DNA from: the human T2T-CHM13v2.0 reference genome, Homo sapiens
DNA: 64,000 bases
Assembly (NCBI RefSeq): GCF_009914755.1
Contig: NC_060933.1
Reading direction: 5' to 3' (one strand)
The notes beneath the pieces were generated by a model that was not told the origin of the DNA, did no database searches, and saw only the letters and a list, made by a program, of their open reading frames with translations. Below, one piece after another: positions 1-64,000 of this stretch. Made by a program: the position numbers and the translations under genes. Positions within the stretch are counted from its first letter, which is position 1. Every line of letters begins with the position of its first letter.

Positions 1-169
1 TAAGTGGTAAGCTTGCTGCCACTTGATTCAAATGCCTGCAGTTTCTTCTTTTGCAGATATTATTTACTCTCCACCTGCTGCCAGTCACGCACAAATTGTA
101 TAACACTGTAGACTGCTCCAACTCTCTGCCTTTTAAGCTGAAATCCCAATGCCAGTCATGTTAATTTAC

Positions 170-255
170 CTGAAAAGATGGACACACTCAGGTATCTCTG
201 AGCCAGGCAGGTTGGCCTTGTCTTAGGTCATCAACAACTTGTTTCAGTAGCGTGC
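170..255 (-). pseudogene. GC pseudo-exon: end of hinge / start of cyclase catalytic domain
   Basis: AG acceptor at 256-257 and GT donor at 168-169. Reads (S)TLLKQVVDDLRQGQPA..AQRYLSVSIF(F)S with two 1-nt deletions, matching the class III cyclase entry motif MLPxxVAxxLxxG....Y.SVTIxFSD. Confidence 0.9.
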
Positions 256-2023
256 CTATTTTTAGGTATGAATCCGAACAGTTAATTACCCTTAAGGAAA
301 AGGACACACGGGGGCCCACTGTCATGCCTGCAGCATCATTTTTTACATTGGCACTCTCGATTGTTCTGTCCTCCATACACAGTAAGTAGGGTATGGTTTG
401 CATGCTGTTTGCTGGGCCACAGTGGATTTGTACCAAGTCAAGTGTATTCCCTAACCCAGTCTTCCCCGGGGCCACTGTTGAGATGGGGTCAGGGGTGCTG
501 CTAGGAGTGGAGAGAGAGGAGAGTCAATTGGAGGAATGGAAGCTCTGCCTGCAACCTCATTAGGATCAACCTTTACTCATCTAGCACTTTGGTCATTGAG
601 ATTGACGCCTCCCCTAACTTAAAATACTTATTATGGGAACCAGGACCTCAGGGTGCGTTAAGCAGGCCCAGCTTCCACCCTGCAGTGATTTGCAATTTCC
701 TTGTTGGGAGCGGTGGCAGCATTGTTAGTTCAGAGAGCTGGGCTTTGCCCTTTTGGGAGGTTGTGGGGCTTTTTGCTCCCAAGAGGTGGCTATTACCTTC
801 CTCATGGGCAGTTTTTTTCTAAACAGGAAGCGGTGGATGAACAATTTTACCATGTCCTCCTCTAGTCTTGGGGATTAAAAATCTTAAGTTATTTGAATCG
901 TTAGGCTGTCGGAAGAAAAAAATCAACTAAGATCGCCATTCTGTCTACAGGGTGAAAACAAACAGAGTGATTTACTGGGCACATTTAGCACTCATTTCCC
1001 TTGCAGGAAGCTTGGGATCCCCTGGAGGGATAAAGGATGAATATTTATTGGAGCCTAATAATGGTGGAAAAACCTGATTTTGTATTTTTTTTTCTGTGAA
1101 AGAAATAGGGTGATTTTATATATTTCCCTTAGGAATTTCTGTCTCAATAGCGTTTTTGCTATACGTATTCATAATCTACCCTGGTAATATTGTCTGCTAA
1201 ATACTTATAAATGCAGCATGATCTGGCTATATTGCTTCATCATTAATTGAGGAATATAAAATGCAGTCAGGCCTCCAATCAGTGTTTACAGAGCACCTAC
1301 CATGTCCCAAGCACTGGACTAGGCACTGAGGGATGTAAAAATGAACAAAATTTAGTTATGCCACACAAGAATTATATAATCCTGCTAGATAAACAGAAAT
1401 GTGTACAGTTAATCACATACGTATACTACTTGAATATAAAAGTCAGGCTTGCCATGGCCAGGAGAAGGTTTAAAGGGTTACACAGGAAGTATTGACATGT
1501 TTCTACCCAAAGGGGGGATATCTTTTATTTCATATAGATTTAGAAAGTTATTCATCTCACCAAAAGGAAGAGATTAACTCATCCAGTCTACAGAATAGGA
1601 CTGGCAAAGACCCCAAAGGCTTATGAAAATGAATAACTTGGATTAGCTTGGTTCTTCATTTTTGAGCTGCCTTTGAGAATATGGATGAAAACACGGGTCC
1701 TCTCCTGGAAAAATGCACATATATACCCAGTCTTGCATGTAATTTCAGGGATACATGGGCCACTTGAAACTTCAACATGGACTGTCTAGAGCACCACCAA
1801 ATTAGATAAGCAGACAAAAGAGCCAACAATGACATTCTAGTAAACATCAATATTTAGAAGTAAAAAGGCATTTAGAGGAAGTCAAACAGAGAAGAGCCAT
1901 TGAAAGAAACTATGGCATTGTCAGAATTGAGTTGCACTGTGGGGGCTATTCATCCAGGGCAGCTCTCTGGGTCATCAGGCATCACCAGTTGGTAAAATAT
2001 CCATGTAAATGCAATAAAATAGA

Positions 2024-2398
2024 TGCATTAGTCTGTTCTCAGGCTGATAATAAAGACATACCTGAGACTGGGTAATTTATAAAGGAAAGAGGATTAATAG
2101 ACTCACAGTTCCACATGGCTGGGGAGGCCTCACAATTATGACAGAAGGCAAGAAGAAGCAAGTCATGTCTTACATGGAAGGCAGCAGGCAAAGAGAGAAA
2201 TGAGAGCCAAATGAAAGGGGTTTCCCCTTATAAAACCATCAGATTTCATGAGACTTCTTCACTACCACAGGAACAGTATGGGGGAAACCTCCCCCATGAT
2301 TCAATTATATTCTGCTGAGTCCCTCCCATAATATGTGGCAGTTATGGGAGCTACAATTCAAGATGAGATTTGTGTGGGGACACAGCCAAACCATATCA
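2024..2398 (-). mobile_element. THE1-type MaLR solo LTR
   Basis: TG...CA ends with typical THE1 sequence and a 5-bp TSD ATAGA (2019-2023, 2399-2403). Confidence 0.9.
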
Positions 2399-2916
2399 AT
2401 AGAGAAAAATGTATTTACCAAAAACTCCTCTAGAGGGGCTTACCATATATGACTGAATGGAATACTTGGATAGCCCACTTGGGAAAGCAATGACACCTCT
2501 AAAGGATATACTCTCTAATAACATAGTCACCAAACTGCCTTCCTAGGAAGACAGGTCAGATTAACTACTTGGCTTTTGTTTTCCTGAGTAGACTCTGTAG
2601 GGTTGGGGCCAAAGCTGAACTGCTTGGGGTAGGGCTGGGGTAGTGAAAGCTGGGAGGCTTTTTTGCCTTCAATCCTATCTAGTCAGTACACACTTCCCTC
2701 TCTCCATCATCATTACCACCATCATCACAGTCATTATCAACATCATCACTAACACTTGTTCTACTCCAGGCGCTATCTAAATACTACACAGACTAACAAT
2801 GAATGCTCACAACTCTCCTATGATGTAGACATTATGATGTCCATTTTATAGGTGAGCAAGATGGAAGAGATGAAATTTAAACACAGGGAGTCTAAATCTA
2901 GAGCCCTTTTTCTTAG

Positions 2917-3253
<337 letters not shown>

Positions 3254-3665
3254 AATAAAACAATTTTAAAGGACAGAAAACTTTGAGACTTCCCAGGTTG
3301 CCCATATGCCTTGGTTTGAGCCTATATGTTTTAGACCTTCCTTGAGTCAGAGAAGATGGAGGAGAAATAAAAGAGCATTGTGTCCTAGAAGCCAAAGGAC
3401 AAAAAGAATAGAGTGATAACTTTCTCAAGTTTTTAGAGACGTGACCTAGGGTGAGGACTGAAAAGTAACTGTTGGTGTAAGTCATGGCCTTGGCGAGGAC
3501 AGTTCCTATAGAGTGATGCGGGTGCAGATTGCAAAGGGTTGAGGAGCAAATGAGAAGTGGAGAGGAATCATTGAGTAGATACTACTTTTTCAAATTCTTT
3601 AGACAAGAGGACAGAAAACAAATCTACTTTGGGATGAGGAACATCAAATTAAACCCACCTACCAG

Positions 3666-3822
3666 CTGGCCATGGTGGCTCACACCTATAATTCCTATAA
3701 AGCACATTGGGAGGCTGAGGTGGGAGGATTGCTTGAAGCCAGGAGTTCAAGGTTGCAGTAAGCTATGGTTGTGCCACTGCACTCCAGCCTGGGCAGCAGA
3801 GTGAGACATCACCTCTAAAAAA
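3666..3822 (+). mobile_element. Alu monomer (FAM/FRAM-like)
   Basis: Single Alu arm followed by an A-rich tail. Confidence 0.8.
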
Positions 3823-4254
3823 ATTAATTAATTAATTTAATTAAATAAACCTCCCTGCTCTGCTCTTTTGTAGGAGAACATTTGTGGCACTCCTATTAAA
3901 AACTAGGCAATAAGTTTCTTATCGTCATCTCACTTAATTTTCACAATAGACTCATTAGGGTTATCTCCCACATTTTACAGATGAAAATACAGAGGCTCAA
4001 AGGGATTGAGTCACACAGCCAAGAAAGCGGCAGAAGCCAACTCTGAACTCAGGATGGTCTGGTTCTGAAACTCCTGACATTTCACTTAATTAAAAGAAAG
4101 GAAGACTGCACATATTTATAAACTGAGGTGAAAGAGTTAGAACCAAAGGAGACACTGGGGTTATGGGGTGCAATGGAGAAAGAAAATAACCGATGGTGCA
4201 AGGCCCACTAATGATTTCCTTTCTACTGGGTCCTTCCTTCAGCTATTGCATCTC

Positions 4255-5750
4255 CTAAATTTAATAAAAGTCTGTTGACTACTCAAGCTACAGTTTCATT
4301 TCTCTACTCCTCTTTAGAGCAAAACTCCTGAGAAGAGTTGCCCAAACTTGCAGTCTCCCTCCACTTCTTCTTGCCCTATTGTCCCCTGAACACACTCCAA
4401 AGCAGGCTTTTTCTCCTCCACACTCCCTGGAAACTGCTCTTGTTAAGGCCACCAGGGATCTCTCAACTGTCACATGCAGAGGGTGATTTAAGAATCAACT
4501 TTACCTTGCTTGGCCAGCCATGGTATTTAACACAGTTGACCACAGTTCACTCCCTTCTGCGGGAGATACTTTCCTCACTTGGCTTTGGGGACACTGCCTA
4601 ATCTTGATTCCTGCCACCCTATCACAGTCCCCCATGCTGGCTTGTCTTCTCTCTCTCTCCCAAGCCTCAACATTGAGGGACCACAGTGTGCAGTTGGCAG
4701 ATCTCTTCTCTTCAGTATCTATATTCACTGTTCTAGAGGAGCTCATGCGGTCTCATAGTTTAAATATACAATCTTATCAGTATATGCTGATTACTCTCAA
4801 ATTTATATACCTAGCCTGGAACTCCTTCTTGAACTCCAAATTTGTATAGCCAATGCTTAACAGACATCCCCACTTGAATAGCTAATAGTCTTCTTGAAAT
4901 AACATGTCCCAAATTTTGATTTTTCTTCCCAAAAGTGACTTCTTTCCAAGACTTTAGGAAACAGCAACTCCACGCTCTCAATGGCTCAAGCCAAAAATAT
5001 ACAAAGCATCTTTGATTCCTTTCATTCATATTGCACATCCAAGAGCTAATCCAAGAGCAAGTGCTATAATATCTAACTCTAAAATAAATCCTGTATTAGA
5101 CCACTTCTCACTAATTTATTGCTACATCCCTAATTGAAGCCAGCATTACCCTTCCTATGGACTTAACCTCCTAACTGGGCACTCTGACTCCACATTTACC
5201 CCTCCTACCATCTTCTTTACTCAGCAACCAAAACATTCATTATAAAAACAGAAGTCAGATCATATTTTTCCTTTGCTCAACCCTCCAAATGCTTCTCACA
5301 GCACTCAGATATCTGTAGTCCTTACTAAGGTAATGGACTTAAGCCAAAGCCATGCTTAAGCTTGTCCCAGCTGCCTCTTATACTTTATCTTCTACTTCTT
5401 TACCCTGCCATCCCACTCACCAGCCTGCTTGCTGTCCCTCAAATTTGCCAACCATGTTCCTACCTCTGCTACTCCTGCCCCTCTGCCCCTAGAAGTCACT
5501 CAGTTCATTTAGGGATCTGACCACACCATAGAAAACAGCAGCCCCAGTCACTCTCTCACTCCTTACATGGTTTTACTCTCCTTCTTGCATTTATCATCAC
5601 CTGATGTATCACATATTTATTTACTAGTCAGTGCCTTTTCTGTCTTCCTCCACTAGACTATAAGCCCTGGTGAACTGCTGTATTGTCTGCCTATTACAAT
5701 ATCTAACACACAGCAGATAATTAGTAAGCATTTGTTCAATGTCTAAATAA
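4255..5750 (+). mobile_element. LINE-2 3' fragment
   Basis: Degenerate L2 ORF2/3'UTR motifs through the tail region near 5720-5750. Boundaries approximate. Confidence 0.75.
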
Positions 5751-6037
5751 AAGGAAGCAGAAGGATGGGTTTCAGAACCCAAGTGAAGAGGTTGACCTCA
5801 GAAAGTGGAAGGCACAGCTCTTCTGTTTGCAGAATAAGAAACGCGGTAGAGATGGGCCTTAATTTGGTAAGTTTCATGATAGTTGGAAGTCAGTCAGTTT
5901 CATACTTTAGAACCTGTAATTGGGAAGACATGGTGGTAAAGCCAGTTGATTCGTTGGGAATGAGGAGAGATGAGATTAAAAAGGGATGTAAGGAAGAAGT
6001 AAAGATTAGTAATGGCCATCATGGCAATTAGGGATAG

Positions 6038-6553
<516 letters not shown>

Positions 6554-6598
6554 TGAATAAAAAGCATGCCAGGAATAGCATGCCCCATTAATCTTTAA

Positions 6599-6745
<147 letters not shown>

Positions 6746-7044
6746 TAACAACTGTCAATGTCCAAGGTGTGTGAAAGATGCAAAGCTGCTAAAAAGACTG
6801 TAAAGGAACAAGCTGAGCAGTGGGAGGTGAACCAGGAGAGAGGGAGTAGGGAAATCCATGGAGAAGAGAGTTTCAAAAAGAAGAGAGAGGTCAGCCATGT
6901 CCAGTGCTGAAAAGAGGTCAAAAAGAAGAACCAGTTATCCCAATTGGTTACTAAAGAATTATGGGTTTGGCAATTACTGTGCTACCAGATGTTTACTGAT
7001 TTTAGTGCATTAAAACAATGCTTAGTTTACTTATTAAACTGCTA

Positions 7045-7220
7045 GTCAGTAGTTTTCCAAGCTGGTTGCATATTAGAATCCACCAGTGATCTTTTAAAAT
7101 ACCAATGCCTGAATCTTCTCCCCAAATAATTATAGCAGAATGTCTGACAGGTGGGGCACAGGCATTAGTTTATTATAACAGCCCCCAGAGGATGGTAATG
7201 TGCAGCCAGAATTGAGAAAT
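7045..7220. mobile_element. MER5A-like hAT MITE
   Basis: CAGTAGTTTTCCAAG...ATTAGAATC...TGCAGCCAGAATTGAGAA pattern. Confidence 0.65.
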
Positions 7221-7401
7221 TCTGTGTGAGGGGGAGCTGGGCTTTCTACAATAACACATGGGGAACCTCTATGCCTGGTACATTCTGGGCAATCCTAGCC
7301 CAACCAACAAGATTATAAACCAGGGCAGAGGACAGAAAACTTTGGACCTGGAGATAATCGGAACAATCTGTTGAGATGCTGGCGGACCTTTCCTAGGTAC
7401 C

Positions 7402-7777
7402 TGTATTAGTCTGTTTTCACACTGCTATAAAGAAATGCCTGAGACTGGGTAATTTACAAAGGAAAGAGATTTAATTGACTCACAGTTCTGCATGGCTGGA
7501 GAGGCTTCAGGAAACTTACAAGCATGGCAGAAGGCAAAGGGAAAGCAGACACCTTCTTCACAAGGCAGCAAGAGCAAGGGAGAGAGTGAAGGAAGGAGGA
7601 ACTGCCAAACACTTTTAAAATGATCAGTTCTTGTGACAACTCCCTCACTATCACGAGAACAGGATGGGGGAAACCACCCCCATGTTCCAAACACCTTCCA
7701 TCAGGTCCCTACCTCCAAACATAGGGATTACAATTCAAGATGAGATTTGGGTGGGGACACAGAGCCAAACCATATCA
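7402..7777 (-). mobile_element. THE1D/MSTA-type MaLR solo LTR
   Basis: TG...CA ends and TSD GTACC/GCACC. Confidence 0.9.
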
Positions 7778-7889
7778 GCACCTAAGCCTGAGGATGTGAC
7801 GGCCACTCTCTCTGCCAGGTACCTTCTACTGACTTGCTTCCTTGGTTTGGCAGATCATTAAAACAAAGATCCTACTTGATTCACTTATA

Positions 7890-8120
7890 AATAATAATAG
7901 TAATAGTATCTATTACCCTATTTGTACCAAGCATTTGCTGAGTGTTACATGCATTAACTCATTTAACATGAAGGATACTCCTATGGAGTAGGTATAGTTT
8001 CTAACCCTATTTCACAGGATAAAGAAATTGAAGCTCACAAAGTGACTTGCCCAAGGGTCATGAAGCTAGAAGAAAGCGGAGCTGGGATACTTGTCCGTTC
8101 CAGTTCACTTCACAACCCAA
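7890..8120 (-). mobile_element. MIR
   Basis: MIR core (…GAAATTGAAGCTCACAAAGTGACTTGCCCAAGGGTCA…). Confidence 0.7.
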
Positions 8121-8596
8121 GCTCTGATCCGTCTCTATGTCATACCGGTTCCCTTCCACCATGGGAGTTGGAATCCTCAACCTGCCTGAGCGCCTGCCCT
8201 GCAGCCTCCAAGGAGGGCTGCTCTCCCAGCTCCACTTCCCCAGAGTCTGGACACTTCCTTCCAAGACTCATGCACAGCTGCCTGAGATCCAGTGCTGATA
8301 TGAAATTATTTCCTTGGCATTCGAGGTAGAGATTTGTCTTTTACCTTTACCCTTTGACACACAGTAACTTCTGCTAAAGGGACTGAGAATTACTGAAATC
8401 CTAGTACAAATGAGAACTGATCCTTAAAAATCCATGTAAGCAGAACATAAAATTCTAAAACAAAGATGTAAAATTGTCATTTCCATGGCTTCAACAATTA
8501 GCTCTCAGAAAAGAACACTTCAGAGAAACAAGTAGAAATGTATGAACTAACCAAATCAGTATTATTGACACTGTACTTCAATATAGCATTACTTAC

Positions 8597-8689
8597 TACA
8601 GAGCAGGTGGTCCGTTTTGTGTTTTTCATGCATTAGGTCATGGGTCCTTTCTGCCACAATGCTTTCAGGTGTTTGCTGTACTTCTCCAT
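8597..8689 (-). pseudogene. GC pseudo-exon: coiled-coil hinge/dimerisation segment
   Basis: AG/GT(AAGT) boundaries. Reads MEKYSKHLK(A)IVAERTHDLMHEKHKTDHLLC with a 1-nt deletion (93 nt instead of 94), matching the ME.Y..LE..V.ERT..L..EK.KTD.LL hinge. Phase 1 joins the 170-255 exon. Confidence 0.93.
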
Positions 8690-8968
8690 CTAAGCATTAA
8701 TCACAAAGGGAAAATACTTCATAGGAACACGGTGCTCCCTGTGTATTAATTTCTGACTCTTTGAAAGCTCCTAAAAGGCAGGGGAATTTCAGTAGGGGGC
8801 TACTGGGCTTGTAATTATTATCCGCTTGGGATCTAATAACCAAGCCAGCTGAGTGCTCCCTGTGAGGGGGTGCACCACTGAGCCTTGCCCTGAATGCTAT
8901 GGTAAATCCATACCTGAACAAGTGAGCCTCAATCAGCTACTTGTGTGCAGTTCAGGAAGAAGGCTTAC

Positions 8969-9087
8969 CAAGGGCATCATCATGTATGGCACACTATCTT
9001 TGTTGGGATTTATTTTGTTTAAAGCTTCTTTATTTGCTGAAACACAGGTCTTTGGTATGAGCTGTTTTTCCTGCACCTCCTAATAAG
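8969..9087 (-). pseudogene. GC pseudo-exon: kinase-homology subdomain XI
   Basis: Reads LIRRCRKNSSYQRPVFQQIKKL(L)NKINPNKDSVPYMMMPL with a 1-nt deletion. Donor GTAAGC is intact; acceptor is mutated to AC (9088-9089). Confidence 0.88.
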
Positions 9088-9448
9088 GTGCAGTGTTTAA
9101 AAGTAGCAATCAAACACTGATTTGTCAATATTCTAAATAGAGTTGCAGAATCATCAATCTGTAAATCATCTAGTCCCAGGTTTCTCTGCCTCTTTTGACC
9201 TTAGTCCCATCAGCCAAGAAAATTTGGTTGAGCTTTACTTTCAGTAGCTTGAACTCCAAAATCAATGTGTACAATTTTTGTTCATTTTACAAATACAGAA
9301 CTTGATGATAAAATCCAGTGTGCTTTTCCAGATCACATATGATGCATGCTCTTATGGGGGACTGTTCCCAATTCAGATATGCTACTTGTGCTGCCCCTTG
9401 GACTCACTAATGTAGTAACCATTTTTTTATTTTAAATATAAGAAAACT

Positions 9449-9760
9449 GGCCAGGAGCAGTGGCTCACACCTGTAATCCCAACACTTTGGGAGACCAAGG
9501 CAGGAGGACTGCTTGAACTCAGGAGTTTGAGACCAGCCTGAGGAACATAGTGAGACCCTGTCTCTACAAAAAAAATTTTAAAGATTAACTGGGCATGATG
9601 GTGCACACCTGTGGTCCCACTTACTCTGGAGAATGAAGTGGGAGGAAAGCTAGAGCCTGGGAGGTCAAGGCTGCTGTGAGCTGTGATCAGGCCACTGCAC
9701 TCCAGACTGGAAGACAGACTGAGACCCTGTCTCAAAAAGTATAAAAATAAATAAACAAAG
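9449..9760 (+). mobile_element. AluJ
   Basis: Diverged Alu dimer with TSD AGAAAACT. Confidence 0.9.
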
Positions 9761-9847
9761 ACGAGAAAACTAAGGCCCAGAGATGCTAGAATGCCAGAAG
9801 CCTGGGATTTGAGCTCATGAGGGTAATTAATGCCATGGCTGGAGCTA

Positions 9848-10220
<373 letters not shown>

Positions 10221-10763
10221 TTAGACAAATCATAATAAGCCTAAATGAGTGTCTAAATCTCCAAGTGACGGGTGTTACGGCACTACAGCTGTGTCTGCGA
10301 TGGGGCATGCTGCATATACAAGTGTGCTTGCTTTGTTTCATCGTGGGTCACTTTGTCATGTTTTGATGGCACCAGAGCTCTCTGGGAATGCTGGGCTCAC
10401 GTCTCAGGATTCTGCCATGGCTCCTCTCTCTGCTCTTCTCTCTATAAACATTCTCCCTGAGAAGGTTACATCTTCATCCACATCTGCATTATAGCCCTAC
10501 AGTGCTGGTTCCCAAATTTCTCCCTCCATCTGAACCTCTACCCCAAGCTCCTAACACATATTCCGATTGCCTGCTGAATCATCTGCACCTGGAGGTAGAT
10601 TCCAAAAAGCCAGAAAGACACCAAGAAATTGTTACTTAAGGCAACAGCTTACTCCTGTCGATATATCTCTTTCCAAGACATAAACCATGAGCTTGTGGTT
10701 AGACAATGGGATGGCTTCTGAGTCAGCACCCATCAAATAACCTTTCCCTCCTTACTTCCTGCC

Positions 10764-10868
10764 CTCTGCATACTCTGAGGGGCAAGGATAGTGATTCTCA
10801 GGCTTCCCTGTGATCAGCAACTCAAGAGGGAGACATAAGGAATGCTCTTCAGAATAACGCTCTTCCTT
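10764..10868 (-). pseudogene. GC pseudo-exon: kinase-homology subdomain X
   Basis: 105 nt, open: KEERYSEEHSLCLPLELLITGKPENHYPCPSEYAE. Strong pyrimidine tract and AG; donor position reads GG. Phase 0/0 fits both neighbours. Confidence 0.78.
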
Positions 10869-11019
10869 CTATGGGAGGGGAGAAAAGAAATGAAGAAAAA
10901 TAGAAATAACATAGCATTCAAAATAATTAAAACAGAACCATGTGCTCAACTACTTTAGAGCAAAAATATAATTTAACCCTTCTGAAAGCTAGTCTCACCT
11001 TCACTGATTTATTTATTAA

Positions 11020-11575
11020 TTCATTCAACTAACATTTATTGAGTACCTACCTTGTGCCAACTGTGTTCTGGACACTTGGGCTACAGCAAGGAGCAAAGAG
11101 TGTATAGTCTGTGGTTGGGTGGAGAAGATAGCGATCAACCAAACATATATAATTCAACAGTTGGTGATAAGACAACAGAAGAAGACAGCATAGGCAAGTG
11201 AGTCTGTATCAGTGATGGACCATGGAATCTAAGCCAGGTTCAGAAAAGGAGGCATGGGAGGGGTGAGAGGCAGTCAAGTCAATGGGTTGGATGTCCCAGC
11301 CTGATCCATTGGTGGAACTGGGAAACTAAAGGGAATTTGCTAGAAAAATAGGAGCAGGAGGCCAAAGAGTAAAATGGTGACATTGAAATTGTGAGGGGGA
11401 TCCAATGATAGGTAATGAAACTGTCTCGCTGTTATACAGTATGAGTAGCTGAGGCAAAATGAAGGAAAAGATCATGGGAGAAGATGGGGTTGAAGAACTG
11501 ATGGGCCAGATATTGGACACATCGTCCTTCGGGATACTGACATCACCCAAAATCATAATGGAAGTAGTGTTGGAG
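11020..11575 (-). mobile_element. LINE-2 fragments
   Basis: L2 tail (TTCATTCAACTAACATTTATTGAGTACCTA) and a degenerate endonuclease-like segment (ORF 11326..11556). Confidence 0.65.
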
Positions 11576-12578
11576 AAAGAGGAATGGGGAGCCCAGGGCT
11601 GAATTTATATCCTTCCTCCAGAGAACTAAATGGGAGTGAGAGAGTGCACTGGAGTCTTAAACAGGTCTCTTAATCTCAGTTGCCTTGTCTGGAAATAAAA
11701 TGGCACAAATAATCTATAAGGTGACTTCCAGGTGTCCCCAAAGAGCAAGCTAAAATGGTTGATTCAACCCCTGAGTCTCCTCCTGACAGGAAAAAAAAGG
11801 GGGGTCAAATTAGCAAGTGTATCCATTTATCTGTTAAACAGCACTTAGAATTACACTGCGAATTAGGCCTGCTTATATGAAATCCACTCTAGAGCCTTTT
11901 CTAAGTGCCTTAATTAACCATGACAGAAAGAAAAGTCCATTCTGCCACCCATGTGTGTCTCCTTCTTTCCACTGTGTCATTCCCACCATTTAAGAGGTAA
12001 CAGTGCTCCTTTCTGATCAACTGTGGCTTCCACAACCTGGCACTTACGAATCTCCACCAAAAGGCCCCTCCTAGATATCCAGCATTCCACGGGCTCCCCA
12101 GCACAGACTGATGGCTTCTAACAACACTGGTCGGTCCCTTACTCCCCAGACACATACTCGGCTTCCTCCTGTGGAGGACAGGGTGCAGTCAGCCTAGTCC
12201 CTGACATAGACTTGTTCCATATATGCTTATTGCTCTGTATAGAAATGACCTCACTCATCTGCATTTGTCTGAGAGAGTGCTTTCAGATACAAACAACAAA
12301 TGGTGACTACTATGATCCAGTCCTCATGAAGAATGGTAGGTTTTTTTTATTGGTTTTGTTTTGGGTCTCTGTGGAACTACACTTAAATTGCAAATACAAG
12401 GTTGTTGTTGAAAATTAATTTACTTAAACACACATTGCAGCTGGTGGTAACCAGATGATTGGGTGAAAATTGGAACAGTGTATGAACCCAAATAATGTCA
12501 TAATTGGCATAAAATGAATTCTTCGTTTTAGTCAAAATGTCATGATTTTTCTGATCTGAAAGTTGAGGCAGATTTTTC

Positions 12579-13230
<652 letters not shown>

Positions 13231-14003
13231 GCAGCAAGATCAGTTAATAATGTTAGCTTGTGCTGGTTGATATTCCCACACCCCTTAATTTATCTGTTAA
13301 ATGGCAATTAGAAGCACATGAAACCATTGGTTAACATACACAATTCCCGAGGGTTTTACAATTCAAATAATGCAATGAAAAATGATTTCAAAGAACCAGG
13401 CTCTACCTCACTCACCTATTTCTCTTATAAACAATAGCTTTATGACAGTTTTGATCTGTGTTGAAAATGTGTATATTTCTGACCCACAAGAATTTATAAA
13501 CCTAGAGGTAAATTTCTTAAAATAAATAAACAAAACCTAACAGAAAAATTTATTGGAGGATTCACATCCTGGGGCACAAAATCCGTGCTCAAAATCATTA
13601 TGATTAGAATATGGTCAAATGAAACAGATCCCAAAGGATCCCCATGTTCCGGATGTAGCCAGAGTATTTTTAGTTATGGTCTCTTTCAACTCAACATATC
13701 TAAATTTGGATAGGGGAAACTCACCCTAATAGCCAGAAGACTTTACAGTATGAGACTTTTTCAAACAAAAAGCATATGCTATTCTAAATATATACTAAAA
13801 TATACATTATATCTATGGATGTATCTATATATGTATGCATATATAGATATAGACATATATATCATATTCTTTCTTAAACATATATGAACAAATCAGACAC
13901 AACGTAATTCTCTGGCTAGGGCAGAGCACACTGTTCACAGCTGAATGACTGAGAAACAGACTTCTTGATGGTTCACTTGAAAATGTGTTTAATAGAGTCT
14001 TAC

Positions 14004-14050
14004 TGAGACTGGGTCACTGGATGTGGCGATCTCCAACAAAATGACAGCAG
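14004..14050 (-). pseudogene. GC pseudo-exon: kinase-homology subdomain IX
   Basis: TTTTTGCAG acceptor and GTAAGA donor. Reads AVILLEIATSSDPVS, continuing DVYS(Y/F)xxIxxEI, with an apparent 2-nt deletion at the start. Confidence 0.85.
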
Positions 14051-14306
14051 CTGCAAAAAGACACACGGCTCATTTTGATGTAAAATCTCTCATCCAGAGC
14101 AAATTAAAAATCCACACATCTTCCCATCTCCTGTGAAAGCAGAGCCACTGTTGGCAGAGACAGTAAAGATATGGCCTAGGTGAGCTTGGCTATACCCACA
14201 TTTCTGAATTCTACCAGGTCATAATTATCCAAAAAAAAAAAGGGTAAATATTTCTTCCAAATAAATCAGATTCACTTGTACATATGTCACATTTAAAAAT
14301 AAATTT

Positions 14307-14620
<314 letters not shown>

Positions 14621-15074
14621 TTAAATTATAATTAAAATTAATTTAGTTGTCCATAAACTTGTCTATAATTGTAGACTATAAGTTATTCATTAGGACATTT
14701 ACATTACTAATATCCACTAGACTATGGATATCAGCCTGAACTTTTTTGTTTGTTAGTTATACTCACAAGAGATAATGTTAAAAATAACTTTTCCCAATTA
14801 CTCATGTGTGTTAATTTTCATTGTGGTGTTATATAATCACATGTAGGTATTTCCTTCTAGTACTTCTAAAGTTTCATTTTTTCATATTGAAAGTATAAAC
14901 CTGTCCCAAATTAATTCTGGTGAAGGGACCTGATGTTACTTTTGCCAAATGTTCAGACAGTTGTCCTGAATCCTTTATTTAAACAATCTCTCCTTTCCTC
15001 ACTTATCTGAGATTTCATTTTTATCAAATACTAAATTATCAGATCCATTTCAGGATTACCTATTCTATTTTTTC

Positions 15075-15436
<362 letters not shown>

Positions 15437-16129
15437 TAATTTTTTAACTTTTCGTTGAGGTTTATATTAAAAAGTGCACAAAGCATAAGTGTACCACCGA
15501 TGAATTTTTATAAACTGAACACACTATGACACCAGCTCCCAGATGCCAGCCCCCCAGAGCCCTCCTCAAGCTCCATCCCAGTCACTGCACACACACACAA
15601 ACATACACAGGGTAACCACTATATTCACTTCCGACAACTGAGGTTAGTTTTGCCTGTATTTGTCCTTTATATAAATGGAATCGTGCAGCAATACCAAGCT
15701 ATTTTAATTATAATTTTCTAGTCCTTTCCTAACTTTCTCATGGTTATTCTCACATATCTTGTCTTGACAATGTGAACTTTATCTGTGCCCTCTGCTCCTG
15801 GAAGACAGTGACAGTCAGCTTTTCAGAACCTATAACATGGTCCCAAATCCACTTCCATCTTTTCCACTTTTTAAAATATGTGTTTGTTTTGCGCATTTTA
15901 TTGGTTTGGTTTTATGTCAAGGGCAGAAACAAGGATAAAAACAAGTCACAGTTTGACTCCTTTCATTGATGTCCAGTCCTCTGAGAGTTGTCATCCAATT
16001 GGAAAAAAGGTTCTTAGCCACCAAGCTGGGAAGCCACTGGCTCCAGTGCCTCCCAAGCACCCATCAAGTCTTGAAGCGTCATGACCCTGACATTCACACC
16101 TTCTTCACCAGATGTCAGCAGAGGTAGCT

Positions 16130-17205
16130 GAGAAGTAATTTCCATTCCTAAATGGTGGATGGGGAGGCTGTTTCCTCTGTCAAAAAAGCCTCATCAGAGT
16201 TTACAGGCTCAGTGTCCCCAGCCTCATCAGGGTCCTCCCACACATCCCCATTCCCAGTTGCAGTGTCACACTCTTTTCCAATCAATGCCCTCACTTTAAC
16301 AGTAGACACCTGGCGAGACTGAGCATGCACCTTTCATTGCAGGTCAGCCACTTGCATGATAAGAGCTTGTGTGTGATTTTCCACAATTTCAGCCTTTGTC
16401 TACAAGAGATAAGACTCTCACTCAGGGCAACCTTAGAAAACTTGAGGCTCAGTATGTGCTTCTGGGGCTGGGAGTTACAATTCCTGAGCTCAACGGTTTC
16501 TTTCATTACTTTGTCAAGCGAACTTAGGAACAACTAACCAACTTCATTACATTCCTTGGTTCCCCACATATGGTCAAAGTTACTATGTATAGTCACTAAA
16601 CTCCTTGCCTCTCAAGAGCAGTGAATCAGGAGTATCAAATGCATTTATTCTGCATAATTCTCTAAAGAGTTCACACCAAAGACTATCAGTGTTTTCTATA
16701 CTATTAAAAGTAGAGTCCTCAGCATTTTCAGGTCTAATCAGCTTAAGCAGCCAACTCCAGAAACCCCAAAACCAACTAAAGAAATCCATCCTTAAAATTC
16801 TGTTCCTCTAGAACCACTCCTGGTACCAAAACCTGTATTAGTCAGGGTTCTCTAGAGGGACAAACTAATAGGATATATGTATATATGACGGGGAGTTTAT
16901 TAGGAGAATTGACTCATGTGATCACCAGTGAAGTCCCACAATAGGCTGTCTGCAATCTGAGGAGCAAGGAAGCCAGTCCAGGTCCCAAAACCTCAAAAGT
17001 AAGGAAGCCGACACTGCAGCCTTCAGTCTATGGCCGAAGGCCCAAGAGCCCCTGACAAATCACTGGTGTAAGTCCAAGAGTACAAAAGCTGAAGAACTTG
17101 GAGTCTGATGTTTGAGGGCAGGAAGCATCCAGCACGGGAGAAAGACGAAGTCCGGAAAACTCAGCAAATCAGCTCCTTCCACCTTTTTCTGCCTGCTTTT
17201 TTTTC
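16130..17205 (-). mobile_element. HERV-L fragment: partial MLT2 5' LTR (~16834-17205) plus start of internal gag region (~16130-16833)
   Basis: MLT2 sequence joins the ERVL leader TGGTACCAGGAGTGGTTCTAGAGG. Broken gag-like peptides occur in ORFs 16148..16789 (VKVRALIGKE…GDVWEDPDEAGDTE). Confidence 0.88.
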
Positions 17206-18226
17206 TGAACTTTTAAAATATTTCTACAAAAAAGAATATTTTTAATTCAACTGCTAAATGTTCAACATGAATAATTATAATGCTAAATTGTATTTGTAAT
17301 ATTTTCTCCACTTATAGACAATAAAGAGCTTCTAAATGTCCATCTCTAAGATTCCCACATTCAACCCAGTAGAGTCACGCTAAGTCTATTCATCTCTCCC
17401 TTAAAAGATTGCAATTTCATTCTGCCCATTTAATTTTTCCCTGGGACAATAGACAGAAATGAAAATTAAACCTTTTTTAATAAGAATACACATTCTAATT
17501 TTCCAGTCTTCTACTTTTTCTTCAGTCTTGTCTAATAACCTGAGATTATGTCTCCAAGAGATCAAAATTGATGTTATACCATAACTAACCAGTTTGTGCT
17601 TGGAGATACTTTTACTATCCTGCAATAGGGAATAATAACCTTACATTTCTCATGCTTAGCCAATCTTGTATGAATTCCTAAAGAGTTAATGAGCACTATA
17701 CTGTTACAACTCTGAGTCTCTGCCCAGGAAGTTCCTTCTGTTCTGAGCGCCACGGCAGGTTGGATAGGATGGCTTTGACCTGGTTTTGAATCCCCACTCT
17801 GCCACTCATCACTGTGTAACCTACAGATTCCTATGTGATAGAGGTGAAAACAGTATATGCCCTGCAGGTTTGCTGTATAGATTACATAAGGTCATGATAT
17901 AGAGCACTTAGCAAAGTGCCTGGCAAGTACATGCTCAATAACTGTTAGCTATTTTCATTATTATCATTTCTATCATTTCCTTAGCTACCCTACTCATCTC
18001 TAGCACCCAGAGCTTGCCTCCCTCTTAACACTTACCACCCTGGTCTTCACTGGCTTACTCCTCTGATTCCATCTATTCCCCAAGGGAAGAACCAGTCTTA
18101 TTTGATTTTTTTGTTGTTGTTTGTTTCTAGTGCCCAGAACTATGCTTTGCTCATAGTAAGTCTTCATTAAGTGTAATTAAAGAAAGGACAATGAGGGGAG
18201 GAAAAAATGAAGAGACAAAGAGCTAT

Positions 18227-18368
18227 CTGTACACATCTCCTGGAGCAGGAGTTTCACAATCCAACATGAAGTAAGTTTCTGGGGCCAGATGCATCTGTTT
18301 CAGGCACTGTTGGTATGAACCACATCATGCATTGAAATCTTATTTTCTGTACAATTGCAAACCAAAGT
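18227..18368 (-). pseudogene. GC pseudo-exon: kinase-homology subdomains VII-IX (DFG, APE, DVYS)
   Basis: Reads (D)FGLQLYRK*DFNA*CGSYQQCLKQMHLAPETYFMLDCETPAPGDVY(S) with two in-frame stops. Acceptor is mutated to AA and donor to AT. Confidence 0.88.
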
Positions 18369-18839
18369 TTACCATTAAAGAAAAGAAACACATTTTTCAT
18401 TGGGGATGTACAACCATTAAACTGGAAAGCACCACAAGTATCGTCATCGTCATCATTGACCTAAATGTCTTTGTGATTTAGGTCTATGTGAAGTCCATGA
18501 CAGATGACAATGACAGAACTGACCAAGTAAAGAAAGTGGAATCATAATCACCTAAGATTTGACTAAATAAGAAGCATTTGCCTAACTAAACTTAGATTTA
18601 AAGGTAATGCATGAGGGAAAGGAGAAGATAATGTGAAAAAACTAATCCATTTTCATTCAAAGAGCACTGCCCAAATCTAAGCACTAATTCATGAAATCCA
18701 GATTATCTGCATGATTGTATTTTAAGAAGATTACTATGACAATCCTGGTCTGCCCACCAATCTCCTCTTGGACTTAATCTTTACCCATCACTGACCTATG
18801 TCTTTTTTTGTCTTACCTTTTTTATTATAAAAGATTTCA

Positions 18840-19132
<293 letters not shown>

Positions 19133-19447
19133 AAGAGATTTCAAACATATGTAAACCCACGTGCATATCACCCAGATTCAACAATGACCAAATTCTACCA
19201 TTTGTGTTCCACCTACATTCTCCCTACAGTTGGCATGTTTTGTTTTGCTGGAGAATTTTAAAGTAAATTTCAAGCACCCTATTATATTGCCTGTAAACAA
19301 CTTTAGTCTATGCCCAACAAATGTGCATGTTCAATGCCAGGACCGCTACTGCACAATCCCAGTGAGCGTCATTCACACTAGTCTTTGTGCAGTGCACAGC
19401 CTAAGCAGCCATATATGGCAACCATGTACAACACTTGCCACAGAAGA

Positions 19448-19683
19448 GGAGTCTGCAAACTTTTTCTTTAAAGGCCAGATGATAAATATTTTAGGCTTTG
19501 TGGGCCATACAGTCTCTGTAGCAACTAGTCAAATCTGCTATTGTAGCACAAAAGCAGCCACAGACAATACATAAACAAATGAGCATAGCTGTGTTCCAGT
19601 AAAATTTTATTTACCAAAACAGGCTGCAGAATTAAAAACAAACAAAAAATACGGGCTGTGGGCTGTAATTTGCTGACATCCCC
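19448..19683 (+). mobile_element. MER58A hAT MITE
   Basis: GCAAACTTTTT…AAAGGCCAGATGATAAATATTTTAGGCTTTGTGGGCCA…TTTGCTGAC pattern. Confidence 0.85.
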
Positions 19684-19832
19684 ATCCCTCCCCAACACTA
19701 GCCTTTTGTATAGTTCCATAAATGATAGCTATTGTCAAAACCAAACAGACCGTGTCTAAAAAGTGATTCCGGAAGGAAACATACTCTGTTGCTAGGAAAG
19801 CATGTATACCAATATGATGCTTTTCCCTTTGC

Positions 19833-19952
19833 CTGAAATTTTACAAACTCAGCAACCATCAATCACATAGTCAGTAGATTTTAGCTTCCCACGGTACATT
19901 TTGCACTGATGAAGATAGGCCATTCCTTATGCAACGTCCAGGCAAAGAAAAC
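19833..19952 (-). pseudogene. GC pseudo-exon: kinase-homology subdomain VI
   Basis: Reads FS(F..)DVA*GMAYLHQCKMYRGKLKSTDYVIDGC*VCKIS(D), a GC-type (H)GxLKS loop lacking the catalytic Asp. It has two stops, a 2-nt deletion, an AG acceptor and a GC donor. Confidence 0.92.
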
Positions 19953-21326
19953 CTGGACATGCCAAAGGACTCCATGTGAGCTGAGAACAGGACTCAGGCC
20001 TCCAATGTTCTTAGAAAGGTGATACTTTAATCAATTCCAGAACAAAAATAATAAACTTTTGCAACAAAAACAAAGCTCCCTACATCTTTTAGGAGGAACT
20101 TACATATCATAAATAATTGACTTCTCAATATGCACCCACAACAAATATGAATAGAGAAAAGGAAAAGAAGGAGTTAGAAGAAGAAATTAAGAAAAAGAAA
20201 GAGAAGAACAAGGAGGAGAAGGAAGAGAGAAGCATAGTATCACACACATGTATTTTTAGAAAGTCTTCGAGTTCAGTTTTCTTAGAGTTCTATTCGGCTC
20301 CACCTCATTTGCTTCCTGAACCTGAAAGTGTTTCTAAAAGGAAAGTGTCATCCAGAAGAGTAGCTAACAGGATCCAAGTCTGTCTGCCTTACATCCCCAC
20401 AGCTACCACCAAAGCACCTTATCTGGAATGTTGTAGTGCCAATCCCGATTCAAGGCAGAAGGGGTTTCAAGACCTCCAGCCTAATACTGTTGGACTCAGT
20501 GAGGATTACCCCCACTTCTGGGCCATCATCAATTTTGTGCCCACATAAATTCTGGCTTGACCTGCTGGCCTGGCTTGAACTCCTGGCCTGTTCTCCACTT
20601 GTATCCCAGAGTTCAGGTAATCAAATCTCTGTAGCTGATCATATTTGAGAAGAGGAAGGGAAATGCCAATCAAAACCACAATGAGATGTCATCTCATTCC
20701 AGTTAGAATGGCTACTGTCAAAAAAAACAAGAAGAAGAAATGTCTACCCTTCCCCAGCTCACCGCCAGTAGGAAACCTTCCAAAGCCCATTTCCCATCCC
20801 CAGTCTGGGCTAGATGCCACTCCTGTGCACCTGACATACCCCTAGGAACTCTATCGCTGTTCTGTAACTCTGCTTATTTGCCTTCCCCAATGGACCAAGA
20901 CATTCTTGAAGGCAGAAAATCTTTCTCATTTATTTTTATTACCTACAGTGTCTAGCATAGTGTTTCTTAGATTAATTAATTAGACCTACTGCTCGTCTTG
21001 TCAGGACTATTTGCTGTGGCCTATAGCTACGCCAAACAATGTTCTAAACAGAATGTTCTACTTAGCCAGGTCTCCTCTGGGCACCAGTTGGGGGAGAGGG
21101 ACCTCATTCAAAATCCTATTTCCTCTAGTCTTCCCTGTCTAGGTATACCAACCTGCCCATCCATGCCACAAGATATAACACAAGATATTGCATTCACTTC
21201 CAGGATAATTGATTCCAAGATAACGCATTCACATGGCAATGAGCCTTAGGAATGTTGATCAAAGAAGGGCTTAGTTGTAGGAGTTCACTGGTTGTGACTC
21301 CTACCACTCAAATGTCTGGCTCCTAC

Positions 21327-21470
21327 CAAAATCCCCAGTTGAAAGAGATGTTATCATTGAGCAGAACATCCATCAAGCTTCCCTTTGGGCAGTATTCCAT
21401 CACAATAACCACATCTGGCAGTGCAATACAGCCTCCAGTGAATCTGCAGATGTTTGGATGATCTAATTCT
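21327..21470 (-). pseudogene. GC pseudo-exon: kinase-homology subdomains III-V (intact frame)
   Basis: 144 nt with canonical AG/GT. Reads ELDHPNICRFTGGCIALPDVVIVMEYCPKGSLMDVLLNDNISFNWGF; visible inside ORF 21323..21562. Confidence 0.95.
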
Positions 21471-24139
21471 CTAGAAAAACCAATACAGATTAGAAAGGAT
21501 TTCTCTGGGACATGATCTCCTAATTCCCACTTTAAAATCTGACCTAGTTTTTCTGACCACATAAAGAAACAAATATCCCCCTGGATTTAGTGTTGTGCAA
21601 AAATAAAGCTTGCAAATCCACCCACTGTGATGCAGGGTAAAGCACTTAGAAAAAAACATAATCGTCATCAAAATTCATTCTGGGCCAGAACTTTACATTC
21701 AATATCTGTAATTTGTGCAACAACCCTGACTGGTGGCTATAACTGTCCTCACTCTAAGTGAGGAAACCAAGGCTCAGAGAAGTGACGTAACTTAGCCAAG
21801 GTCCCCCTGATAGGTAATGGAGCTAGATCCTAAACCTGACTTGGCCTAATTCCCAAATTCATTCATGGTGTTTTTCAAACATTGCCATAGTGCATTCCAA
21901 TATAAAATACAAATACAAAAAGAAGAGTTCTTACACTGGGAGAGTTGAATTTTCTTCACAAATAATATTGTTTCAGAAACAAAAGGCAATTTTCACAAGC
22001 CAAGTAGTCACAGACTTTTCAGTCTCTCCACGCCAACCTCTCATATGTTTGTTTTTCTTTAAGTTGGATTCACCCAACCCCCACCCCAGGGAAAGAGTAG
22101 GCTCCCTAAATCCCAGGCTTGCAGCTGGCATTTCAGCGTGGTCATTACTACATCTGCACCATCAGCACAGAGGCACAGGTGCTGCCTTGCATAAACCAAA
22201 GATTGATTTGCAGGTTATCCATGAGGAGCTTTCCAGTCATAACATTTTTCTCCAATCAAGATTCCAGTATCCTTTATGCAAGTACACAGGCAGTAGGGGA
22301 GGGAAAATATCTACTGTCTTTTCAGCTTAAGTTTGCTTCCCCAATCATCACATCTCGAATTACTTCGCAAGACATTCTCCAAGGAATAGCACAATAGCAG
22401 TACTTTTCAGAACTGATGCCAGGGAGGGGAGGAATGTTTATGCTTGTAGTAAGTCCCAGCTGGTAGATGAAGGGCCTTTTCCCCACTCTTCAGAGTGGAA
22501 TTCTCTGGTATCTCCTACCCCTTACTCACTTCCCACCAAGGAAAGGAATCATCGATGAGTGGGAGTTCACACTCACTATGTCACCATTACTGGTGGGCGG
22601 CATCACTGTGGTAAAGACCATCTCTTCCATTACTGCTCCCACATGGTAAGCACCACTGGGCAGTTCCTCCTCTGTGGGAAGAGCTGCTGTTCTTGTTCTA
22701 CCTACAACTGGGGTGGGTGAGGTAGGCCCATAGTCCTGGTGTGTAGGTGGTCAGATAAGTGACTTTATGTCTGCTCTGCAGGCCAAGCTGCTCACATGCC
22801 CACTCGCTCGTCTGGCTGAGCATGTGGGTCTAATGACTCAGATGTGGTCTCTGTGGTAGAAGCATGCACTTCAGCATCTGGCTCTCCAATCCAGCTTTTA
22901 GCAGAATTTGCTTTGAATATCAGGGACTTGATACTGAGGACAAGTGTTACTTTCTTCTCTTGCTATTATTCCTTATGTGTTCTTCCCATTGGTCAGAAGC
23001 AGAAAGGGAAGAAGAGATGAATAGCAACCTGAACATTTAACAACTGAGAGCTCTTGCAAACCAGGCTCTGAAAATATTCTCTATCAACATTAGAATGGCA
23101 CCAAGTCAAGGGCACATGAGGAAACCCCTCCCAACTGCAGGATGAGATGTCTGAAATACCTGACGTAGAGCATATTAAGAGAACAATTATCTGTGTCCAG
23201 CTTTATCATCTATAATATATGTTTTATATACTCATCAAGCAAAGATGCTTTAGTTTGCTGAACCCAGTGAATCACAGAGACTTTTGCAAATGTGAAGAAA
23301 TAGTATGTAGCTGCAGGATACTGCAGGCTCCTTTGCTAACTGGAAGATTCGTTGCTGTATTTTGCAAAACCCCAAACTTCAACCCAACCCATTCTCTCTT
23401 AACCAAGATAAACTGCCGTCAACCCAGCATCTTCCTCTTCCATTCCCTACCCATTTCTATTTAGAGAAGAAGGAACTGAAAACTGATATTAATATATTGC
23501 TGTATGAGTGTTTTGGAATAAGAGAGGAGGAAATAGGCCTACTCCCCTTCTCTCTTCCCTCTCCTGAATCTAAAGCCAGCCTGATGCAATAGGGAAGAGT
23601 GGTGGGAGCAGAAAGAAGCTGAACCTCGGTGGGGAAGTGCAATTGTGATTTCCTCTAATAGGTAAGTTTTTGGCATAATCTGTGCACAAAATAAGGCCTT
23701 AGACTGTAAGAGAATAATTACTTTTTCTAATAAAAGCCATTGTTCTTTTCCTGCAATCAACTTTCAAGTTCTCTAAACATTTGTGATATTAATTCTATCA
23801 AGCTCTAATCCTTTGGCCATCACTCGTCTTCTTGTTCTTAAGAAGAACCTCTACTTATCCTTTGCCATGATGGGTTAAATATAAAATAAGATATAATAAA
23901 GTAAATGAAAAGCAAGGAAAACTATTAGGTTTGTACTTGTGTACCAACTCTGAGAGATGATTAGAGATGACTGAAGCACTGTGTTGCGAAGGATTCTGAG
24001 GCCAGATCTGTACTCAGAGGAAAGGTACTAATATTAGAGCGGTCCATGGGCATGAGCAATGCACACATTGTCCATCCTTGAAAGATTTAGAGTCTTACTC
24101 TTGAGTCCAAAAGGCCAGTTCACAAGGACATCAGTATGG

Positions 24140-24450
24140 AAGGTTGGTGTTGCAATAATACATATGAAGATTTGGAGTTTGGACCAACTACAGGCTCAAT
24201 ATGAGCCAGCAACATGAGAGCATTGCCAGAGATGGCAGCATGGGTGGAGGCATGTTGTCCAAGGCTAGGGAAGCACGATCTGCTCTGTACTGGCAGGATT
24301 GTGGCAGGAGTGTTGGGTTTCATTCCAGATGCATGCTTGGAGAGAACTGTTAGTCAACAGCTAGAGAGCAGTGCACTCGATAAAGGGCTTTTGAATCTAT
24401 GTTTCATGGAGAAAAACAAGGATGTTCAAACTGAAGAGAAAACTTTCAGG
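24140..24450 (+). mobile_element. L3/CR1 LINE fragment
   Basis: Degenerate CR1 ORF2 C-terminal sequence (…CTCAATATGAGCCAGCAACATGA…). Confidence 0.55.
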
Positions 24451-24936
24451 GAATCCAGATACCCACCCTTCTTGGTAATACCTGTTGCCCCCAAGGTGAG
24501 CTTCCCAGATTCTTAGCAACCACTAACTTATCTAATGAGGTAACCCACAGAAGCTCTCCAGTGCATTTACCTGCCTGCCACTATCCTGGTGGGCCTGCTG
24601 CACCCAGATGTCAAGCTGGTAGGCTGGGATCAATTAGCAATTGTAATTAAAACTGAATGTAATTAACCACATAACAGTGAGATGTTCTTGATTAATTTCC
24701 TGAAGTTAAGAGACTACTATAATGTTCTGACAGAAGACAATAAATAATTCAAAAACTCCTAAATTTGGTTATGCATTTGAGTTTCATCCAAATAATTGTT
24801 CACCAAGCCATTGTTACTGAATAAAAATGCATTGGCCCATACACATAGGTTAACAATCTTAATTAATGATCTTGTGGCCCACTACCAAAAGGCTTGAATG
24901 CCCCTGCTGACTTTAAGTGCTTAGAAAATAGATAGC

Positions 24937-25046
24937 TGATGGCTGTACAACCATGTAAATGTGCTTAACACCACTGAACTGTGGACTTAAAAACGGCTAA
25001 AATGGTAAATGTTACGTCATGTATATTTTACCACAAAAAAAAAAAA
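24937..25046 (+). mobile_element. L1M 3' end
   Basis: CCACTGAACTGTGGACTTAAAA…ATATTTTACCACAAAAAA terminus. Confidence 0.8.
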
Positions 25047-25052
25047 TGTTCA

Positions 25053-25185
25053 GGCCAAGAACAATAGTTCATATCTGAATCCCAGCACTTTGGGAGGTCG
25101 GGGCCGGAGGACTGCTTGAGGTCAGGAGCTCGAGACCAGCCTGGGCAATAGAGTGACACCTTGTCTCTAACTTAGAAAAATAAAC
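25053..25185 (+). mobile_element. FLAM Alu monomer
   Basis: Left arm only. Confidence 0.8.
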
Positions 25186-25780
25186 AAAGTTTTTAAAAAT
25201 AGCACAGTGCAGTGGTATGAGTACAAGCTTTTGGGTCAAGCAGAGAGGTACTCAAATTATGACTGGGCTACTTATCGGCTCTGTGACCTCAAGCAAGTTG
25301 CTGAATCTCTCTGAATCCATTTCTTCATCTGCAGAATGGGAGTAATAATGCCTACCAGTCTAATTAGGTGGGTAGCCAGAAGTAAGGAATACAACTGATA
25401 CATAGAAAGCATCCAGTGGGTAACATGGCAGCCGAGGATAGGTCAGACTCAGCATAAAGACCAGTGGGGAGAAGTTACAGGAAGACCTACTAGCGTTCAT
25501 GATAAGGAAAACTTGCTAACTTAGAGCAGTCTAACAATAGAAGAGGCACCTCTACAGAAAGACCATCGCACTGCAAAACCATAGCCCCACAAACCACAGC
25601 AATGGGGAAACAATGACCCACGAAGCAGAGGTTCACAAACAATAAATCACTCCCCAACATTGAGGCTCGTAATCCATTCCACAGGATGAAGGAGCCACCT
25701 GTGAGCAGCAAACAATCTCAGGCTCAGGCTTCCCACAGGGGTGGTTCCTCAAGGCCACCAGCCCCGTGTATTCTGTTTAC

Positions 25781-25865
25781 TTTACTTGCAGCACTTCCCT
25801 ATGGATCACTTTGGAGAAAGTAAATGTCTTCTTCTTGATCCTGTTTATGGCCACAGTCCTCATAA
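25781..25865 (-). pseudogene. GC pseudo-exon: kinase-homology subdomains II-III (VAIK region)
   Basis: TTACAG acceptor and GTAAAC donor. Reads Y(..)RTVAINRIKKKTFTFSKVIHREVLQV(K) with a small deletion after Tyr. Phase 2 joins ELDHPN. Confidence 0.88.
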
Positions 25866-27179
25866 CTGTAATAAGATAAGCTATGTACACTCTTACTTGT
25901 GTGAGATCAGAACTACATTCCCCCTCTCACCCATGGGTAAAGTTAAAGCGGCATCCTCCCAGGACAAGCTGGTTTGATGGGCACAGGAATTAGCTAGAGA
26001 GCATGAGACATTCAGTTGCTGGGGAGGCTCAGGAATTGGAAAACGCTACCAGGTATCTTAACAGCGTTGCAGCCCCTCTTGCTGAAAACCTTCCCTGTGG
26101 GTCCCAGTTGTTAGCTTCAGGCCTCTAAGAGGAGTCTGAAATGAGGAGACAGGGGTGGGGATTCCCGCATAGTATTTGGAGCCATTGATTCCTACAAAGT
26201 TTTGAGGATAACCTTTCCTTGATTGTTTTCTCAGCCTTTCTAGGAGCTGCCTTCTTGGAGCTCCCCAAAATATTGCAGTAATCCTTTCTAATCACCTTGC
26301 TTTGGACTTATCTGCTTGAGTGCACATGTCTGCACTGTACTGTGAACAACCTGAAGACCTGCGCTATGTCTTTTTCTTTCTTTTTTAGACCTGTGGTCTC
26401 ACTATGTTGCCTAGGCTGGTCTCATACTCCTAGGCCATCCTCCCCACTCAGCCTCCCAAAGTGCTGGCATTACAGATGTGAGCCTCTGTGCCTGGCCTTA
26501 TGTCTTTTTCTTGCTCATATTCCCCACACCATTGCCAAGTGCAGAGCCAGCTTTCAATGTAAGATTGTAGAATAAATTGGATAGAGAGCTGGGGACAAAC
26601 GGGCTGCGAGAAGACAAAGAAAGGAAGGCAAGGAAGGAGAAGAGAACTCCACAGGATACTGACTCCACACTTGACACGCTTTCCCCTACCTTGGGTGATG
26701 ATGATTTAATCCTTGTGAGAACCCAACCAGGGTAGGCACTATTGTTACCTTCTCTGAATAGAACAAAGAAATTAAGTAACTGGCACAGAGATAGTCATTA
26801 GTGAGTGAGGGGTCAAGATTCAACCCGCATCTACCTATTCCAAAGCCCAGGCTGTTTTCTCTAAGAAAACACAGCTCAGCCCAGTCCCTTTCCCTGATTC
26901 TGCAGCTCTGCCCTGTCTCCATTCTGCAGAACCCCCTCCCTGTTACTGAAACCTCTCCAACAATCCAGAGAGCTGGCAGTGTTACTGCAATTCCAAGTCC
27001 TACGAATCTACACCAGTGCAGTCCTGTGTTCTTCAGGTAGGAAATATTTGAGAGAATTAATTCATATACGTTAGCTAGGTGCTACTTTCCTTCTCAAAAT
27101 AGTAATGAATACCTTTGCTGTGAGATTATGGTAGGGAATAAATTATTGTTTATGCTTTTGTTAAAACAAAACAGCTCTA

Positions 27180-27315
<136 letters not shown>

Positions 27316-27719
27316 TTTTAGAAAACAGCTGTAATGAACTAAATTCTAGCATGCTTAAGTGAAAATTGGGAGAAAAAATTTGGATTGTGACCACCAAATG
27401 AAAAAATTACATCCTCCTATCAATGGCTCCGAATACTTTTAAGTTATTCCACTTTGCAGTGTGCAGAGCATTTTAATACAAATTAATCTCACTTGGTCTT
27501 CCAAGAAGAATCAAATAAGTTATATATCTTCATCTTTTAATGCAGATAAATCTATCAATATGTTCCTTTCAAGTTTATTCATTGCTTTTCGGTTCGTAAA
27601 TTCCTTTCTTAAAATTTTTTCCTTTCATCTTTTACAATGAATTATTTAAACAACCTAAAATTAATTTGAGAAATAAGATAAGGTGAGGCTATAATTTGAT
27701 TTTTCCCATATTGATCTAT

Positions 27720-27875
27720 TTTTTATTTTTTATTTTTTTTTTTGTTTGTTTGTTTGTTTAGAGATGGGGTCTACTGTGTTGCCCAGGCTGGTCTCAAACT
27801 CCTGAGCTCAAATGATCCTTCTGCCTCGGCCTCACAAAGTGGTAGGATTACAGGCGTGAGCCACCACACCCAGCC
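27720..27875 (-). mobile_element. FLAM_C Alu monomer
   Basis: Antisense left arm with T-rich tail. Confidence 0.82.
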
Positions 27876-28138
27876 CTCCATACTAATCTATTGTTGCAGC
27901 ACAATTTATTGAATAATCTTTCCTCTTTTCAGATATTTGAGCTTTGCCATGCATTTATTACACACATATCCATTTGTCCATTTCAAACTTATCTATTCTA
28001 TTCCAAATCTATTTGCCAAGTCTTTTTCTCCCAATCATACACTCTTCTAATTACTTTAATTTTCTATTTAAAAAAAAAATCAAATAGTGAAAGTACTCCT
28101 CTTGCATACTATTTCTCACCACCACCACCACCCCCTTG

Positions 28139-28143
<5 letters not shown>

Positions 28144-28171
<28 letters not shown>
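28144..28171. repeat. (CA)n microsatellite
   Basis: About 14 AC units. Confidence 0.95.
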
Positions 28172-29533
28172 ACATCCCTGTTTACTCTCATCTGTTAATT
28201 TTTCCAAATAAAATTTAGAATCATAATATTAGCACAGACCCGAGGCCTCCAAGGCAGGGAGCTGGCAATGGGGCAAGAACAAGCCATTTCCCACCTTCTC
28301 TTGAGCAAATAATACTGCTCTTTTATGCAGGGTGAAGCAAGTAGAGTCTGCAAATTGTTTTTTTCAACCCAACTTCACTCTTCCTACAACTTTTGGAAAT
28401 CTGCATTTTCAGAAGCTTTTCTCACATCAAGCAGAATTTGTTAGCAAAACCTGTTCTAGCTAAGCCTATGGTGAATCTGTCAGAAGGGGACGGGTGGCCA
28501 TGCTGTGTGCAGGAGCTTCTAAGAAATAGCACTGCTTAATCCTATCACCTATGATGCTTATAGCAATCGCAAAATTACTTAGACATTTAAAGGGAAAAAA
28601 TTGTCAGAGATGTACCTCTTAGGTGAATGGTTTTACCATAAAAAGCTGACTGCCTTGTCTTGGGTTAAGAACACATTTTTGGTTACATAGATTTCCTCCC
28701 CAATAATTGTTGGAATATTGGCTAAATAAAATATTCTCCATAGCAGATTTAAATCACACCCAAAACTGTCCATTTGAGTTACGAGTATTTGTCTTTTTCT
28801 TTGTGTTTTAGGCATTTTCTTGAGACACTGGGTAAAGATGGGGGGCTGCTAAATAGAGGCCATTTAAACCACTTTAATTGTTATTTCAATGGGGAGTTGG
28901 AAGGAAGTGTGTTGGGTACACTGCTAGGTAATCTACCACTGCGTGACCCACAAATGCAGACATTGTCTAAGTTACATTTGCACGACTTTTAACTAGCACT
29001 GGGAAAAGCCTGGCTTAAGAGTAAAAGAAAGGCCTAGAATCCAACAGACCTGGGTTCTAATCCTGACTCCACTTAATACTATTTGAAAACCCTGGGCAAG
29101 TTTATTTCCCAGCTCTGTGCCTCGGTTTCCTTGAATAGAATGTTAGGAAACTAAAACTTACCTTGTAGGATTCAAGAATAAGAGATAATGCATAGAAAGG
29201 ACCTTGTACAATAGTTGGCACAAAGTAGGTACCTAATGAAAAGCCAGTTATTAATGCCTCCAAGAATATGAATGGTCTGTATGTCCATATCATTTCTAGC
29301 TTAAGAACTCACCCAAAAAAAGTAAAAGGATAAGAGCTCTGTTGAGTGGAGAAAAAAGATTCTAGATGATTCTCTTAGTTTACAGAATTTCTGCCTAGGA
29401 AATCAAATTCTTGCCTCTGGCTTGAAGGGCATCCAAGAGCCCACTCACTGCAGCTCAAGCTTGGCACAGTCGTAGGAACATCTCCCCTGCCCTGCACTGA
29501 ACACACTCCTCAGGAACCAGCCTACGAGCTTAC

Positions 29534-29669
29534 TTTGGGTGAAGTGCCGCTTCCTAGAAGCCAAGAGCAGCCATGCAGATGCTGCCCCCGGTGCCCCTGC
29601 TGGCATGGGAATCCTTGGCCACTGTCAACCCGCTGCCCAGGCTCCCCTCCACAGTCCACCGAACCACAT
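29534..29669 (-). pseudogene. GC pseudo-exon: Ser/Gly-rich juxtamembrane segment
   Basis: TTCCACTCAG acceptor and GTAAGC donor. Reads VVRWTVEGSLGSGLTVAKDSHASRGTGGSICMAALGF, then RKRHFTQ after a shift, typical of the region before the kinase-homology domain. The exact donor is uncertain. Confidence 0.7.
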
Positions 29670-32496
29670 CTGAGTGGAAGAAACAAAACAGCCCACATCA
29701 GTGTGTGCAGCCAACAAACGGAGCAAGCTGATCAGCAGATATCACTGAAAAAACCCCTCATGATAATAATGGCTGCCGTGCATGTGCCAGACACCCCCAC
29801 CTGGCACTTTTCACGTGTCTTCTTGTTTAATTATCACAATAACCCTATGAGATGGGTATTGGTACTGTATCATCATTTTACAGAGGAGGAAATGAGGTTC
29901 AGAGAAATTCAAAGTAGCTTCTCCAACATCCCATAGCTGATAAGAGTCAGAGATAAGATTACAACCCAGATCTGTTTGACTCCAGCGCTCAAACTCATTC
30001 CACCATACATGCTGGCTGTCCCAAGAGCCCACGTACAGAGTTCTCTGCTTGGGATTCAGAATCTGACTCATAGTCTCTGACCTAAAAGGAACGTTTGAGA
30101 ATCTCAGTTATTACAGTATGTTCTCCAAGCCCACTCTTATACACTCTGCCTTGTGATACTGGGGATGGGACCCTGCACAGCCCATTTCTCCTTTGCCAGC
30201 TGCTCTCTTGAGGTGTTTTCTAGGGGTGGGGAGTCCTAAAGGGATACCTAAAGGAGGGAGATGCCATCGGCTACTTCCTGCCTGCTTCCCATTTAGGTCA
30301 GCATGGCCCCAGAAAGGTTTCTTCTTTAGAACTCCTATAGCAGTCTGTTGCCACAGCACAGGGATTCTGATTGCAGTTTTCTCAGCACCAGCCATGTTGT
30401 ACCACTCTCCTTCCCCCTCCCCAGAGGCATCAGGACCCACCTGAGCTAAGAGGTGCATCCCCTTCTCCAAGTTTCTGAGTTTTAATAGTCACAACTTCTT
30501 CACTCTGTTCCCAGCCCCTGCAGCTGTTTCCTCTGTGGCTCCTTTGTGCTCCCTGATTGCCTTTCCAGTTCTTTAATTCCTGGTTAATAATGAATTGTAT
30601 CAACTTCTCTTTTAAAACAATGGGCATGGCTTGTCTCCTGACTGGACTCCATTTTACACAAAGAATCATCGTCTGCTCTAATGCCTTTCAAATGAGGAGA
30701 CTGAGGCCCAGAGAAGTTAAGTGACATGCTTAAGCTTGCACGCTCAGTAAGAATATAAAATAATGTTGCTACGATTTGTCCTCTTAGAATGTGCTATAAC
30801 ACCATGAGGTACATACCACCATCCCTATCCCTACCCACACCCTCTTAGAATGTGCTATAACCCAGTTACCTATATACCATCATCTTAATAAAACAAATGC
30901 AGAAATTGAGGCTCAAACATCATGTGATTTCCCTAATGTCACCCCTTAATGAGTAATAGAGGTACAATTTGAACTGAATTAGCCTAACTGTGAAACCAGG
31001 GCTCTTAACCACTATTCCATACTCAGTGTGTTATCTCCCCATCCCTCTGGACTGGATAAATGTCTCTGCATCTTCAAGGGCTGGTGGAGCTCCTAGCTGT
31101 GGTTTCTCGCTCTCCTAGAACTGCTCACTCTTGAAGCTAGTAATCTTTTCTTAGCACTACTGGCACAGAATATAAAATCTAAATATTGTCCATCTACTAA
31201 CATTTCTTTAACCAAGTCCCCAAACCAAAGGGAAGAAAGCAGCTATCTTTTACATGATATTATTGTCTCCCAAGCTATCTGGGAATCTTCAGGATGATTA
31301 AAGTCCCTCTCATAGCCAGTTGCAATGACTCTAAGTCCTAGATGATTCACAGAAAAAAAAAAGGGGGATGGGGGTGGGGAGGACTACTTGGCAATTAGGA
31401 AGGAGTAGGATCACAGTTATGAAAGCTATAAATATCTTTCACATGTCTTCTGTAGACTGGGCTGCAAAATAAGAAAGTTCCAAAATCCTATTTATTAGTT
31501 ATCAAAAAGCACAAAGTTGCACTTCAAACATATCAATAAGTCTCTCTCTATTACCTCTTGACAGATAGAGCCCAATTAGGAGCTTCCAAGAAGCTGGGTT
31601 TGGAGTCCAGCTACTTCCTGACTGAGAGCTCTGCTGAACACTGCAGCCAGTTAATCACAGGAGGAGACTGGATGGCTCCCATGTCAGGCATGCTGCAGGG
31701 CCATGGCAGGAGGAAGAGCTGCTTGCTGTCTACTAATGAGTCAACCTGGATGCCCAGCGGGCTCTGCTGGGCTCAATGCCCTTGTTTGTAGGAAGTATCC
31801 TCAGGATTCATCTTAGTTGCAGCCCAGAATGGAGGTTAAGTCAGGAGCCATCAGAGAATGTAGGAGGCCTTACCACCATGCGAGGGTTGAGCCTACCTAC
31901 CAATCCAGGAGTAGAGAAAAAGACATCGGCCTTTTCAGGCATCCTGAGCTTTTGTGGGCAGCTCCGTTGAAGCTCTTGAAAGCTCTGCTGCTTTCATTTA
32001 GTAACTATTTATGGACTGCTAACTAGGTACCAGGCACTGACAGTATTACTCTGTTCAAGTCAATAAACATTTCCTGAGTATCTATATGTACAAGCACTTT
32101 ACCAGGAAGAAAGGACTTACACCTAAAAAAGGTGGCCTTCCAGACTCGTGTGACTTCCTGCTCATCTCAGCACCCTGGGTGTCACGGGTTTTCTCAGTGC
32201 CCCACAGCAGGAAGCAGTCCAATTTACTAGAAAGAGCAACAGACAAGGAGCCAAAGTTTATGTCTGGGCTCTGCCACTCACCCCCTGCACGATTTAGGCA
32301 AGTCACTGAACCATCCCACCTCAGTAGTTTCATGTGCAAAAAGCAATCTGACAGGCTAAGATCCAACAAGACAAATCTAAGGATGATTATTATTGAAATT
32401 TATGGGAGGAGGGAAAAGAAAACAGGTATTTCCACCCTATTTAATTTAAACGTTATATCAGACAAATGAAATTCCCTGTGACTATTAAGAAAGACT

Positions 32497-32838
<342 letters not shown>

Positions 32839-33465
32839 TCAGCCCCAGGAAAACGTGGCCATAGATAGATGGATAGGTTTATTTTCAGGGCTACTCCAGT
32901 TAATTTTTTTGGCATCCACCTCATTCAGTGCCCAAACACGAAATGCAGCTCCTACCCTCACCCCCTCCAGAATCACTGGATCCCAACCATGGGAGGGCCG
33001 GCGAGCCCATCTCATTCAGTCTTCTGCACCCACAGGACGCCCAGGCACCAACATCCCGGAAGAGGCCTTCCAGTCTTCACTTGAATACATTCAAAGGTGA
33101 GGTGCTCATTGTTTGGTAATATAACATTCCATTTTTCCCAGCTCTGATGAGTAGAAAACTTGAAATCCAAAACCATCCATTGGTCCTTGTCCAGCCCCCG
33201 TGATGCTACCTGAACTCATCTAACCAACCTTCTCCAAGGCAGCCTTTGACCCAGTCCCTCATTCTCCTCTCCTTTATAAGAACTCCTTTAAACAGCTTTG
33301 GGTTTCGGGGTGGGGTGGGGGGCGCATGCTGTTAATAGGACCCAACCCTGACATTACTTGTGTCCTATTAACAGAAATGAGTTCCTCCTCCTACTTATTC
33401 AGAAGTTGACATTAGGCATAAAAAGATAGGCATGACCTTTTCAGCCAGACCCTAGGGAACAGATT

Positions 33466-34227
33466 CTAAAAATATCTCTATGTCCGCAGGCATCATGGCC
33501 AGAGCCAACACTATGAATAACCCTCTATGCTCCCTGGAGACTCAGGAGACAAGAAGAGACCTGCAGGCCAGTTTGCATGTCAGGGTGCAGGGGGAGTCAT
33601 CGGCCAGGACTGGCCTTTGTGTTCTAACAGCTGAGGCATGGCCCAGGGCAATGAAGGCCCCATCCATCCCTGAGTCATGAGGTGGCCCAGAGGAGAAGAT
33701 GAGAGGATTAGGAGAATAGGGGCTTTGTTATTAGTATAATCGTAATAATTTCCCCCAATATTTGAGAATTATAAGCAAGGACTTGGACTCAAATTAACTT
33801 AGGATTAGACTCAAATAATATTGTAGTATATTGATTAAAATATCATATCTGGCTATACTAAGCCCAGGTCACTGGGTAGTAGAAGGGCTTAATCCCACAA
33901 GTTCTATCACTTAATAATAACAAGAATAACTAACATTTATTGAGCCAGTCACTGCTTTAGTTACAGCTTAGTTATAGTATCTCCACAACAACCCTATGAA
34001 GAAGTATATAATAACTCAGGGATGCACGGGATCTCCATTGCCCTGGGCCATGCCTCAGCTGTTAGAGGACCAAGGCCAGTCCTGGCCGATGACTCCCCCT
34101 GCACCCCCACGTGCAAACTGGCCTGCAGGTCCCTTCTTGTCACCTGTCTGAGTCTCCAGGGAGCAAAGAGGATTATTTATAGTGTTGGCTGTGGCCATGG
34201 TACCTGCGGACATAGAGATATTTTTAG
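33466..34227. repeat. Long inverted repeat: arms 33466-33675 and 34014-34227, 338-bp spacer
   Basis: Manual alignment gives ~19 mismatches and one 4-nt indel over ~210 bp (~90% identity). Confidence 0.95.
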
Positions 34228-34345
34228 TGTCTCCTCCTTCTCATTTTATAGATGAGGAAAGTGAAGCTGAGAGCAGGTGAGTAATTTGACTAAAGTCACA
34301 CAACAGTGACTGGGCCCATTAACTCAGAGCCTGAGCTCTTAACCG
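33915..34345 (-). mobile_element. MIR split by the right arm of the inverted repeat
   Basis: MIR sequence (…ACAACCCTATGA) stops at ~34010 and resumes at ~34240 (CATTTTATAGATGAGGAAAGTGAAG…). Confidence 0.75.
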
Positions 34346-34653
34346 AGAGGCAAAAACAGAGAAAGAATGAAGCCATCTTCCACAGCCGACAAGTTATTCA
34401 GATCAGACCAGGGTCTCTGTTTAAATGCCATCCACCACTACATGTCTGCTTCTCCTGAGAAGGAACCAGGACAGGCTCTCACAGATGTGGAGTCTCTAGA
34501 GGCCTCTGGTCCCAGCAACTCTGCTGCCTGCAATCTAGTCTCTCCCTCAGCTGCCTGGTGGTGTTATACCTGGATCCCCAGGCTCCCTGCCCCTGCTGCC
34601 ACCTGTGCCTGCCTGTCTGTGCATAGGCACTTGTTCCTCCAAGACTGGACTAA

Positions 34654-35115
<462 letters not shown>

Positions 35116-36102
35116 TAGTATCTGTGAAATCACAAGCTAATATACTGGTCAATTTTTTTCTAGTATGCATGAAAATGCACAACAATTAAAGGGTTTTATT
35201 TTTTTAATTTCCCATCAGTAGAACCTAAACCACTACTGGCACACACTGCCTTATCAGATGCACAAATCTCTTCTACAACACTGTAAATTGTGATCAATCA
35301 GCCATCCCTCCAAAACTCTAGTGAGGGGACTCACCACTTTCTGTTACCTAAACATTTCCTTCCCAGCTAGATGATCCAACAGCTCTGGAAGGGCACCAGG
35401 CAGGGCTAAAGAGACCAATGGGATAAACCATAATTTTTGCTTTTTTTTTTTTTTTTTTTTTTTTTTCCAGAAAGAACCTCATGAGGGAGAATGAGGCTTC
35501 AAAGTCAGAGGTAGCTAGAATTTCAGCTCCACTACTTTTTTTAAGTTCCTGAGCAAGTGCCAACTTCTCTGAGCCTGTTTCCTCATTTTCCAAGGGGATT
35601 ATAATACACACCTCAAAGAGTTGTGCTATGGGCGAGATCACATATGTAAAGTGTCTAGTACAGCTCTTGGCACACCACAATCACCCAATAAATATAAATT
35701 CCCTCCTTTTCCACAAGAATAGTAAAATAACCTGGCAATACTGACGAATGGCTTTCCTTGGTAAGAATCGTCCTGGCTAATCTCCTAGAAGCATTCCAAT
35801 CATTCACTGCTCTGCATATGAATTTGGGGCAGTATTTTTCTTCAAACTTGGCGGAGAGCCTGACTATCTTCCCAAACAGTGAGTGAGGACCTGATCATTC
35901 TGAAGATCAAGACAGATTTTCTACCTTAAACGGCAGAGCCCTCACTATTGGTTTTCTGAGGATAGCAGGTTTCCATGACCCCAAAGGGAAAGCTGGCCTG
36001 CCTTCAGGGGACACATTAAGCGGCAGGGTGCTAACCTGGGAGGGACCAACCCTGAGACTGGCTGGATGATTAAGCTGACAGAATTTCAGCAGAAAAGCAT
36101 CA

Positions 36103-36580
<478 letters not shown>

Positions 36581-37621
36581 TCACTCACTATTACGTGGCA
36601 TTAAGGAAATTTCCTGCTGAGCAGAGTGACCTTGACATGTGATTTCTTGTGCTTTTCTGGGTATATGCAGAGCATTATAAGAAGTAATGATTCCCAAAGA
36701 GCCCATCTAATCTGACAATTTTCATCAGCCTCCAAGGGGAGATTTTACCTTTTGCTCATTTCTCAAATTTTTTTTTTTAGTGTTACTATAAAAAAGAGAG
36801 GAAGAACAAGATCTATAACCTTTAATATGTCCTTGCAAAAGTTAGAGGTATGACATAAATGTTCTCTTTCACTCATCTTTGCCACCAGTCAGCATTTCTC
36901 AGCAGGTGGATCAAGTATACAACTGGTCGAACTTTCCTCTTTCTCTAAATCTTAAAGATACTCTCCAGGCATCAAATGTGAGTTTGGCAGAAAAACCATG
37001 GGTACTAGACTCTTAGACTACTGGGAACAAATAACATGAATCTCGGCTATTGGATCCTGACCACTCTAATCTCAACCAATTTTGAGTCCACATTTGGGAA
37101 CATGAGTTGTAAGGACCCTAGAAATAAAACTCTGATTCTGGTTATTTACAAACCTTGTTTGATATGAACAAAATCATTATCCACCTTTTACCCTAAAACA
37201 TCTTTTGTTTCTGATACTGAAACCACTAAAAAAAAAAAAAAAAAAAAAAAAAAGACTAAAATACAGTTTAAATGCTTTACAGTAAAAATTAATAAACTTC
37301 AGCACAAAATCAATACTTAATTATTCATCATTAGCTATAGTAAGACTACAAATAAGATGATAGTACTCGTTAGTAAAGCCAATTGCAATTGGTTTAATAA
37401 GGACCTCAATTAGAAAGTTGTATAAATGAAAAGACAAGAATTTGATAATTCAGTACAATTTTTAAAACATAACCCAACTATTTCAGGTTTATCAAAATCC
37501 TTAATTTTGATACATTGTACATTTCAGCTTCAACATAAAGACAAATATTTTGGGTTTTAGCCCTTTAAAAACTATTGCTGTGCTTCCTCTCTTCTCTGCT
37601 CCTGCCTCTCTGAAATCATTC

Positions 37622-37915
<294 letters not shown>

Positions 37916-38238
37916 TGAAATCATTCTTCCATTTTTTGATTTAAATTTTTTTTGTAAAGATGGGATCTCATTATGTTGACCAGGCTAGTCTCAAGCTCCT
38001 CGAGTGATCCTCCCACTTTAGCCTTCCAAAGTGCTGGAATTACTGGCCTGAGTTATGCCCAGTCTGGAACCATTCTTTATTAATCTTGGGAACTCCTCTC
38101 CATTCTTTTATTAAAATCTGCAAGGAACTATGTCTTCCTCACACACATACACACATTCACTCCACCCCCACAGTCAATGAGCTCTATTATCAATCCCAGG
38201 GAGAAAATGCCAAACCATGGGCTTTTTGTTTCAGAATA

Positions 38239-38871
38239 TGGTAGCCCCCCCTTATCTGCAGTTTTGCTTTCCAAGATTTCAGTTGCCCATGGTCAATCCT
38301 GGTCTGAAAATACTAAATGAAAATTTTCAGAAATAAACAATTCATAAGTTTTCAATTGCACACCATTCTGAATAGCGTGATGAAATCTCGTCCGTCCCAC
38401 TCAGTCCCGCCCGGGATGTGAATCCTCCCTTTGTCCAGCGTCTGCACACTGTAGACGCTCCCATTCGTCAGTTAGCAGCCAGATCCGTTATCAGATCAAC
38501 TGTCGTGGTATCGCAGTGCTGGTGTTCAAGGAACCCTTATTTTACTTAACAATGGGCCCAAAGCAAAAGAATAGTGATGCTGGCATATTGTTATAATTGT
38601 TCTATGTTATTATTATTGTTGTTAATCACTTACTGTGCCTAATTTATACATTAAACTTTATCAGAGGTATGCGTTAGAATGTTAAGAAGTTGTGCCATGG
38701 CATTTCGTCTGTATGTTTTGTTCTTTTAGCATACATTGCGCTCCTCCCTCCATTAGTCATTAAGGTCTTTGACATTAGATGTATAGGAAAAAAACAGTGT
38801 ACGGAGGGCTCGGTACTATCCTTGGTGTGGGGTCTTGGAAAGTATCCCCCACAGATGAAAGGGGACTACTG
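38239..38871 (+). mobile_element. MER44B-type (Tigger7-derived) MITE carrying a ~107-bp foreign insertion at 38672-38778
   Basis: TIRs GTAGCCCCCCCTTATC / GATGAAAGGGGACTACTG with typical MER44 internal sequence. Confidence 0.85.
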
Positions 38872-40275
38872 CATCCTATATAAGTTTTGGGGGGTAATTG
38901 GGCCTTTCTAATAATAGTTTCTAGAATAATGTTTTTTATTTTTTAGGAGAGTCAGCAAGAATGCTTTGATCTGCTTATAATTATTATTTACTGGTCTATT
39001 ATGTATTAAATGGGACTCTGTGCTTGATTGGACCATGAGTGATTATCCTTATCTGTATGACATAAGTGTCCACAAAGTTTCAAGTTACCAGCTTCGTTGG
39101 TAGTCACTGATATGGTTGTGTGTCTGGGTATTTTTTTCTTTTAGCATAGGCTGCACCCCTCTTCCCTATTAGTCATTAAGGTCTTTGACATCAGATACTC
39201 TGCCTTTTGTAAAATAAGATTAAAAAGTACAGAGGTCTATACATAGTGTGGCAGGAAATTCTCACTGGAGTTTACTGCATGGGGCAGAGATAAGATTGAG
39301 GCCATTTAGCTACAAATAGAATGCACTGCATGCCCCATTCCCTTCACTGAGGCTCTGGTAGAGGCAAAGAAGTCCCAGCTGTCAATTCTGAAATTCCCAG
39401 GTGCACCAATCCAGATTACTTTAACTATTATTAATTACTGGCACCTCACAACTCATTGCCCCACACCAGTGCATCTTAATAGCATGGCTGAGAACCATGG
39501 ATTTAACCTACGTGTTGAAGGTCGACCAAAGAATCCATTTGAAATCTAGAAATATCTACAGATCCAGATGCCAATGACCAAGCAAAAAAAAATTCCCAAA
39601 AAGCAGGACAGACAGTAATGGTCAAGTTCAGTGTGAACCTTTCCAAATCCAAGACTGGACCTGCACTCCTCTCCAGCCCAAGAGGAATTGGGGCCTGAGA
39701 TGGTCTTCTCTGATCAGAGCTAAAGTATAGTGGGAAGAGCAGTAGACTCAGAGACCAGAGAACTGAATTCAATCCAACCTCTGTCACCAACTCACCAAGA
39801 GGCAATGCTGAGTGGAGAGGTCGTGCAAAAAAAAAAAAAAAAAAAAAATGGACTTTGGAGCTAGACAGAACTGGGTTCAAATCCCAGCTCACTCAATTAC
39901 TCTTCTTGTAACCTAGGGCAAAGCACTCCAGCTTTTTGTGCCTCATTTTTCTCGCCTGTAAAAAAAAAGGATAACAACATTTACTTATCAGGGATTCGTT
40001 ATAAGAATTAAATGAGACATATGTAGGCACTCAATAAAGGTCAGTTGCTGCTGTGTGGCCTTGGACAAATCATTTAACATCTCTGCACCTCAGTTTCCTC
40101 TTTTGTAAAGTAACAGGAATGGGTTACATAATTTCTAGGACTCTTAACAACAGGGAATTCTGAAATCATATACCTCAGATCTGAGATCCTAGATGTCAGA
40201 TCTTAGCAGAGGATAATAAACATAAGGAATAAATAACTAAGGAAAATTTGGCACGAGGGGTTGATTAGATCTTTT

Positions 40276-40427
40276 CAGAACGGTTATGGCGAAAGCAATA
40301 CAGACCAAGCAGATTGGAAAGGCAGCCATCGCCCAGGCACTTACAGAAAGTAGACGTTCCCCAGGGAGCTGGGTACAGGGAGTAGCTCTGAGTCCCCTCA
40401 CACAGGCCATTTCCACAGACGGAATAA
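40276..40427 (-). pseudogene. GC pseudo-exon: membrane-proximal Cys motif plus transmembrane helix
   Basis: Reads YSVCGNGLCEGTQSYSLYPAPWG, then after a frameshift the hydrophobic LLSVSAWAMAAFPICLVCIAFAITVL. A long pyrimidine tract ends in CAT (dead acceptor); the donor position reads AAAAGA. Confidence 0.72.
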
Positions 40428-41059
40428 ATGGAGAGAAAGAAAAAGAACATTACACCCAAAAATATTTTAAGACCATAAAAGTAGACTCAATTAAAACAAA
40501 TGTTTTAATGGAGCAAAAAGCAAAATGGACTGACGCTTAATTTTGATGCTGGTTCTGTCATTAACTTGGTTTGCAGTTTTGCTTTGGCTACCAGGAACCT
40601 CACAGTCAAATTTATTGTTCATGTTTAGTAACCCTTTAGAAGTTCTTATAGCCTACATGTTATGACTGCAATTCCACTTGCCCCTTTCACTCAGCCATTA
40701 TACTTGATTTTCCATAATCACAGCTTTGTTTTTTTTTTTAGATTTTCCTATTTCATTGTATCTATTCTTGTAATCCACTTGAATTACTTTATGAAACAAG
40801 GCAGAATATAAATAAATAGAAATCATTTTGTGAGTCACTCAACTACTTTACATGTTCTTTTCCTGTGTTTAAAATAAGAGTTGGGGACTCTGTCCAACAT
40901 TCCTTTCAGCTCTAACCCTGTTGATTCTAGTGTTTCATTTCTGCACCTCAAAGGCCATAATATTAGGTGGTCTTTATAGAGCCTTGACTTAGTAAATATA
41001 GACAGCACTGGGCTCTCCAATACATTTTACTTGTTCCTTATACGTTTATTAGGAGTCAC

Positions 41060-41290
41060 TTATGCTCTGGAAGATTATTGTCAGTAGAACTAATGAATTT
41101 TAAATGACTCATTTTGAAGATTTCCTTCCATGCTATAACTACTAGTTGCTCCATTAGTATCCTTAGAATTGGAGCTATCACTCCAATTAACTCCAATATA
41201 ACACTTGAATAGGGCTGAATGTTTGTATAGAAACTATTAACTTGACTAACAGTTTGAAATGATCCCACTTTGATCTTTAGCAACCCTATG
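41060..41290 (-). pseudogene. Candidate GC ectodomain pseudo-exon
   Basis: Non-repeat sequence. Reads ...IQPYSSVILELIGVIAPILRIL... and ends in phase 2 at a GTGACT donor, compatible with the TM exon. The 5' boundary is not resolved. Confidence 0.35.
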
Positions 41291-43660
41291 TGATAAGTCA
41301 AGCTGGGGACACATCTGCATTTTGTAGATAAGGAAAGGGAAATACAAAGAGATTCAGTGACTTACTCAAAGTCACACAAGTAATAATCAGCACGAGGACT
41401 TCAAGTCTGATCTTCTGACTCTACTCCTTGGCCCTCTGCAACCTCCCAGCCTCAATAAAACACTGGGAGGGGATGCTTCCAGGTCACACACCTCCTGTGA
41501 CAGCCTCTTTGTTATGTTGCCCTGGAGAGCCACCTGCTCCAGTCCTATGGAGTGCCATAGAATTGTCTTATCCCTCTTTCACATACAGACCTTCTACTTT
41601 TTGAAAACAGTAATCCTGTACCCTTTAAATCTTTTATTCCTGAGCTAAACATCAGAGTCAAATTCCCTGAGAGCTATTTTATCTGTGAGGCACATGAAAC
41701 TCAGTGGCTAGGGTCCATTGCTTTTCAGGGGCCTATGGAAAAAAAAAAAAGGTTCCAAGATACAGATAACAAAATTGAAATTAATAGCCATTTAATTAAC
41801 TACCTGAAAAATGTAACATTATGTCAATGTCATTGTTAAATTTATTATTCATTTATAAATTTATTACAGGTGAGAACACTTGTAGATTAGATTCTCTTGT
41901 TTTGCAAGAATTCCTGAGTAGGCACACTGATTGATTTATGCCTACTCGGGAGAGTAGACACAGACAATTGTAAATTGAATAATCATGTATAGGCAAATAA
42001 CTTCAAAGGCAAAAATATAAAAATCCCTTCAACATTTTTATGGAAAATTTTACATTTAATTCAAGATGTGGGTGCATTTTAATTCGTTTGATCTAAGTGA
42101 TGATGCCTCCAAAAGAGTCTACATAAAGCTTAAAATGGTCCTGAGTCTTCCATGGCCTAAATTTCTCCATGTAGGCCAACATAACTTTTAGTAAAATTGC
42201 TCCTTGTGGCTTCACAGTTTATGTAATTTCTTCTAGTTGCTGAATTTAACCAGTAAATTGAACCCCATTTACATTTGTTTGGAAGAAAATGAAGTTTCTG
42301 GGAGCACTCTGGGTCCTGCCACAATTCCACCAACATGACCTATCATGTTGTCAGAAGCGTCCTCTCTCCACACCACACAAATCTAATCTCTTCCAGACAT
42401 GATGAGAAACTGCTGTAACTCTGGCAAAAGAGCCACTGAAGTCAGCCACATTGCCAAGGGCACGGTTTTAATTGCCTCAAGGAGCCCTGGGGTGCACGGG
42501 CAGCACCCTAAATATATTGTAGGTTAAAACCATCTTGCATCCAGACACAGACTGTTAATTCTGTTAAACTTCTTCTATTCAAGTGATATGCCAGGTATCG
42601 AAAATGGGCAATTCTTTAAAGGTGCAACGGCTCTGTGAGTGCTCCTTTCACAGGGCCTAACGTGAGACCATCTGGCACGAAGGCTTCATCTGTGATGCCC
42701 TCAGAAGTCACCAAGAGGAAAAGCTGGGAGGATCTGCTTGTGAATTCCTAGGGCCGGTAATGATGACAAACCTGCTTTCTAGAGGGCTGGGCCTATGGGT
42801 CTTGGCTTCAATCCCAGGCCTGCGGGAAGTCGTGGGGAGCTGGATGATTGAGGCAATAGTACTGATGGTCTCTGCCAAAGCCACAGCCAATTCTAGAACT
42901 GGCTTCCCTGCTGGGAAGATGAAAGCCTGAGTTTTATCTGGGTTCTAGGAGGACCTCCAGAGTTCCTCTTCCTTAGGCAGGAAACAAAGCAAGCTCTTAA
43001 AGGGGGCAGGGTAGGGAACATGGGGCTCTGCATCAAGGTGTGTGTAGAAAAAGCTGCTACCCAAAGCTACTCTGTTCTCAGAGGCTCAGCATCCTGAATG
43101 AGGATGCATTTGCCTCACAAAAGCCCTGTCTCAGTCAAGCCCTTTGGAGTCTATCCAAGGTGACCACCTGCCCTATCTTCTAAGTCTACTTGTTCCATCT
43201 CTGTGCTTCAAACCTGAGTTTGCCTCTGTCCCAGCCCTTCAGATTGATGTTCAGATCAGCTTGGGTCTAGTCTCTGGCTTCTCTGATGCTGTCTGCAGGC
43301 TTCCCTGTACTCCCAAAGCCAGTCCTGACTCCAAAACCCAGCCAGGCCTGCAGAGCTTCACCATCTCTGGTTGTCCAGGCAAAAACTCTGAATGCTGTAA
43401 TGCAGAGATCACTAGAGCTTCTATGTAGAGACTCAGCCAAGACCCTTGAAGAAGGGAGACAAGTTTGGCCATGAAACAATAAACCACCTTTAGAAACTCA
43501 ACAGCACTTATTGGGTGCCTGTGGAATGGTGCTAGGCACTGTGGGTACAGCAAGCTCTGCCTTCACAGAGCTTAGAGTCACCTTCAGACCCGCTGAACAG
43601 ACACTCCGCTTCCTTACCTTCTGCTGGTAGCATGGTGTTTAGGCTTCCAGGGCAGCTTAC

Positions 43661-43859
43661 CTCTTTCCAGTTCTGATATGGGCAATAAGAGAAGTCACAC
43701 CTGTGTGGACCAACACCACCGGGAATAGCAATAAAACAAGGGATCAGACAACCAAGGTACATTCCATCCCTTCCAGCTGATTCTTTCTAGTTTATGCATT
43801 GTTGCTCTGGGAACCCCAGGATCTATGGGTATCTTCAGCACAGATCCATGAAGTTGCAG
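43661..43859 (-). pseudogene. GC pseudo-exon: Cys-rich ectodomain
   Basis: CTCTACAG acceptor and GTAAGC donor, 199 nt. Reads CNFMDLC*RYP*ILGFPEQQCIN*KESAGRDGMYLGCLIPCFIAIPGGVGPHRCDFSYCPYQNWKE (7 Cys, 3 stops). Confidence 0.68.
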
Positions 43860-46800
43860 CTGTAGAGCAAAAGGAAAAAATATATAATACACGATAAATA
43901 CCCTAGGGCTGTTTGGTGTACTAAACATTGAACTTGATCTTTCCACTGGAATAAGGAGAAGTAATTTACCTCATTAGAGAGTACACGGCAGCAAGAAAAA
44001 TATAGCTCATGAACCATATTTATTTTCCATTAATCTTAAAACAACATCCCTCATCCAGATTAAAATACTCAAAACCAAGGGCGTATGATTGATTAAAGAG
44101 AAACAACCCTGAATCATGGGGTTGATTCCTGGAGGGGTAAAACAAGGAGACAGATTATTTGCTCTCTTATTACAGATTCCAAGATAAAACTCCTCCCACC
44201 TATGACCATGGATGGATACTGGCATCTCTGAATCTTTCAAAGCTTGGAATATCTAACTTAAATCTTTCCACAGTATCATTTAATCCTTATTCTCTTATGC
44301 TACCCTCAGTGATATTAAATTTTGAAGATTAATACACATTTTTAGGTGGTAGACCTTAAAAACCAAGAGCCGATTTAACATTTTTCAATCTTAAATTATT
44401 CTTAAATTGGGAACTTCATGGTCTTCTCTATATTTACTGCGATCAGGTGTGCCTCACTTTGTAGAATAAATGCATCCCAGAAGGTTCACCTTTAAAGTGA
44501 ACTTTCCCCCTCTGAGAGTCATATAAAACCAATCCCAAGACAAAATGAAACCATCTTCAATGATTAAATCCTTTTTTAATCATGCATTTTAAAGGAGAAA
44601 TTTTTGATAAAATAATAATACACTTATGAAAACAAAGTTTCTTTTGTCTGGCAGGATCACTTCTAGAGATAAAGGAAAAAACAGCAATTATAGCTTAAGA
44701 ACAGAACATCCTAGACTAAAAATTCACTCAGCTTTTATCAAATCTCTTCACTGTCATTGTACAAGAGAATAACAGGAAATTCTCTTTGGGTGCTCAGACC
44801 TTGTTTCCTAGCAATCTATGGAGGCTGAAGGCTCTTAAGAATAAGCAATAGAGCTAAGATCGGGGAAGGGTAGACACCAAGGTCCCAAATATGAGAGGAA
44901 GTGGACCAATGAGGCAATCATGAGAAGGGGGCCTTCCTCATATGTGTTCAGTGTTACCTGTTATCCAATTTAAAGTCAGGCTTTAGACGTCATATAATAA
45001 TTCCTTTAATCAACCAGAAACCACATATATCCATAAAGGTTGAGAAGAGGGGACAGAACAGGTAGGAAAAAAAGTAACTGTTTAATAAAAGAGAGCCCAA
45101 AAGTTGAGTGTTATGAGTCAGGCTGTAGAGGAGCCGGGAGTTCAGTACCTGATCCTACCCTAAGATACCAGTTGGAGAGAAAGAAAGAGAGAAAGTGTGT
45201 GTGCATGTATATGTGTGCGTGTACATGTGTGCATGCCTGTATATGTGCACACACAAATAACAATGTAATAACAGCCTCATGACTTTGCCAAGAGTTGATA
45301 CAGACTAACTCAGAAGAAAAGATAAGGGAGAATCGGAATGCAAATCTAAATATACAGCATATTTTCACTGATGTAAAAGTAAAGAACATTTACCAAACTT
45401 TAACTGTGGTTATTCCTAGGATTGTGGATAATCGTGGATGGCTTTTCTTTGCAGGTTTTGTATTTTCCTGATTTTTACAATGAGCATGTATCTTTGACTT
45501 CCATGTATAAAGATGAAATGTTTTATTTTAAAAAAGAAAGAAAAGGTTTGAGATCAAGGAACAGCAAGCAGAGACAAATTCCCCTGAGAAGAGAAAACCA
45601 AGAGAGGAAAGAACTCCAAACTCCACCAAGAAGCTGTGGATGAAGCTGGTAGAGAAAATGTTAAGATCCACCTAAGAGGCTGAGCCTAAACAGAAGCCGG
45701 GGTCGGGCCTAAGCAGGGCTCTGGAAGTGAAACAAAGCAGGAGCCATAAAAGTGGTAGGACTCATTAGAGCAGCTCTGTAGCTGTAATTTAACCTGCCTG
45801 TGTGTATTGGTATCGTCCAAATTGCTTCACACTTTAATAAAATAGACCTTGGACCTATATTACCAACTGAATGTGTGAACTCAAGACCCACTCCAGAAGG
45901 GCATATGAGGAGTGGAAGAGAAAGACAACCACCCCAAAAGGTGCAATCTAGACAGGACAGCCCCTGATGCCAGTGGAAAGAGGCCATGACAAGCAAGTCT
46001 CAGGAGTACACTGGTAGGGACCCAGAGCAACAGCTTCCAACCCAGACAGACACCCAGACGCAATAGCATCCCGAAGGCAGACCCAGGTCTGGAGTGGAGG
46101 AGACTCTGCAGACCACCTCCCCCGCCCCGCCGCCCCAGTGTGAGAATTGCAATTCAATCTTTCTTTCCCAGTGACTGTAATACAATCCAGGATACAACAA
46201 CCTAAAAGTGGACCTTTAAGGGATGTATACGATGTACATGATGAAAGAAAAGCAAGTCATGTATGTTAATTCCAAGCATTTCTCCTCCTCCCATGCTTAA
46301 CAGAATTTTGTTTGGACCCTTCTCACTCAACTTCCATCCATGGACCATGCTGCTTTGTGAAATAAGCCCTTTGGGGCCTGGTAATGCAGAGGAAGGAAAT
46401 TGGGGAGTAGGTAAGAAGCATAGGGTCTAGAGCTTGGGAGGGGGGTATGGAGGGTTTTGCTGGAGGAAGGCTGGGTAAGGGAGATGGAGCAGCTTCAGTG
46501 TGAAGGAAATAGATGAGAAAGAAAAGGATATGTGGAAGGTATATTGCTGTGGTCTCTTTATCTCCCCTTGCAGAGTTCTAGAAAGGCAGCTAGATGGCTG
46601 AGATATTTGGAAATTAGTTTTGAAAACTGGACTGTATTACTTTAACCACAGTGCTCTGAGACCGTCCCACAAGGAACAGCCTTTTTAAGGATTGAACGTT
46701 GATGAGGCACATCTCATTCCTGTAGGGACCTTGGGGTTCAGGGGTGAAGTTAACTAGAGTCCAATAAAACCACAGCAAACAGCTTTACTTCCTAAGGTTC

Positions 46801-48906
46801 TTGTGTGTACTGGCTAAAATAAGGGTCCTTAGCCCTTACTGTTTCCCCCTGGGATTCTTTTGCTAACAGAATTGTCCCTGAAGCTCCTACCTCTGAAAGC
46901 TGCTCAAATTTCTCTGACAGTACAGAAAGTATAAAAGTGCATAGTGTTGAAAGTGACGGTAGGAAAATTATAATGTCTTCCCTAAGCCTGAGCTGTGCAG
47001 AAATGTCTACTCTGGGTATATTTGAAAGAATGAATAACCAAATCTGAAATATTCTTGTGTCTAGAGCATGGTGCTTGACAGTCTTATACATTGGTACTCT
47101 CTAATGTAAGCCCTTTAATAAAATCAAGTGTATTTAGCTGTATCAGTTAGGAATAATGTGCTATTCTTTGTACACTAAGATGGTGCTACTAATCTTATAT
47201 GCGTTTAGCCATATATAAAAGGTGCACCCTGGTACCTTCTGGAGGTCCTAGGAGCTCAATAGTAAACCCTGAGTCTTGGTGAACAGTCAAGAGCTAAATG
47301 GTAGCAAATTACTGCCTTGATGTGGTACAGGAATATTCACTGCATAGCACAGTTGAGGAAAAAGATAGCAGGAATGTGGTGTGTGCTACCATCACACCTC
47401 CAGTGACCCTGACAGCCATCAGGAATCCATTGATACAGTCTTTCCTGCTGAACCAGGTATAGTCCCAGAATCCTTATTGCAGCTCCCCAGGCAGTCAGAG
47501 CTGGCACATGAGAGGAAATCTATTAGCCATTCCTACTCTGTGAGATGATTAAGGACAAAATGTTAATTTGGGGATGAGCAGGGATTTTAGTGTTGATAAC
47601 GCAGAGACGAACGGATAGCAGAGTTGGCCTTCTGCAAAGGTCACAGACAGGGCATGTACAAGTGGCAGGTGGCAGAGAAGGTCCCCCTGCACATAATCAT
47701 CCCTTGGAATCCACAGACCTCTCCCATTTTACCTCTTGGTGTTAGGCACTGAGTGTTGCTCTTCAAACAAAGGAAAGAGTACCAGTTCAGGAAAGAGTAA
47801 CAGTTTGAGCTATTGCCTTTCATAAACACCTTAGTTCAAATTAAATCTTCACATCAACAAGCCAGATACTTGGAAAGACCCTGAGGGATTAGGGTTCAAA
47901 CTGAATCTGGTTTGAAGAAGCAAATGAGCATGGATTAGTCAAAGAAGGTGCCAAGGGCTGGGTGCAGAAGACCGCTTCCCACCCACAGCTCTCTGGAGGG
48001 TCAGCCTTGGAACAAGGACGTTCTCCTTTGTAAACTGAGCATCAAATACTCAGGTGGCAATCAAAGTTCCACAGTAAATAGCTGATGAAAAACATCTGAT
48101 GAGGACTTTACTTTTAGTAAATGAAATTAAAATTTAAGACAATAAGTTTGTTTTATCTTACTTTTTAATTAGGTTATAACTGGTGCAACCATGTACTAAG
48201 TCTTTGAAGAACTCAAATATTTATGCTAGGATGGCATAAATAGCACCAACAAAAAGGTCATAATAGTAGCATAAAATATCTTTCATTTCACACTCGATTT
48301 CTGTAGTACAATCTTAAAGAAGGTCACTACTCCAAAAATAGTCAAAGGATTACTAATTTACCAATATTAACATCTTTTGGTATTCAAATCATTTGCTGAA
48401 GACTATAATGTCATAATCCTTACTGGCTTTCTCTTCTCTAGTTGTTAATTTATCTGACTTACCCAAGCTTCATGTATGTATAATTTGAGCAATACTCCAA
48501 CATCATTTTCTCCAACTTCATGAAATCCTGAAATGTTTGCAAGATAATTTCACTTCAGAACCTATTTATATTGATTTTGCATTTATACTATCAGATGTTA
48601 CAATATCCATCAGTAAAACTGACTGGAAAAAATGTGTTGATAGGTGAAGAGATGGAGGTGCTAGCATTAAGCAGGAGGATATTTGAGAGAAGACAAATTG
48701 TACAAGTTAGTGAATGATTATTCTCATGTGATGGTAAATTTTGCTTCCCTATGAAACTACATAATCATTGTGAATGAGATGATAAACACTCAGATATTGA
48801 GGATGCCTGTATTATGCAACCCTCCTTCCTGGGCTACCGCTGACTGGATCAGAGAAGGACACCTGACCCAACTATATCAATCATTTTGTCTTTCCTAGAA
48901 ATTTGA

Positions 48907-49211
48907 ATATATATATACACACACATATATACATATATATGTGTATATATACACACACATATATACATATATATGTGTATATATACACACACATATATAC
49001 ATATATATGTGTATATATACACACACATATATACATATATATGTGTATATATACACACACATATATACATATATATGTGTATATATACACACACATATAT
49101 ACATATATATGTGTATATATACACACACATATATACATATATATGTGTATATATACACACACATATATACATATATATGTGTATATATACACACACACAT
49201 ATACATATATA
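48907..49211. repeat. 34-bp alternating purine-pyrimidine tandem repeat (~9 copies)
   Basis: Unit ATATACACACACATATATACATATATATGTGTAT; source of the six junk ORFs at 48849-49333. Confidence 0.95.
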
Positions 49212-49227
49212 TCTGTGTCTTGAGTCT

Positions 49228-49575
49228 TGATTGGGTGCAGTGGCTCATGACTGTAATCCCAGCACTTTGGGAGGCTGAGACAGGAGATCACTTGAATCAC
49301 TTGAGGCCAGGACTTTGACACTAGCCTGCACAACGTAGCAAGACCTCATCTCTACAAATAATGTAAAAATTAACCAGGCGTGGTGCCACACACCTGTAGC
49401 CCTGGCTGCGCAGGAGCTGAGGCGGAAGAATACTTGAGCCCAGGAATTTGAGGCTGCATTGAGCTGAGATCATGCCACTATATTCCAGCCCAAGTGACAG
49501 TGAGGAATTTGAGGCTGCAGTGAGCTAAGATCATGCCACTATACTCCAGCTTGAGTGACTGAAAAACAAGAAAAC
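49228..49575 (+). mobile_element. AluJ with internal 61-bp tandem duplication
   Basis: Right-arm segment 49442-49502 is repeated at ~49503-49561. Confidence 0.88.
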
Positions 49576-50242
49576 TGTATCTCAATCCCAAATATATATA
49601 ATATATATGATCTCTGAACTTTTTTGACTATACATCTCTATCAGTAAAAAAATTTAACTACATACTTTCAATGGATATATTTTTATTTACAAACTGTATT
49701 CATAATTACATTTATTGATAAATTATATGAATAAAATTTTTAAATCTTTTTTAAAAATGTAAAAGAGGAATGAAAGTATTTTTGTTGTTTTTTGTTTGTT
49801 TTTATTATTTTTTCTTTGAGTGAAGGTATTTTTAATATTTTTAGTTTATAACTAATAAAAATGTATTCTCTATAACAAAATTATAAATATTTTAATTTTT
49901 AATACTAATTTATTATTCATTGTTTTAAAATACTTCATTTAATTCTATGATGCAAAAGTTCACATTTGATGCTGTATAGGTTCAGTTTATTCCAAGAGTT
50001 GGTTTTAATGGCAGTACAACTGAAAACCTAATTCAGAGTGACAAACAGGTCCAAATGAAATAAAAGATACATCACTGGCCAAGTTTTTTATTTTTTAATC
50101 CCAACCACTATGCAAAGGCTTTTGTTGATATTAGGTTCACAAATAATTCTTACTTTCTCATGTCAATCAGTTCTCAAAAACTAATCAAACCCACTGACTT
50201 TCCTGGAGATGTTTACACAGTTAGAAAATTCTGTTTTTTAAA

Positions 50243-51930
<1,688 letters not shown>

Positions 51931-52283
51931 AGCAAATCACATAGATTGTGTTTAAAATTTTTTAAAAGAAAACTGTGGTTTTTGAAGTGCAGAAGTATCA
52001 AGATATTTATGGATGAGACTCATTTTTCAACAATAAAATTGCATAGTAATAGAAACAATGCCAAACATCTATTTTCAAGATGTTCTTCCATAGGAAGAGT
52101 TCTTTTGAAAAGCAGATATAATACTTTCTCTCTCACTAACAAAACATCATCTTTTCCTTGAAGAAACAGAATAAACTTATTTTAAATAGCTGTTAGTATT
52201 ACAGAAAAGGTCAGTGGATTTCGAATAAGTTTCTTCTTGAAAAAGAAAAGTATATAACTCATCTTTAAGAAAGGCCATCCTTT

Positions 52284-54008
52284 TTTTAACTTTTAGGTTC
52301 AGGGGTACATGCGCAGGTTTGTTACATAGGTAAATTGCATGTCATGGGGGTTCGGTGTACAGATTATTTTGTCACCAAGGTAATAAGCATAGTATCCAAT
52401 AGGTAGTTTTTCAATCTTCACCTTCCTCCCACCCTCCACCCTCTAAGAGGCCCCAGTGTCTGTTGGTCCTTTCTTTGTGTTCATGTGTACTCAATGTTTA
52501 GCTCCCACTTATAAGTGGGAACATGCAGTATTTGGTTTTCTGTTACTACATTAGTTCGCTTAGGATAATGGTCTCTAGCTGCATCCATGTTGCTGCAAAG
52601 GACATGATCTCATTCTTTTTATGGCTACATAGTATTCCATGGTGTATATGTACCACATTTTCTTTATCTAGTCTACCATTGATGGGTATCTAGGTTGATT
52701 CCATGTCTTTGCTATTGTGAATAGTGCTACAATAAACATACACGTGCTTGTATCTTTATGGTAAAACAATTTATATTCCTTTGGGTATATACCCAGTAAT
52801 GAGATTCCTGGGTTGAATCATAGCTCTGTTTTAAGTTCTTTGAGAAATCGCCAAACTGCTTTCCACAATGGCTGAACTAATTTACAGTCCCACCAACAGT
52901 GTATAGGCATTCCCTTTTCTCCACAACCTTGCCAACATTTATTATTTTTTGACTTTTTAATAATAGCCATTCTGACTATGTGAGATGGTATCTTACTGTG
53001 GTTTTGATTTGCATTTAGTAAGGTTGAGCATTTTTACATATGCTTGTTGGCTGCATGTATGTCTTCTTTTGAAAAATGTCTGTTCATGTCCTTTCCCCAC
53101 TTTTTAATGAGATTATTTGTATTTTTCTTGTTGAATTGTTTAAGTTTCTTGTAGATTCTGAATATTAGCCCTTTGTTGAATGCATACTTTGCAAATATTT
53201 TCTACCACTCTGTAGGTTGTCTAGTCACTCTGTGGTTTCTTTTGCTGTGCAGAAGCTCTTTAGCTTATTAGATCCTGTTTGTCAATCTTTGGTTTTGTTC
53301 CAATTGCTTTGGGTATCTTCATCATGAAATTTTTGCCAGGGCTATGTCCAGAGTGGTACTTCCTAGGTTGTCTTCCAGGGTTTTTATAGTTTTAGGTTTT
53401 GCATTTAAATCTTTAATTTATCTCAAGTTGGTTTTTGTATATGGTGTAAGAAAGAGTCCAGTTTCAATCTTCTGCATATGACTAGCCAGTTATCCCAGCA
53501 GCGTTTATTAAATGAGGAGTCCTTTTCCTGTTGCTTTTGTTGACTTTGTTGAAAATCAGATGGTTGTAGGTGTGTAACTTTATTGCTGGGCTGTCTATTC
53601 TGTTCTATTGGTCTATGTGTCTGTTTTTGTACCAGTACCATGCTGTTTTGGTTACTGTAACCTCGTAGTATAGTTTGAAGTCAGGAAATGTGATGCTCCC
53701 AGCTTTGTTCTTTGTGCTTAGAAATGTTTTTGCTATTTGGGCTCATTTTTCGTTCCACATAAATTTTAAGATACTTTTTTCTAATTCTGTAAAGGATGTC
53801 ATTGGTAGTTTGATAGGAATAGCATTGAATCTGTACATTGCTTTCAGCAGTATGGCCATTTTAACAATGTTGATTCTTCCTGTCCATTCAATGAGCATGG
53901 AATGTTTTTCCATTTGTATAATCTTTGATTTCTTTCAGCAGTGTTTTATAATTCTTATTGTAGAGATCTTTCACCTCTTTGGTTAGCTACATTCCTAGGT
54001 ATTGTATG
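52284..54008 (-). mobile_element. L1PB-type 5'-truncated LINE-1
   Basis: Antisense L1 3'UTR and ORF2 end with TSD GAAAG(G/A)CCAT(C/T)CTTTT. Confidence 0.92.
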
Positions 54009-54402
54009 GAAAGACCATTCTTTTGCCACAAGATGACCAGAAAACTTCTTGTGACTTTGCGTAATCGACCCTCTTAGTTTTACAAAATATTGGGGGTGAT
54101 TCTGCTACTAAAGTCCTTGTTTTTATAAAATTAACCACATAAATGACCTCCTGTGTACTCTTTTGACTTCAAGTCTTTTCTAAACTAGATTGTCTATGAA
54201 TAACAGTGAATGGATTTCACATAGGGAGTTTCTACTCTAGTCTTACCCTTGAACTATTTTTATTCTAATTATAGCAAGTACTCCATTAGCGGTTACACAT
54301 CAGCATAAAACATTATTTTATTAAAGAGTTCATTTCTTGTCTGACAATGGCTGACAGCTGTGTGTCTGTGCATTAACCTGGGCAGCAGAAATGCCTCAAA
54401 CT

Positions 54403-54725
<323 letters not shown>

Positions 54726-56777
54726 TTAGAAGTTCAGTTTCAATGGGTCATTTTGCCAGTAGCAAACAAGATGTGAGTGAACATTTGTCCATCGTCAGGA
54801 ATCTAGGAGGCACATTTCCCACTTGTCCCCTTTGCAAAAGAAAGAAGCTGTTTTATTATCAGTAGAGACAGCTGTTACATTAACATGTGAGAAAGTATCA
54901 ATTATCATGACAAGAAAGTACAGAGCAAAAAAAAGTGAGAAAAAATGATCACTGGTGGAATTATTTAAATCCTTTCTCTTTATCAGGGCTACTCTGCAGC
55001 AAACATCCTGTAATCACTCTGAAGAGCTCTGAAAATGGGTTATTTAGCTTCCTAGTCCTATGATCTAATGCGACCAGATGGAATTTGCCCTTTAAAAAAA
55101 ACCCTTTTCTCTCTTTTGTTCTCAAGTGATATCACAGTAATGATGAGCTGGATACCCAAAGTCTAGTTATTAGTTTTAAATGCTAAAATGGCTCAGCCTA
55201 CCTACACTCTCAAAATCATCTGATTCACTGGAGGGGATTAAGAAAATGTACTGGAGTGTTAGAATGGATTTCCAAAGGAATCACATGTTTACCTCAAATC
55301 AGAGGTTCTTGCCCATAGCTACAAGCTTTGGCTCTTATTCTCACCTTACATGAAATATTTTGGGATGTTTCTCACCATTTCAAAGATTTGAAATTTAATT
55401 TCAAGTAGCTGAATAGAAATGACATTTCCTAAATTAAAAAATTAGCACTAACTGTATGACACCCTTCATACAAATACTTTTTAATCTTAAAATAAACAAA
55501 GCTCCTCTGACTACAAATGAAATTTAAATCAGAAACTGGAACACCACCTCTAGTAGGCCAGTCTTTCCTTGCCATCCCTGAGTGAGAGGGGTCTCTGGTA
55601 AAGGGTATCAATCCTACATATATGTTATTAGCAGCATTGCTTTCTGTTTCTTAAGATAGGATGACAAGAAATCTTGCTTTCTCAACCCTGTTTGGAGGTG
55701 AGAGTATTCAATTCAGCACACATGTGTTGAGTTCCTGCTTTGTGCAAAGACTTGGTCTCAATACTGCGAGGGCGTAGAGTTCATACTCAGGAAAGAAGAG
55801 ACATATTCATTTAAAAAAAAGATGTTAGGAAGCTCAATATTATGAGTTACTAACTATTGAAAGCGTTTAGTTCCAAAATTCTAAATCATTAAATTATAAC
55901 ATTTAGTCAGCAGAATAATCCAGGCTAAAAGCTAAACTCACTTTTCTCCTTTGATCAAAACTAAAATTTCTGTAGGTTGAAAGTAGAGAAGGAAAAGGTA
56001 TAAGGACACAGAAAAGACAAACGCAGTAAGTATGCTTTACTATTAACTGAGCTTTTAACTCTTTCATAAATATTATCTAACTCTGTGTTTGCCTTTTTGA
56101 AGGGGCACAAAATGGGGAAGTGGAGTGACTCAGGGCAGCTGGTGTTTTAATGACAGGTCCTCCAAGACAGCACTGGGGCTGAATCATCAGGATCTACTCT
56201 CTGGTCTTGACTCAGTCAGGTCTGACAGCACTAGACCCAAGAAGAGTAGCCTTTCTATGACAAACTCATACTAAATGAGCCAAACCAATTCCTAAAACTA
56301 GAAAGCCAATCTATTCATCCTGCATCCAAACCACACCTTATTCCACAGCAAATTTAAGGCCACTTAGAAATATGTGGGCAAGTTATCAGAGAAAATAAAT
56401 CAAAAATTTAAAAACAGAAGAGGCAAATAACAAATAAAAATAAGACAGCAAGATGGCATTGGAAGTGAAGTAAGCTCACAATGTATAGAGAGAGGTATAT
56501 ATTCTTGTAGAATAGCCTCCTTATAGCTGGAATCACAACGCATATACAGTGAGTTACATGGTGCCACCATCATCGTATCAAGATACCAGAGAAGCCAATC
56601 AGAAGATTATTCAGAACAAAGGAAATATAATGGGCTGAGGAGAGACATTCCCCTAAACTCTAGAAAAACCTGAGATCTGGTTCCTCAAACAAGACCCACA
56701 GCTGCAGTAGTTCAGTCTCCACGCCCAGGGTTCCTCCCTGGACAGTGCCACAGACCTGCTTCTCTGCACCCACTTAC

Positions 56778-56816
56778 TTGGGTTCACACTTCCCTTCACC
56801 AATACATGAGGGATCA
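56778..56816 (-). pseudogene. Candidate mini pseudo-exon with CxGxGxC-like motif
   Basis: TCCTCAG acceptor and GTAAGT donor. Reads DPSCIGEGKCEP, echoing CGNGLCE at 40276-40427, but it is short. Confidence 0.3.
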
Positions 56817-57399
56817 CTGAGGACATAAAGCAGCCTCAGGCACTCCACGAATTCCTCATATGAGTCTTAGACACTCTTTGTCTAGTCCCATCTTTATCTT
56901 TGTCTTTCATCAGACCAATCCTTCAAATGTATTAGGTAAAATACACTAGCTATGAACTAGATAGATGACTTTCTCAAAGACAACAGAAGTATTTGTAATC
57001 CATCAGGGATCTTGGAAAAGGTTAAAATAAGAAGAGTGGCTCCAGATACAAATTCTCTTTAAGAGATCCTACTGCCATCAATAAGATATATTCTAAGTTT
57101 CTGCACAAAACTTAGCATGCCCCTTGACAGTAATTCAGCCAGTGGGAATTACTAGCTATTTGGAATTTCAAAAGAAGTGGAATTTCTAAAGAAGAAATGC
57201 AAAATAGAAAAAAAAAACCCTATGTCCAAATATATCTATTGTCAAAAGATATCCATGTTGTTTATAAAAACAAATAACTAGAAACAATCCAAATGTCTAA
57301 GAATTGAGAAACTGATAAGTAAACTACTGTTTCGATTGAGTGCTATATTATACATCACTAAAATGATGTATATTATTTTACATCATTTTAGTGATATAG

Positions 57400-57795
57400 A
57401 AGTATATATAGAAGTTCTATACTTCCATATATGGAAGTATATATAGAAGTTCTATACTTCCATATATGGAAGTATATATAGAAGTTCTATACTTCCATAT
57501 ATGGAAGTATATATAGAAGTTCTATACTTCCATATATGGAAGTATATATAGAAGTTCTATACTTCCATATATGGAAGTATATATATAGAAGTTCTATACT
57601 TCCATATATGGAAGTATATATAGAAGTTCTATACTTCCATATATGGAAGTATATATAGAAGTTCTATACTTCCATATATGGAAGTATATATAGAAGTTCT
57701 ATACTTCCATATATGGAAGTATATATAGAAGTTCTATACTTCTATATATGGAAGTATATATAGAAGTTCTATACTTCCATATATAGAAGTATAGA
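57400..57795. repeat. 35-bp palindromic AT-rich minisatellite (11 units)
   Basis: Unit GAAGTTCTATACTTCCATATATGGAAGTATATATA from 57411; one unit carries an extra TA. Confidence 0.96.
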
Positions 57796-57828
57796 AACTT
57801 GTGTATACATTAGAATTGCAACTTTGGG

Positions 57829-58201
<373 letters not shown>

Positions 58202-58519
58202 CTAACAATTGTTTTAGAATTATGGGATCAGGGGTAATCTTTTAAAATCTATTTTACAAATTTTCTTTTACTGTGGCCCTATTATGAAATATAGGTAAAC
58301 AAATAAAAACATTCAAACTCACTTAAAACTTATGACACATATTGAACAAGTCTTTAAACTGTTGTAAATAGATAGATAATTAGATAGACAGATGGAGATC
58401 ATGAGAAGGCTGTGTTCGTGAGGATATAGGAGAATATCTCCCTGGGAATCACTTGCAATAGGGAGAAAGAGTAGGGAGACTCACAGCAGGGTAGGAAGTG
58501 CTACAATAGTAGATGGGGC

Positions 58520-59329
58520 TGATACAGACAGGAGACAGGGAAGTACTTGGTAGAAGAGGGCAGTTCCCTGGCAAAGGCCCCACCCCCATGCCTGGAAAGC
58601 CGCAGCCCTAAATGGGAACAGGCATTCTTATTTTCAGGCCCATATGTTGCCTTTTGGCCTGCCAAGCCCTCTGTCCTGTACCCATATAAACCCCAAGCCC
58701 CATGCTCCATGAGCAGATGAGCAGATGAACAGAAGAGCAGAAGAGCGGCAGAATGGTGCAGCAGAGAAGGAGAGAGGAGAAGGGGCATCTGAATGTTGAG
58801 AGGAGTTCAGCTGGGCATGGTCAGAGAGGAGATCAGCGCTAGATGGCCAAACTCCAGGGGAATATCATTTTCCCACTCCATCCCCCTTCTAGCTCCCCAC
58901 CCACCCCACTGAGAGCGACCTCAATCACCCAATAAAATCCCTGCATTCACTGTCTTTCAAGTCCATGTGCGATCTGATTTTTCCTGGACGCCGGACAAGA
59001 GCTCAGGATACAGAAAGCTGTCACACTGGCCCTCTGCCTTGCAAAAAGGTAGAGGGTCCACTGAGCTGTTTGATATTTAAGCTGGACATGGATGGCAAAG
59101 CTCAAAGAGCGCACTGTAACACACACCCATTTGGGCTTTGGGAGTCATAGGCATTCACCCCTAGAGCTTCCATGGCGCTGGAGGCCAAGAAAGCACTTGC
59201 CCCAGCTCCTGCAGTTGCCCGTCTGCATGCTCCCCGTCCCATAAGGGGTTTGAGTGCTCACAGTAGCCAAACAGACCAGCCACACCCTGTCGCATGTCCT
59301 GTGAGTGGGGACAGGGAACTCCCATTTTA
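58520..59329 (+). mobile_element. ERV1 solo LTR (MER50-like)
   Basis: Starts TGATACAGACAGGAGACAGGGAA, contains CATATAAA and AATAAA signals, and has a 4-bp TSD GGGC. Confidence 0.82.
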
Positions 59330-60078
59330 GGGCAAAAGCACATATATACTATATACTGCCTGTTTTATTATTGCAACTTTTTTTTTTTTTCTTGCTGGGA
59401 TTACTTGAGATTTTTATTTTCTGATTGGCATTTCCATGGACTTGCCAAATTGTCTATAATGAACTTACACTACTTTTACAGCTGGAAAAACAAAGTCCAT
59501 TAAACAAGAAACAGAAACCCAGGTGAAACTGTCAGCCCTACCATCTGCAGCATTTGGGGTCCCACTTCTGCTCAGAGCCCACTCCTCTCTGCCCATTTGG
59601 GATCTCCTGGCTCAAAGGCTCCTTAATCTTTAGCACATCCTATACAACTTCATTCTTACCTGAACACTGATAAAACCAAGGTGCTACACTATTTAAAAAT
59701 CACTGCTTAGACCAGATAATAGTAAATACAAATAATTTCCAAATATCTCTCCAAAGTCATTTCTCAAAATAATCTCTACTAATCCCTAATGGAATCAAAG
59801 TAGTCTGGGACTCCCCCCCATCCCCGGCCTCCTATCAAAGACTTACTTCTGAGGGAGTTGAGAGATCTTCGGTTGTAAAATAAAAGATAATAATAAATCT
59901 AAGATCCTATCTGATTCTCCCCGCTTTAATTCCTGGCCTTTAAATGCAACATTTGCCACGAGAAAAAAATAAAAGTAAGTTCAGTTCATCTGTCATATTT
60001 CTGCCTTCTCCATTAAAGGCATCTATTTTACATATTGTCTTGAGACTTGGCACTATTCAGAGAGATTTAAATAGACCT

Positions 60079-60463
60079 TGTATTAGTTTGCTAGGGTTGT
60101 CATAACAAAGACCACAGACTGAGTGACTCAAATAACAAATTTCTTTTCTCACAGTTCTGGAGGCTAGAAGTTCAAGATCGAGGTGTCAGTGGGATTGGTT
60201 TCGTTCTGAGGCTGCTCTCCTTGGCTTTTAGATGTTTTCTTCTCCCTGTGTCTTCACGTAATCTTTCCCTTGTTCATATCCATGTCCTAATAGTATCTTT
60301 TTACAATACCAGTCATATTTGTATTAGGATCTACCCTAAGACCTCATTTTATCTTAATTACCTCTGTAAGGGCCCTATCTCCAAATATAGTTATATTCTG
60401 AAGTATTAGGGGTTAGGACTTCAACCTACTAACTTTGGGAAGGACACAATTCCATTCACGACA
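60079..60463 (-). mobile_element. MLT1-type MaLR solo LTR
   Basis: TGTATTAGTTTGCTAGGG…CTCACAGTTCTGGAGGCTAGAAGTTCAAGATC pattern. Confidence 0.85.
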
Positions 60464-62994
60464 AACCCGAATCCTGCTTTCTAGAAACTTTCCATCTAAA
60501 ACAACATGGATGAACAAAAACCAAATTAAGCAAGCACTGAGGAACTCCTGAATGGTGCTTTGGTCCAGTGCAATTAGCACTAGGATTATGGAGACTTTCA
60601 TTGCCAATATTTTACCCTTAATTTAAATCATGTCATGAACCATGTCACCCAGGAATTTCTAGCATTATGCTTTTCTGTTCCTAAATCCAATATCACCACA
60701 TGGCACCATAAGCTCTCAGAACCTTCATGTTGGGCCCTGAACTGCTTTGTAACTGACCTTTGATCCTCCCAGAAGGGATCTTCTAAAGTGTTACAGAAAG
60801 CATGATTTAATCACTCCATAGACACACCCACCCGCCTGTGTAAATAGGCCCCTTCTCTGCTACAGGCTTAGAAAACAAAAACAAGACTACTTCACGGATT
60901 TATCTCTACCTTCAAATAGTCCTAAGTTGCTCAGAAATAACAACAGAAAGGAGAGGAAGCTCTCCCTTCACTATACACTTTTTCGGTGTCTACTGAATTC
61001 ATAGCATAGCAAAGGTATCATAGGTGAGACAAAGTGAAAAGGAACATAGCCCAGACTTCCAACTACTGGAGGACTTGACAGCCTGGCCACCAGCACACCT
61101 CCAGAAGAAATTCCCATTAGGTTTTGTGCTTTTTCCCTCCAGAAAATAGGTAGGTCGTAAGGATGCTCATGAGATCCCTTTCCCCAATTCTCATTGCCTT
61201 ATCTTTTTAAATGCCAATCCTTTATTTTGACTGCAAAGGTTTTTCGCTAATAGATGGCTATCATTCACTAATAGGTGGCTGTATTTAAAATACAGATTTA
61301 AACAGAAGATATTTTCCCTACAAGATTCCAAGAATTAGTTAAAGAGAGTAGTTATGATGCAAACAACCTATTGACAAAAGCATCATCAAACAAAGATGTT
61401 TGAATTTGTCATTCTGATAAAATGACCCACAATAGGAATCTTCACAGAGCAAGTTTTCTTCCCCTCCTCCCAATTCAGTATATCACATCTCCCTCTCCAA
61501 CCCACAAAAATCAATTTGCAGAGATAAATTTACATATAAATAAAAGTATGCCTGCAAGTTGTAAGTTCAATCAATAAAGCCACAAGCATTTGTTAAATGC
61601 TTCCTATATGCCTAGTTATGTTTTAAGTGCTTGGAGGTACAAAAGAGCTACATGGAATCTCTCTGGATTCATTTAAAACCTATTTTGTTACATTGAAAAT
61701 GTATCAAACGTTCCAAAGAAAAAAAAAGAGAGACAAAGCCTCTTCAGGAACCCTTTCCTTTTGCGAGCCTTTGAAGCTCATGTTAAATACTATAGAAGAG
61801 TTTTTGAAACTTAGATTCTTAAAGGGAAAAATAATAGGTTGGCCTGAGGTTTGAAAGAAATGTTGTAACAGTCACTGTGAGGCATCCTTCAGGAAAAATA
61901 GTGCTTTCAGTGTTTATAAGTTATTCATTAGAAAACTCAGGGTCTAGCTGGCTGACACTGTAGGTGGCAAAGCAAAACTTTCATCCTCATTGGAAGCTAG
62001 GAGCTATAAAGCCAGGTGTGGGGTGTGATTTGTTTCTGGAGGGCAGCTCTAAATCACAAGAACATAAAGAAAGGGAGAGAGAACAAGAGCTAGAGATAGA
62101 GCAGCCTTGCTGTTTTGTCCATGAAAGGAAATGCTACATGTCAGAGGAAGAGCTGCTGGAGAACTCACTAGCAGAGGGAGGAAGCAAGGAGAAGACCTCA
62201 TTTTGGGAAGATAATCACAAGAGCTCAGAGCCAATACCATAATTTTTAAACTCAAAAACCAGAACTGTACAGCCTTAAGACTCTGATGCAAATAAGATAT
62301 TCAGAGTTAGAGACCCAGCATTATTAAGTAGATGATTATAATGAGAGAGTGTGTTTGAACATTTTTATTATGTTTAAAGATAAGCGATTACAGACGTCCC
62401 ACCTTCTGCATGGTTCTAATGTGTACAAATTTCAGTTACCATAGTTTAGTTAAATAACATCAGTCACCCAACAAAACAACTCAAAGTGCACTTACCACTG
62501 TATATTAATGGTGAGTAATCACATAAAATACAAACTTTGCGCTAAACTAAGCCCACAAATCACCATATCAGTAACAGATGGGCATCATGATCAGTAACCA
62601 ATCACATCACTTCTTTTAAAGTCTGTCAGTGACTGGTCACCAGGCATCTGTTATTCAGTTCAGGTACAGACAATAAAGCATAGAGTTGTATCGCCTTCTC
62701 GTCCCCAGTGATAAATTCATATAAAAGTTTACAACAAATCTGAAAGTGCAGCAAAGAAATGAAAAGTGGTAATGCAGAAAATTGAAATTGGTGTGATGAG
62801 AAGATTTGAAAATGGCAACATCAAAGCAAAGATAGGACAATAACTAGGCCTTCAGGAAGCTAGGGTATGAACTATGCCGACAAAGTTCGCTGAATATAAA
62901 AAATGAGGTAAAGCAGCTTCAACATATTTTAGCTTAAATTGCAGTAGGAAGAGAAAGCCACATGTGGTTGAAATGGAGTGCTTACTTCTGCTTT

Positions 62995-63908
62995 TGTGTC
63001 CGCAATTGGTTCCTTCCAGTGGGTTCTTGGTCTCACTGACTTCAAGAATGAAGCCGTGGACTCTGCGGTGAGTGTTACAGTTCTTAAAGATGTCGTGTCT
63101 GGAGTTTGTTCCTTCAGATGTTCAGATGTGTCTGGAGTTTCTTCTTTCTGATGGGTTCGTGGTCTATGCTGACTTCATGAGTAAAGCTGCAGACCTTAGC
63201 AGTGAGTGTTACAACTCTTAAAGGTGGTGCGGACCCAGAGAATGACCAGCAGCGAGATTTATTGCTAAGAGCGAAAGAACAAAACTTCTACACCCTGGAA
63301 GGGGACCCGAGGAGGTTGCCACTGGTGGCTGGGATGACCTGCTTTTTATTCCTTTATTTGGTCCCGCTCACATCCTGCTGATTGGTCCATTTTACAGAGA
63401 GCTGATTGGTCCATTTTACAGAGAGCCGAATGGTCCATTTTTACAAGTGCTGATTGGTGTGTTTACAAACCTTTAGCTAGACACAGAGCGCTGATTGGTG
63501 CGTTTTTACAGAGTGCTGATTGGTGCATTTACAAACCTTTAACTAGACACAGAGCGCTGACTGGTGCATTTACAATCCTTTAGCTAGACAGAAAAGTTCT
63601 CCAGGTCCCCACCTGATTAGCTAGACACAGAGCACTGATTGGTGCGTTTTTACAGAGTGCTGATTGGTGCGTTTACAAACCTTTAACTAGACACAGAGCA
63701 CTGATTGGTGCATTTACAATCCTTTAGCTAGACAGAAAAGTTCTCCAGGTCCCCACCGGATTAGCTAGACACAGAGCACTGATTGGTGAGTCTACGAACC
63801 TTTAGCTAGACACAGAGCGCTGATTGGTGCATTTACAATCCTTTAGCTAGACAGAAAAGTTCTCCAAGTCCCCACCCGACCCAGAAGTCCAGTCAGCTTC
63901 ACCTCTCA
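62995..63908 (-). mobile_element. LTR12 (ERV9) solo LTR
   Basis: Minus strand begins TGAGAGGTGAAGC…GGGTCGGGTGGGGACTTGGAGAAC, contains tandem CCAAT repeats, and has a 4-bp TSD CTTT (62991-62994, 63909-63912). Confidence 0.94.
63340..63830 (-). promoter_or_regulatory. LTR12 U3 enhancer/promoter: 10 CCAAT boxes and an AATAAAAA TATA-like box
   Basis: I counted ten ATTGG on the plus strand between 63381 and 63827. A TATA-like element at ~63343-63350 points leftwards. Confidence 0.75.
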
Positions 63909-64000
63909 CTTTGAATCAAGGGCTACAATAAAACATAATCTCAATCAGTTCAGCTAGCATCCCAAAGTGTGATCATTGCCATGCTGAAAGAAAACAGTGA

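What the first reader, a model, noticed from the sequence alone, without database searches (positions are those of the whole stretch)
40276..43859. Atypical Cys-rich ectodomain instead of an ANF-receptor ligand-binding fold
Seen: the TM helix is directly preceded by VCGNGLCEGTQSYSLYPAPWG. Tyr/Trp codons (TAC, TAC, TGG) sit one substitution from Cys, suggesting an ancestral CGNGxCExxExCxxCPxDCG module. An upstream exon has 7 Cys in 66 codons. The 41060-41290 candidate ends in an alternating hydrophobic stretch (VILELIGVIAPILRIL, with W after a shift), reminiscent of the end of a PA14 beta-sandwich; this is weak inference. Established knowledge: classical mammalian membrane GCs use a periplasmic-binding-like ectodomain. 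The implication is a different, unknown ligand class.
Basis: inference. Interest (0 to 1): 0.7.

Follow-up and report, generated by a model that had tools for sequence, protein, structure and literature searches.

The report
Fossil of a lost orphan receptor
This stretch of human chromosome 9 holds broken exons of a cGMP-making cell-surface receptor gene that is intact in sharks, fish, frogs, birds, platypus and marsupials and was likely lost in early placental mammals; its outer sensing part is unlike that of our working receptors of this class, is predicted to be a small antibody-like fold on a disulfide stalk, and likely detects a signal nobody has yet identified.

Summary
The finding lies in a minus-strand pseudogene of a membrane guanylyl cyclase: 22 exons over about 139 kb, 14 in the window. 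Twenty scored exons are 463/724 identical to the koala protein, with 12 stops and 12 frameshift steps. The motif before the TM helix is the decayed six-cysteine stalk of the orthologues, and their roughly 210-residue ectodomain has no ANF_receptor match. AlphaFold2 predicts an Ig-like beta-sandwich (pLDDT 85) with conserved histidines. Two details fail. The 7-Cys exon is an off-frame reading of a real exon. The 41060-41290 PA14 candidate is intron. Intact members occur in sharks to birds, platypus, marsupials, molluscs, annelids and a sea cucumber; none of the best 120 hits is placental. They form their own clade apart from NPR1, NPR2, GUCY2C and GUCY2D, yet databases name them 'ANP receptor-like'. 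Prior knowledge is partial: a supplement row in Hezroni 2017 very likely lists the kinase/cyclase half as pseudogene ENSG00000236796, and medaka OlGC8 (recalled, not read) is likely a member. The ligand is unknown; I favour a secreted peptide or protein on weak grounds.

The parts
54722..54814 (-). Ectodomain exon, koala 141-171, 3 stops. Three further ectodomain exons lie upstream outside the window (window places 112352-112263, 81613-81492, 72572-72439; see full report)
   Evidence: 19/31 identical; HMM E 6.8e-6
43618..43719 (-). Ectodomain exon (last two predicted beta strands), koala 171-203, 2 stops, a frameshift near its end; acceptor reads CG.
   Evidence: 22/28 identical over 43719-43636; frames and donor at 43617 seen; Cys counts
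40358..40419 (-). Decayed six-Cys juxtamembrane stalk (family spacing C-x4-C-x5-C-x2-C-x3-C-x2-C); of the six, 2 Cys remain, 2 read Tyr, 1 is hit by a 2-nt loss, and the sixth (just past this stretch) reads Arg
40276..40338 (-). Transmembrane helix, same exon (40419-40276), after the frameshift; splice donor lost
37155..37225 (-). First cytoplasmic exon, koala 254-277, 1 stop, 1 frameshift
   Evidence: 16/23 identical
29532..29670 (-). Ser/Thr-rich juxtamembrane exon
   Evidence: scores 46 and 53 vs shuffle max 43 and 42 of 30; aligned
25780..25860 (-). Kinase-homology domain exon, koala 328-354
   Evidence: 15/27 identical
21329..21472 (-). Kinase-homology domain exon, koala 354-401, no lesion
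   Evidence: 34/48 identical; E 1e-17; E 4.7e-8 to the NPR2 locus
19825..19954 (-). Kinase-homology domain exon, koala 402-445, 2 stops, 2 frameshift steps
   Evidence: 28/42 identical
18229..18369 (-). Kinase-homology domain exon, koala 443-489, 2 stops
   Evidence: 22/47 identical
14007..14060 (-). Kinase-homology domain exon, koala 488-505
   Evidence: 11/18 identical; weak alone (E 0.45-3.7) but colinear
10764..10868 (-). Kinase-homology domain exon, koala 507-541
   Evidence: 22/35 identical
8966..9093 (-). End of kinase-homology domain, koala 540-582, 1 frameshift
   Evidence: 25/42 identical
8595..8689 (-). Dimerisation helix exon, koala 582-613, 1 frameshift
   Evidence: 23/31 identical
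174..250 (-). Helix-to-cyclase exon, koala 615-640, 1 frameshift. Five cyclase-domain exons follow downstream outside the window (window places -1362 to -26652; see full report)
   Evidence: 17/25 identical; downstream exons

Best explanation
These segments are ectodomain and transmembrane exons of a broken, single-copy human gene for a membrane guanylyl cyclase that is intact in non-placental vertebrates and several invertebrate phyla, was likely lost once in early placental mammals, and has a roughly 210-residue sensor predicted to be an Ig-like beta-sandwich on a disulfide stalk, which likely switches on cGMP synthesis when an unidentified extracellular ligand binds. SHOWN: 22 colinear minus-strand exons with stops, frameshifts, lost splice sites and lost catalytic residues; orthologue architecture of novel ectodomain, one TM helix, kinase-homology domain, dimerisation helix and cyclase with the GTP-type residues; a separate clade; no ANF_receptor domain. 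PREDICTED: the beta-sandwich fold. INFERRED from how membrane guanylyl cyclases work (established knowledge, recalled): the receptor is a dimer held by its cytoplasmic helix; ligand binding re-orients the two ectodomains; the stiff three-disulfide stalk passes the turn to the TM helices; the kinase-homology domain releases the cyclase. INFERRED, weak: His101, His105, His131 and His161 lie on neighbouring strands of one outer sheet face and, with His2, form the binding site. Ligand odds: secreted peptide or protein about 0.45; metal ion, pH or small molecule about 0.35; no soluble ligand about 0.2. In humans the locus cannot make the receptor.
For: Exon map and lesions: (463/724 identical, 12 stops, 12 frameshift steps over the 20 exons). 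Closest relatives in a 1.8-billion-protein search are short-ectodomain cyclases; ANF-type ones rank lower. Range: 418 hits, best 120 listed, from sharks to birds; 4 mammals (opossum, koala, Gracilinanus, platypus), no placental; 26 hits with a mollusc query include molluscs, annelids, a brachiopod, nemerteans and a sea cucumber. FastTree on 53 sequences: family clade support 1.0, human with platypus/koala/opossum 0.995, human branch 0.47 against 0.04-0.06. An ectodomain query hits only this locus in the human genome (3 matches at E<=1). Model pLDDT 85.4, pTM 0.77; best structural matches are Ig-like sandwiches at Z 8.1-8.4, rmsd 2.2-3.5 A, 92-116 aligned. The family profile matches solved NPR1 only from profile position 226 on, past the ectodomain. 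The ectodomain is as conserved as the kinase-homology domain (koala vs Callorhinchus 0.71 and 0.71; vs quail 0.83 and 0.73). Four His are kept together in 105 of 107 rows. Hezroni 2017 (PMC5577775, supplement file 4, row 54) pairs a TMEM215-anchored human pseudogene with opossum, Xenopus and coelacanth genes; its method selects genes missing in eutherians (passages). In one kinase exon, human, macaque, tamarin and two unnamed records share residues seen in 0 of 72 other vertebrate rows at 2 columns.
Against: No activity or ligand was tested. Z about 8 is what unrelated models typically reach (tool note), so the fold class is assigned but no family is. The His cluster is read from strand order and alternation; I had no coordinates. 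Two divergent unnamed members lack most of the conserved His (P0041, P0057). Only 120 of 418 hits were visible, so an intact placental copy is not excluded. The tree used a koala-anchored projection and FastTree supports only; IQ-TREE timed out. Human groups with platypus rather than marsupials (0.609), a likely long-branch effect. Exon 1 is supported by the platypus query only. Synteny of the orthologues was not tested here; it rests on one supplement row matched to this locus by anchor gene and span.
Confidence: 0.85

Rival explanations
1. Same gene and fold, but the ectodomain senses a metal ion (Cu or Zn), pH or a small molecule through its His cluster rather than a peptide hormone.
For: His2, His101, His105, His131, His161 and Asn103 are near-invariant from molluscs to koala. 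Foldseek's top rows include copper proteins PmoD and LPMO; superoxide reductase aligns over 111 of 124 residues at Z 8.1, rmsd 3.5. A His at position 2 of a mature chain can bind Cu(II) (recalled).
Against: The metalloprotein matches are tied with non-metal sandwiches (macroglobulin, SoxYZ, transglutaminase domains); Foldseek TM by query is only 0.26-0.37. The His is at position 2, not 1 as in an LPMO brace, if cleavage is where I infer. No residue-level match to any metal site was available.
Confidence: 0.35
2. The receptor has no soluble ligand: the ectodomain is an adhesion or trafficking module and the cyclase is controlled from inside, like the retinal cyclases.
For: Ig-like folds often mediate adhesion; retinal cyclases are controlled by GCAPs (established). 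Medaka OlGC8 is recalled to show only basal activity with known ligands (not read; searches found nothing).
Against: The ectodomain is as conserved as the kinase-homology domain among vertebrates, and many invariant residues are polar types, which fits a binding site.
Confidence: 0.2
3. The ectodomain is a PA14-type glycan-binding jelly roll and 41060-41290 is one of its exons.
For: An alternating hydrophobic string is present at 41202; the true ectodomain is beta-rich.
Against: The segment scores at shuffle level and the orthologue leaves no gap for it. No PA14 Pfam match at E<=1 in 5 family proteins.
Confidence: 0.02
4. The locus is a decayed duplicate of NPR1/NPR2 (ANF type) and the Cys motif is chance.
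For: Databases call the orthologues 'atrial natriuretic peptide receptor-like'; a four-letter motif alone is expected roughly once in two such windows by a rough estimate of mine (no call).
Against: Cytoplasmic identity is 0.66-0.69 to koala, opossum and platypus members but 0.39-0.42 to human NPR1, NPR2, GUCY2C and GUCY2D; separate clade; six ectodomain and TM exons align to the non-ANF family.
Confidence: 0.01

Closest known systems
Mammalian membrane guanylyl cyclases GC-A to GC-G (NPR1, NPR2, GUCY2C, GUCY2D, GUCY2F and others)
   Same: One TM helix, kinase-homology domain (PF07714), dimerisation helix (PF07701), class III cyclase (PF00211) with GTP-type residues
   Different: Ectodomain about 210 aa, no PF01094, predicted Ig-like sandwich plus six-Cys stalk; separate clade shared with invertebrates
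Medaka OlGC8 orphan cyclase (Yamagami et al. 2003; recalled, paper not held)
   Same: Recalled ectodomain of about 214 residues; Oryzias melastigma P0256 has about 213 between signal peptide and TM and belongs to this family
   Different: Identity not tested by sequence; as I recall it, no fold, range beyond fish or human fossil was reported
Human pseudogene ENSG00000236796 (Hezroni et al. 2017, PMC5577775; supplement row and passages read)
   Same: TMEM215 anchor; chr9:32836572-32869593 spans 33,022 bp, my exons from -7166 to 25860 span 33,027 bp; paired with opossum, Xenopus and coelacanth genes; 'Not expressed'
   Different: Covers only the kinase-homology domain to mid-cyclase; no TM or ectodomain exons, no family name in the row; the match to this locus is my inference (assembly not given in the row)
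Human unitary pseudogene of Gucy2g (Zhang et al. 2010, PMC2864566; passages read)
   Same: A membrane cyclase gene dead in humans
   Different: Gucy2g is on chr10 and intact in mouse; this locus was not among the passages found for 'guanylate', 'Gucy', 'chr9', 'natriuretic'
Ig-like beta-sandwiches: alpha-2-macroglobulin MG domains, SoxYZ, superoxide reductase, X325
   Same: Fold-level match, Z 6.3-8.4 over about 90-120 residues
   Different: 5-19% identity, tied scores, inserted helices and Cys-rich loops unmatched; no significant sequence match to any solved chain (best E 1.1)

Membership tests
Membrane guanylyl cyclase | Single TM helix after an ectodomain | tested here: met
   (by sequence)
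Membrane guanylyl cyclase | Kinase-homology domain and dimerisation helix | tested here: met
   PF07714 and PF07701 in 4 of 4 full-length orthologues; matching human exons
Membrane guanylyl cyclase | Cyclase with two metal Asp, GTP-selecting Glu and Cys, catalytic Asn and Arg (residue roles recalled) | tested here: met
   Orthologues: both Asp and the Glu in 101 of 101 rows with a residue, Cys 100 of 100, Asn and Arg 98 of 100. The human copy has lost the second Asp, the Asn and the Arg
Membrane guanylyl cyclase | Makes cGMP, ligand-regulated | not testable with these tools
   needs an assay
Natriuretic peptide receptors (NPR1/NPR2, ANF type) | ANF_receptor (PF01094) ectodomain | tested here: not met
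   0 of 15 and 0 of 5 family proteins; 11 of 12 controls positive; none among the precomputed domains of 120 rows; BLASTP P0210 vs ANF-type P0078 best E 0.99
Natriuretic peptide receptors (NPR1/NPR2, ANF type) | Groups with NPR1/NPR2 in the cytoplasmic tree | tested here: not met
   paralogue labels are recalled from genome positions
PA14 domain | Pfam PA14 match | tested here: not met
   0 of 5 at E<=1
PA14 domain | PA14 fold in structure search | tested here: inconclusive
   listed matches are Ig-like; lists show only the top 50
Unitary pseudogene | Intron-exon structure with inactivating lesions | tested here: met
   22 exons; 12 stops and 12 frameshift steps in 20
Unitary pseudogene | No working copy elsewhere in the genome | tested here: met
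   ectodomain query: 3 matches, all in this locus, of 7 candidates scored; a loose first look could miss decayed copies
Unitary pseudogene | Intact syntenic orthologue in other species | tested here: inconclusive
   intact and nearest in tree; synteny only from the Hezroni row, no other eukaryote genomes on hand
LPMO/X325 or superoxide-reductase-type metal site | His ligands in the same geometry | not testable with these tools
   no model coordinates or residue pairs returned; His conserved
OlGC8 subfamily | Sequence identity with medaka OlGC8 | not testable with these tools
   paper and named sequence not held; length agrees with recall

The most novel reading that the evidence does not exclude
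An eighth, bilaterian-wide class of membrane guanylyl cyclase, misnamed as natriuretic peptide receptors in databases, uses an undescribed His-rich Ig-like domain as a metal-assisted sensor for an unknown hormone or ion. The whole signalling arm was dropped at the origin of placental mammals, leaving a 139-kb fossil in our genome.
Probability: 0.3. Interest if true: 0.85.

Novelty: new variant of a known kind. Interest (0 to 1): 0.65.

Why it matters
Known mammalian membrane cyclases share a periplasmic-binding-type ectodomain. Here is a conserved class with a different sensor, present in quail and duck, Xenopus, fish and opossum, so its ligand and role can be sought with ordinary cGMP assays and knock-outs. 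It marks a signalling pathway that placentals seem to have lost. It also shows that many database entries named 'ANP receptor-like' are mislabelled, and it extends a partly annotated human pseudogene by about 105 kb.

Tried and rejected
PF00211 search of the genome gave 74 matches, none in the window: most cyclase exons lie downstream and are decayed. NPR1/NPR2 exons as queries found only 2 kinase exons and 1 cyclase exon. The first homologue search with one exon found only 5 short gene-model fragments. The motif ORF alone has no paralogue in the genome (best other E 0.33). The hydrophobic string before the motif is the intron's pyrimidine tract, not the TM helix. 41060-41290 rejected as exon. 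No Pfam family above cut-off, no NCBIfam family and no significant PDB sequence match for the ectodomain; the Atlas gave no usable hit. No ANF-type or PA14 chain appears in the top-50 fold lists, which does not exclude them. The stalk (model 183-207) was barely tested by the fold searches and not folded alone. Complex prediction of two ectodomains with Zn gave no answer (score 0.00, alignment not used): no evidence either way. IQ-TREE timed out; FastTree was used. Ten paper searches found no description of this family or locus; most listed papers were seen only as search listings, and subscription journals are not covered. Passages of PMC7674705, PMC6787079, PMC1435932 and PMC6170504 and the one held supplement of PMC10195156 had nothing on it. 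bioRxiv supplements cannot be read here and might list this loss.
Full report
OBSERVATION. The hydrophobic string before it is the pyrimidine tract of an intron; the TM helix follows in another frame and ends at 40276. The motif ORF has no paralogue in the human genome. The window is G000:C9:32860001-32924000.

FINDING THE GENE. Exons of the human NPR1 and NPR2 loci matched kinase-homology exons at 21472 and 19926 and one cyclase exon 7 kb downstream of the window. A search with the 21.4-kb exon returned five short models, among them human hCG1808876 and macaque and tamarin fragments. With the tamarin model, a search of 1.8 billion representatives ranked short-ectodomain cyclases above ANF-type ones. 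None of 15 such proteins has ANF_receptor or any Pfam family on the ectodomain. An ectodomain query from a lizard member gave 418 hits; the best 120 span sharks, bony fish, coelacanth, lungfish, amphibians, reptiles, birds, platypus and three marsupials, with no placental. A mollusc query gave 26 hits: molluscs, annelids, a brachiopod, nemerteans, a sea cucumber, two fish and two unnamed records. No arthropod, nematode or cnidarian is named among them, which is weak evidence given the word-based search.

EXON MAP. Koala and platypus proteins align to colinear minus-strand exons from window place 81613 to -26652. Frameshift-aware alignment of 20 exons gives 463 of 724 identities to koala, 12 stops and 12 frameshift steps (the count of shifts depends on the penalty). 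Two more exons were found by targeted scans: 29670-29532 and a candidate first exon at 112352-112263 in a CpG-rich patch, the latter above shuffles only with the platypus query (56 against a maximum of 51). The gene thus spans about 139 kb with 22 exons, 14 in the window. Outside the window, upstream: 112352-112263 (exon 1 candidate; the His at mature position 2 reads Phe), 81613-81492 (koala 50-90, 25/40, 1 frameshift), 72572-72439 (koala 94-138, Cys/His-rich, 27/44, 1 stop, 1 frameshift). Downstream, cyclase domain: -1362..-1502, -7014..-7166, -18751..-18822, -24539..-24631, -26521..-26652. The second metal Asp and the catalytic Asn and Arg are lost in human, while 98 to 101 of the 100 to 101 family rows with a residue keep them.

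(1) The stalk is right. Koala's six Cys map onto the motif; two remain, two read Tyr, one is hit by a 2-nt loss that makes the Trp and the frameshift, one reads Arg. The match beats shuffles, and 106 of 107 family rows keep all six Cys. (2) The 7-Cys reading from 43859 exists but holds 3 stops and is off frame; 16 of 969 blocks do as well. The real exon, 43719-43618, has no Cys in the orthologue. (3) 41060-41290 scores 26 against a shuffle mean of 27 and there is no gap in the orthologue to hold it.

THE ECTODOMAIN. Koala residues 24-230 folded with 107 sequences give pLDDT 85.4 and pTM 0.77: nine strands of three or more residues, two inserted helices, and the stalk at pLDDT 73-76. Fold searches return Ig-like sandwiches, tied at Z about 8: macroglobulin domains, SoxYZ, superoxide reductase, a phage tail domain. 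Foldseek has one match at E<=0.001, PmoD, with TM 0.30. This assigns a fold class only. Fourteen Cys and five His are near-invariant across 77 vertebrate-group and 30 invertebrate-group rows. The ectodomain is as conserved as the kinase-homology domain among vertebrates, slightly less so against invertebrates (0.42-0.48 vs 0.49-0.53). From strand order and residue alternation I infer that four His face outward on neighbouring strands; I could not measure this.

PHYLOGENY AND LOSS. On 510 cytoplasmic columns and 53 sequences (none dropped), the family is one clade (support 1.0) apart from human NPR1, NPR2, GUCY2C and GUCY2D. The human copy sits with platypus, koala and opossum (0.995) on a branch of 0.47 against 0.04-0.06. 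A second vertebrate paralogue exists in sharks, rays, coelacanth, sturgeon and reedfish. With a recalled neutral rate of roughly 0.17-0.2 substitutions per base since the placental root, a branch of this length fits decay since about that time; this is inference. Residues shared by three primates and two unnamed records but seen in 0 of 72 other vertebrate rows at two columns point the same way. The ectodomain hits only this locus in the human genome.

MECHANISM. Shown: architecture and catalytic residues of a receptor guanylyl cyclase in the orthologues; a dead copy in humans. Inferred from the family: a dimer in which ligand binding turns the ectodomains, and the disulfide stalk passes this through the TM helices to the kinase-homology domain and cyclase. 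I favour a secreted peptide or protein ligand (0.45) because most ligand-gated membrane cyclases use one (recalled) and the domain is strongly conserved; a metal, pH or small-molecule sensor (0.35) is the main rival given the His set; ligand-free control is 0.2.

WHAT IS KNOWN. RefSeq has no gene in the window (hub note). Hezroni 2017 lists pseudogene ENSG00000236796 beside TMEM215, paired with opossum, Xenopus and coelacanth genes and not expressed (supplement row); the study selects genes missing in eutherians (passages). Its span matches my kinase-to-cyclase exons within 5 bp, so it is very likely this locus, without the ectodomain. Medaka OlGC8, recalled as an orphan cyclase with a half-length ectodomain, is likely a member, but I could not read it. 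Ten searches of the open literature found no account of the family, its fold or its loss; subscription journals and bioRxiv supplements were not covered.

VERDICT. New variant of a known kind: a known receptor chassis with an undescribed sensor domain, partly glimpsed before. Interest 0.65.

Noticed in passing
window place 112200-112800 (locus L023, outside the window): The candidate first exon sits in a patch with GC 0.71 and CpG o/e 0.62 (0.17 over window 40000-60000), so the old promoter island may persist
   Followed up: partly
82635-83034 and 102474-104040 (hub annotation): BOLA3P4 and ASS1P12 lie inside the first intron of the fossil gene if exon 1 is right; the RefSeq enhancer 63082-64279 lies in the intron between the 72.5-kb and 54.8-kb exons
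   Followed up: no
21329-21472 and -7014..-7166, -24539..-24631, -26521..-26652: These exons carry no stop or frameshift and up to 27/31 identity; may be chance or a second constraint on the DNA
   Followed up: no
33456-33678 and 34011-34237: Inverted repeat, arms of about 225 nt in two pieces, 89-90% complementary, 332-nt spacer, in an intron
   Followed up: partly
43721-43720 and 40421-40420: Both splice acceptors read CG in place of AG, and the TM exon has no GT donor
   Followed up: yes
P0255, P0252, P0260, P0261, P0266, P0014: A second vertebrate paralogue of the family in sharks, rays, coelacanth, sturgeon and reedfish (support 0.996)
   Followed up: partly
P0105: An unnamed membrane cyclase with Bmp-like and Kelch ectodomain, nearest outside neighbour of the family (0.889): another non-ANF sensor
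   Followed up: no
P0041, P0057: Divergent unnamed members that keep the architecture but have lost most conserved His
   Followed up: no
P0001, P0002, P0003: Human hCG1808876, macaque LOC114672773 and a tamarin model look like spurious gene models built on exons of this pseudogene
   Followed up: yes
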